64,000 bases of DNA from Intestinimonas butyriciproducens (GTDB lineage: Bacteria; Bacillota; Clostridia; Oscillospirales; Butyricicoccaceae). Below the pieces are notes generated by a model, which worked only from the letters and a program-made list of their open reading frames with translations, had not been told where the DNA came from and ran no database searches. A program made the translations under genes and the position numbers. Positions 1 to 64,000 of this stretch are shown here, piece by piece. Each line of letters opens with the position of its first letter. Position 1 is the stretch's first letter. The stretch is taken from positions 1 through 64,000 of the forward strand of contig NZ_JACJKW010000004.1 in NCBI RefSeq assembly GCF_016901775.1, read 5' to 3'.

Positions 1-3
1 CAT

Positions 4-157
4 GTTTTCGCTTGTCCCCTTTGCGGGACGAGAAAACGGCCATGAAATCGGTATCATAACCGCTCTGTGGTTATGATACCACAAAGCGAAGCGAAGTGGT
101 ATATTGGCCGTGTTTTCGGTTGTCCCCTTTGTGGGACGAGAAAACGGCCATGAAATC
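4..157 (+). repeat. Two direct copies (4-49 and 112-157) of a 46-bp hairpin-forming unit, GTTTTCG[C/G]TTGTCCCCTTTG[C/T]GGGACGAGAAAACGGCCATGAAATC. The 62-bp spacer contains a perfect 12-bp inverted repeat, GGTATCATAACC / GGTTATGATACC. The window starts inside copy 1, so more copies may lie upstream.
   Basis: Read directly. The two copies differ at 2 positions. Nested stems GTTTTC/GAAAAC and GTCCC/GGGAC. Lies in the 5' region of the cupin gene. Confidence 0.7.
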
Positions 158-256
158 AAGTACCACACAATTCCCCGACGGCACCCCTCTTTTCTTGTGT
201 TTTTCCCTGGAAGAAGCTATACTGGTATTATCATCTTGAGAAAGGAAGATGCCTTT

Positions 257-601
257 ATGATCCGCCGGAAAGAACAGATGCGCACATCGGAAAAGCCCAA
301 CCTGCGGGGTGGGGAGGGCGTGATCCACGCCTACGACCTGCTGGAAAATCCGGAGATGCGGGAAAAGCTGAAGCTGTGCTCCATTCTGACCATTGAGCCG
401 GGCTGCTCCATCGGCGAACATCCTCACGGCCCTGACGCCGAGTTCTATTACCTGCTGGAAGGGGAGCTGGAGATCACAGACAACGGGGAAAAGACCACCT
501 TCCATCCCGGCGATGCCATGTTCACCGCCTGCGGCGAGACCCACAGCGCCAGAAACAACACCCAGAAGGACGCAAAGCTGCTGGCCATCGTCATCGCCTA
601 G
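257..601 (+). CDS. Cupin domain protein (114 aa).
   Basis: ORF track 104..601. Start ATG at 257, preceded by GAGAAAGGAAG as RBS. Sequence is cupin beta-barrel-like (GxHxH...E...H pattern: GEHPHGPDAEFYYLLEGE...GETHSA). Confidence 0.75.
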   Translation: MIRRKEQMRTSEKPNLRGGEGVIHAYDLLENPEMREKLKLCSILTIEPGCSIGEHPHGPDAEFYYLLEGELEITDNGEKTTFHPGDAMFTACGETHSARNNTQKDAKLLAIVIA

Positions 602-612
602 GTCCAGTGCCT

Positions 613-676
613 GGACGGCCATAGTCCGGTGTCCGGACAGCCATAGTCCGTTGTCCGGACGGCCATACTACGGGGC
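613..676. repeat. 22-bp tandem repeat of about 3 units (GGACGGCCATAGTCCGGTGTCC).
   Basis: Read directly in the intergenic region between the convergent cupin and peptidase genes. Confidence 0.7.
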
Positions 677-728
677 TGGGTGCAGGAAAGGACTTGGGTG
701 ATTGTCCCGGGCCTGCCACAATTTAATA

Positions 729-756
729 GAAAAAGCGGCCAAAAGGCCGCTTTTTC
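729..756. terminator. Bidirectional rho-independent terminator (AAAAAGCGGCCaaaaGGCCGCTTTTTC).
   Basis: GC hairpin flanked by an A-run and a T-run, between convergent genes. Confidence 0.7.
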
Positions 757-764
757 TATTATTT

Positions 765-2692
765 CTATTTCAGAGGAATATCCAGGATCTTCAAAAAGGC
801 TTCCGCCATTTCCTGTGAGCCGACTCCCGCCTCCAGCTGGGCCAGGCGAACACATTCTTCCAGCGTGCGCTCCCCGTCCATGGCAAAGAGCAGCAGGGTC
901 TCAAAGAGCATGGCATCGGGGCAGCCTTTCCGGTACTGCTCCTCATAGGCTTTGTAGGCCTTTTTCTTTTCTTCATCTTCCCGGGGCATATCCTCCAGAT
1001 GGATAATGGGGCCTTTCAAGGTGCGATGGGGCACTTTCCCCGCCTTTTTCTCCGGCGCCGGGGGATTGCCCAGTGCTTCCAGAGTTTCTTCCATGGCCCG
1101 GCGCAGGCTTCCCTCTGCGTGCAGGCCTATTTCTTTGGCCGCCGGGCACAGCCGGATGGCGTCTTTGCAGCCCCGCACATAGAACTGGGTGATGGCTCTG
1201 GCCTTTTCGCCCAGAGTGGTTTTGTCCTCCCCCATCAGACAGGCATCGCCCAGCCGCTCCATTTCTTCCCCATGGCGTCCTTTCAGCCGCCACAAAGTGC
1301 GCCCCGCCTCTTCTTCCCCGAAATTGGCCAGGCAGTAGGCAAAGCCTGCGGCAATGCACAAGGAGTTGTGGAGCATCTGGGGGTCCACCTGCTCCGGTGT
1401 ATCCCCGCTGGTGTGATAATAGAGATCCGGCCACTGACCCAGCATGGGACAGGGAATGCCCACCAAAGGATCGGAAAGGATCATGTGGTCGCTTCCCGGA
1501 ACAAAGGGGCCGATAAAGCTGTTGAACAGCGGAGCCATGTTCCCCTCCTTCAGCACTTCGCACTGGCTCTTCACCTGGCGCAGCACCACATCGCTGAGGG
1601 CGGTGACCAGAGGGGAGGAACTCCAGGGCTGATCCGACAGGGTGAGGGGGCCATAGCCCCGGCTCTGCCGTCCGCCCACCATGTCCAGATTGATGGCTCC
1701 CACAATGCGGCAAAGCTCCCCTTCCCGCTGGCAGAGATAGGGATAGGTGCCGCTGAACTCGGGCAGAAGGCACACCCGGATCCCCCGCTGAAGAGGTGGC
1801 AGTTCCCCCCGCTCTATCAGCTCATGGAGGGTGCGCAGCAGCTCCATGGCCACGGCGCAGCCGCTGGCGTTGTCATTGGCCGAAGGCCGGGGATGGCACA
1901 GGTGGGCCAGCACCAGCACCTCTTCCCCGGTCTCGCCGGGGAGGAAAGCTTCCACCACTTCCAGCTCACCAGGATACAATCTGGTGTCCATTTTGCACAG
2001 GGCCTGGGGATATTTCTCCTCTTCTCTCATTTCCCGGCAAAGCTCCGCCAGGGCGTCTCCCTGGCGAGGCGTGAGGACGAAGCCGAAGATGTGCGGCTCT
2101 TTTTCCCAGTCCTTCCACCAGAAGGAGGTATAATTGCGGATGTCGTACAGATCCTCCCGGCTGCGCACTCCCGGCACTTCCCGCAGGTAATCGGTGACAA
2201 AGCCCACCGCCCCTTTTTCGGTGAAGGCCCAGTCCATATAGGCTGCAAAAGGCTCCCGGAGGAAAAGCAGCTTGCCCTCAAGGTCCACGCCCTCATAATC
2301 CTCTTTCCGGCTGCCCTTGTCCATAAGGACGATGTCCAGGGGCTGGCTGGAATAATCACAGGGGCCGCTCTTCTGCATCACCGAGGTGGCGCAGGTGTCA
2401 AAGTCCGCCAGCCGCTGCCGTCCCTTTTCCGTCAGCAGATCCAGCCAGCCTCCCTTGCAGTCCCACTCCAGGAAGGAACGCTGCCCCCAATACCATTGCT
2501 TTTCGTCAAAGGGATAGGAAATCACCCGGGCGCAGATCCCCTGGCTCTCCAGCACCTGCTGGCAATGGTGGGCCGCCTGACGCAGACCGGTGGAGCACTG
2601 GATGCGGTGGAAGGATGCGATCTCCCTCACCCGCTGATGGGCCCGCTCTCCACTGCCGAAGGAGCTGATCTTTTCCAGATATTCTTTCACTG
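765..2692 (-). CDS. M28-family or DUF4910 aminopeptidase-like protein (about 642 aa).
   Basis: ORF 765..2855. Start trimmed to the GTG at 2692, which is preceded by AGGAGGGG. The upstream part of the ORF reads through repeat copy A. Metallopeptidase-like motif HLCHPRPSANDNASGCAVAMEL. Confidence 0.7.
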
Positions 2693-2749
2693 TGGTCCCC
2701 TCCTTGCTCTTGATGAAAAAGGCCCGGTTTGCTCCGGGCCTTTCCCGTG

Positions 2750-2941
2750 TGGAAAAAGGGACAAAAGCCACTTTTTCGAGTTTTTGCAAGGGTCTGGCGG
2801 CGAGCCGCCGCTCCCATTTTTTCTTTGCTCCGGTAGGTTGTGTACGCCCGGGCAAAAAATGTTTGCCTGCGGGGTCACCCCGCCCTTGAGAAGTGTAAAA
2901 ACCGCCGCACGGGTCACCGGTTTTTACAAATTGATGAAAGA
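2750..2941 (-). repeat. Terminator-associated intergenic repeat, copy A (long form, inverted orientation).
   Basis: Homologous to copies at 12327-12514, 14204-14329, 49276-49400 and 51891-52025. Shares the 95-bp internal module with copy B. Confidence 0.8.
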
Positions 2942-2996
2942 CCGGACAAATAACCCCTCTAACCAGATCAGTTTTGGGGTAATCAGGCTTTTTTGA

Positions 2997-3863
2997 TTAT
3001 TTCTGATAATATTTGATCAGGGCCTGGGTGCCGTCATTGTCCAGCCCCATCCGGCTCATTTCCTCATACATTTTCAAAACAGAATCCAGCATGGAAAGCT
3101 CCACGCCCCACTTACCCGCTTCTTCCTCGATGATCTTCATATCCTTGATGAAGTGCTTGACGAAAAAGCCGGGGGCCAGATCCCCCTTCAGCACCCGGGG
3201 AGCCATGTTGCTCAGCTGCCAGCTGCCTGCCGCACCGGCGCCGATGGCGGTCAGCATCTTTTCCGGCTCCAGACCGGCCTTCTGGGCATAGACCAGAGCT
3301 TCGGTATAAGCGGCGGTGGCGCCGGCCACGGCAATCTGATTGGCCGCCTTGGTGTGCTGGCCAAAACCGGCCGGGCCCATGTGGACGATATTCTTGCCCA
3401 TGCATTCAAACAGGGGCAGGGCTTCCTCAAAGTCCTTCTCGTCGCCGCCCACCATAATGGACAGCGTGCCGTTGCGGGCGCCGGAATCGCCGCCGGACAC
3501 CGGAGCATCCATCACCCGCAGGCCCTTTTTCTTCCCTTCCTCATAAAGGCGCTGGGCCAGAGAGGGAGAGGATGTGGTCATATCGATGAGCAACGCCCCT
3601 TCCTTGGCGTTTTCAAAGATGCCCCCTTCTCCCAGGAACACTTCTTCCACATCCTTGGGATAACCCACCATGACAAAGACCACATCGGCCCCTTCTACCG
3701 CCTGGGCGATGGTCTCACAGGGCACCAGGCCAAACTCTTCTTTCAGAGCCTCCAGCTTGTCCGCAGAGCGGTTGTAAGCCTTCACCGGATAGCCCTTTTT
3801 GGCCAGGTGGCCCGCCTGCTGGCCCCCCATGACGCCAGTGCCGATCCATGCGATCTGTTTCAT
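2997..3863 (-). CDS. NAD(P)-dependent oxidoreductase of the 3-hydroxyisobutyrate / 2-hydroxy-3-oxopropionate (tartronate semialdehyde) reductase family.
   Basis: N-terminal Rossmann motif MKQIAWIGTGVMGG. Start ATG at 3863 with AGGAGG RBS. The ORF track begins upstream at 3971. Confidence 0.8.
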   Translation of the reverse strand: MKQIAWIGTGVMGGQQAGHLAKKGYPVKAYNRSADKLEALKEEFGLVPCETIAQAVEGADVVFVMVGYPKDVEEVFLGEGGIFENAKEGALLIDMTTSSPSLAQRLYEEGKKKGLRVMDAPVSGGDSGARNGTLSIMVGGDEKDFEEALPLFECMGKNIVHMGPAGFGQHTKAANQIAVAGATAAYTEALVYAQKAGLEPEKMLTAIGAGAAGSWQLSNMAPRVLKGDLAPGFFVKHFIKDMKIIEEEAGKWGVELSMLDSVLKMYEEMSRMGLDNDGTQALIKYYQK

Positions 3864-4065
3864 TTTGTTTCCTCCTTTTAGGGTGTTTCGGTTTGTTTCA
3901 GTATAGCATAAACCTGCCCTCCTATGCCACAAAGAACCAAAGGTTTTTTCGTCTTTTCCCATTTCCACCATCCCCCTCTTGCCAAAACAGGAGGAAATGA
4001 ATTACACTGTACTTGGCCCCTTTTCCCTAAAAAAAAGGGATAGAAACAGAGAGAGGAAGGATTTT

Positions 4066-5088
4066 ATGAAACGACAACTGGCATCCCTGCTGGTTCTGGC
4101 CTTGTGCGCCGCTTCCCCCATCAAGGCGGCCTCCCCCACATTTTACGATGTGCCCTCCAGCCACTGGGCCTATAAGGACATCCAGCAGGCCGCCCAGAAG
4201 GGCATTCTGCAAGGCACCGGCACAGACCAAAACGGCAACCGGCTCTTTGAGCCCCAGTCCTCCCTGACCACCGCCCAGTTCATCACCATTGTGGTGCGGG
4301 GTTACTACGCCGGGCAGGCGGGAAGCGCCGGGGATGGCCCCTGGTATGCGCCCTATGATCAGGTGGCCCAAAGCCACGGTTTGTACCAAGGCATTCAGAA
4401 GGTGGATCTCACCGCCACCATTCCCCGCTATCACATGGCGGTGATCCTGCAGAACATCCTGGAAGATCTGGGAATCGCCCTGCCCCCGGAGGAAGAGCTG
4501 GAAAGCGCCGCAGCCAAAATCGGCGACTGGAAAAGCATTCCCGTGGAATACCAGAAGGCCGTGTCGGTGGTTTATGCCTCCGGGATCATCGGCGGCATGG
4601 ATGAAACCGGCACCTTTGCCGGAGAAAGCTCCGTCAGCCGTGCCCAGGCCGCAGCCATCTACACCCGGCTGGAAACCTATGCAGAGCCCTACATCCAGGC
4701 CGCAGCCCTGGACTACAAGCGCCAGGAAATGCTGGACGAAATCAATCTGCTGCGAAAAAATGTCGGTCTCGCCCCCCTGAGCCTGGACGAAAGAGTGTGT
4801 GATTATGCCCAGATCCGTGCTCAGGAGATCACCGAAAGCTTTTCCCACACCCGCCTCAATGGAGAAAACTACTGGGACGAGCTGGGACGGATGGGCATCG
4901 ATTACTATCCCGGCGGCGAGAACATCGCAGCAGGCAACAGCACGGTACAGGCTACCATGAACCAATGGATGAACTCCCCAGGCCACAAGGCCAATATCCT
5001 GAAAGAGGGCATTGGAAAGGTGGGCATCGGTTATGTGCAGGTGGAAGGCGGCTATCACCACTACTGGGTGCAGATCTTCGTGCCATAA
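4066..5088 (+). CDS. Secreted protein with an N-terminal SLH domain and a C-terminal CAP/SCP (cysteine-rich secretory protein) domain.
   Basis: Signal peptide MKRQLASLLVLALCAAS. SLH-like FYDVPSSHWAYKDIQ. CAP motifs HTRLNGENYW, NSPGHKANIL, YWVQIF. RBS GAGAGGAAGG. Confidence 0.75.
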   Translation: MKRQLASLLVLALCAASPIKAASPTFYDVPSSHWAYKDIQQAAQKGILQGTGTDQNGNRLFEPQSSLTTAQFITIVVRGYYAGQAGSAGDGPWYAPYDQVAQSHGLYQGIQKVDLTATIPRYHMAVILQNILEDLGIALPPEEELESAAAKIGDWKSIPVEYQKAVSVVYASGIIGGMDETGTFAGESSVSRAQAAAIYTRLETYAEPYIQAAALDYKRQEMLDEINLLRKNVGLAPLSLDERVCDYAQIRAQEITESFSHTRLNGENYWDELGRMGIDYYPGGENIAAGNSTVQATMNQWMNSPGHKANILKEGIGKVGIGYVQVEGGYHHYWVQIFVP

Positions 5089-5101
5089 ATGCAGACATAG
5101 C

Positions 5102-5138
5102 AAAAAATCCCCCATTCTGGGGGATTTTTTTATTTTTT
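5102..5138 (+). terminator. Rho-independent terminator (AAAAAATCCCCCattcTGGGGGATTTTTTT).
   Basis: Perfect stem followed by a T-run, immediately after the stop of the SCP gene. Confidence 0.8.
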
Positions 5139-5274
5139 GTCTCTGTCCGAGATAAGTATTGGTGAATGAAAATATACACATACATAGGATAATTATCCCC
5201 TTTGACCTGAAAGGTATTTTAGACTAACAAATGTCGTAAATTTTCGTTCATGGAGTGAGACAAGTAGGGGCAAA

Positions 5275-5286
5275 TATGCTATAATG
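5275..5286 (+). promoter_or_regulatory. Candidate extended -10 element (TGcTATAAT) for the alpha/beta hydrolase gene.
   Basis: Motif only, in an AT-rich region 80 nt upstream of the start codon. Weak. Confidence 0.3.
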
Positions 5287-5365
5287 CAGGTGTAATTGGA
5301 ATATTTTGCTGTTTTTCCGTCTATATACAAAGACAAACTTGAATTTGGCGAGGTGAGTATACAAC

Positions 5366-6295
5366 ATGAAGATTCATAATGCACAGTATAAAATTGATGA
5401 TAGCAGTATTTTGAACTACTATGAGGTTGGAACCGAAAAAAACAAACTATTACTGCTTCATGCCCAGGGAACAAACTCTTGTAGCTTCTATAGTGTTGTT
5501 ACAAAACTCGCAAAGCACTATCATGTGTACCTGGTAGATTATTACGGACACGGAAAGAGTTCCCACAATCCAGAAAAATACAATCTGGTCAGTATCGGCA
5601 ACGACATTATGGACTTTATTGAAAATGTGATTTTTGATTCTGTTGCCGTGTTGGGTCATTCATCGGGTGGGCTGATTGCAGCATACATTGCAGCACACTC
5701 TCCCAGATGCTCCAAACTAATATTGGAAGACCCTCCGTTCTTCTCAAGCTGGGGCGAAAGAAGATATCATACATACAATTACAAAGATTTATCCTCTGTC
5801 TGCCATAATTTCCTTTTACAGGATGTGGAAAAGGATTTCGTCTATTACTATTTCAAGAATCAGTATTGCTGGAATTTCTTTCCCGATAAATCCAGAGAAA
5901 CTGTCAGAGAAAAACTGAGTGGTTTTGCATTGAAATACCGAACCAAACATCCCGACAAAAATCTGAAAGTTCTGTTTTGGCCTAAAAAGTTTTTAGAAGG
6001 CTTTAATGGCCTGCAATATTATGACCCTCATTTTGGAGAAGCCTTTTATAACGATTCGTTCAATGACACTGTTGATTACAATGACCTTCTTTCTAAAATC
6101 AAATGCAAAACTCTGTTTATGAAAGCAAAGACAACGATTGGTGAAAATGGTTTGTTGCAAGGCGCATTGTCTGATGAAGATTTGCAGAGAGTCAATGCCT
6201 TGATTGAAAATATGAAAATCCAGCAATTTGATTGTGGGCACGGTATTCATACAGAAAAGGCAAACCAGTTTGTGGAAGCAATAATTTCAATTTGA
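5366..6295 (+). CDS. Alpha/beta-fold hydrolase (309 aa), inside a low-GC island.
   Basis: GHSSGG nucleophile elbow and HGKSSH motif. Good RBS GGCGAGGTGAG. Local GC is far below the surrounding 60%. Confidence 0.75.
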   Translation: MKIHNAQYKIDDSSILNYYEVGTEKNKLLLLHAQGTNSCSFYSVVTKLAKHYHVYLVDYYGHGKSSHNPEKYNLVSIGNDIMDFIENVIFDSVAVLGHSSGGLIAAYIAAHSPRCSKLILEDPPFFSSWGERRYHTYNYKDLSSVCHNFLLQDVEKDFVYYYFKNQYCWNFFPDKSRETVREKLSGFALKYRTKHPDKNLKVLFWPKKFLEGFNGLQYYDPHFGEAFYNDSFNDTVDYNDLLSKIKCKTLFMKAKTTIGENGLLQGALSDEDLQRVNALIENMKIQQFDCGHGIHTEKANQFVEAIISI

Positions 6296-6442
6296 CCAAT
6301 TGGGATTTGTTGAACTGAATAGCATATATCCCATAGGAGCAAGGTTGAAATATACCTTGCTCCTTTTCGTTGGGCATTCATAAAAAATGAATAAAAAGGT
6401 CAGTTATACACACCAATACTTATCTAATACAGAGATTATTTT

Positions 6443-7009
6443 TTAAAACATATGCTCGATGAAGATCTTCAGACCGATGCCCACCAGGATGCAGCCGCCG
6501 AAGATCTCGGCAAAGCGGCCCAGGAGACTGCCGAACTTTTTCCCCAGCCAGGTACCGGCCAGGCTGCAGAAAAAGGTGATGAAGCCGATGGACAAGGCGG
6601 CGATGGCGATATCCACCTTCATAACGGCAAAGCTGATGCCCACGGCCAGAGCATCGATGCTGGTGGCCACTGCCTGCATCACCATGGTGCGCCTATCCAG
6701 GGTGCGGTGCACATCGCACTGCTCCTTTTCCCCCATCTCCCGAATGGATTCGATGACCATTTTGCCCCCGATGAACCCCAGCAGGATCAAAGCGATCCAG
6801 TGATCCAGGGAGGAGATGAAATCGCTGAAGCTGCGCCCGGCCACAAATCCGATCACAGGCATGCCCGCCTGGAACAGGCCGAACAGCCCGGCATAGGCGG
6901 CAGCCGCCTTTCCTTTGGCATTTTTGTAGCAGATGCCGTTGGAGACCGACACGGCTGTGGCGTCCATGGCCAGCCCCAGGGCCAGCAGAACGAGGGTAAG
7001 TGTTCCCAT
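6443..7009 (-). CDS. mntP: Manganese efflux pump MntP.
   Basis: 188 aa, 6 TM segments, MntP-family sequence (DATAVS...GMPVIGF...). Confidence 0.85.
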   Translation of the reverse strand: MGTLTLVLLALGLAMDATAVSVSNGICYKNAKGKAAAAYAGLFGLFQAGMPVIGFVAGRSFSDFISSLDHWIALILLGFIGGKMVIESIREMGEKEQCDVHRTLDRRTMVMQAVATSIDALAVGISFAVMKVDIAIAALSIGFITFFCSLAGTWLGKKFGSLLGRFAEIFGGCILVGIGLKIFIEHMF

Positions 7010-7037
7010 GTTTTTCCTCTCTTTCTTTGGCGGGGCA

Positions 7038-7196
7038 GTAAAAAAGACCCACGCCCGGCAAAGCCCCCCAAAAAGGGGGCGCCGGGCATGAGTCTTGTTC
7101 TTTAAGGCAAGCCAGGCCCTATGGGGCCATTGTGTTGACTTGACACGCGGAAACCGCGCAAACTACTCCCTCACGCCGAACTTGATTTTCTCGACG
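7038..7196 (-). promoter_or_regulatory. Putative yybP-ykoY (Mn2+) riboswitch leader with an intrinsic terminator (7038-7087).
   Basis: The minus-strand leader contains GAGGGAGUAGUUUGCG and CAAGUCAACACAAUGGC, resembling the conserved yybP-ykoY cores. It is followed by the hairpin GCCCGGCGCCCCCuuuuuGGGGGGCuuuGCCGGGC plus a U-run, directly upstream of mntP. Confidence 0.6.
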
Positions 7197-7202
7197 AGTT
7201 TC

Positions 7203-7231
7203 ATTATGCCAAATTTCCGAAAAAGTGTCAA
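7203..7231 (-). promoter_or_regulatory. Sigma-A-type promoter for the mntP leader (-35 TTGACA, 17-nt spacer, -10 CATAAT).
   Basis: Motif match read from the minus strand. Confidence 0.55.
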
Positions 7232-7243
7232 GAGGGAAACTTT

Positions 7244-9257
7244 TTATTCGTTGCCCACATACCGATAGAGCCAGCTCTTGATCTCCTTCAGGCGGCGCAG
7301 GCGGTGACGGGGCTTGCCCGAACGGGACAGCTCGTGGTTCTCCCCTTTGAAAATGCACATCCGGGAGGGAACGCCGTTGAGCTGCAAAGCGGTATACATG
7401 GAAATGCCTTCGGGCATCCAGCACCGGTAGTCCTCTGTGCTGTTGATGAAGAGGGTGGGGGTGCGGGCCTTGTCGGCAAATTTCATGGGGGACTGATCCC
7501 ACATCTTGTACATATCGGTGAAGGGCGTGGCCTGGACTTCCCGCAGGTCAAAGCTGAGGCCGATGTCGCAGGTGCCGAACAGGGTGATCCAGCTGGCGAT
7601 GGACCGCTGGGAAGCTGCTGCCTTGAACCGGTGGGTGTGGCCGATGATCCAGTTGCACATAAAGCCGCCGTAGGAGCCGCCCAGCACGCCCAGACGCTCC
7701 TTGTCGATGGCCGGGTACTTTTCCAGCACCACATCCACAAACTGCATCAGATCCTCATAATCGATGGTGCCATAGCGGCCGGCGATGTTGGCAAACTTGT
7801 CCCCCCTTCCACCGGAACCGGTGGGATTGCAGAACATGACAAAGCAGCCGTCAGAAGCCATGGTCTGCATCTGGTGGAAGAAGCAGGTGCCGAAGGTGGC
7901 CCGGGGGCCGCCGTGGATGTCCAGCATGGCGGGATAGGTCTTGCTTTCATCGTAGTCCTTGGGCAGAAGCACCCAGCCTTCGATGGTATTCCCCTCTTTG
8001 TTCACAAAGGTCAGGGGCTGGGGTGTGGCCACATATTTGCCCTTGAGAGCGTTTTTATTGAAGCCGGTGACTTTTTTCTGGCTTCCGTCCTTTTCCAGGC
8101 GGTAAACTTCCTGCAGATCGTTTCCGGCAAAGCCCACAGTGAAGATTTTGCCATCCCGGATGTCGAAAAAGTCCACCGAACAGTCTTCCCCGGTGAGCAC
8201 CTCCGGCTCTTTCCCGGGCTGCCAACGGTAGAGCACGCTGTAATGGGCCCGGGCCGAGACATAATAGAGGGCATCCTCACAGGCTTTCATGTGGATACCG
8301 CTGCCATAGCGGCAGTCGCTGCCGGGATTTCCGCCGAAGTCCTCGGTTTCGGCCACCGGCACGGCCATAACAGGCTCTCCTCCTGCAAGGGGGATGGAAT
8401 AGAGGTTTGTGCCCCCGAAGCGCATCCAATCCTCCCCGTGTTCCTCGGCGGAGAAGATCAGCTGATCGCCCACAAAGGCCAGCGAACCCAAACCGCTGAA
8501 TCGGTCGGGCCCGAACAGCTCTTTTCTTTCCCCGGTTTCCAGATCGTAGAGGTACAGGCCGGAGTGCATATTCAGCTTTTTGTCGGTAAGGGCCCCGGCA
8601 TAGGCCAGAGTCTTTCCGTCGGGGGACAGGGTGAAACCCCGGGTTTCAAACATGGGCTCGGTCACAGGCCGGAGTTTCTTCCGCTTCACATCATACAGCC
8701 ACAGCCGGTTGCGCTTTTTGTTCACAAAGCCCCGGCCGTTGAACCAGAAGGGAGCCTCGTCACATACCTGGTAGTCCTTTTCCTCCTGGTAGTCCAGAAG
8801 GGCACAGCGGCGTTTTTCCCCCTTGAGGGATTCAAAATCCGGCCTGGCGTTGTCGTGGACAGCGGTGATGAGATAGAGCCCTTCCCGCACCAGATGGGCG
8901 CTGGCTCCCTGCAAAGGCAGGCGGAAGCACTCCCGGCTTTCGCCTCCGTCCAGGGGCAGCTGGTAAAAGACGGTGAGCAGTTCTCCATTTTCCACCCGCT
9001 TTTTGTCCTTCTTTTCCCGGATGGCAGGGAAAATGACGCTTTTGTCCCCAAAGAGGGCAAAGCTGCGCACATCCCCATGGGAGGTCAGGGGCCGGGCCGC
9101 GCCGGTTTTGCAATCCACCAGATACAGGTCGGAGCGGTAGCAGTTGTCCTCCAGATCGGCCTTGGCGGCGATCACCAGGGCCCGGTCATCGGGAAGCAGC
9201 TTGAGTCCGGACAAAAATTTATAATCCTGCAAGTCTGTGTCCAGTATTCGTTCCAAG
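7244..9257 (-). CDS. S9-family serine peptidase (prolyl oligopeptidase / acylaminoacyl-peptidase-like), paralog 1.
   Basis: GGSYGGFM nucleophile motif and beta-propeller N-terminus. The TTG start at 9257 (RBS AGGAGGG) was chosen because LERILDTDL aligns with MERIQIDDF of the paralog. Confidence 0.8.
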
Positions 9258-9272
9258 AAAATCCCTCCTATC

Positions 9273-9312
9273 GCAGGGCAGCTTGCCCTCGAAAGGGGCA
9301 AGCTGCTGCGCT
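9273..9312. other. GC-rich hairpin (GCAGCTTGCCC-loop-GGGCAAGCTGC) between the GNAT and S9 genes; possible terminator or attenuator.
   Basis: Inverted repeat read directly. The T-rich run lies on the plus side only. Confidence 0.35.
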
Positions 9313-9323
9313 TTCTTTTGTTT

Positions 9324-10154
9324 TTAAAAATCCCCTTCCATCACCACATCGTCGGAAGGATCCTGCACAAAGCCCTGGGAAAGATAGAACTCCTCCATGG
9401 CCTTGTCCTCCCGGGGGAAATGGACGGTGATACGGGGCACGCCCCGGCTTCTGGCCTGGCCGACGGCATAGGAAAGACCCTTTTCCAGATCTCCATGAAG
9501 CCCTGCGATATACAGAGCACGCTTCGGCTGGAACCGGGCGCCCAGGGCCAGAACACAGCCTTCTCCTTCGTAGAGCCAGCCCTGGGAGACAAAGCCCCCA
9601 TAGGTGCCCTCATTCATCTGGTAGAAGGTGTGATTACAGCACATGGTATCCCCGAACGCCTGTCGACAAGGCTCCAGCAGAAAAGCGGCCCGGTCTTTGT
9701 CCGCCACCAGAGCCAGGCCATCGGCCTTATTCCGGGGCGCTTTTTCCACTTCCAGGGTCATGCCTTTGAATTCTCTTCCCCGGTGCAGGCCGTTTTTTTC
9801 TGCCAAGGCGGCGCTGGCCACATTTTTGACCCCGGTATACATGGCCGCCCGGGGGCAGCCCATATCCTTTATCTGCTCCAGGTACCGGCGGTAGATGGCC
9901 ATGCCCATGCCCCGGCGCTGGAACTGGGGATCCACCCGCAAAAGCTCCAGCCAGGCCGAACCGTCAAAGAGCACCGTCAGTTTGCCGAACCCGGCGGGCT
10001 CACCGTCGGCCAGGGCCACGGTGAGCTCCCCACGGGTGGTGGTGAAATAATCGGCCACATCGGCAAAATACCGGTTTTTCGGGGCGGTATGTTCTTCGAT
10101 GAGAAGGCAGCGGGACAGATCGTCCTTTCGGAAAGGTCTGGTGGAAATTTCCAC
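9324..10154 (-). CDS. GNAT-family N-acetyltransferase.
   Basis: Acetyl-CoA-binding motif QFQRRGMGMAIY. GTG start with AGGAGGGG RBS. Confidence 0.8.
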   Translation of the reverse strand: MEISTRPFRKDDLSRCLLIEEHTAPKNRYFADVADYFTTTRGELTVALADGEPAGFGKLTVLFDGSAWLELLRVDPQFQRRGMGMAIYRRYLEQIKDMGCPRAAMYTGVKNVASAALAEKNGLHRGREFKGMTLEVEKAPRNKADGLALVADKDRAAFLLEPCRQAFGDTMCCNHTFYQMNEGTYGGFVSQGWLYEGEGCVLALGARFQPKRALYIAGLHGDLEKGLSYAVGQARSRGVPRITVHFPREDKAMEEFYLSQGFVQDPSDDVVMEGDF

Positions 10155-10169
10155 AATCTCCCCTCCTTC

Positions 10170-12167
10170 TTACTTCATGTAATGGTCAAACCAGTTTGTG
10201 ATCTCCCGCAGACGGCGCACCCGGTGCTTGGGTTTGCCGGAACGGGACAGCTCATGGTTCTCCCCGTGGAACAGGCACAGACGGGTGTCCACACCGTGCA
10301 TCCGCAGGGCGGTCATCATCTGAATGGCATCGGCCATCCAGCAGCGATAGTCCTCATCGGACTGGATGAACAAAGTGGGGGTCTTGGCCTTGTCGGCATA
10401 CTTCAGGGGAGAGTTGTTCCACATCCGGTCCATGTTGGTCCAGGGATCGGCCATCATGGCGGACAGGTTGTGGTAGTAGCCGATGTCGGTGGTCAGGCAC
10501 TTGCTCAGGTAGTTGGAGATGGAACGCTGGGAAGCCACCGCCGCAAACCGGTGGGTGTGGCCCACGATCCAGTTGGCCATAAAGCCGCCATAGGAGCCGC
10601 CGGCCATGCCCACACGCTTCTCATCGATCTGGGGATATTTTTCCAGCACCTTGTCGGTGAACTCCATCAGGTCGTTATAATCCCAGACGCCGTAGTGCTC
10701 GCCGCGGATATTGGCAAAGTCGTTGCCCTTGCCGTCGCCGCCACGGGGGTTGCAATAAAAGACGAAATAGCCCTCGTTGGCCCAGAACTGCATCTCATGG
10801 AAGAAGGTCTCGCCGTAAACCGCCTTGGGGCCGCCGTGGACATTGAGGATCGCAGGATACTTCTTGGAAGGATCGTAGTCCACCGGCTCCAGGATCCAGC
10901 CGTCGATGTCCACGCCGTCTTTATCGGTAAAGTGCATATATTTGGGCTCTACCACGCTGTGGGTCTGGAGGTATTCCTGGTTGAAGCTGGTCAGGCAGGT
11001 TTCCTCGCCGCCTTCCTTGCAGCAATAGATCTCCTGCAGGCCATTACAGCGCATACCCACATAATAGAAGGTATCGCCCACCTTCTGGAAGCAGTCCACG
11101 CTGCCGTGGACATCGGGGGAAATGGTCTTGACCTGGCCCTTTTCATCCAGCTTGCGGATGAAAGAATTGAAGCCCATGGTCTCCAGGAAGTAGAAACCGT
11201 CCTTTTCGCCCTTGTTGGAAACGCCTCCGCCATAGCGGCAGTCGCTGCCCACACTGGAGCCCAGGCTGGTGTCCAGATCGGCAAGCTCCTGCATCTTGCC
11301 GGTATTCACATCCACATTGAAGAAGATGGGATTTTCGCTGGAGCCATAGCGCTGGCCGGTGGTGGCGGCCATGAGGATGTGATCGCCTACGAAATCGGCG
11401 GCCTGGACCCGGTATTTGCCGCCCAGATCCATTTCACGGCTCTCGCCGCTCTTCAGATCATACACAAACAACCGGCTGACCTGCTCGTCCATCCACTGAT
11501 AGTCGCTGCCATAGTACAGAGCCAGACCCAGCTCCTTGCTGTATTTCAGGCCGGTGACCTGCATATAGGGGCCGGTGATGGCCTTCTGCTCATCCTTGCA
11601 GATGTCGCAGAGATAGACACGGCCGCGCTTTTTGTTGACGATGCCCTTGCCGTTGAACCAGAAGGGAAGCTCATCGAAGATCTCGTAGTCCTTTTCTTCC
11701 CGGATCTTCTCCATCATCTCTTCCTTCTCGGCCCCATCCAGACCTTCGGTGGTCATGGCATAGTTGTCATACTGGCCGATGCACAGGAATTTGCCGTCGC
11801 CCAGCACGATCAGGTTACTGGCGGGGAAAGGCAGGGCAAAATATTCCTCGGCTTCGCCGCCCTGGGTGGAGATCTTGTTGAACACGGTGTAATGGAAGCC
11901 TTCGTCGGCCATGGCCTTATATTTTCCGGTGCGGTCGCCGGGGAAGAGGATATGCTCTTCATCCAGCCAGTACAGGCTCTTTTCTGCGCCGCCGCTTGTC
12001 AGCTTGCGCACTTTTCCATTTTCCAGCAGGTGGATATGGGACACATATTTGTTGGCCTTCACCTGGGCCTGTGTGACCACAAAGGCCAGCTTCTCGCCGC
12101 TGGGGGAAGCCTGCAGCTGGGACAGCATTTTCACCTGACTGAAATCGTCGATCTGAATCCGTTCCAT
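10170..12167 (-). CDS. S9-family serine peptidase, paralog 2.
   Basis: GGSYGGFM motif. 665 aa. GGAGG RBS. Confidence 0.85.
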   Translation of the reverse strand: MERIQIDDFSQVKMLSQLQASPSGEKLAFVVTQAQVKANKYVSHIHLLENGKVRKLTSGGAEKSLYWLDEEHILFPGDRTGKYKAMADEGFHYTVFNKISTQGGEAEEYFALPFPASNLIVLGDGKFLCIGQYDNYAMTTEGLDGAEKEEMMEKIREEKDYEIFDELPFWFNGKGIVNKKRGRVYLCDICKDEQKAITGPYMQVTGLKYSKELGLALYYGSDYQWMDEQVSRLFVYDLKSGESREMDLGGKYRVQAADFVGDHILMAATTGQRYGSSENPIFFNVDVNTGKMQELADLDTSLGSSVGSDCRYGGGVSNKGEKDGFYFLETMGFNSFIRKLDEKGQVKTISPDVHGSVDCFQKVGDTFYYVGMRCNGLQEIYCCKEGGEETCLTSFNQEYLQTHSVVEPKYMHFTDKDGVDIDGWILEPVDYDPSKKYPAILNVHGGPKAVYGETFFHEMQFWANEGYFVFYCNPRGGDGKGNDFANIRGEHYGVWDYNDLMEFTDKVLEKYPQIDEKRVGMAGGSYGGFMANWIVGHTHRFAAVASQRSISNYLSKCLTTDIGYYHNLSAMMADPWTNMDRMWNNSPLKYADKAKTPTLFIQSDEDYRCWMADAIQMMTALRMHGVDTRLCLFHGENHELSRSGKPKHRVRRLREITNWFDHYMK

Positions 12168-12249
12168 GGATCATCGTCCTCCTTCACAAAAATCGGTGTG
12201 ATTTTACCGCTGTTGTCTGTACACTATTATACCTTTCTCTTTCCCCAAA

Positions 12250-12276
12250 GACAAGGCGGGATTTTACTGCCTTGTC
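12250..12276. repeat. 27-bp hairpin GACAAGGCGGGATTTTACTGCCTTGTC; left direct repeat flanking repeat copy B.
   Basis: Identical copy at 12523-12549. Confidence 0.8.
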
Positions 12277-12326
12277 ACAAACTGCCCGAAACCTATCCTG
12301 CAACAAGAGATGGTTTACTCTATTCT

Positions 12327-12514
12327 TCATCCATCCGCAAAAAGCCGCGACCTGTGCGTGGCTTTTTGCACCTATCAAGGGCGGGGTGACCCCGCAGGCA
12401 AACATTCTTTGCCCGGGCGTACACAACCTACCGGAGCAAAGAAAAAATGGGAGCGGCGGCTCGCCGCCAGACCCTTGCAAAGACTCGAAAAAGTGGCTTC
12501 CGCCACTTTTTCGA
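12327..12514 (+). repeat. Terminator-associated intergenic repeat, copy B (long form).
   Basis: Contains the 5' hairpin GCAAAAAGCC...GGCTTTTTGC and the 3' hairpin GAAAAAGTGGC...GCCACTTTTTC. Shares a 95-bp internal module with copy A. Confidence 0.8.
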
Positions 12515-12522
12515 AACGCTGA

Positions 12523-12549
12523 GACAAGGCGGGATTTTACTGCCTTGTC
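12523..12549. repeat. Right copy of the 27-bp hairpin direct repeat flanking copy B.
   Basis: Identical to 12250-12276. Overlaps the stop codon of the serine hydrolase. Confidence 0.8.
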
Positions 12550-13930
12550 AGGATGCGTCCGCCGGTGCGCACGCCCCAGACCCCTCGTCCTTCTTCCCGG
12601 AGAAGCAGGATATCGCTCTGGGAAAATTCCCCGGGCAGGATGATCAGATCGTGCCCGGCCATGATGAACTGCCGTTCCTTGCCGCCCATGGTCAGGTGGA
12701 GATCCCCGTTTTCCCAGGTGAAGGTGACCTCGTTGCCTTCGGCACTCGCAAACTTGCCCAGGCAGCTCTTCTTTTCCTCTTCGCTCCAGCCGGCGTCCTG
12801 CCAGGTTTTCATGGGCGCGGGCACAGCGGCTCCGGTGACCCAGCGAAGGGCTTCCTCGGCCACCCGGCTGACCGGCACGCCGCTGGTGTTGCACAGCACC
12901 ACAACGCCGGCTTCCAGCTCAGGAGAGAAGGCAAAATGGCTGGAGATGCCGGTCATGCTGCCACCGTGGCCCACCATGCGCACCCCTTCCAGGTCACTCA
13001 TGGCCATGCCGTAGCCATACCACTGGCCGTAGCGGTAATGCTGCCGGGGCTTCATCATCTCCCGGATGCCATAGGGGCTGAGCAGGCGGCCATGCTCCCC
13101 TTTGCCCTCGTTGAGATACATCTGCACATATTTCTTCATGCTGCCCAGGCTGGCCTTGACGGCGCCGCCGCCCATGAGCACAAAAGCGTTGTCATAGTAA
13201 TCCCGGCACCAGTGACGCTTGCCGTCTTTGTGGAAATAGAGCTTTGTGCTGTTAGGGTCCTGGGCCGGGGCGATAAACAGGCCGGTGGCCCGGTCCATCC
13301 CCAGGGGGGCGAACACATTCTTTTCCAGATAGTCCTGGAAGGAATTTTCCCCGCCATAGCGGCGGATGATCTCAGACAGCAGGCCGTAGCTGTCGTTGCT
13401 GTAACTCATGTACTCCCCGGGCAGACCGGTGCGGGCTTCTTCTTCGTCCAAACCCTTGCACACCCGGCGGCAGCCCTCCATGGCCAGACCCGGATGGGGG
13501 CCGATCTCGGCTTTGCCCTCCTGCCAGATGCCCATTGACCGGGCCACCTCTTCCACCAGCATCCGCCGCTTGGGAAGAAATCCCCCGGCGTGGCTGAGCA
13601 GATGGGCCACCGTCACCGGCTGGGCGGCGTGGGCGTTGTGGAACTCCGGCAGATACCGGCTCACCGGCCCCCATAGGTCGATCACTCCCTTCTCCGCCAG
13701 CTGCATGATGCTCAGGGCCGTAAAGGACTTGGACACCGACGCCAGACCAAAAATGGTGTTTTCGTCAATGACCGTCTGATTTTCCCCATCCCGGAAGCCA
13801 AAAAATTTCTGATACAGGGTCACATTCTTGTCGACCACCGCCATTGCCAGACCGGCAGCCTCATAATGGGCCATCATCTTTTCGATCCACTGTTCCAGAG
13901 GGCGGATGCCCTCCATAGTGCCTTTGTTCA
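12537..13930 (-). CDS. Serine hydrolase of the beta-lactamase / D-aminopeptidase family (class C-like).
   Basis: SxxK motif (ASVSKSF). About 464 aa. Start assigned to the GTG at 13930 with AAAGGAG RBS. The ORF track begins upstream at 13973. Confidence 0.7.
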
Positions 13931-14038
13931 CCTGAAAAACTCCTTTCCCAAGGCCGGGGCCTTTTCTGTCCACATTGTATCACGAAAGAGGCCCTCTGTG
14001 GGATTTTTTCTTCAAAACTTCTTGGACGCAAAGAAAAA

Positions 14039-14098
14039 GCAAATGCCCCCATTTGGTAGCAAATGCCCCCGTTTGGTAGCAAATGCCTCCATTTGGGG
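14039..14098. repeat. Three tandem 20-bp units (GCAAATGCCCCCATTTGGTA), each containing the inverted repeat CAAATG(N5)CATTTG.
   Basis: Read directly. About 110-170 bp upstream of the serine hydrolase start. Followed by a purine-rich tract at 14100-14200. Confidence 0.75.
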
Positions 14099-14203
14099 GC
14101 CAAAGAAAAGGAAAAGACAAAGGCAAAAACAAAAACGAAGACGAAGAAAAAAGAGAGGGGGAGGGTGAAGAAAAAGAAAAAAGGTCTCCCTTCCCTATCC
14201 CTA

Positions 14204-14329
14204 ATCAATCTGCAAAAAGCCGGGACCTGTGCGTGGCTTTTTGCACCTCTCAAGGGGCAAGTGTGCGCCAAAGGCGTGCATGCAGGCCCTTGCAAAAACT
14301 CGAAAAAGTGGCTTTTGCCACTTTTTCGA
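14204..14329 (+). repeat. Terminator-associated intergenic repeat, copy C (short form).
   Basis: Same end hairpins as copy B. Downstream of the MATE gene. Confidence 0.8.
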
Positions 14330-14428
14330 CACCCCTCCCAGGACGAAAACCACGCCTGGGAGGGAGTACACTGATGGCATAGGCCGGAGCCTTCCCAGCG
14401 GGAGCCATGGGAAAAGGCCCGGGAAAAC

Positions 14429-15766
14429 TCAGAACAGCCGGCCTTTTTTCCCCAGATGCCGGTAATAGAGCAGGCACAGGGCGATCTGCACCAGGGAAGA
14501 GGCGGGAGTACCCAGCCCCACATGGAACAAAGTGGCGCCGGGGAGGGCGCTCATGAGATAAACCACCGGGATACGGACACAGAATGCGCCGATGACCCCC
14601 TGGAGCATGACAAACACCGTTTTGCCGCAGCCGTTGAAAAAGCCCACAAAGCAGAAGAGGATGGCGGTGAGCAGGCAGTCGATGGCGTAGGCTTTCAGGT
14701 AGGAATGGGCGGCCGATATGACCCCTGTCTCCCGGGAAAACAGGTTGGCCAGCCCGTCGCCGAAAAACAGGGCCAGGGCCCCCATCACAGCCCCGGAGAA
14801 AAGGGCCATGCGGATGCCGTAAGAAAGGGCCTTGCGGCTGCGGTCCTGCAATCCTGCCCCGTTGTTCTGGGCCACAAAGGCAGAAATGGACTGCATAAAG
14901 GCCGAGGCGGTGAGCATGAGAAAGACGCAGACCTTTTCGGCCACGCCCACTGCCGCCGATTCCACCACACCCATACCGTTGACCACGATCTGGATGAAGA
15001 GGAAGGAAAAGTGCACCAGCACATCCTGCAAAGCAATGGGAATTCCCACCTTCAGAATGGGAAGAAGGCAGTTTTTGAAAAAACGCACATGGGAAAGGGA
15101 GAATGCAAAGGGCAGACCCCGCTTCCAGATGACCACAAGGGAAATGAGCACGCTGAGGGCCTGGGCAGCCACCGTGGCAATGGCGGCGCCCTTGGCTCCC
15201 ATTCCCAGTCCGGCCACCAGAAACAGGTCCCCCACAATGTTGAACAGGCAGGCCACCGCCACGGTGAACAAAGGCGTTCTGGAATCTCCCAATCCCCGGA
15301 AAATGGCCCCCAATACATTATAGAAAACGATGAACACCATGCCTGCGCCGCACACCTGGATATAATCCTGGGTAGGACCGAAAGCCTCCTGGGGTGCATG
15401 AACCAGGCGGGTGAGCACCTCACTGCCAGGCACCATGATCGCCGTTCCCACAACGGCCACCAGGGCAAAGAGCACAATGCTGGTGCCCACACCCCGGGCG
15501 GCATTTTCCTTTTCCCCGGCCCCCATGCACCGGGCCACAAACACCGTCACGCCCATGGTCAGCCCCGCCACCAGCATGGTGGCCGTGTTGAACAGCTGGC
15601 TCCCCGAAGCCACGCCGGACTGATCCCCGGTACCGGCAAACTGGCCCACGATGATCAGATCGGCGGCTCCATACATGGCCTGGAGAAACAGGGCCAGAAA
15701 AACCGGCACGGCAAAGGTGAGCAGGGAGCGGAAAATGCTCCCTTTTGTCAGGCTGTGTTCTTTCAT
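14429..15766 (-). CDS. MATE-family efflux transporter.
   Basis: 446 aa, 12 TM segments, MATE-like sequence. ATG at 15766 with GGAGAGG RBS. Confidence 0.85.
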   Translation of the reverse strand: MKEHSLTKGSIFRSLLTFAVPVFLALFLQAMYGAADLIIVGQFAGTGDQSGVASGSQLFNTATMLVAGLTMGVTVFVARCMGAGEKENAARGVGTSIVLFALVAVVGTAIMVPGSEVLTRLVHAPQEAFGPTQDYIQVCGAGMVFIVFYNVLGAIFRGLGDSRTPLFTVAVACLFNIVGDLFLVAGLGMGAKGAAIATVAAQALSVLISLVVIWKRGLPFAFSLSHVRFFKNCLLPILKVGIPIALQDVLVHFSFLFIQIVVNGMGVVESAAVGVAEKVCVFLMLTASAFMQSISAFVAQNNGAGLQDRSRKALSYGIRMALFSGAVMGALALFFGDGLANLFSRETGVISAAHSYLKAYAIDCLLTAILFCFVGFFNGCGKTVFVMLQGVIGAFCVRIPVVYLMSALPGATLFHVGLGTPASSLVQIALCLLYYRHLGKKGRLF

Positions 15767-16025
15767 TTTTTCCTCTCCTTTTCTGCAAGGGCTCCCGATA
15801 TCAAAAAAGGCCGGATAAGAAAACGGGAAATCTCCCGCCATCTTATCCGGCCGTCCCTTTGCTTCAGGGCTTGCCCTCCGATGTATGGAATATGTTAGCA
15901 TGCCCTTTTTCCTTTGTCCACCGCCCCTTTCCCCTGCTCCATGGAAGATTTCTCCCGGACTTGCAACAGACAAGACCCAAAGGAATATCCTGCTACTACG
16001 GAACTTGTTGGGAGGAATGTTTGCT

Positions 16026-16715
16026 ATGCTCAGTGAAGCCGCCGCCTTTTTGTTTGTCAATTCCCTTTATCTGATGCTGCGGGTCTCTCCCGCCGCCGGC
16101 TCCTTCCCCCGTCCCCTCACTGCCGCCGAAGAGCGGGAAGCTCTGGAAAAATGGGCCCAGGGGGATCTGGGCGCCCGGAACACCCTGATCGAGCACAATC
16201 TGCGTCTTGTGGCTCATGTGATCAAAAAATACTACGCTGCCCGGGAAGAGCAGGATGATCTGATCTCCATCGGCACCTTTGGGCTCATCAAGGCCATTTC
16301 TTCCTTTGATCCCAGCAAAGGAGCCCGCCTGGCCACCTATGCTTCCCGCTGCATCGAAAACGAGATCCTGATGCATTTCCGCTCCCGGAAAAAGCAAAGC
16401 TGCGAGGTGTCCCTTTCCGAGCCCATCGACAGCGACAAGGACGGCAATGTGCTTTCTTTGGTGGATGTGATCCGCTGCGACGAGGATATGATGGAAAAAC
16501 TGGAGCAGGACGAAAGGCAGCAGCTGCTGCTGGAAAAAGTAGAGACGGTGCTGGAAAGCCGGGAAAAGCAGATCATCGTCATGCGCTATGGCCTGTATGA
16601 CACCCAGCCCCTGCCCCAACGGGAAGTGGCAGAAAAATGCGGCATTTCCCGCTCCTATGTGTCCCGGCTGGAAAAAAAGGCCCTTCTCAAGCTGCGCCAG
16701 GCACTGGAAGACTGA
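16026..16715 (+). CDS. sigK: RNA polymerase sporulation sigma factor K (pro-sigma-K), uninterrupted.
   Basis: FPRPLTAAEE...ARNTLIEHNLRLVAHVIKKY...LISIGTFGLIKAI...YASRCIENEILMHFR matches B. subtilis SigK. The start could be 16017 or 16026. Confidence 0.75.
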   Translation: MLSEAAAFLFVNSLYLMLRVSPAAGSFPRPLTAAEEREALEKWAQGDLGARNTLIEHNLRLVAHVIKKYYAAREEQDDLISIGTFGLIKAISSFDPSKGARLATYASRCIENEILMHFRSRKKQSCEVSLSEPIDSDKDGNVLSLVDVIRCDEDMMEKLEQDERQQLLLEKVETVLESREKQIIVMRYGLYDTQPLPQREVAEKCGISRSYVSRLEKKALLKLRQALED

Positions 16716-16783
16716 TCCCATTGCCTTTGCGCCCTATTTCAGGTATGATAAGAAAAACGCCGGACAGGAAAGGAGAAAGGGCC

Positions 16784-17536
16784 ATGGAAATACAGCAGAT
16801 GTGGGCCAGCCCCCATTTGGGGAAAAAAGGCCACTATGCCCGCTTCCTTCTGGGAAGCATGGGCGGTATCCTGCTTGTGGGGCTGTTTCTGTCCGTAGGG
16901 GGCGCCATTTTGCTGATGCCTCTGGGAACAAAAAAAGCCCTTCCCTCCCTGTTTCTCTGCCTGGGCACCGCCCTTCTCATGGGTGTGCTGGCCCTGGCCG
17001 CAGGACGGAAAAGCGCCATGGAATGCACTTTCTTTTTTCAAACCACCCAGGGGGAGCTGTACGCTTTCGATGCCCGGTCCTTTCCCTCGGGCAAGGTGCT
17101 CCTCTTTTTTCAGGGCATCTGGGAGACCCAGCGCACCCTCTCTTCCCTGGCCATCAGCCCCCGCATCCCCCCAGGGGCCCGGAAGATCGTCCGGGTGGCA
17201 GCCATTGTACCCCATCGCACCTATTTTCTGCTGCGCTTGCAGGATCAGGGGCCCATCTATCTGATCTCCCGCCGTTTGGAAGGAGTGGACAGCCTTGTGT
17301 CCCTGCTCCGGCAGAAAACCGGCCCTTCCTGGGGAAAAAACACCCGGGAGAAAAAAGGACTTTGGGGCATTTTGGGCTGCGGCACGGCTCTGCTGCTTTT
17401 TTCCCTTCTTGCCTGTCTGTGCCATCCCAGCCTGGGAGCGTTTCCCTTTTTCCTCTACGCTCCCTGCGTGCTTCTGGCTTTCGGAAGTTTTTCTCTTTTG
17501 GTCTATTTCTTTGTGCTCCGCCACCGGGGGCTGTGA
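16784..17536 (+). CDS. Hypothetical membrane protein (2 N-terminal and 2 C-terminal TM segments around a cytoplasmic domain).
   Basis: RBS AAGGAG then ATG. No recognisable family. Confidence 0.55.
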   Translation: MEIQQMWASPHLGKKGHYARFLLGSMGGILLVGLFLSVGGAILLMPLGTKKALPSLFLCLGTALLMGVLALAAGRKSAMECTFFFQTTQGELYAFDARSFPSGKVLLFFQGIWETQRTLSSLAISPRIPPGARKIVRVAAIVPHRTYFLLRLQDQGPIYLISRRLEGVDSLVSLLRQKTGPSWGKNTREKKGLWGILGCGTALLLFSLLACLCHPSLGAFPFFLYAPCVLLAFGSFSLLVYFFVLRHRGL

Positions 17537-17570
17537 CCGGCCCATTTTCTGAAAGAAAGGAGGGGGCCAG

Positions 17571-19052
17571 ATGGCAAAGGTCCTCATTGTGGGCGGCGGC
17601 ATTTCCGGCCTATGTGCCGGCGTGCTGGCTGCAAAAAACGGCTTTACCGTAGAAGTCTATGAAAAAAACGCTCAGCCCGGCGGGCTGTGTGCCGGGTGGA
17701 CCCGGCGGGGTTTTCGCCTGGATACCGGCCCCCGCTGGCTTTCCGGCGCCGCTCCCGGGGGCGAAATGCGCCCCCTTTGGCAGGCCGTAGGCGCTTTGGG
17801 GGAGGAAATGGGTCCAGGAGAAGCCCGGCCTGCTTTGGCCTTTTCCCTGGGCCAGGGGCAGACCATGCTGCCTTTGCTTCGCTGTCCGGAGGACCTGGAA
17901 GAGGCCATGCTCCACCTTTCGCCCCGGGACGGCCCGGAAATCGGCGAGCTTTGCCGCCTGCTGCGCCGCACCAGTCAGCTGTCCTTTCCCAGAGAAAAAC
18001 CTCTGGACATGATGATGGCCTGGGAAAAGGTGCGCCTGGGGGCCCATCTCACGGCCCGGGGCCGGCTTTTGCCCTATGCCCGGCAAAGCGCCGGGGAATA
18101 TGCCCGCTCTTTCCACCATCCCCTGCTTCAGGCTCTTCTGGAAAAGGTGCCCCCGCCGGGCGCCTCTGCCTCCTTTGCCCTTTTGTGGCTGGGGCAGGCC
18201 CTGCATCCCCACGGGCTGTACCTGCCTCAGGGAGCCATACTGGCCCAGCGGATGGCCGCCGCCCTGGAGGCCCTGGGTGGCCGGCTCTTTACCGGCCAGG
18301 GCGTGGAGCGCATTTTGCTTTCCGGAAGCCGTGCCCGGGGGCTGCTGCTCCGCAGCGGGCGTACTGCTCTGGGAGATTATGTGATCTGCGCCTGTGATCC
18401 CTGGCTGGTGCGCAGCCGTTTGCTGGGGCCTTCCTATCTGGACCCCCTGCTGGGACAGTGGTACAGTGCGCCGGAAAAATACCCGGTCTCCAGCTTTCTC
18501 ACCGTCTATCTGGCCATCCCCGGCCAAAGCCCCCTGCCCCTGGAGGCCCCGGCTTTGCTGCCCTGTCCTCCCTTTTCCCTGGCTGGGGAAACATACGATG
18601 CCCTGTGGCTGCGGCGTCACCCCGGCGGCGCGCCCAATGGCTTCACCCTGCTCTCCTGCCAGATCAGCCAAAGCGAGCACCAGTGCGATGCCTGGCTCCG
18701 TCTGGCCCAGAACAAGGAGGCCTATGGCGTGGAAAAACACCGGGTGGCTGTGATGATCAAGGAAAGACTGGAACAGGCCCTGCCCTCTTGGGGCCAGAGC
18801 CGCTTGCTCAGCGCCACCACCCCTGCCAGTTTTCATCGGGTCACCGGGGCCTACAAAGGCTCCCCCATGGGCTTTTATCTGGCCCCCGGCGGCAAACTGC
18901 AAAACAGCCCGGGCCTGGTGCCCGGGGCGGACAACTGCCTGCTCACCGGCCAATGGCTCCAGCCCCCCGGCGGCCTGTCCGCCGCTCTCACCATGGCCAA
19001 ATTCACCCTCCAGCGCCTGTGCGCTTTGGAAGGTCAGGAGTTTCATTTATAA
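17571..19052 (+). CDS. NAD(P)/FAD-dependent oxidoreductase (phytoene-desaturase / amine-oxidase fold).
   Basis: N-terminal motif VGGGISGL...EKNAQPGG. RBS AAAGGAGGGGG. Confidence 0.8.
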   Translation: MAKVLIVGGGISGLCAGVLAAKNGFTVEVYEKNAQPGGLCAGWTRRGFRLDTGPRWLSGAAPGGEMRPLWQAVGALGEEMGPGEARPALAFSLGQGQTMLPLLRCPEDLEEAMLHLSPRDGPEIGELCRLLRRTSQLSFPREKPLDMMMAWEKVRLGAHLTARGRLLPYARQSAGEYARSFHHPLLQALLEKVPPPGASASFALLWLGQALHPHGLYLPQGAILAQRMAAALEALGGRLFTGQGVERILLSGSRARGLLLRSGRTALGDYVICACDPWLVRSRLLGPSYLDPLLGQWYSAPEKYPVSSFLTVYLAIPGQSPLPLEAPALLPCPPFSLAGETYDALWLRRHPGGAPNGFTLLSCQISQSEHQCDAWLRLAQNKEAYGVEKHRVAVMIKERLEQALPSWGQSRLLSATTPASFHRVTGAYKGSPMGFYLAPGGKLQNSPGLVPGADNCLLTGQWLQPPGGLSAALTMAKFTLQRLCALEGQEFHL

Positions 19053-19092
19053 TACAAAAAGTTATTTTTTAATAATATTCTCCAAAAGAGAG

Positions 19093-19126
19093 AAAAAAGC
19101 CGCCCTTTGCAGGCGGCTTTTTTGTT
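19093..19126. terminator. Bidirectional intrinsic terminator (AAAAAAGCCGCCctttgcaGGCGGCTTTTTT).
   Basis: Hairpin with A- and T-runs, between the convergent oxidoreductase and trmO genes. Confidence 0.8.
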
Positions 19127-19129
19127 TGC

Positions 19130-19579
19130 TTATTTTGTTTTTTCGGCACGGCTTTGGGCCCAGCCCTGATGCCAGGCGGGCGTTCCCGCCCTCTCCACCC
19201 GATCGCAGCCGGGAACATAGGGCTTGATATCCAGTACCGGTGTGCCATCCCAGGCATCGCTTTGATCGATGCGCAAAAGGCCCTTGCCGTGGTTCACCCA
19301 ATAGACCTTCACCACATCCAGGGCGATGGGATTGGGCCGGTGGGGGGTGCGGGTGGCAAAAACCCCCAGCCGCTGGGGCGCATGGGCATGGGGCGTTTTC
19401 ACCAGCAGCCTTTCTCTGCTGTGAGGGTCCTGGCTCTGATCGAACCACCACAAAAGATAAAGGTACTCATACTCTTCAATGCCCTTGAGGGCCGGGCGGT
19501 AGGAAGGCAGAATCTCCACAAAGACCCGCTTCCCTTCCCGGCGGATATGTCCCACTGGATACAGACGCAGCTCTTCCAT
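19130..19579 (-). CDS. trmO: tRNA (N6-threonylcarbamoyladenosine37) methyltransferase, TrmO / TsaA (YaeB) family.
   Basis: 149 aa, TsaA-like sequence. ATG at 19579 with AGGAGGGG RBS. The ORF track begins upstream at 19717. Confidence 0.75.
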   Translation of the reverse strand: MEELRLYPVGHIRREGKRVFVEILPSYRPALKGIEEYEYLYLLWWFDQSQDPHSRERLLVKTPHAHAPQRLGVFATRTPHRPNPIALDVVKVYWVNHGKGLLRIDQSDAWDGTPVLDIKPYVPGCDRVERAGTPAWHQGWAQSRAEKTK

Positions 19580-19637
19580 CCCATCCCCTCCTTTTTTCTT
19601 CCAGTATACCCCATTTCCCTTTTTCCTGCAAGGGGGC

Positions 19638-19937
19638 CTACTGCCCCTGGCAGTACAGCCGGCGCAATACGCCCAGCAGCTGAGGGAGCCTTTCATCCGA
19701 CAGGGAATAGACCACATACTGGCCCTGCTTTTCCCCCTGCACCAGTCCCCCTTCCCGCAGGAGATGCAGATGCTGGGACAGAGCGGGCCGGGTCAAGGAG
19801 GGCACCTTTTCCCCGATCTGCCCCACAGTCTTGGGACCGTCCTCCAAGGCGCACAGAATGAGAAGCCGGTTGTGGTTTGAAAGCCGCCCCAGAAGCTCCG
19901 CCACCTGGCGGGCCTGTTCCTCCAGCCCCCGGCTCAT
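19638..19937 (-). CDS. ArsR/SmtB-family metalloregulator (99 aa).
   Basis: Winged-HTH sequence LSNHNRLLILCAL...TRPALSQHLHLLREGGLV. The ATGA overlaps the upstream gene. Confidence 0.8.
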   Translation of the reverse strand: MSRGLEEQARQVAELLGRLSNHNRLLILCALEDGPKTVGQIGEKVPSLTRPALSQHLHLLREGGLVQGEKQGQYVVYSLSDERLPQLLGVLRRLYCQGQ

Positions 19938-20530
19938 GGCTGAGCCTTTCCGGCCTTCGCCCGGCAGATCAGCTGGGTCATGGTGCCCATGGGGCAAAAG
20001 ACACACCAGGAGCGGGGCATCCACAGCACCATGGCAATAAAGCCGATGAGGGTGGAAGTGAGCATCAAAGAATAAAACCCAAAGGCAAACTGAGCCACCC
20101 AAGGGGCGAACAGGGTGCCATGGTAGGCCCAGTGCCAGGGCAGGCGGAAAGTCCAGAAGAGCTTCACCGTCTGCCCCAGTTCCTGCTGCCCTGCCCCTAC
20201 CAGATAGGTGGTGAAGAGCATCTGGAAGAACATGGCGAAAAAGAAGATCAGAAATCCATAGCGGAACCAGCGGCTTCCCAACCACCGTGGGGTGGGACGG
20301 CGGCGGGACAGGCCCAGCTTGCCTCCCAGCAGGGCAAAGAACCGGCCCCGGTCACAGTAGCGGTTGCAATAGAGTTTTCCCCCGCCAGCCAATGCGATGA
20401 TCAGGGGCAGACAAAAGAAAATCATCCCCAGCCAGGCAAAGAGGATGTTGAAAAATCCCAGTCCCAGATAAATGGGGGTCACGATCCACAGGTATTCATA
20501 CCAGGGCCGCTTCCTGCCGGTTTTCTTCAT
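19934..20530 (-). CDS. Polyferredoxin-like 4Fe-4S-binding integral membrane protein (NapH/MauN-like).
   Basis: TM segments plus CNRYC and CVFCPMG cysteine motifs. Translationally coupled to its neighbours. Confidence 0.6.
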   Translation of the reverse strand: MKKTGRKRPWYEYLWIVTPIYLGLGFFNILFAWLGMIFFCLPLIIALAGGGKLYCNRYCDRGRFFALLGGKLGLSRRRPTPRWLGSRWFRYGFLIFFFAMFFQMLFTTYLVGAGQQELGQTVKLFWTFRLPWHWAYHGTLFAPWVAQFAFGFYSLMLTSTLIGFIAMVLWMPRSWCVFCPMGTMTQLICRAKAGKAQP

Positions 20531-20730
20531 TGCTGCACCTCCCGTTCGATCACATGAATGGCCGAGGCCGGGCACTCCTTAGCGCATTTTCCGCAGCCCA
20601 CGCACTTTTCTCCCCTTACCTGGGCGATGACGCCCTTCCAGATGGAAATGGCCCCCAAAGGGCACACCTCCAGACAGCTGCCGCAGGCCACACAGTTTTT
20701 GCCCACCTGGGCCAGTCTTTTTGCAGCCAT
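20527..20730 (-). CDS. 2x[4Fe-4S] ferredoxin (67 aa).
   Basis: Two CxxCxxCxxxCP motifs. AGGAGGG RBS. Confidence 0.8.
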   Translation of the reverse strand: MAAKRLAQVGKNCVACGSCLEVCPLGAISIWKGVIAQVRGEKCVGCGKCAKECPASAIHVIEREVQQ

Positions 20731-20800
20731 GTCTTCCCTCCTGGGTATAATTAAGTAATTAAGCAATTACTAATATATCATCTTTTCTATTCCGGTGCAA
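20721..20800. promoter_or_regulatory. Divergent promoter region carrying the 7-4-7 inverted repeat AGTAATTaagcAATTACT (20754-20771) as a candidate ArsR operator. The plus-strand promoter is TTGCAG/TATAAT; the minus-strand promoter is TTGCAC/TATATT.
   Basis: Motifs read on both strands. The operator overlaps the predicted minus-strand TSS and lies at +3..+20 of the plus-strand promoter. Confidence 0.5.
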
Positions 20801-20876
20801 GGGCATATTTTTTCTTCTCTCCCCATAGAGTGGAGATGTAGGACTGGCCCTCCCAAAAGAAAGGTGTGAAAAAAAC

Positions 20877-23558
20877 ATGGAACGGACAACATCCCCCTCC
20901 CTGGCCGCCCGGGGGCTTTCTCCCCAGGCTGTGGAGCGATCCCGGCAAAAGCACGGCTCCAACGCTCTGACCAAACAGGGGCGGTCGGGTTTCGGAAAGC
21001 AGCTGCTGAGCAATTTTGGCGATCCCATCATCAAAATCTTGCTGGCCGCCCTTTTGCTCAATCTTCTTTTTGTATTCAAAGAACAAAACTGGTTTGAATC
21101 GGTGGGCATTGCCATCGCCATTTTCCTGGCCACCTTCGTGTCCACCCTGTCGGAATACGGCAGCGAATCGGCCTTCCTCCGTTTGCAGCAGGAAGCCCAG
21201 GCCTTGCGGTGCCGGGTGATGCGGGAGGGAAAGATCGCCCTCATCCCCCTGGAAGAAGTGGTGGTGGGGGACCTGGTGCTGCTGGAAAGCGGCGAGCGGG
21301 TTCCGGCCGACGGCCTTCTGGTGGAAGGCAAGCTGGCGGTGGACCAATCCTCCCTCAACGGAGAAAGCCGGGAAGCCCAGAAAACCCCGGGAGGCGCCCG
21401 GGAGGGCTGGAATCTTTCCCGGGAAAACCAGCTGTTCCGGGGCACGGTGGTGTGCGCCGGAAATGGGCTCATGCAGGTGCAGCGGGTGGGCGACAGCACC
21501 TTTTACGGCGGCATGGCCCGGCAGATGCAGCAGGACACCCGGCAAAGCCCCCTGAAGCTGCGTCTGGAAGGGCTGGCCGACACTCTCAGCCGCCTGGGCT
21601 TTGCCGCCGCCATCCTGGTGGCTCTGGCCGACCTGCTGGGGGAGGTATGGCAGCTCACCGGCTTTCAGACCCCGGCCCTTCTGTCCCTTTTTTCCCAGCC
21701 GCCCCAGTTTCTGGGGCTTTTGCTGGAAAGCCTGACTTTGGCCGTCACCGTTTTGGTGGTGGCCGTGCCCGAGGGTCTGCCCATGATGATCACCGTGGTG
21801 CTCTCTTCCAATATGCGCCGGATGCTCCGGGACCATGTGCTGGTGCGCAAGCTGGTGGGCATCGAAACCTCCGGCAGCCTGAACATCCTGTTTACCGACA
21901 AAACCGGCACCCTCACCCGGGGCAAACTGCAAGTGCGGGAGCTGGTCACCGGAGAGGGCGGGCACTTTGCCAGCCCCCAATCCCTGCGGGAGCACTCCCT
22001 TCCCCTCTACCGGCTGTGCTTCCTCTGCGGGGCCTACAACAACGAAAGCAGCCTGTCCGGCCAGGGCCAGCCGGTGGGAGGCAACGCCACCGACCGGGCC
22101 TTGCTTCAGTTTTTCCTCACCCAGGCCCGGCAGTATACCGCCCCGGCTCCCTCCTGGCGCTCCCCCTTTGACAGCCGCCGGAAGTTTTCGGCGGTGACCC
22201 TGCGGGACAGCGGCCAGACCCTCACTTTGGTGAAAGGGGCGCCGGAGCAGATCCTCCCGGGCTGCACCCAGTATCTCTCTTCCGACGGCTCTGCCCTGCC
22301 CTTTTCCCAGGAAAAAATCCGCCGCACATGGCAGGAACTGACAAAGAAAGCCTACCGGGTGCTGGCCCTGGCCTATGCCCCCGGAGAAACAGGGGGCAAC
22401 ACTCTGTCCGGGCTCACCTTCCTGGGGTTCATCGCCATCGGCGACACCCTGCGGCCCCAGGTGAAAAAGGCGGTGGAACAGGTGAAAAGGGCCGGAGTGC
22501 AGGTGGTGATGATCACCGGGGACAACAAGGATACCGCCCTGGCCATGGGAGAAAAGGCCGGGCTGTGCCGGGAAAATGACCGCTTGGCCCTGACCCATGA
22601 CGAACTGGCCGCCCTGTCCGATGAAGAGGTCAAGGCCCTTCTGCCCCGGCTGCGGGTGGTGGCCCGGGCCATGCCCCAGGACAAAAGCCGGCTGGTCACC
22701 CTGGCCCAGGAGATGGGGCTGGTGGCCGGCATGACCGGCGACGGCATCAACGACGCTCCCGCCCTCAAGCTGTCCGATGTGGGCTTTGCCATGGGCAGCG
22801 GCACCGAGGTGGCCAAGGAGGCGGGGGACATCGTCATTCTGGACGACAACTTCCAGAGCATCGGCAAGGCCATCCTCTATGGCCGCACCATTTTCAAAAG
22901 CATCCGGAAGTTCATCGTCTTTCAGCTGACCATGAACCTGTGCGCCGTGGGTGTTTCGGTGCTGGGGCCCTTCCTGGGGGTGGAAAACCCCATCACGGTG
23001 GTGCAGATGCTGTGGGTGAACATCATCATGGACACCCTGGCCGCCCTGGCCTACGCCGGGGAAGCCCCCCTGGAAGAATACATGGAAGAGCCGCCCAAAA
23101 AGCGGGATGAGCCCATCTTTACCTCCGCCATGCTCCATCAGGTGCTGTGCATGGGCCTTTACACCATCCTGCTCTGCCTGGCCTTCCTGAAACTGCCCCT
23201 GCTTACCCAGGTCCTTTCGCCCCGGCAGGCCTCCTTCCATTTGCTCACCGGATTTTTTGCCCTGTTCATCTTCTGCGGAGTGTTCAACAGCTTCAATGCC
23301 CGCACCGAACGGCTGAATCTGCTGGCCCATCTGGGAAAAAACCCCCGCTTCCTCTTGATTATGATCATGGTGGGACTGGTTCAGTGCCTGCTGATCTACC
23401 GGGGCGGTTCCTTGTTCCGCACCTCCCCGCTGCCCCTTCCCGCTTTCCAACTGGTGCTGCTTCTGGCCTTCTCGGTGATCCCGGTGGACTTTGTCCGCAA
23501 GCTCATCCTGCGCCGGGGCCCCGGCAGCCGTCTCCGCCGCAGCCCCAGTCCTTTTTAA
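20877..23558 (+). CDS. P-type cation-translocating ATPase (P2-type, Ca2+-ATPase-like).
   Basis: DKTGTLT, PEGL and MTGDGINDAPALK motifs. N-terminal cation-ATPase domain. 893 aa. Confidence 0.85.
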   Translation: MERTTSPSLAARGLSPQAVERSRQKHGSNALTKQGRSGFGKQLLSNFGDPIIKILLAALLLNLLFVFKEQNWFESVGIAIAIFLATFVSTLSEYGSESAFLRLQQEAQALRCRVMREGKIALIPLEEVVVGDLVLLESGERVPADGLLVEGKLAVDQSSLNGESREAQKTPGGAREGWNLSRENQLFRGTVVCAGNGLMQVQRVGDSTFYGGMARQMQQDTRQSPLKLRLEGLADTLSRLGFAAAILVALADLLGEVWQLTGFQTPALLSLFSQPPQFLGLLLESLTLAVTVLVVAVPEGLPMMITVVLSSNMRRMLRDHVLVRKLVGIETSGSLNILFTDKTGTLTRGKLQVRELVTGEGGHFASPQSLREHSLPLYRLCFLCGAYNNESSLSGQGQPVGGNATDRALLQFFLTQARQYTAPAPSWRSPFDSRRKFSAVTLRDSGQTLTLVKGAPEQILPGCTQYLSSDGSALPFSQEKIRRTWQELTKKAYRVLALAYAPGETGGNTLSGLTFLGFIAIGDTLRPQVKKAVEQVKRAGVQVVMITGDNKDTALAMGEKAGLCRENDRLALTHDELAALSDEEVKALLPRLRVVARAMPQDKSRLVTLAQEMGLVAGMTGDGINDAPALKLSDVGFAMGSGTEVAKEAGDIVILDDNFQSIGKAILYGRTIFKSIRKFIVFQLTMNLCAVGVSVLGPFLGVENPITVVQMLWVNIIMDTLAALAYAGEAPLEEYMEEPPKKRDEPIFTSAMLHQVLCMGLYTILLCLAFLKLPLLTQVLSPRQASFHLLTGFFALFIFCGVFNSFNARTERLNLLAHLGKNPRFLLIMIMVGLVQCLLIYRGGSLFRTSPLPLPAFQLVLLLAFSVIPVDFVRKLILRRGPGSRLRRSPSPF

Positions 23559-23722
23559 CTCATTCCGCCCGGCTCAGTGCCTGGGCTCCCAACCTTTTCT
23601 TTGCCTGAATCGCTCACAATCGCCTGTTCAAAAATATTTTTCTTACGGCAGCTTTTCAACAAAGTCCGGTTCTCCTTGGGGCCGGGCTTTGTTTTGTCCC
23701 GTTGAAAATCTTCTGACCCCTC

Positions 23723-23751
23723 TTGACAGTCACATGACCATGTAGTATAAT
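23723..23751 (+). promoter_or_regulatory. Consensus sigma-A promoter (TTGACA, 17-nt spacer, TATAAT) for the DUF1836-nfeD-floT operon.
   Basis: Exact consensus hexamers with optimal spacing, 65 nt upstream of the start codon. Confidence 0.7.
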
Positions 23752-23815
23752 CAAATCAACCCGATAGCACAGACCCCTGACCCTTTCTTTTGGCGGGGGA
23801 GAAAGGAGAATCGCC

Positions 23816-24376
23816 ATGCTGAAAACCTTGCCCGGCGCCACAGTGGAAGTGGACATCTCAAACCCCCAGGCCGCCGATGACATTCTCAGTTCCCTGTTTC
23901 TCACCGGGGGGCTGATGCTCTCTCAGGTGTCCCAATTCACCGGGCTGGAGCCCCACACCATCCAGAATTGGGTCAAGCGGGGCTTTTTGCCTCCGCCCCA
24001 GAACAAGCGCTACGATCGCAGCCAATTATGCCGCATTCTCATCATCCATATGCTAAAAGACACGCTGGCCCTGCCCACCATCTGCCGTTTGCTTTCCTAT
24101 ATCAACGGCCAGCTGGACAAAAACTCCGATGACAGCATTGACGACAGCCAGCTCTATCTCTATATCATCCAGGTGGTCTTTTCTCTGGAAAATGACAAGC
24201 TGGAAGGATTATCCCATCTGGAAGAGCGGTGCCGCCAGGCGCTGGAGGGGTACCGGGAGCCTTTTGCCGGGGCAAAAGACCGGGTGCTGCTGGTGCTGCG
24301 CATCATCGTCACCGCCCACCTGGCCTCCCATCTGACCCAGCAGGCCAACCTGCTGGTGGGGCGTATGGAAGACTGA
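23816..24376 (+). CDS. DUF1836-like HTH domain protein.
   Basis: 186 aa. RBS GAAAGGAG. Membership of the DUF1836 family is assigned from memory. Confidence 0.6.
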   Translation: MLKTLPGATVEVDISNPQAADDILSSLFLTGGLMLSQVSQFTGLEPHTIQNWVKRGFLPPPQNKRYDRSQLCRILIIHMLKDTLALPTICRLLSYINGQLDKNSDDSIDDSQLYLYIIQVVFSLENDKLEGLSHLEERCRQALEGYREPFAGAKDRVLLVLRIIVTAHLASHLTQQANLLVGRMED

Positions 24377-24429
24377 GAGGCTTTTGATAGAAAAAAACAC
24401 CACCGCCTTTGAAATGGAGGAAAAGGGAT

Positions 24430-25086
24430 ATGCTCAACTGGTGGAACTCACTGGACGCTTTGCAGCACTTTTTTGCCTATGTGGCCATTCCTGCCACCCT
24501 GATCCTGTGCATCCAGACCATCCTGCTGCTCTTCGGCCTGGGCGCCGGAGGGGACGGGGAGCTGGACAGCGACACATCCGGGCTGGACACCGGAGACGGC
24601 ACCGCACCCGATCTGGATGCCCCGGACACCGATGTCCCGGACAGCTGGGATGGGGAAAGCGGTCATGATCTGGCCCACGACCCAGGGCTGCGCATTTTTA
24701 CCATCCGAGGTCTTGTGGCCTTCTTCTCGGTGTTCGGCTGGGCCGGTCTGGCCCTCAGCCGCAGCGGCGTGCCGGGAGGGGTATCCACCCTCATCGCCTT
24801 TTTGCTGGGCCTTGGGGCCATGGTAGTGCTGGCCCTGATGCTCCGGGGGGCCCTGGGTCTGCAATCCGACGGCACCATGAACCTGAAAAATGCCCTGGGC
24901 CTTTGCGGTACCGTTTATCTCACCGTACCCCCCCGCCGCCAGGGCACAGGAAAAATCACATTGGTTCTGCAAGGGCAGCTGGGGGAATTTGAAGCCCTCA
25001 CCGATGAGCCGGAACCGCTCAAAACCGGCCAGTCCGTCCAGGTCATCGGCCTGTCCGGCCCCATTATGGTAGTCTGCCGCAAATAA
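24430..25086 (+). CDS. NfeD-family membrane protein (YuaF-like).
   Basis: TM-rich N-terminus and an OB-fold-like C-terminus. Sits immediately upstream of the flotillin gene. GGAGG RBS. Confidence 0.7.
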   Translation: MLNWWNSLDALQHFFAYVAIPATLILCIQTILLLFGLGAGGDGELDSDTSGLDTGDGTAPDLDAPDTDVPDSWDGESGHDLAHDPGLRIFTIRGLVAFFSVFGWAGLALSRSGVPGGVSTLIAFLLGLGAMVVLALMLRGALGLQSDGTMNLKNALGLCGTVYLTVPPRRQGTGKITLVLQGQLGEFEALTDEPEPLKTGQSVQVIGLSGPIMVVCRK

Positions 25087-25127
25087 AGCGGCTTTTCACA
25101 AAAAGAAAAAGAAAAGAGGTATGAAGA

Positions 25128-26552
25128 ATGGAAACTTTGATTCTGGTCTGCGTCATTGCACTGCTGCTTTTCTCCATGATCCTGCTGATTTTGTCCCGGT
25201 ACAAAAAATGTCCCTCCGACAAGGTGATGGTCATTTATGGTAAAGTGGGCAACAACAAGGACGGCAGCGCCCGCAGCGCCAAGTGTATCCACGGCGGCGC
25301 CGCCTTTGTCTGGCCGGTGATCCAGGCCCGGGAATTTCTGGACCTGACCCCCCTGTCCATTTCGGTGGATCTGGAAAATGCCCTGTCCCGGCAGAACATC
25401 CGCATCAATGTGCCCTCCCGGTTCACCGTGGGCATCTCCACCGAGCCCGCCGTCATGCAGAACGCCGCCGAGCGGCTGCTGGGGCTCAAGCTGGAGGAAG
25501 TCCAGGAACTGGCCAAGGACATCATCTTCGGCCAGCTGCGTCTGGTCATTGCCACCATGGACATCGAGGAGATCAACACCGACCGGGATAAATTCCTGGA
25601 AGCGGTCTCCCGGAATGTGGAAGGCGAACTGAAGAAGATCGGCCTGCGGCTGATCAATGTGAATGTCACCGACATCAGCGACGAAAGCGGTTACATCGCC
25701 GCCCTGGGCAAGGAAGCCGCGGCCAAGGCCATCAACGATGCCAAAAAGAGCGTGGCTGAAAAAGACCGTGACGGCTCCATCGGCGAAGCCAATGCCCACC
25801 GTGACCAGCGTGTCCAGGTGGCCCAGGCCGATTCCGAGGCCATCAAGGGCGAAAACGCCGCCAAGATGGAAGTGGCCATGTCCAACGCCGCCCGGCGTGA
25901 AAAGGAAGCGGAAGCTTTGAAGATCGCCACCTCCGCCGAAAAAATCCAGGCCGCCCGTGCTCTGGAAGAGGCTTACGCCGCCGAGCAGCAGGCTGAAGTG
26001 GCCCGTGCCGCCCGGGAAAAAGCCACCCAGGAAGCCGATATCATCGTCAAGACCGAGATCGAAAAGCGGAAGCTGGAGCTGGAAGCCGAGGCCCAGGCCG
26101 AGCAGATCCGCCGGAAGGCCAAAGGTGAAGCCGATGCCATCCTGGCCAAGATGCAGGCCGAAGCCACCGGTATGCAGGCCATGCTCACCAAGCAGGCCGA
26201 TGGTCTGCGAGAGATCGTGCTGGCTGCCGGCGGCGATCCCGATGCCGCTCTGCGTCTGCTGCTGGCCGACAAGATGGAAGATCTGCTGCGTGTCCAGGTG
26301 GAAGCGGTGAAGAACATCAAGATCGACAAGGTCACCGTTTGGGACAGCGGCGAAAATGGCCAGGGCAAAACGGCCACCGCCGGATTTGTCTCCGGGCTGA
26401 TGAAATCTCTCCCCCCCATGAACGAACTGTTCGACATGGCCGGAATGAATCTGCCCTCTTTCCTGGGCAGCGACAAAAAGGAGGAAACCGAAAAACCAGC
26501 CCCCGCCCTGTCCCCCAAGGAAACACAGCCTGAAACGGCCGAAACAAAATAA
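25128..26552 (+). CDS. floT: Flotillin (SPFH / band-7 family, FloT / YuaG-like).
   Basis: N-terminal TM segment, SPFH domain, long Ala/Glu-rich coiled-coil EA-repeat region. Confidence 0.8.
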   Translation: METLILVCVIALLLFSMILLILSRYKKCPSDKVMVIYGKVGNNKDGSARSAKCIHGGAAFVWPVIQAREFLDLTPLSISVDLENALSRQNIRINVPSRFTVGISTEPAVMQNAAERLLGLKLEEVQELAKDIIFGQLRLVIATMDIEEINTDRDKFLEAVSRNVEGELKKIGLRLINVNVTDISDESGYIAALGKEAAAKAINDAKKSVAEKDRDGSIGEANAHRDQRVQVAQADSEAIKGENAAKMEVAMSNAARREKEAEALKIATSAEKIQAARALEEAYAAEQQAEVARAAREKATQEADIIVKTEIEKRKLELEAEAQAEQIRRKAKGEADAILAKMQAEATGMQAMLTKQADGLREIVLAAGGDPDAALRLLLADKMEDLLRVQVEAVKNIKIDKVTVWDSGENGQGKTATAGFVSGLMKSLPPMNELFDMAGMNLPSFLGSDKKEETEKPAPALSPKETQPETAETK

Positions 26553-26567
26553 GAATCCCCTATCCGT

Positions 26568-26599
26568 GCGCCCCGGAAAACCCGGGGCGCAATTTTTTC
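26568..26599 (+). terminator. Rho-independent terminator (GCGCCCCGGaaaaCCCGGGGCGC plus TTTTTT).
   Basis: Read directly after the floT stop. Confidence 0.8.
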
Positions 26600-26618
26600 G
26601 AAAAAACAAAAATTTCTC

Positions 26619-26650
26619 TTGCTTTTTTCAAAGGAGCGTGGTATTATAAT
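26619..26650 (+). promoter_or_regulatory. Candidate promoter for tRNA-Arg (TTGCTT ... TGgTATTATAAT).
   Basis: Motif only. Confidence 0.4.
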
Positions 26651-26673
26651 TAAGCGTTCCAAATGCGGAACAT

Positions 26674-26750
26674 GCGCCCATAGCTCAGCTGGATAGAGTG
26701 TCTGACTACGAATCAGAAGGTCACAGGTTCGAATCCTGTTGGGCGTGCCA
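26674..26750 (+). tRNA. tRNA-Arg (anticodon ACG), with encoded CCA.
   Basis: Manual cloverleaf: acceptor GCGCCCA/TGGGCGT, anticodon stem TCTGA/TCAGA, loop CTACGAA, T-loop TTCGAAT. Confidence 0.9.
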
Positions 26751-26754
26751 AAAA

Positions 26755-26788
26755 ACAGCCTGCTCAATAGAGCGGGCTGTTTTTTTAT
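26755..26788 (+). terminator. Intrinsic terminator after tRNA-Arg.
   Basis: Hairpin CAGCC...GGCTG followed by TTTTTTT. Confidence 0.65.
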
Positions 26789-26854
26789 CCTTTTGCAAAT
26801 CAATGGCTGCCGAAACGGTACTCTTCCTGACCAGATCCCTTGTTTCGCTGCAGT

Positions 26855-26887
26855 AAAAAACCGGGAGCCCAAGGCTCCCGGTTTTTT
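26855..26887. terminator. Bidirectional terminator (AAAAAACCGGGAGCCcaaGGCTCCCGGTTTTTT).
   Basis: Perfect hairpin with flanking A- and T-runs, downstream of the minus-strand hutD-like gene. Confidence 0.7.
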
Positions 26888-26902
26888 ACTGCTTTGATTT
26901 TG

Positions 26903-27467
26903 TTATGCCAGCTGCACCCGAGCCAGTGCCAGAATGCTGTCTGTCTGTGCTTTTACATTGAGCTCTCCCGGGCCTTGGCAAAGTAAGCCGTCCCATTCAC
27001 TGAGAGACAGCTCATTTCCCTCTGCGCTGCCCTGGTACAAAAACAGCACGCCTTTTTCCCCGGGGAAAAAGGAAAAGGAATGACTTTCCCCAGCCTTCAG
27101 CCCGAGGCCCTGGATGCAGCCTTTTGCCCCCTCACGGAGCATCAGGTTGAAATCCTGGGCCCTCCCCAGGCTGACGGTGTGCCAGTCACCGGAAAAGGTA
27201 TCCTGCTCCAGCACCGCCAGATCTTTTTCTCCATGGCCCTCATAGAGAAGGCGCAAAGAGCCCTGGAGCACCATGATGTGCCGCTCCACCCCGGGAAGGG
27301 GCGTAAAATCCGAACGGTCGCAATCCACTCCTGCACTGCTCACCCGAAAGAGGAAATCCCCTTTGCCATAGTCGGCGTCTTCCGGGAAAATATACACCTG
27401 GGTGGTGGAGCCGCCTGACCAATTGGAGACCTTGTAGCCCTCACGGGGCAATTTTCTCATTTCCATA
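26903..27467 (-). CDS. HutD / Ves-family protein.
   Basis: 188 aa. The start ATG at 27467 is 4 nt after the nitroreductase stop. The ORF track begins upstream at 27889. Confidence 0.65.
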
Positions 27468-27471
27468 GCTT

Positions 27472-27993
27472 CTAGCGGATGTAGTCCACAGCGCCTTCTA
27501 CCCGCTCTTTGCCCTGGGGTGCTTCTCCCTTGGGATAGCCCAGGATCACGCCGGCCACGCCGATATAGCCCTCCGGAATGCCGGCATCTTTGGCAAATGC
27601 CTGGCCCTGGGGTGTGGTGAGGTAGCGGCCGATGCAGTTGATCCAGCAGGAACCAATGCCCAGAGAAGCCGCCGAAAGGAACATATTCTGGATGGCCAGA
27701 GAACAATCGGCCACAGGGGCGATGTTGTCCTGTTTCCCGGTGACGATCACCAGGGTGGGAGCGCCGTAGAACATATCCCGATCGGTCTCCATCATCTCCT
27801 GGCACCCCTTGCGGATGCGCTGGATGGTCTCCTTGTCCTGGACCACGGTAAAGTGCCAGGACTGCTGGTTCATGGCGCTGGGAGCCCACAGGCCGCAGCG
27901 GATGATCTGCTCCAGCTCTTCTTCCTTGATCTGCTTATCCTCATAGCTGCGCCAGCTGCGCCGGTTCAGGATATTCTGAATCACTTCGTTCAT
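27472..27993 (-). CDS. Nitroreductase-family protein.
   Basis: 174 aa, nitroreductase-like sequence (RRSWRSY...PSAMNQQ). Confidence 0.8.
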   Translation of the reverse strand: MNEVIQNILNRRSWRSYEDKQIKEEELEQIIRCGLWAPSAMNQQSWHFTVVQDKETIQRIRKGCQEMMETDRDMFYGAPTLVIVTGKQDNIAPVADCSLAIQNMFLSAASLGIGSCWINCIGRYLTTPQGQAFAKDAGIPEGYIGVAGVILGYPKGEAPQGKERVEGAVDYIR

Positions 27994-28154
27994 ATGCAAA
28001 ACCATCCTTTCATCTCTGCCCGCACACAGGGCATTTTCTATATTTTAGTGTAGCACACCCTTCCCTGCCCATGCAAGAGGGATATTGCCCCCGGAAGGTG
28101 CAGGTGGTAAAATAAAACGGCATGTGATTTTTTGAAAAAGCAGGTGACCAAGCA

Positions 28155-29270
28155 ATGTCCAAAGTACTGGGATTTTTCCGGCGGGAGCCGGTGCTGTCCA
28201 TTGCGGCCCTGGCCGCGGTGATCACGGCCTTTTTTGCCCCATTTTCCCTGAAGGCCATAGGGGAAGCCATCGACTGGCGGGTGCTGGCCCTTCTCTTCTG
28301 CCTGATGGCGGTGGTGCAGGGCCTGGAAGGGGCCGGGCTGTTTGAAAAATTGGCCCAGAATGCCATCCGGCGGGCCGGGAGCCTACGGGGACTATGCGCC
28401 GTTTTGGTGCTTTTGTGCTTCTTTTCCTCCATGCTGGTGACAAACGATGTAGCCCTTCTGACCTTTGTTCCTTTCGCCGTGCTGGTCCTCAAGGGAGCGG
28501 GCTTTGAAAAGCACCTTTTGTATGTGGTGGTGCTCCAGACGGCGGCAGCCAACCTGGGAAGTATGGCCACTCCGGTGGGCAATCCCCAGAACCTTTTCCT
28601 TTTCTCCCGCTACCAGATGAGCGCCCCCATGTTTTTTTCCCGTGTTCTGCCGGTGGCCGGGCTTTCCCTTCTTTTGCTGCTTCTTCTGCTGCTGCCCATT
28701 CCCCGGGGCCGCCTTTCGGTGCAGAGCGGCCAGAGTCCCCGGCCTCTTTCCTTCAAAAGCATCCTGCCCTATGGCATCCTCTTTGCCCTGTGCCTGTGCA
28801 CCGTTTTGCATCTGGTGCCCTATCCCATCACCTTTTTGCTGGTGCTTTTCTATCTTGCCGCCAAAGACCGTCCCATCCTGCGCCGTGTGGACTACGGCCT
28901 GCTTCTGACCTTTGTGTTCTTTTTCCTCTTTGTGGGCAATCTGGGGGCCATTCCCCCGGTGAAGCAGGCGCTGTATCAGGCCATTCAGGGCCGGGAGATG
29001 ATCGCCTGCACCCTGATGAGCCAGGTGATCAGCAATGTGCCCGCCGCTGTGCTGCTTTCCGGCTTCACCGAAAAGGGCGGCGCGCTGCTGCTGGGCTCCA
29101 ACCTGGGAGGGCTGGGCACGCTGGTGGCCTCCCTGGCCAGCCTGATCTCCTTCCGCATTTACGGCAAAGCCCAGCCGGAGCAAAAGGGCCGGTATCTTCT
29201 GCTTTTCACCCTGGTGAATGTGCTGCTGCTCCTGTTGCTGCTTCCTCTGTGCCTGCTGCTGGACCGGTAA
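28155..29270 (+). CDS. ArsB/NhaD-superfamily anion permease (citrate-transporter-like).
   Basis: 371 aa polytopic membrane protein with two homologous halves. Confidence 0.65.
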   Translation: MSKVLGFFRREPVLSIAALAAVITAFFAPFSLKAIGEAIDWRVLALLFCLMAVVQGLEGAGLFEKLAQNAIRRAGSLRGLCAVLVLLCFFSSMLVTNDVALLTFVPFAVLVLKGAGFEKHLLYVVVLQTAAANLGSMATPVGNPQNLFLFSRYQMSAPMFFSRVLPVAGLSLLLLLLLLLPIPRGRLSVQSGQSPRPLSFKSILPYGILFALCLCTVLHLVPYPITFLLVLFYLAAKDRPILRRVDYGLLLTFVFFFLFVGNLGAIPPVKQALYQAIQGREMIACTLMSQVISNVPAAVLLSGFTEKGGALLLGSNLGGLGTLVASLASLISFRIYGKAQPEQKGRYLLLFTLVNVLLLLLLLPLCLLLDR

Positions 29271-29275
29271 ACACA

Positions 29276-29301
29276 AAAAGCGCCCTTTGGGCGCTTTTTG
29301 T
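29276..29301. terminator. Bidirectional terminator AAAAAGCGCCCtttGGGCGCTTTTT (left copy of a duplicated 25-mer).
   Basis: Identical 25-mer at 29946-29972. Confidence 0.75.
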
Positions 29302-29498
29302 TATTGCTCCACTGTAAAAATTTCTTCAATGGACACCCCAAACACCTTGGCAATGTTCCAGGCCAGCACCAAAGAAGGGTTATATCGTCCCTTCTCCAGA
29401 TTTCCTATGGTCTCCCGCCGGACTCCCACCAGTTTTGCCAGTTCTTCCTGCTTCATGTTGTGACGGGCCCGATATTCTTTGATCCTATTTCTGATCAC
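29301..29498 (-). CDS. XRE-family (Cro/C1-type) HTH transcriptional regulator, about 65 aa.
   Basis: HTH motif [27 protein letters not shown] start at 29498 with GGGGG RBS. An alternative ATG lies at 29528. Confidence 0.75.
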
Positions 29499-29856
29499 AT
29501 TCCAGCCCCCATCTCTCTTTGAATCCATAATAGGCAGCAGACAAGGCGTACACCACCACAGACACGATCCATCCCCAAGCCAGGCCGGTGATCAGCGCCT
29601 TGTTCTCTTTCTGGGAAGCCAGGAAGAAGGCGCCCAACGAAACCAGAGCCATCGCAATCATACCGCAATAAAAGGCTCGGGAAGCCGACCGGTCCATATA
29701 TTCTTCCAACATCTCATCTGACTGAACAAAGAAATATTCAAAATTCACCGCAAAGGCAAAAAAAGATAAAAAAGCTTTTGACTCGGTAAACAAACCAATC
29801 AATCCCAGAAGAGAAAGCAACCCCATCATGCCATACAGTATGCGTCTTGATTTCAT
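29485..29856 (-). CDS. DUF3796-like small membrane protein; partner of the XRE regulator.
   Basis: 123 aa, 4 TM segments. ATG at 29856 with AGGAGG RBS. Overlaps the XRE start by 14 nt. The ORF track begins upstream at 29913. Confidence 0.65.
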
Positions 29857-29874
29857 AGAAATGCCTCCTTTGAT

Positions 29875-29915
29875 ATGTGGTATATTTCTATCTTTATGAT
29901 ATAAATATACCACAT
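29875..29915. promoter_or_regulatory. Perfect 11-bp inverted repeat ATGTGGTATAT(N19)ATATACCACAT in the AT-rich promoter region of the DUF3796-XRE pair; candidate operator.
   Basis: Read directly. 19-59 nt upstream of the DUF3796 start. Confidence 0.5.
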
Positions 29916-29945
29916 TTATTTCTTATGATCAAGACTATATTGGTC

Positions 29946-29974
29946 CTTATGAAAAAAAGCGCCCTTTGGGCGCT
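29946..29974. terminator. Second copy of the terminator AAAAAGCGCCCtttGGGCGCTTTTT (right flank of the XRE cassette, downstream of the EamA gene).
   Basis: Identical 25-mer to 29277-29301. Confidence 0.7.
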
Positions 29975-29977
29975 TTT

Positions 29978-30826
29978 TTATATTTCCTTTTTCAGACTGC
30001 CCCAGATGGCGCAGGCAAAGACCAGGCTGCCCCCCAGCACTTCCCGGAGAGATGGGATCTCTCTCAAAAACAAAGCCGCCAGCAAAATGCCGTATACCGG
30101 CTCCAGGCAGGAAACCACGCTGGCCGTCTGGGCCCGGATGGTGCGCAGGCTGCCGATAAAGAGGGTATGGGACAGAGCGGTGAACACCACTCCCAGCAGC
30201 AAAAGTCCGCCCCAATCGGAAAGAGAGAGGGCAGGACGCAGCCACAAAAAGCAAGGAGTTAAAATCACCGCTGCCCACATCTGTTCCCAGAAGGAGACCA
30301 TGGCCGCGGGAAAGTTTCCCACCCATTTCTGATTGAACAGCCCCAGCAGAGCATAGCTGAAACCGGACAAAAGCCCCCACAAGGCCCCCAGCCACAGCGT
30401 TCCCTCCCCTTCCAGAGGCGTGGCCAGCAAAATGCCGCCGAAGGCCACAAAAGCCAGCACCACATCCCCTCCCCGGGGCTTTTTCCCGGTAAAGAGGGGC
30501 TCCAGAAAGGTGACGAATAGGGGGAAGGCCGAAAAAGAGATCAGACCCATGGCCACAGTGGACACCTGAATGGCCTGATAAAAAGTGCTCCAGTGAAAGG
30601 CCAGCAATGCGCCCAAGGCAGCCAGGGCCGCCTTGGTGCGCCCCGGCACAGCCCAGGGGTTTTCTCCCCGGATCTTCAGCCAAAGAAGGAGAGACAGGGC
30701 GGAAAAAACCACCCTGCCCCAGGTGATGATCAGGGAATGCTGGCGTATCACCTTGCCGAACAGCCCTGAAAGGCCAAAGAGCAGCACCGCCATATGGAGC
30801 TGCCAGAGCCCCGGCCGTTTTTTCAT
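29978..30826 (-). CDS. EamA/DMT-family transporter.
   Basis: 282 aa, 10 TM segments, two EamA repeats. Confidence 0.8.
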   Translation of the reverse strand: MKKRPGLWQLHMAVLLFGLSGLFGKVIRQHSLIITWGRVVFSALSLLLWLKIRGENPWAVPGRTKAALAALGALLAFHWSTFYQAIQVSTVAMGLISFSAFPLFVTFLEPLFTGKKPRGGDVVLAFVAFGGILLATPLEGEGTLWLGALWGLLSGFSYALLGLFNQKWVGNFPAAMVSFWEQMWAAVILTPCFLWLRPALSLSDWGGLLLLGVVFTALSHTLFIGSLRTIRAQTASVVSCLEPVYGILLAALFLREIPSLREVLGGSLVFACAIWGSLKKEI

Positions 30827-30829
30827 GGT

Positions 30830-32155
30830 TTAGCCCTTCTTCTTTTCCAAAAATGCATAGACCGGCAGACCGATCACCGTCAGACCAATGCCCACCAGCG
30901 ACTGGATGGGATCGGAGATCACCGTGCTGACGAGGATATAGATGGCTCCCAGCGCACCCACAATGGGCACCACCGGATAGAGGGGCACCTGATAGGGGCC
31001 TTTTTTGTCCGGGTGTTTTTTCCGCAGGATAAAGACGCCCAGAACACCCATGGTAAAGAAGATCCACAGCACAAAGACCAGCAGGTCAGTGAGGGTGTTG
31101 AAGGAGCCGGACAGGATATAGATGGCCGCCAGAGCGCACTGGAAGATCAGAGCGCTGGCCGGTGTACCGTATTTGGGATGCAGAGCGCCCAGGACCCGGC
31201 TGAACGGCAGCTGGCCCCGCTGGCCCATGGCCAGAGGCACCCGGGCCGCCGTCATGGTATAGCCATTCATGGCGCCGAACACCGACACCATAATGCCGGC
31301 GGTGATAAATGCGGCGCCTTTTTCGCCGAACAGCACCACTGCTGCCGCAGCGCCGGGCGTTGCCGCACCGGCCACCTGGTCATAAGGCAGCACCATAAAG
31401 ACCGCCAGATTGAAGACCACATACACCGCCACCACAAACAAAACGCCGAAAGAAATGACCCGAGGCAGATCCTTGCCCGGATTTTTCAGTTCTCCCGCCA
31501 TATTGGTCACGCCGATCCAGCCGTCATAGGCCCACAAAGTACCCAGAATAGCAGCCCCCAGTCCGGCTGCACCGGCAGAGGTTCCCGCGGCCCAATTCAG
31601 CTCGCCGCCGGAAAGAAGGCCGAAGGCAATAATGGCCGCCACCGGGATCAGCTTGCCGAAGGTGGCCACCGTCTGGATGATGCCGCCATATTTTGTGGAC
31701 AGAATATTCATCCACAGCACAAAAGCCATCACACAAATGGCCAGAGCCTTCTGCTGCCAGGGGCCCATGGGAAAAAATACCGCCGCATAGGTGGCAAAGG
31801 CAATGGCCTGGGCGGCAATGGAAGCCGGATAGGAAATCACCGACTGAACCCATCCCAGGAGGAATCCCCATTTTTTGCCATACAGTTCCTCCAGATATAC
31901 ATACAATCCTCCGGTCTTGGGGATGGCCGAAGCGATCTCCGCCACCGACAAAGCCGCAGCCAGCGTGATAATGCCGCCAGCCGCCCAGGCGATCAAAGCC
32001 ATCGGCAGACTCCCGGCGCTTTCCAGCACCACGCCGGGCTTGAGGAAGATGCCGCTGCCGATGATCATGCCCACCACAATGGCCAGGGCTTCCAAAAAGG
32101 TTACTGATTTTTTCAGCTGTCCCTCCGAAGAGTGTCCATTTTCTTTTTTTCTCAT
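30830..32155 (-). CDS. APC-family amino acid permease.
   Basis: About 441 aa, 12 TM segments. Start at 32155 (RBS AGGAGAGGG) or at 32185 as in the ORF track. Confidence 0.75.
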   Translation of the reverse strand: MRKKENGHSSEGQLKKSVTFLEALAIVVGMIIGSGIFLKPGVVLESAGSLPMALIAWAAGGIITLAAALSVAEIASAIPKTGGLYVYLEELYGKKWGFLLGWVQSVISYPASIAAQAIAFATYAAVFFPMGPWQQKALAICVMAFVLWMNILSTKYGGIIQTVATFGKLIPVAAIIAFGLLSGGELNWAAGTSAGAAGLGAAILGTLWAYDGWIGVTNMAGELKNPGKDLPRVISFGVLFVVAVYVVFNLAVFMVLPYDQVAGAATPGAAAAVVLFGEKGAAFITAGIMVSVFGAMNGYTMTAARVPLAMGQRGQLPFSRVLGALHPKYGTPASALIFQCALAAIYILSGSFNTLTDLLVFVLWIFFTMGVLGVFILRKKHPDKKGPYQVPLYPVVPIVGALGAIYILVSTVISDPIQSLVGIGLTVIGLPVYAFLEKKKG

Positions 32156-32323
32156 ATCCCTCTCCTCTTTACTTGCTTTTTTCATTTTTCTCTTTATCAG
32201 ATCAAATAATTCATATTATTATATCAAATAATGCATATGTTTTCCAATCGTTTTTTCAATAAAATGAATAAAAGACAAAAATTCCCCCTTTTCCCTAAAA
32301 AATGCAAGGAAAAGGGGGGGCTA

Positions 32324-32779
32324 TTATTTGTGATATTTGCTTCCTGCGGCGATGGAAAAAGCCCGGTAGATCTGTTCCAGCACCATCACCCGGGCCAGGT
32401 GGTGGGGAAAGGTCATGGGGGACATGGACAGACGCAGCCCGGCTCTTTTTTTCACCTTGTCCGAAAGGCCCTCGGAAGAGCCGATGACAAAGCACAGGCG
32501 GGAAATGCCGCTGTTTTGCCATTTTTCCATTTTCCGGCTCAGCTCCTGGCTGCTCATCTCTTCCCCTTCGATGCACATGGCCACCACATAGCTCTGGGGA
32601 GGAATGGCGGCCAGAATCTTTTCCCCCTCCCGCTCCAAACCGCCGGGTCGGGTATCCTCGGGAATCTCCAGCACCTCCAGACGGCAAAAAGAGCTCAGCC
32701 GCTTCTGGTATTCCTGGCAGGCTTTCAGGTAAAAATCTTCCTTCAGCTTGCCGGCACAAATCAGTTTGACCCCTGTCAT
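32324..32779 (-). CDS. rlmH: 23S rRNA (pseudouridine1915-N3)-methyltransferase RlmH.
   Basis: SPOUT-family sequence. ATG at 32779 overlaps the upstream stop (ATGA). The ORF track begins upstream at 32965. Confidence 0.85.
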   Translation of the reverse strand: MTGVKLICAGKLKEDFYLKACQEYQKRLSSFCRLEVLEIPEDTRPGGLEREGEKILAAIPPQSYVVAMCIEGEEMSSQELSRKMEKWQNSGISRLCFVIGSSEGLSDKVKKRAGLRLSMSPMTFPHHLARVMVLEQIYRAFSIAAGSKYHK

Positions 32780-33567
32780 CCGGCCGCCCTCCCTTTTCCG
32801 GAAAGGGACAGAAGGGCCTTGTGGGGCGCCACCTGCACCTGCACCTGCTCCCAAAGCCCTGCCTGCCGCAGCGCCCGCTCTGTCTCTTCCAGCGCCCATT
32901 CCGGCCGGTTGTTGTGCTCGCTCAGATGGGCCAGGATCACCTTTTGCAGCCCGTATTTTCCCCATTCTGCCACCGCCTGGGCCGCATCGTCATTGGACAA
33001 ATGCCCCTGGGCAGACAGGATCCGCCGCTTGAGATAATAAGGGTATTCCCCGTTTTTCAGCTGATATACATCGTGGTTGGATTCCAGAAACACCGTCTCG
33101 GCTCCCCGCAGGGTTTCAAACACCCCGGCAGGCAAATGCCCCAGGTCGGTGCAATAGCCCAGTTTTCCCTCCTGGGTCTCCAGCAGAAAGCCGCAGCTGC
33201 CCGGGCAGTCATGGGGGGTGAGGAAGGGAGTGATGCGCACCTCCCCAAGCCAGAAGGGGGCGTCGGGCTCCACGATCTCCAGCCGGTCATGGGCGCACTT
33301 TTCTTTCAGCCCCTCCACGGTGGGGGCCGTGGCATGGATGGGCGCCCGGCAGTGCTTGGTCAGCACCGGCAGAGCGCTGATATGGTCGGAATGGGTGTGG
33401 GTGATGAGCACATCGGTAATATCACCCAAAGCGATGCCCAGCTGGGACAGGGCATTGCGGATGTACTTGGTGTTGGTGCCCCCATCGATGAGCAGGGTGC
33501 GCCCTCCCCCCCGGAACACCGAACAGTTCCCCGAAGAGGAACTGGCCAGGCTGTAAAACTGGGTCAT
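32776..33567 (-). CDS. MBL-fold metallo-hydrolase, WalJ/YycJ-like.
   Basis: HxHxDH motif THTHSDH. Position after yycI and before rlmH. Confidence 0.8.
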   Translation of the reverse strand: MTQFYSLASSSSGNCSVFRGGGRTLLIDGGTNTKYIRNALSQLGIALGDITDVLITHTHSDHISALPVLTKHCRAPIHATAPTVEGLKEKCAHDRLEIVEPDAPFWLGEVRITPFLTPHDCPGSCGFLLETQEGKLGYCTDLGHLPAGVFETLRGAETVFLESNHDVYQLKNGEYPYYLKRRILSAQGHLSNDDAAQAVAEWGKYGLQKVILAHLSEHNNRPEWALEETERALRQAGLWEQVQVQVAPHKALLSLSGKGRAAG

Positions 33568-33653
33568 ACTGTCCTTCCTTGTCTTTCAAAAACAGCGGCG
33601 GCACGGAAAACCCGCGCCGCCGGAACCAATCATTTCTGCTTGTCCTTTGCCTT

Positions 33654-34955
33654 TCACCGGGCCATGGGCACCGCATCCTCCTCGGACACCGTTACCCGGC
33701 GGATGTCGGCTCCCAGCCCCTGGAGTTTTTCCACAATGTTGTCATAGCCCCGCTCGATATAAGCGATCTCTTCCACCTCGGTGACGCCCTTGGCGGCCAG
33801 ACCGGCGATGACCATGGCGGCCCCGGCCCGCAGATCGCAGGAGCGCACCTTGGCACCGGTGAGCTCGCTCACCCCTTCGATGATGGCCACTTTGCCGTCC
33901 ACCTGGATTTTGGCTCCCATCCGCCGCAGCTCTTCCACATAGCGGTAGCGGTTGTCCCACACCCCTTCGGTGATGACGCTGGTGCCTTCGGCCAGACACA
34001 AAGCGGCGGCCAGCTGGGGCTGCATATCGGTGGGGAAGCCCGGATAGGGCAGGGTTTTGATGTTGATGCGCCGCAGGGGCTCTGTACGGCTGACCCGCAC
34101 GGCGTCGTCCATCTCTTCCACCTGGGCGCCCATCTCAATGAGTTTTGCGGTGATGCATTCCAGGTGCTTGGGGATCACATTGCGCACCAGCACGCTGCCG
34201 CCGGTGGCCATGACAGCGGCCATATAGGTGCCCGCTTCGATCTGATCGGGGATCACCGAATAGGTTCCGCCATGGAGCTCTTTCACCCCCCGGATCTTGA
34301 TCACATCGGTACCGGCGCCCATGATCTCAGCGCCCATGGCGTTGAGGAAATTGGCCAGGTCCACGATATGGGGTTCTTTGGCGGCGTTTTCGATCACCGT
34401 CTGGCCTTCGGCCAAAGTGGCGGCCAGCATGATGTTCATGGTGGCACCCACCGATACCACATCCAGATAGATGCTGGTGCCCCGCAGGCCCTGGGGGGCC
34501 TGGGCATAGACAAAACCGTTTTTCACGCTGACCTGGGCGCCCAGGGCTTCAAAGCCCTTCACATGCTGATCGATGGGGCGCACCCCGCCGAAATTACAGC
34601 CGCCGGGCATGGCCACTTCGGCCTTGTGATAGCGGCCCAGCAGGGTGCCGATCAGATAATAGGAAGCCCGCATTTTCCGCATCAGGTCCTCCGGCGTGCG
34701 GATGTTGCGCATATGGCGGCAGTCGATCTCCACCGTGGTGGGATTCATGCTGCGCACCTGGGCCCCCATCTGCTGAAGGATCTCCAGCTGGATGATCACA
34801 TCGCTGACCTGAGGTACATTTTCGATGCGGCAGACGCCGTTGACCAAAATGGTGGCCGGTATAATGGCCACAACGGCATTCTTGGCGCCGCTGACGGTCA
34901 CTTCGCCCCGCAGCGGCTTATTCCCATTGATGACAAATTTATCCAAAATCCTCAT
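33654..34955 (-). CDS. murA: UDP-N-acetylglucosamine 1-carboxyvinyltransferase.
   Basis: 433 aa, MurA sequence throughout (MRILDKFVINGNKPLRGEV...). Confidence 0.9.
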   Translation of the reverse strand: MRILDKFVINGNKPLRGEVTVSGAKNAVVAIIPATILVNGVCRIENVPQVSDVIIQLEILQQMGAQVRSMNPTTVEIDCRHMRNIRTPEDLMRKMRASYYLIGTLLGRYHKAEVAMPGGCNFGGVRPIDQHVKGFEALGAQVSVKNGFVYAQAPQGLRGTSIYLDVVSVGATMNIMLAATLAEGQTVIENAAKEPHIVDLANFLNAMGAEIMGAGTDVIKIRGVKELHGGTYSVIPDQIEAGTYMAAVMATGGSVLVRNVIPKHLECITAKLIEMGAQVEEMDDAVRVSRTEPLRRINIKTLPYPGFPTDMQPQLAAALCLAEGTSVITEGVWDNRYRYVEELRRMGAKIQVDGKVAIIEGVSELTGAKVRSCDLRAGAAMVIAGLAAKGVTEVEEIAYIERGYDNIVEKLQGLGADIRRVTVSEEDAVPMAR

Positions 34956-35161
34956 TCTCCCGGCAGTGTATTCCAGTTGCTCCCTTGCAAGATGCCGCCT
35001 GGGGCGGCAAGAAGAACGACAGAGCTGCGTTCATCAAAAATTTACTGTTGTTTTATATATTTTACCACAGTCCGCTCAGAATGAAAAACAAAATCCCGCA
35101 GATTTTCACCTAAGTTTTCACCAATCCCCAGGGCCGATCCTTGTGCACAATGATCAAAGGC

Positions 35162-35950
35162 TCATTCCACTGGGTTTTCCCCCGTGTCCACCGTGAAACT
35201 TTTTCCTCCCGCTTCCACCTGCCAGACGGGAAAAAGCAGATAGTTGCCGTTGCCCTGATCCCGCAGGCGATAGCTTTCCCGGGCGCTTTCCGGGGGCTGG
35301 GAAAAGCCTTCCTCCCGCCACAGACGGCGCAGGTTCACCACCATCTGATAGCTTTTGGCCCCTTCGCCCACCTGGCGGAGCTGAGGATCCATCAGCCACC
35401 GGCCCTCGGCCACAAGGCTATTTCCCTTCTTCCGGCAGGTGAGGGTGCATTCCATCAGCTCTTCCCCCGAGGGCATTCCCTGGAAAAAGGTCACCCGATC
35501 CCCTTCTTCCTCCCGGCGGCAGTTGCCCATGGGAAAACCGGCTTTTTCCAAAAGCTCTTCCCATTCTTCCCCTGTGAGGGAGGACTCCGTAAACAGTTCC
35601 AGCCGCACTTCTCCCCCGGTGTAAAAAGCCAGGGTGCCCTCTTCCGAAGAAAACCGGGAGACGCCGCCGTCGGTATCGCTTTTTTCGGTGCCCAGAAGGG
35701 CCTGGGCCGCTTTCTTTTCCAAGGCGGTATCCCGGCTTGCGGCATACACCGGCCGCTGGGTGCCCAGGCTTCGGAAAATGTCTTCGTCAAACTCTCCCAC
35801 ATCCTCCTGCAGCAGGGAAAGGGCCTGATCCATGGCCTGACGCTGCTGGGCCCAGCCGTGGCTCACCTGCCACAGAAGATTCCCCGCCAAAAACAGATTG
35901 GTGCAGATGAGCACAATGAGCAAAATGGTTTTGGCCCGGCTCCATTCCAT
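35162..35950 (-). CDS. yycI: YycI / WalI-like regulator of WalK.
   Basis: N-terminal TM segment plus extracellular domain. Located 3' of yycH. Confidence 0.65.
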   Translation of the reverse strand: MEWSRAKTILLIVLICTNLFLAGNLLWQVSHGWAQQRQAMDQALSLLQEDVGEFDEDIFRSLGTQRPVYAASRDTALEKKAAQALLGTEKSDTDGGVSRFSSEEGTLAFYTGGEVRLELFTESSLTGEEWEELLEKAGFPMGNCRREEEGDRVTFFQGMPSGEELMECTLTCRKKGNSLVAEGRWLMDPQLRQVGEGAKSYQMVVNLRRLWREEGFSQPPESARESYRLRDQGNGNYLLFPVWQVEAGGKSFTVDTGENPVE

Positions 35951-35953
35951 GGC

Positions 35954-37243
35954 TTATCCCTCCTTCACCGGCGCGTAGCTGAGATAGGGAGTGAGCTTGC
36001 CCTCCTGCAAAGCGTAGCGGCACTGAAGCCGCACCGGCCCGTTTCCCTCCATGGCCGCGGCCGCCAGAGAATAGGGCAAAATCCTCCGCTCTCCCGTCTG
36101 GGTCAGGGACAAAAGGCTCATCTCCATGGAGACGATGACCCCTTCCTGCACATGGATGGTCACCTGCTGGGAGGAAAGGGGCACCCCCGCGGCCCGGCAG
36201 GAAAACAGAATGGTATATTCTTCCTCTCCCGCTCCCTTCTCCACCCTTTTGAGGGACAGATCCAAAGGCGAGCCCGCGCTGTCCAGAGCGTCCTGGGCCA
36301 CCTGCCAGCCCCGGCCGATCAGCCCCACCAGGGTGTTTTCTGCATTTTCTCCTTCCAGGCCCTCGCCGCCGTCCACGGTAAACTGCACCGTTCCGTCTCC
36401 GCTGAGGCGCAGGGAATAGTTGCCCTGGACAAACACCGCCATCTCTTCTCCGGCGGCATAGCGCTTGGCCAGATAGGGGTTCATGGAAAAGCACTCCAAC
36501 AGCGCCCGGGGCATTTCTCCCCCGCTGACGGCGCCGGTGACCACCTCGGCCACTTTGCATTCATACACCGGCAGCTTGACGGCGCTGCCGGATACCGGCT
36601 GATCGGGGGCCAGCACCGACAGATTGGGATCTTCCATGGCAAAATAGGAACCGTCCGGACTGCATTCTTCCAAAGCTGTCCGGAGTTTTTCGCTGGCCGC
36701 GGCGGTGGCAAACCGGAACCATGCACCCTCCTCGGTCTCCAGAAGCAAGTCCACTCTGTCCTCTTCCGCCAAAAGCACCAGGCGGGAAAAGGCCAGCGCA
36801 TCCTCCCCCGGGGAGGCTCCGCTCCAGGAGCGCATGGCTGTCAGGGGCACCAGGCCGTCATATTCCAGCAAAAACCCCTGTTCTTCCCAAAGGACACGGT
36901 GATAGTCTTGCCGATCCATGGCCTTTTTTTCACTCATGGAGCCCAAAGCTTCCTCCAGCGTGGGCCGCAGCAGAGTGTAGATGGCCGACACCGGCTGCTG
37001 GGTGTAGGCGTAGTACAGATCCCCTTTCTGAAAGGCCGACACCGCCAGAGGATAGGCGGCAGGATCGCTTTGTTCCTCCTGCACCTGGCTGACGGTATTT
37101 TCTCCCCGCAGCCACCGGGACAGGGTGTAAAGAGGGCCCAGAGAAGGGTCCATGCTCACCCCCAGGGACACCGAAAGGGTGAACAGCACCCCCATCAGAA
37201 GGCCATTTGCAATCAGTGCCGCCGTTTTGATCTTTTCTTTCAT
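35954..37243 (-). CDS. yycH: YycH / WalH-like regulator of WalK.
   Basis: N-terminal TM segment, 429 aa. Its start overlaps the walK stop (ATGA). Confidence 0.65.
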   Translation of the reverse strand: MKEKIKTAALIANGLLMGVLFTLSVSLGVSMDPSLGPLYTLSRWLRGENTVSQVQEEQSDPAAYPLAVSAFQKGDLYYAYTQQPVSAIYTLLRPTLEEALGSMSEKKAMDRQDYHRVLWEEQGFLLEYDGLVPLTAMRSWSGASPGEDALAFSRLVLLAEEDRVDLLLETEEGAWFRFATAAASEKLRTALEECSPDGSYFAMEDPNLSVLAPDQPVSGSAVKLPVYECKVAEVVTGAVSGGEMPRALLECFSMNPYLAKRYAAGEEMAVFVQGNYSLRLSGDGTVQFTVDGGEGLEGENAENTLVGLIGRGWQVAQDALDSAGSPLDLSLKRVEKGAGEEEYTILFSCRAAGVPLSSQQVTIHVQEGVIVSMEMSLLSLTQTGERRILPYSLAAAAMEGNGPVRLQCRYALQEGKLTPYLSYAPVKEG

Positions 37244-39009
37244 TGCTGTCCCTCACGCTCCGGCGGACACACCGGCAAAGTGATGGTGACGGTGCTGCCG
37301 GCATCCAGCTGACTCTCCACTCCAATGGTTCCCTGATGCTGCTCCACGATCTCCTTGGCGATGGCCAGCCCCAGGCCGGTGCCGCCTCTTTCCCGGGAAC
37401 GGGCCTTGTCCACCCGGTAAAACCGCTCAAAGAGCCGGGGGATGTCCTCCTGGGGAATGCCGATGCCGGTATCCTGCACCTTTATGACCACCTTGTCCTC
37501 CCGGGAGAAGGCACAGAGGGTGACAGAACCGCCGGGGCGGTTATATTTGATGGCATTGGAAACAATGTTGGCAATGACCTGCTCCATCCGGTTCCGGTCA
37601 GCCAGGATCAGGGGCAGGGGTTCTTCCAGCCTGGTCTCCAGGGTCAGGCCCTGGCCCCGGGCCTCGATGAGCATGGCGCTGGCAATATTCTGCACGATCA
37701 GTTTCACCGGAACCGGGCTCATCTCCATATCCATCTTCCCATAGTCCAGCTGGGACAGCGTGAGCAGGTCCTTGACGATATGGGTCATCCGGTCGGACTC
37801 ATTGTAGATCACCTGAAGGAAATTGCGGCGGGTTTCCCCGTCCAGCTCGTCCCCGGCATCCAGAAGGGTTTCGGTGTAACCCTTCACATTGGTCAGGGGA
37901 GTGCGCAGCTCATGGGACACATTGGCCACAAACTCCCGCCGGGAAGAATCCAGCTTCTTCTGCTCGGTGATGTCGTGGAGCACCGCCATGATGCCGCTGT
38001 TTTCATCCTCCGCCGTGCCGAACATGGCCAGCAGAATCTTGAGGATGCGCTTGTTTGCCGCATAGTCGATCTCGATGTACTGGCCCCCTTCTCCCAGGTC
38101 GCTTTCTTCCACATTCAGATTGGGAAACACCTGGGTATAGGTCAGCTCCTGCCCGAACTCCATGCCCAGCATCTGCTGGGCCGCCGGGTTCATATGAAGG
38201 ATATGGCCGCTTTTGTCAAAGGCCACCACCCCGTCGGCCATATGGGTAAACAGGGTGCTCAGCTTGTTCCGCTCCCCGTTGACTTCGGCCAGGGTATTTT
38301 CCAGCACCTTGGCCATCTCCCCGAAGGTGCGGGTCAGGTTGCCGATCTCGTCCGCCGATTCCGCCTGGGGCTGCTGGGAAAAGTCTCCGGCGGCGATGCG
38401 CTGGGCGGTGCGGGTCAGCCGCTGCACCGGGTTTGTGATGGTGCGGGCCAGAATGAAGCTGAGCAGAATGGCCACCGCCAGGCCGAACATCAATGAGCGG
38501 ATGAGAATGGTGAACATGGTCCAGGTCAGCTCATCCAGCTCCCCTTTGTCGTCCACCACGGCCAGCACATAATTGCCCCCGTCCACCGGCAGAGCCACAT
38601 CGAAATAGGGGGACAGGGCGGTGATGGTCTGCCCCACTTCCCCCTCCATGGCGGTGATCATATTGGGGGTCAGCTCCCGGAAAGGAGTGGCGTCCCGGCT
38701 TTCCGAAGAGGTGAGGAACTCCCCGGTTTTGCCATCCAGAATATAGAAATTCCGGTGGTCATCCAGCCCCAGGCCGCCGTTATAGGCCTCCAGCACCTCT
38801 TCCATCTGATCCAGATCCCCATTGCAGGCGCCGAGCCCTTTTTCCAGCTCCTGCCCCCGCAGGGCGAAAAAATCCACCATCTGGCGCTGAAAATCGCTGC
38901 GGTTATAAGCGGTGACCGAGTTGACCAGAAACACGCCCACCACGGCCATCACCGCCACCACCAGCAGCATCAATATGAGCACCAGCTTCATTTGCAGGCT
39001 TTTCAGCAT
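37240..39009 (-). CDS. walK: Cell-wall-homeostasis sensor histidine kinase WalK (VicK/YycG).
   Basis: 2 TM segments, HAMP, PAS, H-box SHELRTPL and HATPase N/G boxes. Confidence 0.85.
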   Translation of the reverse strand: MLKSLQMKLVLILMLLVVAVMAVVGVFLVNSVTAYNRSDFQRQMVDFFALRGQELEKGLGACNGDLDQMEEVLEAYNGGLGLDDHRNFYILDGKTGEFLTSSESRDATPFRELTPNMITAMEGEVGQTITALSPYFDVALPVDGGNYVLAVVDDKGELDELTWTMFTILIRSLMFGLAVAILLSFILARTITNPVQRLTRTAQRIAAGDFSQQPQAESADEIGNLTRTFGEMAKVLENTLAEVNGERNKLSTLFTHMADGVVAFDKSGHILHMNPAAQQMLGMEFGQELTYTQVFPNLNVEESDLGEGGQYIEIDYAANKRILKILLAMFGTAEDENSGIMAVLHDITEQKKLDSSRREFVANVSHELRTPLTNVKGYTETLLDAGDELDGETRRNFLQVIYNESDRMTHIVKDLLTLSQLDYGKMDMEMSPVPVKLIVQNIASAMLIEARGQGLTLETRLEEPLPLILADRNRMEQVIANIVSNAIKYNRPGGSVTLCAFSREDKVVIKVQDTGIGIPQEDIPRLFERFYRVDKARSRERGGTGLGLAIAKEIVEQHQGTIGVESQLDAGSTVTITLPVCPPEREGQQ

Positions 39010-39021
39010 GGTTCCTTCCGC

Positions 39022-39711
39022 CTATTCTTTGTTGAAATAATACCCGGCCCCCCGGCGGGTGATGAGATAGCGGGGGTCGGCCGGATCGTCCTCCAGCTTT
39101 TCCCGCAGGCGGCGGATGGCCACATCCACCGTGCGCAGATCCCCATAATATTCAAAGCCCCACACCTTTTCCATCAGCTCTTCCCGGGTCACTACCCGGC
39201 CGGCGCATTCCAGAAAATAGCAGAGCATATCAAATTCCCTCTGGGAAAGCTCCAGGGCCTCTCCGTTCTTCCGGGCCAGACGCTTTTCGGTGTCCACCTG
39301 GAAGGGGCCGCCTTCTTTCTTTTCGCCCCCCATGCTGTCCTGCTGGTCGGCCAGACGGCGGCGGATGTTGGCCTTCACCCGGGCCAGCAGTTCCTTGATG
39401 GAAAAGGGCTTTGTGATATAGTCGTCAGCGCCGGTATCCAGCCCCAGCACCTTATCCCGCTCTTCTTCCCGGGCGGTGACCATAATGACGGGCACATTGC
39501 TCTTTTCCCGCAGGCGGCGCAGCAGCTCAAAACCATCCATCCCCGGAAGCATCACATCCAGAAGCACCAGGTCCACCTGGGGAGAAAGGGCCTTTTCCAG
39601 CCCCCCTTTTCCCTCATAGGCTTCCTCCACCTGATAGCCTTCCCGTTTCAGGTTGAAGGCTATGATATCCACAATGGCCTTTTCATCTTCCACGATCAGC
39701 ACTTTTGCCAT
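39022..39711 (-). CDS. walR: OmpR-family response regulator WalR (YycF).
   Basis: Receiver-domain residues DE...D...K plus a winged-helix output domain. Near-canonical YycF sequence. Confidence 0.9.
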   Translation of the reverse strand: MAKVLIVEDEKAIVDIIAFNLKREGYQVEEAYEGKGGLEKALSPQVDLVLLDVMLPGMDGFELLRRLREKSNVPVIMVTAREEERDKVLGLDTGADDYITKPFSIKELLARVKANIRRRLADQQDSMGGEKKEGGPFQVDTEKRLARKNGEALELSQREFDMLCYFLECAGRVVTREELMEKVWGFEYYGDLRTVDVAIRRLREKLEDDPADPRYLITRRGAGYYFNKE

Positions 39712-39727
39712 GGCTCTCTCCTTCTCT

Positions 39728-40228
39728 TTACAGGCTCAAAAGTCCCTTTTCCCGGGCCAGAAGAAGGGCGCTCAGGGTCTTGGCATCCCCGATCTCTCCA
39801 CGCCCCAGGGCATCTTTCAGCCGGGAAAGCTCCCACAGCTCCCCCTCCAGAAATTCCCCTTCGTCGGGCCTGGCCTGGGAAAGGGTCAGGTCTTCCGCCC
39901 AATAAAGGTACATTTTTTCCTCCAGCACATCGGGAGAAGAACAGTAGACCCCCAGCTCTTCCAGCTTTCCGGCGGAAAGTCCGGTTTCCTCCAAAAGCTC
40001 CCGCCGGGCGCACTCTTTCGGGTCCTCCCCCGCTTCCAGCTTTCCCGCCGGAAGCTCCACACATTCCTTCCCCTGGGCATAACGGTACTGGCGCACCAGG
40101 GGAATCTTTCCCTGGTACTGGCACAAAACCGCCACCGCACCCCGATGGCGGCAGACTTCTCCCTCTTCCCCGGGGTATACATCCACCAGAACGCCCCGGA
40201 ACAAAGGCTCGTTCTTCTTGTTTTCCAT
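39728..40228 (-). CDS. NUDIX hydrolase (ADP-ribose pyrophosphatase-like).
   Basis: Intact Nudix box GKLEAGEDPKECARRELLEETG. Start at 40228 (GGAGGA RBS). Confidence 0.75.
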   Translation of the reverse strand: MENKKNEPLFRGVLVDVYPGEEGEVCRHRGAVAVLCQYQGKIPLVRQYRYAQGKECVELPAGKLEAGEDPKECARRELLEETGLSAGKLEELGVYCSSPDVLEEKMYLYWAEDLTLSQARPDEGEFLEGELWELSRLKDALGRGEIGDAKTLSALLLAREKGLLSL

Positions 40229-40230
40229 CT

Positions 40231-40683
40231 TCATTCCTCCCCCAGGGCCCAAAGGGCCAGGGCCGCGGCAGTGCACAGATCGTCCCCTTCCAGCCCCTGG
40301 GACAGGGGCATCCAGAAAAGCCCTTCCGGCGCTTGCCCGCTTCCTTTTCCGGCAAAAACCAGCACTTTTTCCTGTAGCACCGCAGGGGAGGGCATGATTT
40401 CTCCCAAAAACCGGGGCTCCTCTCCGCCCAAGGCGGCAAACAGCCGCACCGCGGCATCCTGCGGGCTTTCCTCCGGAGCCAGAGGAGTGCGGGGCAAGCG
40501 CCCCTTTGCATCGGCCAGCGCCTGACGCTGCTCATCATAAACCAGAGCCAGCACCCGGTGGGGACGACAGATCACCTCCCGGCGGCTCTCTCTTCCGTCC
40601 TCCAGCTCCACCCGGTCCTGGCGGATGGAAAAGCTGGGGCCTTGATACACCGTTTTCTTTTCCAGGCACTTTTCCTCATGCAT
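40231..40683 (-). CDS. NUDIX-like protein with a degenerate Nudix box; tandem paralog of the downstream gene.
   Basis: The N-terminus aligns with the NudF N-terminus (KKTVYQGPSFSIRQDRVELEDGRESRREV). The catalytic box is reduced to LAPEESPQDAAVRLFAALGGEE. Confidence 0.5.
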   Translation of the reverse strand: MHEEKCLEKKTVYQGPSFSIRQDRVELEDGRESRREVICRPHRVLALVYDEQRQALADAKGRLPRTPLAPEESPQDAAVRLFAALGGEEPRFLGEIMPSPAVLQEKVLVFAGKGSGQAPEGLFWMPLSQGLEGDDLCTAAALALWALGEE

Positions 40684-41917
40684 GGTCTATGCCCTCCAGG
40701 TGGCGGCGCACCAGATCAAAGGCGGTGGAAGAGGCCAGACGGCGCAGGCTCTCCCGGCTCTGGCGGGGCCGCAGGATGCGCACCGCCCATGTCCTGTCCC
40801 CCGTGCTGATGCCCACATAGATCAGCCCTACCGGCTTTTCGGGAGTGCCTCCCCCAGGGCCGGCCACGCCGGTGGTGGAAATGCCGATGTCAGCCCCCAG
40901 GGCCTTCCGCACCCCTTGGGCCATCTGGCAGGCGGTGTCTTCGCTCACTGCCCCTTTTGTCATGAGGGTCTCATGGCGCACACCCAGCAGGTTTTCCTTC
41001 ACTTCGTTGTGGTAGGACACAACGCCCCCCAGATAACAGGCGGAAGCGCCGGGCACATCGGTGATGCGCTTGCCCATCAGCCCGCCGGTGCAGCTTTCCG
41101 CCGTGGCCAGGGTCAGGCCCCGGGCGGTCATTTCCTGCACCACTACCTGCTCCAGAGAGTCCACATCCACCCCATAGACCACATCCCCCAGCACCTGCCG
41201 CACTTCCCGGACGGCAGGTTCGGTCATGGCAAAGGCTTCCTCTTTATTTTTCCCCATGGCAGTGATGCGCACCAGGCATTCTCCCTCCTTGGCATAGGGA
41301 GCGGCAGTGGGGTTTTCCCAGCTGTCCATCTGGCGGCTCAGGCGGGATGCCATTTCCGATTCTCCCATGCCGAACACCTTCACATACCGGGAACAAAGTG
41401 CCCCGCCCCGGCGCTTTTCCAAAAAGGGCATCACCTTTTCCCGGAAGAGGGGGGTGCACTCCCGGGGCGGGCCGGGAAGCATGATAACCAGGCACCCTTC
41501 CCCTTCAAAGGCACAGGCCGGGGCGGTGCCCCAGTCGTTTTGAAACACCGTGCTCCCTTCGGGCACATCGGCCTGTTTTTCGTTGTTTTGGGTCATGGTG
41601 CGGCCTTTGAAATGCTCCCGCAGCCTTGCCATGGACTCTTCGTCCCGCACAAGGCCCTTGCCGAAGGCGGCGGCAATGGTCTCTTTGGTGAGATCGTCCG
41701 CCGTAGGCCCCAGGCCGCCGGTGGTGATGATCAGATCGGCTCTCTGTTTGGCCACTTCCAGCACGCTTTTCAGCCGGTCCGGGTTGTCCCCGCACACCGT
41801 CTGAAAATAGACCCCGATGCCCAGTTCCGCCAGGCCCTGGGCGATCATGGGGGCGTCGGTGTTGACGATCTCCCCCAGCAAAAGCTCGGTGCCCACAGCG
41901 ATAATCTCTGTTCTCAC
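40676..41917 (-). CDS. cinA: Competence/damage-inducible protein CinA (MoCF-binding plus nicotinamide-nucleotide amidase domains).
   Basis: 413 aa, CinA N- and C-domains (MRTEIIAVGTELLLGEIVNTD...). Confidence 0.85.
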   Translation of the reverse strand: MRTEIIAVGTELLLGEIVNTDAPMIAQGLAELGIGVYFQTVCGDNPDRLKSVLEVAKQRADLIITTGGLGPTADDLTKETIAAAFGKGLVRDEESMARLREHFKGRTMTQNNEKQADVPEGSTVFQNDWGTAPACAFEGEGCLVIMLPGPPRECTPLFREKVMPFLEKRRGGALCSRYVKVFGMGESEMASRLSRQMDSWENPTAAPYAKEGECLVRITAMGKNKEEAFAMTEPAVREVRQVLGDVVYGVDVDSLEQVVVQEMTARGLTLATAESCTGGLMGKRITDVPGASACYLGGVVSYHNEVKENLLGVRHETLMTKGAVSEDTACQMAQGVRKALGADIGISTTGVAGPGGGTPEKPVGLIYVGISTGDRTWAVRILRPRQSRESLRRLASSTAFDLVRRHLEGIDHA

Positions 41918-41960
41918 AGTAATGGCCTCCCTTTTTATTCCGATCTGTATACTTTTTCTT

Positions 41961-43139
41961 TTAGCCTTCCGCCTTGCAGATGACCTGCTCCACGCCTTCC
42001 AGGGCCTTCTGGATCAGGCCCTCCACATCCAGCTTTTGTTCTTCTTCCAGCACCTTGGGCAGCTTGGGCTTGGTCTGGGGATGGCGGGGGGTAAAGACGG
42101 TGCAGCAATCCTCATAGGGCAGAATGGAAGTCTCGAAGGTGCCGATCTGCCGGGCGATGAGGACGATCTCCTCCTTGTCCATGCCGATGGCCGGACGCAG
42201 CACCGGCAGCTCACACACGGCGTTGGTGACGCCGATGGCCTCCATGGTCTGGCTGGCCACCTGGCCCAGGCTCTCACCGGTAATGAGTGCGCCGCAGTCC
42301 TGGCGCCGGGCCACCCGCTGGGCAATGCGCATCATAAACCGGCGCATGAGCACGGTGAACAGATCCTCCTGGCAATTTTTCCGGATCTGATCCTGGATTT
42401 CGGTAAAGGGCACCACATGGACCTTGATGGGGCCGCAGTAGGACGCCAGGATCCGTGCCAGATGAAGGGTCTTTTCCTTGGCCTCTTCCGAGGTATAGGG
42501 GTAGCTGAAAAAGTGGACGCCCTCCAGGTAAAGTCCCCGCTTGGCCATCATATACCCGGCCACCGGGCTGTCGATGCCGCCGGACAAAAGCAGCATGGCC
42601 TTGCCGTTGGTGCCGGTGGGCATTCCTCCGGCGCCGTGGATCCGGTCGGCATAGACGAAGGCCGCCTTGTCCCGCACTTCGATGTGCACCTGGGTCTGGG
42701 CCCCGTCCATCTTCACCTTCAGCCGGGGATAGGCGGAGAGCAGCGCCCCGCCCACCTGCCGGGCAATCTCCGGAGAGGTGAGGGGAAAGCGCTTGTCCGA
42801 GCGCTTGGCCTGGCAGCGGAAAGTCCCCGTGTGTTCCATGGTGTCTTTCAGGTATTCCACCGCAGCCTGACAGATGCTGTCCATGTCCTTGGGGCAGCTG
42901 ATGGCCCGGCAGATGGCTACCACGCCGAAGATCTTCCGGCACACTGTGAGCGCCTCTTCCACCGGCGCGCCGTTTTTGGGCTCCACATACAGGGTGGACT
43001 GGATGGCATAGACCTCATATTCTCCCAGATGGGAAAGACGGCGGCGAACGATGGACAAAAGCCGGTCCTCAAACCGGGCCCGGTTCAGCCCTTTGAGCAC
43101 CAGCTCTCCGCATTTGAGCAGCAAAACTTCTTGATTCAT
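41961..43139 (-). CDS. thiI: tRNA 4-thiouridine(8) synthase ThiI.
   Basis: THUMP plus PP-loop SGGIDS. GGGAGA RBS. Confidence 0.85.
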   Translation of the reverse strand: MNQEVLLLKCGELVLKGLNRARFEDRLLSIVRRRLSHLGEYEVYAIQSTLYVEPKNGAPVEEALTVCRKIFGVVAICRAISCPKDMDSICQAAVEYLKDTMEHTGTFRCQAKRSDKRFPLTSPEIARQVGGALLSAYPRLKVKMDGAQTQVHIEVRDKAAFVYADRIHGAGGMPTGTNGKAMLLLSGGIDSPVAGYMMAKRGLYLEGVHFFSYPYTSEEAKEKTLHLARILASYCGPIKVHVVPFTEIQDQIRKNCQEDLFTVLMRRFMMRIAQRVARRQDCGALITGESLGQVASQTMEAIGVTNAVCELPVLRPAIGMDKEEIVLIARQIGTFETSILPYEDCCTVFTPRHPQTKPKLPKVLEEEQKLDVEGLIQKALEGVEQVICKAEG

Positions 43140-43157
43140 GGTATTTCTCCCGAAGGC

Positions 43158-44287
43158 CTAGAGGAAAAATCCCAGGGCTTTCTGAAGCCCTGCCAAAAAG
43201 GCCTTCACATCCTCCTGTGTATTTTCCGGGCAGAAGCTCACCCGCAGCGCCCCGTCAATGACGGCGGCGGGCAGCTTCATGGCTTCCAGCACATGGCTGC
43301 GCCTGCCCCGGGCGCAGGCCGATCCCCCGGACACATAGACCCCCTCGTCGGAGAGCACCCGCAGCAGCACTTCGCTGCGGCCCTTTTCCGGGGAAATATT
43401 CAGAATATGGGCCGCCCCGTTCTGGGGGGAATTGATGCGCACCGGGCAGGGCATAGCAGAAAGCCCTTCCACAAGGCTTTGGCGCAGAGCCGCCATGTGC
43501 CGCTGGCTTTCCTCCCGCTTTTCTGCCCGCAGGGCGCTGGCCACCCCCATGGAGACGATCTGGGGCAGGCCCTCTGTGCCCGAGCGCCGGTTTCCCTCCT
43601 GGCCGCCGCCGTGAAGCAGGGGACGCAGGGAGCGGGGATCTTTGCAGTAAAGGGCGCCCACCCCTTTCATGGCCCCGATCTTGTGGCCGCTCACCGACAA
43701 AAAGTCCACCCCCCCAAGGGAGATGGGCAGCTTGCAATAGGCCTGCACCCCGTCGATGTGGCACAGGCAATGAGGGGCCTTTTCTTTGGCTTTTTCCATG
43801 GCCGCCGCGGTGGGCAGAATGGCGCCGGTCTCGCTGTTGACCTCCATCATGGTGAGCAGAATGGTGTCAGGGCGCACCGCTTCCAGCACCCGGTCGCAAG
43901 ACACCGTGCCGTCCTTTTCCGGGGGCACCAGAGTCACCTGGAACCCCTCTTGCTCCAAGGCTTTCAGGGTATCCAGGGTGGCCTTGTGCTCGATCTGGGT
44001 GCTGACGATGTGCCGGCCGAAGGCTTTTCCCTTCCTGGCGGCGCTTTGGATGGCGGTGTTGATGCTCTCGGTGCCGCAGGAGGTGAAGATTACCTGTTCT
44101 GCCTTGCACCCCATCGCTCCGGCCACCTGCCCCCGGGCCTGCTCCATGGCCTCCCGGGCCTGCTTGCCCATGGCATGAAGAGCGGAGGGGTTGCCATAGT
44201 CCTGCCGCATCAGGCGGAGGGCGGCCTGGGCCGCTTCCTCCAACACCTGAGTGGTGGCACTGTTATCCAGATAGTGGATGTTTTCCA

Positions 44288-44288
<1 letters not shown>
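43158..44288 (-). CDS. Cysteine desulfurase (NifS/IscS family, class V aminotransferase).
   Basis: PLP-lysine context SGHK and active-site SGGSAC. Lies upstream of thiI. Confidence 0.85.
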
Positions 44289-45958
<1,670 letters not shown>

Positions 45959-46057
45959 ACTCTATTCCTTTCCGGAGGGTTCCAAAGCCCTCCTTTGAAA
46001 TGGACTCCCCTGGGCTTCTTTTGATCGTCCCCCAGGGGGTTTCAAACTTGATTTGTT

Positions 46058-47716
46058 TTATTTTGCCAGAAATTCTTTCATCTTCCGGAGGCGGGAGAGG
46101 CTGCGCTCCTTGCCCAGAAGGGTCATGATGGACCAAAGGTCGGGGGAATTTTTCCGGCCGGTGATGGCCACCCGCACCACATTGCTCACATCGCCCACAT
46201 GGCCTTTCCAGCCGGTGGGGTCCTGCTTGTACGCCTTGACCTCCGGGCAGAAGCCCAGGCCCTCGCAGATGGCCTTGACCCCGTCAAACCAGGTGTTCTT
46301 GTCGGGGGCTTCCTCATAGGCCTTGGCGTAGGTGTCCAGAATGGCGATCATATCTTCTTTCTGGAGATTCTCCGGCAGGTCGTATTCTCCCTGCCATGTT
46401 TCGTCATAAAAATAGCTCACATAATCCCGCACATCGCTCCACTTGCGGATGTCCTTCCGGGGCTTTTTGCCGCCCCGGTCGATGGCGAAGATGCCCTGGG
46501 CATAGTCTGTGTCCCGATTGAGAAGGGCATACAGCTGCTCATCGTGGCCCTTTGCCCATTCCAGCACATCCTTCGTCACCTTCTCTGCGTCAAAGGCGCC
46601 GATGACGCCGGCGGACACATCGGCCAGCTTCACCAGGTCGAACAAAGCGCCCGACTGGCTCATCTTGTTCAGCTGGAGCTTGTAATCCTGGTAAGGTGCG
46701 GTCTTGTTCTGCCGTCTCCAATCCTCAAAGGGGGAATTGGCCAGGTTGAGCAGATATTCCAGCACCGCTTCCTTGGGATAGCCCTCGTCCACAAAATAGG
46801 AAACGGCGGCTTCCGGGTCTTTCCGCTTGCTCAGCTTCCGCTTGGCTCCATTGTCCTCTTTCATCACAGGGGAGACATGGGCGTACTTGGGCGGCTTGAG
46901 TCCCAGCACATAGAAGAGCTGAAGGTGAGTGGGCACAGAAGAGACCCATTCATCGCTGCGCACCACATGGGTGGTACCCATCAGGGTGTCGTCCACGGCG
47001 TGGGCAAAGTGATAGGTGGGGATGCCGTCTGTTTTGAGAAGCACGATATCGGCGATGTTTTCGTCCATCTCGATCTCGCCCCGGATCACATCCTTGTATT
47101 TGATCCGGCCGCCGGGCTTGCCCGGCGAGCGCAGGCGCATCACATAGGGCTTACCCGCCTTGATGTTCTCCTCCACCTGCTCCATGGTCAGGTCACGGCA
47201 GCGGGCGTAGGTGGTATGGTAGCCGGGCAGGGCCTTTTCCGCCTCCTGCTGCTTGCGGATGGCGGCCAGGTCCTCTTCGGTGCAGAAGCAGGGATAGGCC
47301 AGGCCGCGCTTCACCAGTTCCTTGCAGAAGGCCTGATAAATGGGGCCACGGCGGCTTTGCTGGTAGGGGCCGTAATCGCCCTTTTCCTCGGTCTGGCTCA
47401 TCATGCCTTCGTCAAATTCCACGCCAAAATCACGCAGGCCCGAGACGATACCAGTGATGCCGTCCTCCACTTCCCGCTTCTTGTCGGTGTCCTCGATGCG
47501 CAGGATGATCCTGCCGCCGCTTTGGTGGGCCAGCCGCTCGTTGACCAGGGCGGTGAACAAACCGCCGATGTGGAGAAAGCCGGTGGGGCTGGGGGCAAAC
47601 CGGGTGACCATGGCCCCCTGGGGCAGGTTCCGGGGAGGATAGATCTCTGTGAGATATTCCTCCATGGTTTTGTCGATGTGGGGGAACAGCAGTTCCGCCA
47701 GTTTATTATGATCCAT
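46058..47716 (-). CDS. gltX: Glutamate--tRNA ligase.
   Basis: HIGG motif FAPSPTGFLHIGG and KLSKR motif. Start at 47716. The long upstream ORF extension is read-through of repeats. Confidence 0.85.
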   Translation of the reverse strand: MDHNKLAELLFPHIDKTMEEYLTEIYPPRNLPQGAMVTRFAPSPTGFLHIGGLFTALVNERLAHQSGGRIILRIEDTDKKREVEDGITGIVSGLRDFGVEFDEGMMSQTEEKGDYGPYQQSRRGPIYQAFCKELVKRGLAYPCFCTEEDLAAIRKQQEAEKALPGYHTTYARCRDLTMEQVEENIKAGKPYVMRLRSPGKPGGRIKYKDVIRGEIEMDENIADIVLLKTDGIPTYHFAHAVDDTLMGTTHVVRSDEWVSSVPTHLQLFYVLGLKPPKYAHVSPVMKEDNGAKRKLSKRKDPEAAVSYFVDEGYPKEAVLEYLLNLANSPFEDWRRQNKTAPYQDYKLQLNKMSQSGALFDLVKLADVSAGVIGAFDAEKVTKDVLEWAKGHDEQLYALLNRDTDYAQGIFAIDRGGKKPRKDIRKWSDVRDYVSYFYDETWQGEYDLPENLQKEDMIAILDTYAKAYEEAPDKNTWFDGVKAICEGLGFCPEVKAYKQDPTGWKGHVGDVSNVVRVAITGRKNSPDLWSIMTLLGKERSLSRLRKMKEFLAK

Positions 47717-47773
47717 TACACTTCCACTCCAAATTTCCCGGGAAAATCTTCCCTGGGCACAGTTTGATATTTT

Positions 47774-47803
47774 ATTATATCCTGTTTCTCCCCACATTGC
47801 AAC
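47774..47803 (-). promoter_or_regulatory. Sigma-A promoter for gltX (-35 TTGCAA, 18-nt spacer, -10 TATAAT).
   Basis: Read on the minus strand, about 50 nt upstream of the gltX ATG. Confidence 0.6.
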
Positions 47804-47804
47804 C

Positions 47805-47906
47805 GGGCGGAGTGCCTCCGCTGCCATACTGCGCAGCGCCAAGTCTTGTGAAGGAAACTTCCTTGCTTCACGCTGCGCGGCGGCATTTGCTGCACATGGC
47901 TTCACC
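47805..47906. repeat. Structured direct repeat, unit 1 (about 102 bp), upstream of the gltX promoter.
   Basis: About 85% identical to unit 2 at 47984-48085. Contains hairpin GGCGGAGTGCCTCCGC and a long imperfect hairpin with an inner stem AAGGAA/TTCCTT. Confidence 0.75.
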
Positions 47907-47983
47907 TCAACTAGAGCGGCGTACCACCGGGGGCATACTGGCCCTCCCCGAACTCCAGTGGCACAGGAGCCTGTCATTTGGTC

Positions 47984-48085
47984 GGGCAGAGTGCCTCCGC
48001 TGTCACACTGCGCAGCGCCAAGTCTTGTGGAGAAAACTTCTCTATATCACGCTGCGCAGCGGCATTTGCTGCACAAGGTTTTACC
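47984..48085. repeat. Structured direct repeat, unit 2; the inner stem is changed to GAGAA/TTCTC (compensatory).
   Basis: Begins about 38 nt after the ribokinase stop. Confidence 0.75.
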
Positions 48086-48122
48086 TTAGTGCAAGCTGCT
48101 GCACCTCCCAGCCAGGGGAGGG

Positions 48123-48992
48123 TCAGTTTGGCAGTGCGGCCGCCGCACTGCCGGGGTGTTGGATGGTCTGGGCAGCGGCCCAGGCAGCCTTCTCCAAAGC
48201 CTGTGGGATGCTCTGCCCCATCATGCGGCTGGCCACGAAAAAGCCGGTGAAAGCATCCCCGGCTCCGGTGGTGTCCACTACCGGTACGGAAAAGGCCTTC
48301 TGGAACACCCATTCCCCCTGATGCAGGCACCAGGCCCCCCGGCTGCCCAGGGTGAGCACCAGGGTATCCCCCTGGAACCACTCTTCCAGCCCGCGACGCA
48401 AAACCTCTTCCTCCCGTGCTTCTCCCCCCAGCAGCTGACGCCCTTCCACCTGGTTGAGCACCAGGCAATGTACCTTTTCCAGACATAGCCCCAGCAGCTC
48501 CGGTTCCATGGGCGAAGGGTTGAAAACCACCTGCATTCCCCGTTTTCTCCCTTCTCTGAGCAGCAGGGGCAAACAGCTGATCTCGTTTTGCAGCACCAGC
48601 CAGTCCCCCGGGGCAAAATGCTCCAAGGTCTCCTGCACCTGGTCGGCTGTAATGCACCGGTTGGCTCCGCCATGGAGCAGGATGCAGTTTTCCCCGGCCC
48701 CGTCCCGCTGAATGACGGCGGTGCCGGTGTTCCCCGGCAGCTGCCGCACAAAGGAAATGTCCACACCAGCCCCCTGAAGGGTTTCCAGGAGAAACTCCCC
48801 GTCCTCTCCCACGCTTCCCGCCATATAAGCCTGGGCCCCGGCCCGGCTCAGGGCCACCGCCTGATTCAGCCCTTTGCCTCCGGCCAGCCGCTGCCGGGAC
48901 AGCGCGCTGAGTGTCTCCCCCGCTCCCACAAAATGGGGCACCTGATAGATATAATCAATGTTCAGCGATCCAAAGCACAGCGCCTTCGCCAT
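48123..48992 (-). CDS. PfkB-family carbohydrate kinase (ribokinase-like).
   Basis: N-terminal GSLNIDY and C-terminal DTTGAGDAF motifs. ATG at 48992 with AGGTGAG RBS. Confidence 0.8.
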   Translation of the reverse strand: MAKALCFGSLNIDYIYQVPHFVGAGETLSALSRQRLAGGKGLNQAVALSRAGAQAYMAGSVGEDGEFLLETLQGAGVDISFVRQLPGNTGTAVIQRDGAGENCILLHGGANRCITADQVQETLEHFAPGDWLVLQNEISCLPLLLREGRKRGMQVVFNPSPMEPELLGLCLEKVHCLVLNQVEGRQLLGGEAREEEVLRRGLEEWFQGDTLVLTLGSRGAWCLHQGEWVFQKAFSVPVVDTTGAGDAFTGFFVASRMMGQSIPQALEKAAWAAAQTIQHPGSAAAALPN

Positions 48993-49014
48993 TTTTCTCA
49001 CCTCTCGGAAGAGT

Positions 49015-49045
49015 ATAAAAAAAGACAGCCCATGGCTGTCTTTTT
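49015..49045. terminator. Bidirectional terminator (AAAAAAAGACAGCCcatgGGCTGTCTTTTTT), 3' of tRNA-Gly.
   Basis: Hairpin with flanking runs. Confidence 0.7.
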
Positions 49046-49119
49046 TGGAGCGGGTAAAGGGAATCGAACCCTCCTATTCAGCTTGGGAAGCTGACGTTCT
49101 ACCAATGAACTATACCCGC
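49046..49119 (-). tRNA. tRNA-Gly (anticodon CCC), with encoded CCA.
   Basis: Manual fold: acceptor GCGGGTA/TACCCGC, anticodon stem TCAGC/GCTGA, loop TTCCCAA, T-loop TTCGATT. Confidence 0.9.
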
Positions 49120-49184
49120 ATGGAGTAACTCTATTATAGCGTATCTTTGGAAAATTGCAACCGCTTTTTTTGAAAAATCCCGTC

Positions 49185-49203
49185 GAAACCATAAAAATCC
49201 CCC
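49185..49203. repeat. 19-bp direct repeat AAATCCCCCGGCGCTGCAA, left flank of repeat copy D.
   Basis: Second copy at 49406-49424, where it forms the 5' half of the gap terminator hairpin. Confidence 0.7.
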
Positions 49204-49275
49204 GGCGCTGCAAGATATAGCAAAGAGAAAACCGATCACAGAATAATACAGTATCAGGCGCCCTTTTGCCCTTTT

Positions 49276-49400
49276 TTCAATCTGCAAAAAGCGGCGACCT
49301 GTGCGTCGGTTTTTGCACCTCTCAAGAGACCGGTGTGCGCCAAGGGCGTGCGCCGTGCCTCTTGCAAAAACTGGAAAAAGCGGCTAAGCCGCTTTTTCGA
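49276..49400 (+). repeat. Terminator-associated intergenic repeat, copy D (short form). Its end hairpins carry covarying substitutions.
   Basis: The 3' hairpin GAAAAAGCGGC..GCCGCTTTTTC differs from GAAAAAGTGGC..GCCACTTTTTC of the other copies by a compensatory pair. Confidence 0.8.
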
Positions 49401-49405
49401 AAGGC

Positions 49406-49424
49406 AAATCCCCCGGCGCTGCAA
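49406..49424. repeat. Right copy of the 19-bp direct repeat flanking copy D.
   Basis: Identical to 49185-49203. Confidence 0.7.
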
Positions 49425-49451
49425 TGTGCGCCGGGGGATTGAAAATGGCTC

Positions 49452-50565
<1,114 letters not shown>

Positions 50566-50720
50566 GCACAAAGGAAGAACTTTCCCGCCGGAGGAAGTTT
50601 TTCTTGCAAACAGGCCAATCCCATACTAGAATGGGGATGGATGTTATGCAAAATGTACCAGTCTTTGCCTGAAAAGCAGGCAAAGATGCTCTCTATATCT
50701 GCCGGAAAGGAGGACCTGCC

Positions 50721-51860
50721 TTGGAAAATACCGCTCTGGGGGACATGACCTGGTTCCCCGCCGCCGATGACTATCTGATGATCTGCAGCCCGTCGGGCCG
50801 CATCCTCTTTGTCACAAGCAGCCTGCGTTTTCAGCTGGAAGAGGACCTGGTAGGCCGCTCTCTCAACGACATTTTCCCCGATTCCCTGGCCGCTCAGATC
50901 GTCACCCTGGCCCATGAGGGCCAGAGCCATTCCTTTCACACAAAGCTCCAGGGCAAAGCCGTCCGGTGCAGTATGACCCCCAAAGAGGGGAATATGCTCA
51001 TCACCGTCTTTTTCGCCCAGGAAAACCATCCCCCGGCCATGGCCCTCAGCGCCGCCGAGCTGCTCAGCCGGGAAATCAGCAGCAGCCTGGGCACCATGTT
51101 TGCCGCCTGGGATGCCCTGCCCCCCGCCCAGGACCAAAAAAGCCAATACGCCAAAAGCGTGCTGCGCCAAGGGATGTACCGGCTGATGCGCATGGGCCGC
51201 AATCTGCTGGACTGCGCCCGGGCCGAAAGCGGCCAGCTGGAGCTGAATGTGCGCCAGAGTGATCTGTGCCAGCTTGTGCGGCAGCTGTGCCAGCGGGTAG
51301 AGCCCATGGCCGAAGAAGTGGGCATTCCCTTTTCCTGGGACTGCCCGGAGGAACCCCTGTTCTGCCCCTTCGACCGGGAGCGGGTGGAGCGGGTGATCCT
51401 GGGTCTGATTTCCAATTCCATGAAATACACCCGGCAGAAAAACCAGATGCGGCTGGTGCTCACCAAACGGGAGGACAACGCCGTGATCATCCTGGCCGAC
51501 CGGGGCCGGGGCATTCCCGCTTCGGTGCTGCCCCATCTTTTCAGCCGTCCCCCCGAATCCTCCCTGTCCCGGGGACTGATGGTGGGAGGGGCCGGCTACA
51601 GCCTGATGCTGGCCCGGGCGGTGATGCTGCTCCACGGCGGCACCTGCGTCATTTCCAGCGTTCCCGATGAGGGCACCACCGTCACCCTGTCCCTGCCCCT
51701 GCACCCTTCCACCCCCTATCTGTCCCTGGGCGCTCCGCCCCCGGACTATGCCAGCGGCTTCGACCATGTGCTGCTGGAACTCTCCACCGCCTTGCCCGCT
51801 TCTTTCTATAAAGAGGAGCCCAAAAAATCAAAGTCCTATCCTGCTTCCCCGGAGCAATAA
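50721..51860 (+). CDS. Orphan cytoplasmic histidine-kinase-like protein (PAS-like N-terminus, DHp-like region, intact HATPase_c). The H-box His appears to be replaced by Arg.
   Basis: TTG start with AAGGAGG RBS. N box NSMKYT, G1 box DRGRGIP, G2 box GGAGYSLMLA. The DHp region reads LSREISSSLGTM where SHELRTPL is expected. Confidence 0.7.
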   Translation: MENTALGDMTWFPAADDYLMICSPSGRILFVTSSLRFQLEEDLVGRSLNDIFPDSLAAQIVTLAHEGQSHSFHTKLQGKAVRCSMTPKEGNMLITVFFAQENHPPAMALSAAELLSREISSSLGTMFAAWDALPPAQDQKSQYAKSVLRQGMYRLMRMGRNLLDCARAESGQLELNVRQSDLCQLVRQLCQRVEPMAEEVGIPFSWDCPEEPLFCPFDRERVERVILGLISNSMKYTRQKNQMRLVLTKREDNAVIILADRGRGIPASVLPHLFSRPPESSLSRGLMVGGAGYSLMLARAVMLLHGGTCVISSVPDEGTTVTLSLPLHPSTPYLSLGAPPPDYASGFDHVLLELSTALPASFYKEEPKKSKSYPASPEQ

Positions 51861-51887
51861 AAAAAGAGCCTTTCGGCTCTTTTTTTA
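51859..51887. terminator. Terminator AAAAAAAGAGCCtttcGGCTCTTTTTTT (left copy of a duplicated 34-bp segment).
   Basis: The same sequence recurs at 52066-52102 on the other side of repeat copy E. Confidence 0.75.
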
Positions 51888-51890
51888 ACA

Positions 51891-52025
51891 TGTCGAAAAA
51901 GTGGCCTGGGCCACTTTTTCGAGTTTTGCAAGAAGCTGCATGCACGCCTGTGGCGCACACTGGCTTCTTGATCGGTGCAAAAAGCCACGCACAGGTCGCG
52001 GCTTTTTGCAGATTGATGAAAGATA
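51891..52025 (-). repeat. Terminator-associated intergenic repeat, copy E (short form, inverted).
   Basis: Reverse complement matches copies C and D end to end. Confidence 0.8.
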
Positions 52026-52072
52026 AAACAAAAGAATTTCTCACATGATATGTTTTTTCATCGTCTACGCAA

Positions 52073-52101
52073 TAAAAAAGAGCCTTTCGGCTCTTTTTTT
52101 A
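52073..52101. terminator. Second copy of terminator AAAAAAGAGCCtttcGGCTCTTTTTTT (tatD side).
   Basis: Direct duplicate of 51859-51887. Confidence 0.75.
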
Positions 52102-52106
52102 TTGCG

Positions 52107-52874
52107 TTATGGGATATTGAAAAATCGCTTGCCGTTTTCCAGGGTGATCCGGGCCGCTTCCTCCGTGGAGATGCCCTTGATGTTGCCGATGCACTCGGCC
52201 ACCTTCCACACCTTGGAGGAATCGTTCCGCTCCCGGCGGAAGGGCTCCGGGGTGAGGTAGGGGGAGTCGGTTTCGATCATCACCCGGTCCAGGGGCAGCC
52301 ACTGGAGCACTTCCAGAGCCCGGCGGGCGTTTTTATAGGTGATGACTCCAGTGAAGGAGAGCATCCAGCCCATCTTCACCAAAGTTTTGGCATCCTCCAG
52401 ACTGCCGGAATAGCAGTGGAACACACCTCGCACCCCCGGGTGCTCCCGCACCATCTCCATGCTGTCTCCATGGGCTTCCCGGTCGTGCACCACCACCGGA
52501 AGCCCCAGCTTTTCCGCCAGCTCCATCTGGAGGGCAAAGACTTTCTTCTGGTGCTCTTTGGGGGGATTGTCCTCCCAGTGATAGTCCAGGCCGATCTCTC
52601 CGATGGCCTTGACTTTTTCGTCCCGGGCCAGCTTTTCCAGCTCGTCCATCTGGCTCTCTTCAAAATCCCCGCAGTCCGAAGGGTGAATGCCCACGGCGGC
52701 ATAGACAAAGGGGAAGGTATGGGCCAGTTCCACCGCCTTGCGGGAGGAGGGCAGGTCACAGCCCGGGTTGACGATCAGATCCACGCCCTGCTGGGGCAAA
52801 CCGGCCAGCACCTCCAGCCGGTCTTTGTTGAAGGCTCCCGAGTCGTAGTGGGCGTGGGTATCAAAGACCCCCAT
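52107..52874 (-). CDS. tatD: TatD-family metal-dependent hydrolase (DNase).
   Basis: N-terminal HAHxD and typical TatD motifs. Its start overlaps the metG stop. Confidence 0.85.
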   Translation of the reverse strand: MGVFDTHAHYDSGAFNKDRLEVLAGLPQQGVDLIVNPGCDLPSSRKAVELAHTFPFVYAAVGIHPSDCGDFEESQMDELEKLARDEKVKAIGEIGLDYHWEDNPPKEHQKKVFALQMELAEKLGLPVVVHDREAHGDSMEMVREHPGVRGVFHCYSGSLEDAKTLVKMGWMLSFTGVITYKNARRALEVLQWLPLDRVMIETDSPYLTPEPFRRERNDSSKVWKVAECIGNIKGISTEEAARITLENGKRFFNIP

Positions 52875-54823
52875 CAGGACAAATGGGACCCGGGCACGGC
52901 GCCGTCGGCCAGCACCACCCGCACATCGTTTTCCCCGCAGGTGGCCGACAGGATCATGCCGCAGCTGTCCAGCCCCATCATCTTCCGGGGAGCCAGGTTG
53001 CTCACCACCACCACATTGTGGCCGATCAGGTCCTCCGGCTCATACCACTGGGCGATGCCCGAAAGCACCTGACGCTTTTCATAGCCCAGATCCAGCTCAA
53101 AGCGCAGCAGTTTCTTGCTCTTCTTCACCTTTTCACAGTGGAGCACCTTGGCCACCGTCAGTTCCACCTTGGCAAAATCGTCATAGACGATGGTGTCCTT
53201 GGGTTCGTGAGGGGGCAGGGGCTCCTTCTTTTCCTCCTGGGGGGCATGGGCGGCCTGGAAGGCAGCCACTTCCTCCAGCTTCTTTTCGGCATCCATCCGG
53301 GCGAAGAGGATCTCGGCCTGGCCCACCTGATGGCCTTCCGGCAGCGCGCCGAAGGAGCTGAGACTGTCAAAGTCGGTTTTATCGGTGTTCAGCTGAGCGT
53401 AGATCTTCTGAGCGGCGTCGGGAAGGAAGGCCTCCAGCAGCACGGCGCCGAAGCGGATGCTTTCCAGCAGGTTATAGAGCACGGTGTCCAGTCTTGCCTT
53501 TTTGCTCTCGTCCTTGCCCAGGACCCAGGGCATGGTCTCGTCGATATACTTGTTGGCCCGGCGGAAGATGGCAAAGACCTCGTCCATGGCGTCGCCCACC
53601 TTCAGCTGGTCCATGGCCCGCCGCACCTTTTCGGGGGCCTCCAGGCACACCTGCTTCAGTTCCTCGTCCACCGGCTCGCACACATCATGGCTGCCCATGA
53701 CGCCGTTCTGGTACCGGTGGCACATGGTCACCGTCCGGTTGACCAGGTTGCCCAGGATGTTGGCCAGGTCGCTGTTGGTGCGCTCGATGAGCAGCTCATA
53801 GGTGATGGTGCCGTCGTTGGCAAAGGGCATCTCGTGGAGCAGGTAATAGCGCACAGCGTCCACACCGAACAGCTCTACCAGGTGATCGGCATAGATCACA
53901 TTGCCCTTGGATTTGCTCATTTTGCCCTCGCCCACCAGCAGCCAGGGATGGCCGAAGACCTGGCGGGGCAGCTCCTCGCCCAGGGCCATAAGGAAGATGG
54001 GCCAATAAATGGTGTGGAAACGGAGAATGTCCTTGCCGATGAGATGCACATCGGCAGGCCAGAACTTTTTGTATTCCTCTGTGCTCTCCCCTTCCGGCTC
54101 ATAGCCCAGGAAGGTGATATAGTTGGTCAGAGCATCCAGCCACACATAGACCACATGGCCCGGGTCAAACTCCACCGGGATGCCCCAGCTGAAGGAGGTG
54201 CGGGAAACGCACAGATCCTGAAGGCCGGGCTTGAGGAAATTGTTGACCATCTCATTTTTCCGGGATTCCGGCTGGATGAACTCCGGATGGTCTTCGATAT
54301 ATTGCATCAGCTTGTCGGCGTATTTGCTCATGCGGAAGAAATAGGCTTCCTCCTTGGCCTTCTGCACCGGGGCGCCGCAATCGGGGCATTTGCCGTCTTT
54401 CAGCTGGCTTTCGGTGAAGAAGGACTCGCAGGGGGTGCAATACCAGCCCTCGTAGCTTCCTTTATAGATATCGCCCTGGTCATACAGACGCTTGAAGATC
54501 TGCTGGACCTTCTTTTCGTGCATGGGATCGGTGGTGCGGATAAACCGGTCATAGGAGGTGTGGAGCACATCCCAGTTGCGGCGCACTTCGGCGGCCATCT
54601 CGTCCACGAAGGCCTGGGGGGTCATGCCGGCCTTTTCGGCCTTCTCCTGGATCTTCTGGCCGTGCTCGTCGGTGCCCGTCTGAAAGAGCACATCGTAGCC
54701 GTCCTTCCGCTTATAGCGGGCGATGGCGTCGGCCAGCACGATCTCATAGGTGTTGCCCACATGGGGTTTGCCCGAGGTGTAGGCGATGGCCGTGGTCAAA
54801 TAGTACTTTCCTTTGCTGTTCAT
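52874..54823 (-). CDS. metG: Methionine--tRNA ligase (with C-terminal tRNA-binding domain).
   Basis: HVGN (HIGH-class) and KMSKS motifs. Zn knuckle CPDCG. 649 aa. GGAGG RBS. Confidence 0.9.
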   Translation of the reverse strand: MNSKGKYYLTTAIAYTSGKPHVGNTYEIVLADAIARYKRKDGYDVLFQTGTDEHGQKIQEKAEKAGMTPQAFVDEMAAEVRRNWDVLHTSYDRFIRTTDPMHEKKVQQIFKRLYDQGDIYKGSYEGWYCTPCESFFTESQLKDGKCPDCGAPVQKAKEEAYFFRMSKYADKLMQYIEDHPEFIQPESRKNEMVNNFLKPGLQDLCVSRTSFSWGIPVEFDPGHVVYVWLDALTNYITFLGYEPEGESTEEYKKFWPADVHLIGKDILRFHTIYWPIFLMALGEELPRQVFGHPWLLVGEGKMSKSKGNVIYADHLVELFGVDAVRYYLLHEMPFANDGTITYELLIERTNSDLANILGNLVNRTVTMCHRYQNGVMGSHDVCEPVDEELKQVCLEAPEKVRRAMDQLKVGDAMDEVFAIFRRANKYIDETMPWVLGKDESKKARLDTVLYNLLESIRFGAVLLEAFLPDAAQKIYAQLNTDKTDFDSLSSFGALPEGHQVGQAEILFARMDAEKKLEEVAAFQAAHAPQEEKKEPLPPHEPKDTIVYDDFAKVELTVAKVLHCEKVKKSKKLLRFELDLGYEKRQVLSGIAQWYEPEDLIGHNVVVVSNLAPRKMMGLDSCGMILSATCGENDVRVVLADGAVPGSHLS

Positions 54824-54940
54824 TTTCTTTCCTCCATGGCGCCTTTGCTTCTTCCGGCGAATGAGCCGGCGCGCCGGATATAGTGTGGGTCAAAGGCCTA
54901 CGCAGCCTTTGCCTGCGCATTTTATCATACCATCCCCCAT

Positions 54941-54969
54941 AAAAAAACACAAGCGGCGTGACGCCGCTG
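54941..54969 (-). terminator. Intrinsic terminator inside the metG upstream region (AGCGGCGucacGCCGCU plus U-run), followed by a candidate promoter TTGTGT ... TATGAT.
   Basis: Read on the minus strand. Could be the end of the upstream gene or a leader attenuator. Confidence 0.5.
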
Positions 54970-54970
54970 T

Positions 54971-55024
54971 CATACTTTCTTTGCCTTGGTGAACACAACC
55001 GTCCCTGGCTCTATTGCACAGCGG
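54971..55024. repeat. 54-bp direct repeat, unit 1 (CATACTTTCTTTGCCTTGGTGAACACAACCGTCCCTGGCTCTATTGCACAGCGG).
   Basis: 48 of 54 positions identical to unit 2 at 55066-55119. Between them lies the palindrome GCGGGGgCGCCCCGC. Confidence 0.75.
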
Positions 55025-55065
55025 GGGAGCGCAGTACGGGTGCAGCGTCAGCGGGGCGCCCCCGC

Positions 55066-55119
55066 GGCCATACTTTCTTGGCCCTGGTGAACACAACTGT
55101 CCCTGGCTCTACCGCACAG
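55066..55119. repeat. 54-bp direct repeat, unit 2; overlaps the last codons of the upstream hypothetical gene.
   Basis: See unit 1. Confidence 0.75.
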
Positions 55120-55633
55120 CGGAAACGCCTTTTTGGCCGATGGCTTTTCCCAAGGCAAGCAGGCTTTCCAGAAGCTCCGGGTTACGGCTCTGATAAAAGT
55201 CCTCCCATTCCGTTTCCCACTGGCCCTCTGTGTTTTTCAGCTTCCACACCTTCACCTGTGGCCGCTCCGCCCCGATCAAGGACAGCGCCCAGGCGTCCTT
55301 TCCCTGGCGCATCACAAAGCGAGTAGGGAAATACATCTGTCCCACTTCGGTCATCCGATGGGGCCAGGTGCCCAAAGAAAGATACAGATCCAGCAGATCG
55401 TCATACCGAAGATCTTCTGCCAGCGCCCGGATGGTGCCCTGGGCCCCTTTCCCCGAAACCGGCACGGTGATTCCTCTGTCCACATAGACATACTGAGTTT
55501 CCTGGAAAGGGGAAAGCCCCAGCTTTTCCGTGGGGCCGCCTTCTGCCCAGGAAAACAGGCCTACCACTCCCAGAATTATCGCTGTCAGCAGTACAAGACG
55601 CACAAAAAACCGTTTTCCAATATAGCGGATCAT
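55109..55633 (-). CDS. Hypothetical membrane-anchored protein (174 aa).
   Basis: N-terminal TM segment. No family recognised. Confidence 0.55.
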   Translation of the reverse strand: MIRYIGKRFFVRLVLLTAIILGVVGLFSWAEGGPTEKLGLSPFQETQYVYVDRGITVPVSGKGAQGTIRALAEDLRYDDLLDLYLSLGTWPHRMTEVGQMYFPTRFVMRQGKDAWALSLIGAERPQVKVWKLKNTEGQWETEWEDFYQSRNPELLESLLALGKAIGQKGVSAVR

Positions 55634-55678
55634 TTGAAAACCCTCTTTTTCTCTGTTTCCGATCTTTGCTTCATCTTT

Positions 55679-56146
55679 TCAGGGAAGTTGGTCTTCTCCA
55701 TAACACTGCCGGTATTCCTCCGCAAAGTGTTTCCAGGCCTCCCACTGGGGATTTCCCGGCTGCTTTTGTTCCTCCGGCACGCCCCGCAAAAGTAGCAGCA
55801 ACAACTGAAGCCGGGAACTGTTGCTATAAGTATAGCCGGTTTCCTGCCCAATCAGGGCATACACCTGCTCATCAAAGGGACAGGCCCCTTCCGGAAGCCG
55901 GCTCATCTCCAGCGGCACCGCATCCCGCTCCTCTTCATAAAAAGGGGCGCTTTGCTCTCCCTGGGGAAGACGATAGGCCAAAAAGGCGCCCTCTTTCTTC
56001 CCACAGGCGAAAAAGCTGTTGTCTTCTTGGGTGCTGCGGAAAAATCCGTCCAGACTACCGTAATCCACCAGCTTCGCTCCCCAGGTTTCTTCCAACCAGC
56101 GGGCCAGTTCCTGCGGCGAATGTTCTCTGTTATTCACAGGCATCAT
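55679..56146 (-). CDS. Hypothetical protein (about 155 aa).
   Basis: ATG at 56146 or 56143 after AAGAAGGGG. The ORF track begins upstream at 56254. No family recognised. Confidence 0.5.
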   Translation of the reverse strand: MMPVNNREHSPQELARWLEETWGAKLVDYGSLDGFFRSTQEDNSFFACGKKEGAFLAYRLPQGEQSAPFYEEERDAVPLEMSRLPEGACPFDEQVYALIGQETGYTYSNSSRLQLLLLLLRGVPEEQKQPGNPQWEAWKHFAEEYRQCYGEDQLP

Positions 56147-56304
56147 CCCCTTCTTTGTTGCCTCTATTCTATCTGCTTTCTCTCTTTTTGCAAATATCAG
56201 GATATCCCCCAAGCAGAGATGGAAAACCATTCCTTTTCTTCCATCGACATCCATTTTTATCCGGTGCTATACTTATTATAATATAAAAAAGAGAGGTGTC
56301 CCTG

Positions 56305-56866
56305 ATGAAAAAACGCATCCTTTCCCTCCTTCTGATCCTGTGCCTTTCTCTGGGACTTCTGCCCGCCGGCGCTCTGGCCGCAGGCACCCAGACCGTCAAA
56401 ACGGCTGTGACGGTGGATTACGGCGCCGCCATAGAGGCGGTGGAATATCTCAACCACCACCGCCGACGGCAAGACTTCCGGCTCCTGCCGTGTCACCGTA
56501 TCCAACCCCTCCCAGGGCTCCCACAGCTTCACCGATGTGTCCCAAAGCGATTATTTCTACGACGCCGTCATGTGGTGTGCCGATGAAGGGCTCCTGGATG
56601 AGGCCGGCAATACGGTGGGGGTCTACACCCCTTGCACCCGTGCAGAAATGGTGTACCACCTGTGAAAACTGGCCGGTTCTCCCGAGCCCATCACCTCCAT
56701 CAACGCCTTCTCCCACCTGTCCTCCCTGTCCACTCAGGAGCGAAAAGCCATTCGCCGGGCCGTGGAGGAAAACATCGCCAACGGCACCAGCATCACCACC
56801 TTCTCTCCCAGCATGGTGCTCACCCGGGCCCAGGTATTCACCTTCCTCTACCGGTACTACAACTGA
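56305..56866 (+). pseudogene. Disrupted gene for a secreted SLH-like-domain protein: signal peptide, then a frameshift near 56440-56460, then an in-frame TGA at 56663.
   Basis: MKKRILSLLLILCLSLGLLPAGALA continues in another frame as ...SHSFTDVSQSDYFYDAVMWCADEGLLDEAGNTVGVYTPCTRAEMVYHL*KLAGSPEPITS...YRYYN*. Confidence 0.5.
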
Positions 56867-56880
56867 TCTTTCCCATCCCC

Positions 56881-56911
56881 GAAGCTGCGGCTTCGGGGAT
56901 TTTTTTGTCTG
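56881..56911 (+). terminator. Rho-independent terminator (CCCCGAAGCtgcgGCTTCGGGG plus TTTTTTT).
   Basis: Read directly. Confidence 0.75.
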
Positions 56912-56967
56912 GAAAAGGTGAAAACGGCAGCAAATTCTTAGAAAAGTCTGAACTTTTGACCAAAGGA

Positions 56968-56996
56968 TTGGCATCTTCCCTGTTTTCTGGTATAAT
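56968..56996 (+). promoter_or_regulatory. Promoter for the LCP gene (TTGGCA, 17-nt spacer, TATAAT).
   Basis: Motif match. About 125-nt 5' UTR. Confidence 0.55.
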
Positions 56997-57121
56997 AGCG
57001 GGGCTTACGAAAAAAACAGCGGCTTTCCGGCAACTTTTTGCCGGAGAAATCCGTCTAAAAAAAGACAGTCCGGAAGCAGGCTCCCATGAGCCGCTTGCCA
57101 AAGGAGGCTTTTTTCAGAAAA

Positions 57122-58177
57122 ATGGCACAAGGAAAACGAGTAGTACGAAAAAAACGCCGTCGTCGCCATCGGGGCCGGGTCCTTTTCTGCTGGCTGCTGA
57201 TTTTGCTGGGCCTGGGTGGTGTGGGTTTTTATTTTTGGAGAATGATGACTTCCTATGATTACAATCCCTTAGACGACAGCGATCTGGGCATTGTGCAGCC
57301 CCAGCAGCCGGTGAGCGACAAAATCACAAACATCGCCCTGTTCGGCGTGGACTCCCGAGCCGGGGAAAATTCCCGGTCCGACGCCATGATCATCCTGTCA
57401 GTAGATCCCAAGCGTGGGAAAGTCAAGATGTCCTCCCTGATGCGTGACGCCTATGTGGAGATCGACGATCACGGCATGACCAAGCTATGCCACGCCTATG
57501 CTTATGGCGGGCCGGAGCTGGCCATCAAGACCATCAACCAGAATTTCCAAATGGACATCAGCGAATATGCCACCGTCAACTTTAACCAGATGGCCGATAT
57601 CATCGATGCCATCGGCGGTGTGGAACTGGAGGTCTCCCAGGCCGAAATGGACGAAGCCAACGACGCACTGTGGGAGTATTGTGTGTTCAACGACCTGATC
57701 TGGGATGATTACAAATTCACCGAACCGGGGCTTCAGACCCTGAACGGTCCTCAGGCCGTGGCTTACGGGCGCATCCGCAAAGGGGCCACCGGCGGCGATG
57801 CGGCCCGCACCAGCCGCCAGCAGGAGATTCTGGAAAAGATGATGGACAAGGTGATGGATATGAGCATTGTGAAATATCCCTCCCTGGCCGCAAAACTCCT
57901 GCCCATGGTGGAAACCAGCCTTTCCTCCAAAGAGATTCTTTCTCTGGCCACCCAGGTGCTTTCCGGCGGCAAGCCGGACATCGAACGGGCTACCTTCCCC
58001 TGCGAGGGTGAATGGTCGGAAAAACGCACCTCCAGCGGTCTTTCCGTGGTGGCCTACGAAGATGCATTGGCTGTAAAGCGCCTGCACGCATTCATCTATG
58101 ACGATCTGTCCATCGAGGAACAGAAAGCCCAGGAGCAATCCTCCGGCAGCACTGACACCGATACCGATACGCCATAA
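57122..58177 (+). CDS. LytR-CpsA-Psr (LCP) family cell-envelope phosphotransferase.
   Basis: N-terminal basic region plus TM segment. LCP core SDAMIILSVDP...KLCHAYAYGG. The start could instead be 57086. Confidence 0.8.
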   Translation: MAQGKRVVRKKRRRRHRGRVLFCWLLILLGLGGVGFYFWRMMTSYDYNPLDDSDLGIVQPQQPVSDKITNIALFGVDSRAGENSRSDAMIILSVDPKRGKVKMSSLMRDAYVEIDDHGMTKLCHAYAYGGPELAIKTINQNFQMDISEYATVNFNQMADIIDAIGGVELEVSQAEMDEANDALWEYCVFNDLIWDDYKFTEPGLQTLNGPQAVAYGRIRKGATGGDAARTSRQQEILEKMMDKVMDMSIVKYPSLAAKLLPMVETSLSSKEILSLATQVLSGGKPDIERATFPCEGEWSEKRTSSGLSVVAYEDALAVKRLHAFIYDDLSIEEQKAQEQSSGSTDTDTDTP

Positions 58178-58353
58178 CATTCAACCATACTTTTTATCGC
58201 GATCTGTGAATACGGCCAGAACTTCCGTAACAAGCGGTCAGACTGTATGTGCTTCCACATCGGCCCTAATGGGAGATCTGAGCCGCTTCCAGTTGGCGAT
58301 TGACCGCATCAAAAATAAGAGCATCGATTTGTGATCAATGGAGGAAAAAGTCA

Positions 58354-58554
58354 ATGGACTATTTATGGCTGCTGGCTTTGCTGATTTTAGGGGGCTGTAT
58401 GCTATGTTATCCAAAAACATTATGGAAGATAGAGAATCTATTAACGGTCAAGAATGGTGAGCCATCCGAATTATATTTATTTTTGATGCGGATCGGCGGC
58501 GTATTTTTTATTCTTTGTTCGCTCGGCATAACCGTGTATCTATTGATGAAATAA
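58354..58554 (+). CDS. Small hypothetical membrane protein (66 aa) in a low-GC region.
   Basis: GGAGG RBS 9 nt before the ATG. Two hydrophobic helices. Confidence 0.45.
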   Translation: MDYLWLLALLILGGCMLCYPKTLWKIENLLTVKNGEPSELYLFLMRIGGVFFILCSLGITVYLLMK

Positions 58555-59013
58555 ACCGCCCTTATCGGCATTCTGCTCTGGCCTTGTATCCTATCGTATC
58601 TAAAAAGCTCTAATAAAAAGCCGCTGTAAAGCATTGGATGGTTTTACAGCGGCTTTTTATATCCATCCCCATGCCACCATACATGGAAAAATCTGTGAAC
58701 ACACAGAAAAAGACAGTTTTTGAAAAATCTTTCTATCGTTACTTGGAAAAAAGCAGAGGAGATGCTATCAAAAGGGAACTATCTTACCACTGTTCCCTAT
58801 AAAATCTCGGAACTGGAATATATCCGCAAAGTAGAGCTTGTTTATCGCAGCGAAACATACGATACATACTTCATGCTTTATTACTGCTTCTATGTAGAAT
58901 TGCCTGAGCAAGAAGGGAAAAATGGACTGAAAACCTATGGCACATATTGTGTACCAGCGGTAAGATCTGATCATATTTCCAACATTCCAACATCGGCAGG
59001 AAACTTTAACCAG

Positions 59014-59059
59014 CCAAAACAAAACGCCGCAAGAAGTATCTTGCGGCGTTTTGTTTTGG
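59014..59059. terminator. 20-bp-arm perfect inverted repeat (CCAAAACAAAACGCCGCAAG aagtat CTTGCGGCGTTTTGTTTTGG); bidirectional terminator-like.
   Basis: Read directly. Abuts the tRNA-like fragment. Confidence 0.7.
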
Positions 59060-59086
59060 CACCCCCAATAGGAATCGAACCTATAA
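59057..59086 (-). other. tRNA 3'-end-like fragment (T-arm ATAGG-TTCGATT-CCTAT, acceptor 3' strand TGGGGGT, discriminator G, CCA) with no 5' half; candidate att core or integration scar.
   Basis: The reverse complement reads ...AGTTATAGGTTCGATTCCTATTGGGGGTGCCA. No matching 5' acceptor, D-arm or anticodon arm upstream. Confidence 0.5.
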
Positions 59087-59241
59087 CTGCCCCTTAGGAG
59101 TGAGGTTGAGCCAATGAACCGCCGTGTTCCACAGTATCCTTACACATTTTATTGTGAAATACTAACACAAAACGGTCTTTGATGCAAGTGTCTCTTTGTG
59201 CATATTTTGCATCATGGCGTGTCGTCGGGATGAAAAACTGC

Positions 59242-59288
59242 TGATTAGCAAAGAATTAGCACACCCTTGATTAGCAGAAAATTAGCAG
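59242..59288 (+). repeat. Iteron-like direct repeats: 2x (TGATTAGCA-RAGAATTAGCA), giving four ATTAGCA cores; upstream of the ICE HTH gene.
   Basis: Read directly. Confidence 0.6.
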
Positions 59289-59382
59289 AAATCATCCCAC
59301 TTGCAATGTGTTTCTTCATGTAACTATGCGCTTTTTCAAGCCATCTTGCTTGTGGGGGAACTACCTTGAAAGGAGCTTCCTC

Positions 59383-60519
59383 ATGTTAGGCTATCAAGTT
59401 GAAATCAAGCAGCTCGTGGATTACCCCCGTTGCCGAGTACATCGGGAATTTATCCAAACGCTCATCGCAGACCGGAGCCTCCGAACCAACAACGGATGCT
59501 CCGGCCTTTTTTATTATGCCGTCCTCTGCTCCTATGCCAACTTCCGCACCTCCTACCGGCGGATCGATGGCATCACCTACACGATTTATCCTGGCGAATG
59601 GGTCTGCACATTTAAGGAACTGGCAGAATGGCTGCGCCTCCGAACAAAGCGGCGCATCTTTGACGTCCTGGACAGGCTTCAGGATGACCACCTGATCGAC
59701 TACAAGATTTTGGGGCGGGACAAGCTGGTGCGCTATCAGATCAAGGACTGGCGGCGGCATAACACTGTCCTGGACTATAACTGCCCCTGCCAAAAGGACA
59801 CAGGCTTCTACTTCCTCCCCGTGTCAACGGCCACCGACCTGATCAGCGTCGGCAGATGCTCAGAAATGGACATCCTGCTGGATCTCTGGATCTCAGCGGT
59901 CTACAATGATGAACGGGTACAGGGTTCCTTTACCGGGCCGGTAGCCTATTTCCGAAACGGGAGCGGGAAGCCGCTGGTGTCCTATGCGGATCTCGCCGCC
60001 CGCTGGGGGATCTCGAAGGCGACGGTTGGCCGGGTGCTGAAGAAGCTCTCCCGGCTGGGCCATATTACACTGGTGACCTTCCCAGGGCGCCACGGGACAG
60101 CCATCTACTTGAAAAACTATCTCTCCACCATGTTTCAAATCTCCGATGTCATGGTGGACAAGGCGGAGGTAGCCCTCTCGCTGAACATCAAGTTTCTTCC
60201 GCCCGACACGGAGCCAGAGGCGGCGGAGCGTTTCGCCTGCGGCCCAACGAGACTGCTTTTCGTTTCAAAAGCGTTCATGGACAATGTGGCGCAGAATGTC
60301 CTGCAACTCCTTGAGCGGCAAGGGGTTGCGTGCTCTCAATGCCCCCGTTGCTCCTATCAGTTATATCCATTATCCGACGATGGAAAGGGTGAGTGTATGG
60401 GAGAGCAGGAACAGCCGCATCGGTTCCGCATGGAGGTTTTCTGCGGCCCGGGTACTCCCCGCTATGTATTTGTCCTGTCCCTTGGCATCCTGCAGGAAGG
60501 GGTGACGGAGCATGGCTAA
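59383..60519 (+). CDS. ICE-associated HTH-domain protein with a C-terminal Cys cluster (replication-initiator / regulator-like).
   Basis: RBS AAAGGAG. HTH motif LAARWGISKATVGRVLKKLSRLG. Cys cluster CSQCPRC. Confidence 0.6.
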   Translation: MLGYQVEIKQLVDYPRCRVHREFIQTLIADRSLRTNNGCSGLFYYAVLCSYANFRTSYRRIDGITYTIYPGEWVCTFKELAEWLRLRTKRRIFDVLDRLQDDHLIDYKILGRDKLVRYQIKDWRRHNTVLDYNCPCQKDTGFYFLPVSTATDLISVGRCSEMDILLDLWISAVYNDERVQGSFTGPVAYFRNGSGKPLVSYADLAARWGISKATVGRVLKKLSRLGHITLVTFPGRHGTAIYLKNYLSTMFQISDVMVDKAEVALSLNIKFLPPDTEPEAAERFACGPTRLLFVSKAFMDNVAQNVLQLLERQGVACSQCPRCSYQLYPLSDDGKGECMGEQEQPHRFRMEVFCGPGTPRYVFVLSLGILQEGVTEHG

Positions 60520-61057
60520 AAAGCCCGTTGAGAAAAAGGTGGAAGACGATCCCCGCTACCACGACACCTGGCGCCTGTTGAAAAAGTACCGGGATGTGGT
60601 GTGGAGCCTGGAACTGTCCGTCCAGCAGTTGAAAAAGCAGTTTGAAGTGGAGTATGGGAGCAGTATCGAGGATTTTCTGGAGTCTGTCTACCTGGCCGGC
60701 GCAGATCTGGGCGGCACGGAGATTGAAAACCACGCCCGCTGCATTGAGCGGAGCCACAAGATGCTTTCCCTGCTGAACCATTCTGTGGATCTTCTTCGCA
60801 CCCGGCATAAAAACGGCGAGGAGTACTACTGGATCTTGTACTTCACCTATCTCTCCCCCCAGCAACTGAAAAATGCGGAAGAAATCATTGAGCAGCTCCG
60901 GCCTCATATGCAGGACATCAGTTTTCCCACCTACTACCGCAAGCGCAAAAAGGCGGTGGAGGCCCTCAGTTCCATTCTCTGGGGATATACCTCCCAGGAG
61001 TGCCTGCTGATCTTGGAGCAGTTTTACCCGCCGGAGGAAGGTGCGGCCCGAAAGTAG
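60512..61057 (+). CDS. Hypothetical ICE protein (181 aa).
   Basis: Overlaps the upstream gene by 8 nt. No family recognised. Confidence 0.55.
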   Translation: MAKKPVEKKVEDDPRYHDTWRLLKKYRDVVWSLELSVQQLKKQFEVEYGSSIEDFLESVYLAGADLGGTEIENHARCIERSHKMLSLLNHSVDLLRTRHKNGEEYYWILYFTYLSPQQLKNAEEIIEQLRPHMQDISFPTYYRKRKKAVEALSSILWGYTSQECLLILEQFYPPEEGAARK

Positions 61058-61314
61058 AATCTGTCCTGTTTCCCTCTGCTGATAGAGAATTGATACAGTT
61101 TTGAGAGTGAATTGAGAGGGTTTTGTTATTGTGCGGATAATCTTGATGTGGTACACTGGTCATGCTCAAAACTGTCCCTAAAACTGAAAACATCCGCAAA
61201 AGGCGCTTGCAGCGTCTTTTTTTCTGCCCTTTTGCGGGATCAAGACAGCACCTGGACCATCAGGTGCTGTCTTTGTTTTCAGCGGGAAAACTCGTCAAAG
61301 GAGGTCTTTTTCAG

Positions 61315-61701
61315 TTGAAACCGGAAAAAACGCCGCCCAATCAGCCGAGGCGAAGGGGCCCGAACTTCGCCCGTATCCTCTACATGGGTTATCTCTGTGT
61401 CTGTCTGAGCGTATGCTTTGCCTCTCCCGCATCAGCGGCCACCATTTGGGAGAAAGCGAGCGAGATCATGCAGGATGTCTACACGCAGATCCTCACCATC
61501 TCGACTATTGCGGCCATCGTCACCGCATCCGTGGCGCTCTTGATGATGAACTTCTCCCGCTCCGGCCGAACAGTCGAGGAGTCCCGGGCATGGCTCAAGC
61601 GGATCATCATCACCTGGGTCATCCTCAACGGCCTCGGATTCATTATGGCGTATGTTACGCCCTTCTTCCAGGGGGGCCAGTGGACGCCGTCCAGTCCCTA
61701 A
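61315..61701 (+). CDS. Small exported two-helix membrane protein; conjugative pilin-like (TrbC/VirB2-type topology).
   Basis: TTG start with AAGGAGG RBS. Signal-peptide-like N-terminus followed by two hydrophobic helices. Confidence 0.45.
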   Translation: MKPEKTPPNQPRRRGPNFARILYMGYLCVCLSVCFASPASAATIWEKASEIMQDVYTQILTISTIAAIVTASVALLMMNFSRSGRTVEESRAWLKRIIITWVILNGLGFIMAYVTPFFQGGQWTPSSP

Positions 61702-61707
61702 CCGCCT

Positions 61708-62418
61708 ATGGGAATTTTAGATGGCATTGTGGCCTGGATCGCGGAGCAAGTCATGCACGGCCTGGACTTGATCAATACATCAGTTTTGGGCGCTCTTGGC
61801 TGTGATATGTCCGTCTTTCTCCGCTATTTCCCTGCCGCAGAAACCATGTATGAGGTCTTTGTGGCTCTTGCCATCGGCCTGATCCTGCTGATCTGGATTT
61901 GGAACCTGGTCAAGAACTTCGGGCTTGGCCTTGGCACTGAAGCGGAAGATCCCGTGAAACTGAGCATACGGTCGGTCCTGTTCATTCTGCTGGCCTATTA
62001 TGCCAATGAAATTGTGGATCTCGTTCTCGGCATCGGCGGAACACCCTATGACTGGATCATGAATTCGGCTCTGCCAAGTCTGGATTTCGCGAGCTTTAAC
62101 TCGGTCATGCTTACCATCATCGGGGTCTGTGCAAGCGGAGCGGTGACGATCATCGTGCTGATTTTGGTGCTGATCCTCGCCTGGAACTATCTGAAATTAC
62201 TGTTTGAGGCGGCGGAGCGGTATGTTCTGCTGGGCATCCTGGTCTATACGGCGCCCGTAGCATTTGCGATGGGGTCCTCCCAGGCTACCTCCAATATTTT
62301 CAGGAGCTGGTGCCGGATGTTCGGCGGCCAGATTTTTCTGCTCCTGATGAACGCATGGTGCCTGCGGCTCTTTGTTAGCATGGTAGGCTCCTTCATTTCC
62401 AATCCGCTTTCCATTTGA
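61708..62418 (+). CDS. VirB6/TrbL-like polytopic conjugal transfer membrane protein.
   Basis: 236 aa, 5-6 TM segments. Translationally coupled to the pilin-like gene. Confidence 0.55.
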   Translation: MGILDGIVAWIAEQVMHGLDLINTSVLGALGCDMSVFLRYFPAAETMYEVFVALAIGLILLIWIWNLVKNFGLGLGTEAEDPVKLSIRSVLFILLAYYANEIVDLVLGIGGTPYDWIMNSALPSLDFASFNSVMLTIIGVCASGAVTIIVLILVLILAWNYLKLLFEAAERYVLLGILVYTAPVAFAMGSSQATSNIFRSWCRMFGGQIFLLLMNAWCLRLFVSMVGSFISNPLSI

Positions 62419-62426
62419 CAGGGGGA

Positions 62427-63578
62427 ATGAAAACGAAAAAGAGCATTCAATTTACAAGCATCCTTGTGCTTGCGGTAATTTTTTCTGTGTCCCTCGCGTT
62501 GCCGGCCTCCGCGATCAGTGAGGCCGATGTGCAGGCACAGGTAGACGCTGTCGGCCGTGAAACCGTGACCGGGAACGTGCTGATCTGGTTTTTGTGCGCC
62601 ATCGGCTTTCTCAAAGCGGCCCAAAAGATCGACAGCTTTATGGCCAGCCTGGGCGTCAATGTGGGACACACCGGCGGCTCCATGCTGGCAGAGGCGCTGA
62701 TCGCGGCCAGGGGTGTGGGGACGATTGCCGGCGCGATGGGTCACTCTTTGGGCGCTGCCGGCGGACATCGGGGCAGTTCCGGCGGAAACTCCGCCGCTGC
62801 ATCGGCAGGCGGCTTTTTCAAGGGCGGCCTGATCGGTATGGCCCGGCGCAAGGCTACCAGCGATGCAGTGAGGAGCGCGACATCCAGCACATCGGCCGTC
62901 CGCTCTGAACAGGTCAAGTCCACATCTGAGCAAACCGCCAGCCATTCCGCCCATACCAGCGAGCAGGCCGGTGTCAGGCAGACTGCCACCCATGAGGGAC
63001 ATCAGACTGTCCAGCAAACCGCGGCGAAGACGGCGGAGCATACCAGCCATACCGCCTCAGAAGTGACCCGTACACAACATCATACTGCCTCTTCCTTCCA
63101 GGGCGTCGGGTTGGGCGGCGCGATTTTTGCCAAGTCCTTACTGAAGGGCGGAGATTTCGCCAATGACGTGATCGGCACCGTTGCCCGGGGCGACATCCGC
63201 TCCGCAGGCTCCATCACCGGCGATCTTGCGGCGCAGTCCCTCCAGTCGTATCTGGGTTATACGGCGCTGGGGGCGGACGCCAAGGACACGCCGGCGTTCA
63301 CAAATGTGGAGATCGGCGGTGGCCGGATCACTGGGACCGAGACGGCTCCCGGCAGTTCGGAGGGCGTCGCTTTCGGGATGTACCATGCGGATCAATATAC
63401 CGAGCCGAAGGGGGACTTTACAAAAGTCCATGCCGCTGACGGCTCCCTTTGGTACAAGCAGTACGCCCAGGACGCTGTGGAGCGCAAGCCCTACAATGCG
63501 CCGGATGGCACAGTCGCTTACCAGGAGAGCATCGTCAAGAGGCTGCCTGATCCGCCCAAGCGTAAGGACCGACTGTAA
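62427..63578 (+). CDS. Secreted ICE protein with a Gly/Ser/Thr/His-rich low-complexity centre.
   Basis: Signal peptide MKTKKSIQFTSILVLAVIFSVSLALPASA. Confidence 0.5.
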   Translation: MKTKKSIQFTSILVLAVIFSVSLALPASAISEADVQAQVDAVGRETVTGNVLIWFLCAIGFLKAAQKIDSFMASLGVNVGHTGGSMLAEALIAARGVGTIAGAMGHSLGAAGGHRGSSGGNSAAASAGGFFKGGLIGMARRKATSDAVRSATSSTSAVRSEQVKSTSEQTASHSAHTSEQAGVRQTATHEGHQTVQQTAAKTAEHTSHTASEVTRTQHHTASSFQGVGLGGAIFAKSLLKGGDFANDVIGTVARGDIRSAGSITGDLAAQSLQSYLGYTALGADAKDTPAFTNVEIGGGRITGTETAPGSSEGVAFGMYHADQYTEPKGDFTKVHAADGSLWYKQYAQDAVERKPYNAPDGTVAYQESIVKRLPDPPKRKDRL

Positions 63579-63589
63579 TTAGGAGGTCT

Positions 63590-64000
63590 ATGAAACACGA
63601 AGAACGGGACATCTACACGATCCCACCCAATTTTATCGAGGGCGGCACCCTGCTGGGCGGTATGTTCAGGACCCGGAATGTGGTGGAGGCCGGCATCCTC
63701 GCCGTGGCTATGGGCGGTCCGGTCCTTTCTCTGCACTTTTCCCTTACCGTCCGCATCATCATTCTCTGTTTCACCGCCCTGCCTCTGGCGCTTGTGGCCC
63801 TCATCGGCATCAACGGCAGCAGCCTGTCCTCATTTTTCATCCAGTTGTTTAGTTTCCTCCGAAATCGGAGGGTGCTGTCGGCAGACGAACCGACGGACAC
63901 ACCGAAGAAAAAGCCGATCCTCCCAAGTTGGGCCAGACGCAAGCCGCCAAAGCCGGCGGCCGAGGACGAACAGGAGCGGCCCAAAAGCCGCAATCGCCTT
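63590..64000 (+). CDS. PrgI/VirB3-like small membrane protein (5' part; continues beyond the window).
   Basis: AGGAGG RBS. MKHEERDIYTIPPNFIEGGTLLGGMFRTRNVVEAG. Two TM segments. No stop codon before the window end. Confidence 0.5.
   Translation, partial: MKHEERDIYTIPPNFIEGGTLLGGMFRTRNVVEAGILAVAMGGPVLSLHFSLTVRIIILCFTALPLALVALIGINGSSLSSFFIQLFSFLRNRRVLSADEPTDTPKKKPILPSWARRKPPKPAAEDEQERPKSRNRL

What the first reader, a model, noticed from the sequence alone, without database searches (positions are those of the whole stretch)
59057..64000. Start of an integrated conjugative element with a compact T4SS-like gene set
Downstream of the tRNA-like fragment lies an HTH/Cys-cluster protein preceded by iteron-like repeats. 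It is followed, in tightly coupled order, by a hypothetical protein, a pilin-like two-helix protein (TTG start, strong RBS), a VirB6/TrbL-like polytopic protein, a secreted low-complexity protein and a PrgI/VirB3-like protein that runs off the window. This ordering (VirB2-like, VirB6-like, secreted, VirB3-like) is typical of Firmicute MPF modules. A VirB4 ATPase, a coupling protein, a relaxase and an integrase are expected downstream.
Basis: partly seen in the sequence, partly recalled or inferred. Interest (0 to 1): 0.6.

Follow-up and report, generated by a model that had tools for sequence, protein, structure and literature searches.

The report
Left end of a gut-bacterial conjugative element
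This is the left end of a mobile element inserted into a tRNA-Arg gene of a gut Clostridia-type bacterium; it carries a DNA-transfer (type IV secretion) machine and belongs to a common but undescribed family in which no known DNA-nicking enzyme (relaxase) can be found.

Summary
The element starts at 59101. Closely related strains without it carry an intact tRNA-Arg(CCU) gene exactly there, and homology with the window stops in the anticodon loop. The window keeps only the 3' half of the tRNA (59057-59100, minus strand).

All six genes are real and syntenic in about 80 genomes, mostly Oscillospiraceae. The pilin-like, VirB6-like and VirB3-like calls rest on consistent but sub-threshold profile hits plus membrane topology.

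Corrections:
- The "PrgI-like protein" is the N-terminal domain of a 981-aa VirB3-VirB4 fusion.
- The T4SS operon is not coupled to the first two genes. It has its own promoter and a conserved leader RNA with two tandem terminators, supported by covariation.

The same contig continues with VirB4, DUF5697, DUF6100, a 377-aa winged-helix protein, a VirD4-type coupling protein (CD1115 family), an S1-domain protein and adhesion genes.

A tyrosine integrase was seen only in a 54-kb relative (Vescimonas fastidiosa). No relaxase homologue was found anywhere. I could not reach the right end of this copy.

Verdict: a real ICE of an uncharacterised family, distinct from Tn1549, and of moderate interest.

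The parts
59057..59100 (-). Displaced 3' half of the host tRNA-Arg(CCU) gene (anticodon loop to CCA end); host side of the left junction (attL).
   Evidence: Identical to the 3' half of the intact tRNA-Arg(CCT) in ICE-free relatives (L099:10704-10778). Other copies of the element abut different tRNA-Arg 3' halves.
59094..59101 (.). Junction or crossover region CTTAGGAG (anticodon loop CTCCTAAG on the tRNA strand). Element DNA starts at about 59101.
   Evidence: Window and empty site are identical up to 59100 and diverge after it. All copies share CTTAGGAG followed by TGAGGTTGAGCC.
59242..59287 (+). Four ATTAGCA sites, arranged as two 20-nt direct repeats, 95-140 nt upstream of the first gene. 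Binding-site array (iterons or operator) for a DNA-binding protein, probably the 378-aa product.
   Evidence: Relatives have 10-11-nt-phased repeats at the same place but with a different sequence (AAATGGTGT in Vescimonas and L034; ATTAGCA again in L025).
59383..60519 (+). 378-aa winged-helix protein with conserved Cys residues (CxxC at 317/320, C354). Regulator or replication-initiator-like protein.
   Evidence: MarR_2 33.5 bits. Databases name it 'MarR family regulator'. Alignment shows 70% mean column identity. Seven of the ten weak PHROG hits are DnaD-like or replication-initiator families, E from 1e-4 to 5e-2; the other three are families of unknown function. Only the wHTH matches solved structures.
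60512..61057 (+). 181-aa conserved protein, translationally coupled to the previous gene. Probable transcription factor.
   Evidence: Syntenic in relatives at 59-77% identity. phrog_1558 E=6.6e-11 (unknown function); phrog_36 'transcriptional regulator' E=5e-4 over residues 107-175. No Pfam hit.
61029..61088 (.). Cargo insertion hot spot between the regulatory pair and the T4SS operon. Empty in this copy.
   Evidence: Other copies carry here about 5 kb with an AAA_21 ATPase plus RloB (L002, L003, L005, L094) or a DUF3644 gene (L006, L008). Homology breaks at 61029 and resumes at 61088.
61146..61176 (+). Conserved promoter-like extended -10 (TGTGGTACACT) followed by the conserved box ATGCTCAAAACTG (inferred transcript start of the T4SS operon).
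   Evidence: Conserved columns in the alignment of 15 relatives. The assignment as promoter is inference. The simple scan marks a different, unverified site at 61112-61141.
61194..61280 (+). Structured leader RNA. A 10-bp helix (61194-61203 with 61228-61237) encloses a small hairpin plus U-tract. A 13-bp hairpin (61242-61254 with 61261-61273) plus T-rich tract follows. Two tandem intrinsic-terminator-like elements ahead of the pilin gene.
   Evidence: z = -3.8 against shuffles. In 15 relatives 92.7% of cells are paired against 41-51% for slid controls; 17 of 27 pairs show compensatory changes; 0/500 shuffles reach the observed values; many G-U pairs point to RNA on the + strand. No Rfam family matches.
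61315..61701 (+). VirB2/TrbC-like pilin candidate (128 aa, TTG start, signal peptide ending ASA, two hydrophobic helices).
   Evidence: Best Pfam hit TrbC/VirB2, 16.4 bits against a cut-off of 27.9. NF045849 pilin-like, E=0.0045. 17 family members hit TrbC at E<=0.1, best 1.9e-5; I attribute these to the 40 pilin homologues in the mixed set scanned. Topology.
61708..62418 (+). VirB6/TrbL-like polytopic membrane protein (236 aa).
   Evidence: TrbL 19.2 bits against a cut-off of 25.9. 13 TrbL hits and 7 TrbL_4 hits in the mixed set, best E=1.4e-7; I attribute them to the 40 VirB6-like homologues, and the two counts may overlap. 5-6 hydrophobic segments. The exact protein is listed in 319 blocks of the assembly collection.
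62427..63578 (+). 383-aa secreted or membrane-anchored protein with a low-complexity centre and a conserved C-terminal domain. T4SS-associated; role unknown.
   Evidence: Signal peptide and composition. No family hit. Syntenic but variable in relatives, sometimes split or followed by a C39-like peptidase.
63590..64000 (+). N-terminal VirB3/PrgI-like membrane domain (two helices) of a 981-aa VirB3-VirB4 fusion ATPase that continues to window-equivalent 66535.
   Evidence: Single 981-aa ORF in the 100%-identical contig. Only Pfam hit is PrgI, 13.6 bits against a cut-off of 27. 24 PrgI hits in the mixed set, best 6.7e-4; I attribute them to the 42 N-terminal fragments. C-terminal part: P-loop_TraG 73.6 bits; NF045971 E=5e-76. 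RefSeq names the Vescimonas homologue 'PrgI family protein'.

Best explanation
The segment from 59101 to beyond 64000 is the left end of an integrative and conjugative element inserted into the anticodon loop of a chromosomal tRNA-Arg(CCU) gene.

Shown:
- The insertion point, by comparison with an empty site.
- Mobility among hosts.
- A conserved module in this order: wHTH protein, 181-aa protein, promoter and leader with two terminators, VirB2-like pilin, VirB6-like protein, secreted protein, VirB3-VirB4 fusion ATPase, DUF5697, DUF6100, 377-aa wHTH protein, VirD4-type coupling protein, S1-domain protein, secreted proteins, sortase and a thioester/SpaA adhesin. The part up to the first secreted protein after the S1-domain protein is read from this genome's own contig. 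The sortase and adhesin are read from a 98%-identical copy.

Inferred:
- A tyrosine integrase at the far end excises the element and re-forms the tRNA.
- The two left-end proteins control expression, possibly also replication, through the ATTAGCA repeat array. They would control the T4SS operon promoter, whose transcripts must pass two leader terminators.
- The pilin-like, VirB6-like and VirB3-VirB4 proteins and the coupling protein form a Gram-positive-type mating channel. The sortase-anchored adhesin holds the mating pair.
- DNA is nicked and piloted by a relaxase of an unrecognised type. The most likely source is the DUF5697-DUF6100-377-aa operon next to the coupling protein. That operon is preceded by an intergenic array of ATACG repeats, which is a candidate oriT.
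For: - Empty site and junction. L099, L101, L102 and L108 share the TatD-MetRS-LytR-DUF6199 flank at 98% identity and have an intact tRNA-Arg(CCT). Window homology ends at 59100.
- Independent junctions with different host tRNA-Arg 3' halves: window, L001, L095, L096, L097.
- Near-identical copies at 96-99% in many metagenomes. The exact VirB6-like protein is listed in 319 blocks of the collection.
- Same-genome continuation (L098 and L109 are 100% identical to the window): 981-aa ATPase, DUF5697, DUF6100, 377 aa, 664-aa coupling protein, 475-aa S1 protein.
- Coupling protein: NF045973 414.8 bits against a cut-off of 250; T4SS-DNA_transf 161 bits.
- VirB4: NF045971 E=5e-76, NF045975 E=1e-67, P-loop_TraG 73.6 bits.
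- Synteny across the 80 GTDB loci fetched.
- Complete relative in Vescimonas fastidiosa (about 54 kb) ends with a tyrosine integrase and carries SSB, DUF932, sigma factors, an N6-methylase and ParM. A plasmid-borne version exists in Subdoligranulum variabile.
- Family-wide sub-threshold hits to TrbC, TrbL and PrgI.
- Leader covariation.
- ATACG array enriched about 10- to 50-fold in most relatives.
Against: - No relaxase homologue in the core, among the hypothetical proteins of the complete relative at E<=1, or in its RefSeq annotation. MOB-suite types both plasmid records as non-mobilizable.
- VirB4 scores below the CD1110 equivalog cut-off (256 against 325).
- The pilin, VirB6 and VirB3 assignments are all below the curated Pfam cut-offs for the window proteins themselves.
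- The right end, the integrase and attR of this particular copy were not seen.
- No VirB1-like hydrolase or VirB8-like protein was recognised in this copy.
- Transfer has not been demonstrated.
Confidence: 0.85

Rival explanations
1. A mobile genomic island whose T4SS does something other than conjugate its own DNA, such as protein secretion, contact-dependent killing or DNA uptake and release. It would therefore truly lack a relaxase.
For: No relaxase homologue in the core or in the complete relative. Relaxase-less T4SS clusters of monoderm type are reported in Patescibacteria (PMC12102498).
Against: - A VirD4-type coupling protein of a conjugation family scores above its curated cut-off.
- Near-identical copies occur in at least five host tRNA contexts, which needs horizontal transfer.
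- Relatives carry genes typical of conjugative leading regions: SSB, DUF932 and methylase.
- The same module is found on a circular plasmid.
Confidence: 0.08
2. A defective remnant or integrated plasmid fragment. It would be a T4SS gene cluster left behind after the integrase and relaxase were lost, and no longer mobile.
For: The right end of this copy was not seen. No relaxase was found.
Against: - All ORFs are intact and identical in gene order to about 80 relatives.
- 96-99% nucleotide identity between copies in different hosts argues for recent transfer.
- The precise junction in the anticodon loop is conserved.
- The lack of a relaxase is family-wide, not a defect of this copy.
Confidence: 0.05
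3. This concerns the left-end pair only. The 378-aa protein is a replication initiator and the ATTAGCA repeats are true iterons (an oriV for the excised element), rather than a transcriptional regulator with its operator.
For: - Seven of the ten PHROG hits are to DnaD-like, O-like or replication-initiation families; the other three are families of unknown function.
- By eye the sequence shows two winged-helix-like segments. One PHROG hit falls in the first (residues 44-127), the others in the second (residues 166-256).
- Phased direct repeats lie just upstream and change sequence together with the protein in relatives.
- The family is unusually well conserved, at 70% column identity.
- In the Subdoligranulum plasmid the gene lies about 1.6 kb from ORFs that I read by eye as ParA/ParB-like.
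Against: - The PHROG E-values are weak (1e-4 to 5e-2) and mostly cover the HTH.
- Pfam and NCBI call it MarR-type.
- No match to solved Rep structures.
- No AT-rich unwinding element or DnaA boxes were tested.
Confidence: 0.4

Closest known systems
Tn1549 / CTn4-type ICEs of Clostridia and Enterococcus (the family that contains all ICEs described in Faecalibacterium, PMC12084326)
   Same: - Integrated in Clostridia chromosomes, often in tRNA genes.
- VirD4-type coupling protein of the same NCBIfam family (CD1115; 414.8 bits against a cut-off of 250).
- Related VirB4 (CD1110 model, E=5e-76).
- TrbL-like VirB6 and PrgI-like VirB3.
- Cargo such as defence genes and methylases.
   Different: - None of the Tn1549 backbone markers was found: MOBP7 relaxase (PF03432), MobC, PcfB/DUF3801, Maff2, DUF4315, DUF4366, topoisomerase III, NlpC/P60 hydrolase (against the table).
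- VirB3 is fused to VirB4.
- VirB4 scores below the family cut-off.
- The gene order differs.
- The backbone has its own genes (DUF5697, DUF6100, 377-aa wHTH, S1-domain protein).
Mycoplasma ICEs (Mbov_0395 pilin-like and Mbov_0397 VirB4 families)
   Same: The second-best VirB4 model is NF045975 (E=1e-67). It aligns from query residue 169 to model position 108, so the Mycoplasma protein also has an N-terminal extension. The pilin-like protein's best NCBIfam hit is the Mbov_0395 pilin-like family. From my own knowledge, not tested here: these ICEs also lack a canonical relaxase.
   Different: Scores are far below the cut-offs (228 against 590; 16.6 against 40). The hosts differ. From my own knowledge: Mycoplasma ICEs integrate with a DDE transposase and not at tRNA genes.
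VirB3-VirB4 fusion ATPases of some conjugative systems (for example Campylobacter plasmids, as cited in PMC12102498)
   Same: A single polypeptide with an N-terminal two-helix VirB3-like membrane anchor and a C-terminal VirB4 ATPase.
   Different: The known examples cited are from Gram-negative systems. Here the fusion is the rule in a monoderm family; all 42 long (>900-aa) homologues whose N-termini I extracted start with this domain.
Terminator and antitermination control of Gram-positive conjugation operons (pLS20 conAn, Tn916; PMC8191782, PMC11658703, PMC13401043)
   Same: Intrinsic terminators placed in the leader at the start of a long conjugation operon, with a small regulator gene nearby.
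   Different: The 181-aa protein has no hit to the ConAn1 domain (PF17362). The leader matches no Rfam family. Whether read-through is regulated is untested.

Membership tests
Integrative and conjugative element (ICE) | Inserted at a specific chromosomal site with a definable junction; an empty site exists in relatives | tested here: met
   Intact tRNA-Arg(CCT) in four ICE-free contigs with a 98%-identical flank. Homology ends at 59100. At least five junctions with different host tRNA halves. The right junction was not seen.
Integrative and conjugative element (ICE) | VirB4-family ATPase | tested here: met
   981-aa ORF in the same genome. On the 98-99%-identical L001 copy: P-loop_TraG 73.6 bits (cut-off 25.8), AAA_10 34.6 bits (cut-off 27.5), NF045971 E=5e-76.
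Integrative and conjugative element (ICE) | Type IV coupling protein | tested here: met
   664-aa gene in the same genome. NF045973 414.8 bits (cut-off 250) and PF02534 161 bits.
Integrative and conjugative element (ICE) | Relaxase (any MOB class) | tested here: not met
   No relaxase family hit at E<=0.1 in the core proteins or at E<=1 in the hypothetical proteins of the complete relative. None in the RefSeq annotation. MOB-suite calls both records non-mobilizable. MOBscan and CONJscan profiles were not available.
Integrative and conjugative element (ICE) | Integrase or recombinase | tested here: inconclusive
The Vescimonas relative has a tyrosine recombinase at its far end (PF00589, 94.9 bits), but it is not inserted at a tRNA gene.
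Tn1549 / CTn4 ICE family | MOBP7 relaxase (PF03432) plus MobC, and the backbone PcfB, Maff2, DUF4315, DUF4366 and TopB | tested here: not met
   None found in window proteins, in the same-genome continuation, or in the annotated complete relative. Definition taken from PMC12084326.
Tn1549 / CTn4 ICE family | VirB4 of the CD1110 family and coupling protein of the CD1115 family | tested here: inconclusive
   The coupling protein passes (414.8 against 250). VirB4 does not (256.4 against 325).
TrbC/VirB2 pilin (PF04956) | Profile match; signal peptide followed by two hydrophobic helices; small size | tested here: inconclusive
   16.4 bits against a cut-off of 27.9, but it is the top hit. 17 hits at E<=0.1 in the mixed set, best 1.9e-5, attributed by me to the 40 pilin homologues. 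Topology fits.
TrbL/VirB6 (PF04610, PF19597) | Profile match; polytopic membrane protein with at least 5 TM segments, encoded next to the pilin and VirB4 | tested here: inconclusive
   19.2 bits against a cut-off of 25.9. 13 TrbL hits and 7 TrbL_4 hits in the mixed set, best 1.4e-7. 5-6 hydrophobic segments.
PrgI/VirB3 (PF12666) | Profile match; two TM helices; physically associated with VirB4 | tested here: inconclusive
   13.6 bits against a cut-off of 27; it is the only hit. 24 hits in the mixed set, best 6.7e-4, attributed by me to the 42 N-terminal fragments. Two hydrophobic helices. Fused to VirB4.
Iteron-type replicon | Phased direct repeats next to a gene for an initiator that binds them | tested here: inconclusive
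   Repeats are present and conserved in position. Similarity to initiators is weak only. Binding and replication are not testable here.
conAn bipartite antitermination system | ConAn1 protein with the pXO2-34 domain (PF17362) at the start of the conjugation operon | tested here: not met
   No Pfam hit for the 181-aa protein even at E<=5. Definition taken from PMC8191782.

The most novel reading that the evidence does not exclude
This widespread Oscillospiraceae ICE and plasmid family initiates transfer with a relaxase of a class not yet described. The relaxase would be encoded in the conserved DUF5697-DUF6100-377-aa operon directly upstream of, and overlapping, the coupling-protein gene. It would act on the ATACG-repeat intergenic region as oriT. 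DUF6100 carries an invariant RDYDN..K..D..DD motif that resembles the catalytic motif of RusA-type junction endonucleases. If that resemblance is real, the nicking enzyme would be a structure-specific nuclease and not an HUH, Rep_trans, HD or tyrosine-recombinase-type relaxase.
Probability: 0.3. Interest if true: 0.65.

Novelty: new variant of a known kind. Interest (0 to 1): 0.35.

Why it matters
ICE detection tools such as ICEscreen, MOB-suite and CONJscan-type logic require a recognised relaxase. A family that lacks one is scored "non-mobilizable" or missed altogether, as happened for the two plasmid records here.

This family is nonetheless common:
- 172 stretches encoding a relative of its coupling protein were found in the GTDB species representatives.
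- The exact VirB6-like protein is listed in 319 blocks of the assembly collection.
- It moves between species at 96-99% identity.
- It carries defence and stress cargo.

Recognising it would improve mobilome and gene-flow estimates for the human and animal gut. Identifying its relaxase would test whether the catalogue of MOB classes is complete. For the window itself, the practical result is a firm left boundary (59101) and an explanation for the split tRNA-Arg gene.

Tried and rejected
- Right end and integrase of this copy. Look-ups by exact protein reach only 10 kb each side. Window proteins took me to window-equivalent about 73.5 kb. Representatives P0001 and P0121 lie on other contigs. 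The right end was not reached.
- IMG/VR viral contigs searched with the S1-domain protein: no relative.
- DUF6100 as RusA. This remains a lead, not a result.
- DUF5697 as a paralogue of the 377-aa protein: only a weak winged-helix overlap.
- Standalone versus fused VirB3. A search of 1.8 billion representatives gave 890 hits at E<=0.001. Most of the 150 listed are shorter than the 981-aa full-length protein (many look like fragments), so the listed lengths do not settle the question.
- 181-aa protein as ConAn1: no PF17362 hit.
- "Hodor" megaplasmids (MOBH-like relaxase) and the C. sordellii cst locus (MobMG relaxase) were read and are different systems.
- att repeats of the Vescimonas element: none found by k-mer sharing, and no tRNA gene at its ends.
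- Prophage reading rejected: no phage structural genes. PHROG hits are limited to the two left-end proteins.

Full report
**What is in the sequence**

The region holds six co-oriented ORFs on the + strand.
- 59383-60519: 378 aa.
- 60512-61057: 181 aa, overlapping the previous gene by 8 nt.
- 61315-61701: 128 aa, with a TTG start 8 nt after GGAGG.
- 61708-62418: 236 aa.
- 62427-63578: 383 aa.
- 63590 onward: an ORF that runs off the window.

Upstream, 59057-59100 read on the minus strand is CTCCTAAGGGGCAGTTATAGGTTCGATTCCTATTGGGGGTGCCA. This is the anticodon loop (CCU), T arm and 3' end of a tRNA-Arg. ARAGORN does not call it because the 5' half is absent.

Two 20-nt direct repeats lie at 59242-59261 and 59268-59287 and are 18/20 identical. 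Together they give four ATTAGCA sites at 11/15/11-nt spacing. No other copy of GATTAGCA or AATTAGCA was found in the 64-kb window.

**The boundary is proven by an empty site**

A look-up of the small DUF6199 protein encoded just left of the fragment returned four useful contigs: L099, L101, L102 and L108. They share the window's left flank (TatD, MetRS, LytR-family and DUF6199 genes) at 98% identity but lack the element.

At the corresponding position they carry an intact tRNA-Arg(CCT) gene (L099:10704-10778, minus strand). MFS, FUR-like and rubrerythrin genes follow it. Homology with the window stops at 59100, inside the anticodon loop.

The same element sequence (...CTTAGGAG then TGAGGTTGAGCCAATGAACC...) follows the 3' halves of at least four other, different tRNA-Arg genes in other contigs: L001, L095, L096 and L097. 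Copies are 96-99% identical at the DNA level.

The element therefore integrates site-specifically in the anticodon loop of tRNA-Arg(CCU) and has moved recently among different hosts. The fragment in the window is the displaced host 3' half. An element-borne 3' half should complete the gene at the unseen right end; this is inference.

**What follows the window**

A Logan contig (SRR11789411_80, 36 kb) is 100% identical to window 51988-64000. It shows the continuation in the same genome.
- The last window ORF is the start of a 981-aa protein (window-equivalent 63590-66535).
- DUF5697 (173 aa) follows.
- DUF6100 (220 aa) follows.
- A 377-aa protein follows.
- A 664-aa coupling protein overlaps the end of the 377-aa gene.
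- A 475-aa S1-domain protein follows.
- A 387-aa secreted protein follows.

A 98%-identical copy (L094) continues with a sortase, a 274-aa protein and a 1736-aa thioester/SpaA-domain adhesin.

The 981-aa protein matches several families: P-loop_TraG (73.6 bits), AAA_10, the CD1110 VirB4 model (E=5e-76, below its 325-bit cut-off) and the Mycoplasma ICE VirB4 model (E=1e-67). The coupling protein passes the CD1115 VirD4 family cut-off (414.8 against 250).

**The T4SS assignments in the window**

For the window proteins the right families are the best hits, but all fall below the curated cut-offs.
- TrbC/VirB2 for the 128-aa protein: 16.4 bits.
- TrbL/VirB6 for the 236-aa protein: 19.2 bits.
- PrgI/VirB3 for the N-terminal 137 aa: 13.6 bits.

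I scanned a mixed set of 122 homologues from related loci, one protein at a time: 40 pilin-like, 40 VirB6-like and 42 N-terminal fragments. At E<=0.1 there were 17 TrbC hits (best 1.9e-5), 13 TrbL plus 7 TrbL_4 hits (best 1.4e-7) and 24 PrgI hits (best 6.7e-4). The tool reports counts for the whole set, so assigning each family to its subset is my inference.

The membrane topologies fit.
- The pilin-like protein has a signal peptide plus two helices.
- The VirB6-like protein has five to six hydrophobic segments.
- The VirB3-like part has two helices.

I accept these as distant homologues and mark formal membership as inconclusive. VirB3-VirB4 fusions are known in some conjugative systems (PMC12102498). 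Here the fusion is the family rule.

The 383-aa protein has a signal peptide, a low-complexity centre rich in Ala, Gly, Ser and Thr (with some His), and a conserved C-terminal domain. It has no family hit.

**The family**

A scan of one genome per species found 172 stretches encoding a relative of the coupling protein. The best 80 loci were fetched. They are mostly Oscillospiraceae and other gut Clostridia, and those long enough keep the same gene order from the 181-aa gene to the S1-domain gene.

Two annotated relatives exist.
- Vescimonas fastidiosa pMM35_02 carries a copy of about 54 kb. It ends with a tyrosine integrase (PF00589, 94.9 bits) and contains SSB, DUF932, sigma factors, a 1008-aa N6-methylase, ParM and oxidative-stress cargo.
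- A circular 247-kb Subdoligranulum variabile plasmid carries the same module, with ORFs that I read by eye as ParA/ParB-like nearby.

The adhesion module varies among relatives.
- The window type has a sortase plus a thioester adhesin.
- The Vescimonas copy has SpaA pili plus sortases.
- The Subdoligranulum and Enterocloster copies have ORFs that I read by eye as a Tad-like pilus.

**The missing relaxase**

No relaxase family is hit in any of the following.
- The core proteins at E<=0.1.
- Ten hypothetical proteins of the complete relative at E<=1.
- The RefSeq annotation.

MOB-suite types both plasmid records as non-mobilizable.

The obvious candidates are the three genes between VirB4 and the coupling protein. 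The 377-aa protein has 869 homologues, none with a Pfam domain or an informative name. Its AF2 model (pLDDT 77.6) matches solved structures only through an N-terminal MarR-like winged helix.

DUF6100 has invariant residues in an RDYDNLELKQ..D..DD motif. The motif resembles the RusA catalytic motif, but a profile comparison is weak.

The intergenic region before this operon carries an array of ATACG/CGTAT repeats. There are 4-9 copies against 0.2-0.5 expected in most relatives. I regard it as an oriT or operator candidate.

These points are inference. The shown fact is only that no known relaxase is detectable.

**Regulation**

The T4SS operon is separated from the first two genes by 257 nt. 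An alignment of 15 relatives shows four features in this gap.
- A conserved extended -10-like element lies at 61146-61156.
- A conserved box, ATGCTCAAAACTG, follows it.
- A 10-bp helix encloses a small hairpin with a U-tract.
- A 13-bp hairpin with a T-rich tail lies at 61242-61280.

Across the alignment, 92.7% of cells are paired against 41-51% in slid controls. Seventeen of 27 pairs carry compensatory changes, and 0/500 shuffles reach these values. Frequent G-U pairs indicate an RNA structure on the + strand. No Rfam family matches.

This looks like two tandem intrinsic terminators in the operon leader. Such an arrangement is a known theme in Gram-positive conjugation operons (PMC8191782, PMC11658703, PMC13401043). 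The 181-aa protein is not a ConAn1 homologue. Its best matches are a phage family of unknown function (E=6.6e-11) and a transcriptional-regulator family (E=5e-4).

The 378-aa protein is a well-conserved winged-helix protein with conserved cysteines. Seven of its ten weak PHROG hits are to replication-initiator or DnaD-like families. Relatives keep phased repeats upstream, with sequences that change along with the protein.

**Comparison with known systems**

The nearest described family is Tn1549/CTn4. It shares the coupling-protein family and has a related VirB4. Its defining relaxase, MobC, PcfB, Maff2, DUF4315, DUF4366 and TopB genes are absent here (one search compared).

A full-text search found no paper that mentions DUF5697 or DUF6100. 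I file the element as an ICE of an undescribed family, a new variant of a known kind.

**Limits**

The right end, the integrase and attR of this copy were not reached. Transfer is untested. The component assignments rest on remote homology plus context.

Noticed in passing
window 61146-61314: Conserved structured leader RNA ahead of the pilin gene. Two tandem terminator-like hairpins follow a conserved extended -10 and the box ATGCTCAAAACTG. Covariation is strong in 15 relatives (17 of 27 pairs compensatory; 92.7% paired against 41-51% in slid controls). No Rfam match.
   Followed up: partly
L098:14548-14678 (window-equivalent 66536-66664, same genome): The intergenic region between VirB4 and DUF5697 is packed with ATACG/CGTAT motifs in direct and inverted orientation. 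Counts are 4-9 copies against 0.2-0.5 expected, and the array is conserved in most relatives. Candidate oriT or operator.
   Followed up: partly
L109:14771-15433 (DUF6100, same genome): Invariant RDYDNLELKQ..D..DD motif reminiscent of the RusA Holliday-junction resolvase active site. The profile comparison with RusA is weak (probability 8.6%).
   Followed up: partly
window 61029-61088: Cargo insertion hot spot. Other copies of the element, 96-99% identical, carry about 5 kb here with an AAA_21 ATPase plus RloB (an abortive-infection-like pair, my reading from memory) or a DUF3644 gene. This copy is empty.
   Followed up: partly
L094:15672-21134; L090:29658-34327; L092 (oriented) 31227-40085; L088:16078-21719: The adhesion module downstream of the coupling protein is swapped between relatives. 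Variants are a sortase plus a 1736-aa thioester/SpaA adhesin, SpaA-type pili with two sortases, or ORFs that I read by eye as a Tad-like pilus.
   Followed up: no
L003:739-900: In one host the element follows an intact tRNA-Arg(CCT) gene plus a second, degenerate tRNA 3'-half-like stretch. This could be a remnant of an earlier or tandem integration.
   Followed up: no
window 59019-59056: Perfect hairpin AAAACAAAACGCCGCAAG...CTTGCGGCGTTTTGTTTT immediately 3' of the tRNA fragment. It is host sequence, also present at the empty site, and is probably a bidirectional terminator.
   Followed up: no
window 5366-6295: A 309-aa ORF, by eye alpha/beta-hydrolase-like, in a block of 38.7% G+C inside a genome of about 58% G+C. 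Probably a separately acquired gene.
   Followed up: no
window 58560-59056: Low-GC (43%) stretch between the DUF6199 gene and the tRNA fragment, with a 125-aa ORF that has no family hit. It is host DNA, because it is present at 98% identity in the ICE-free contigs.
   Followed up: partly
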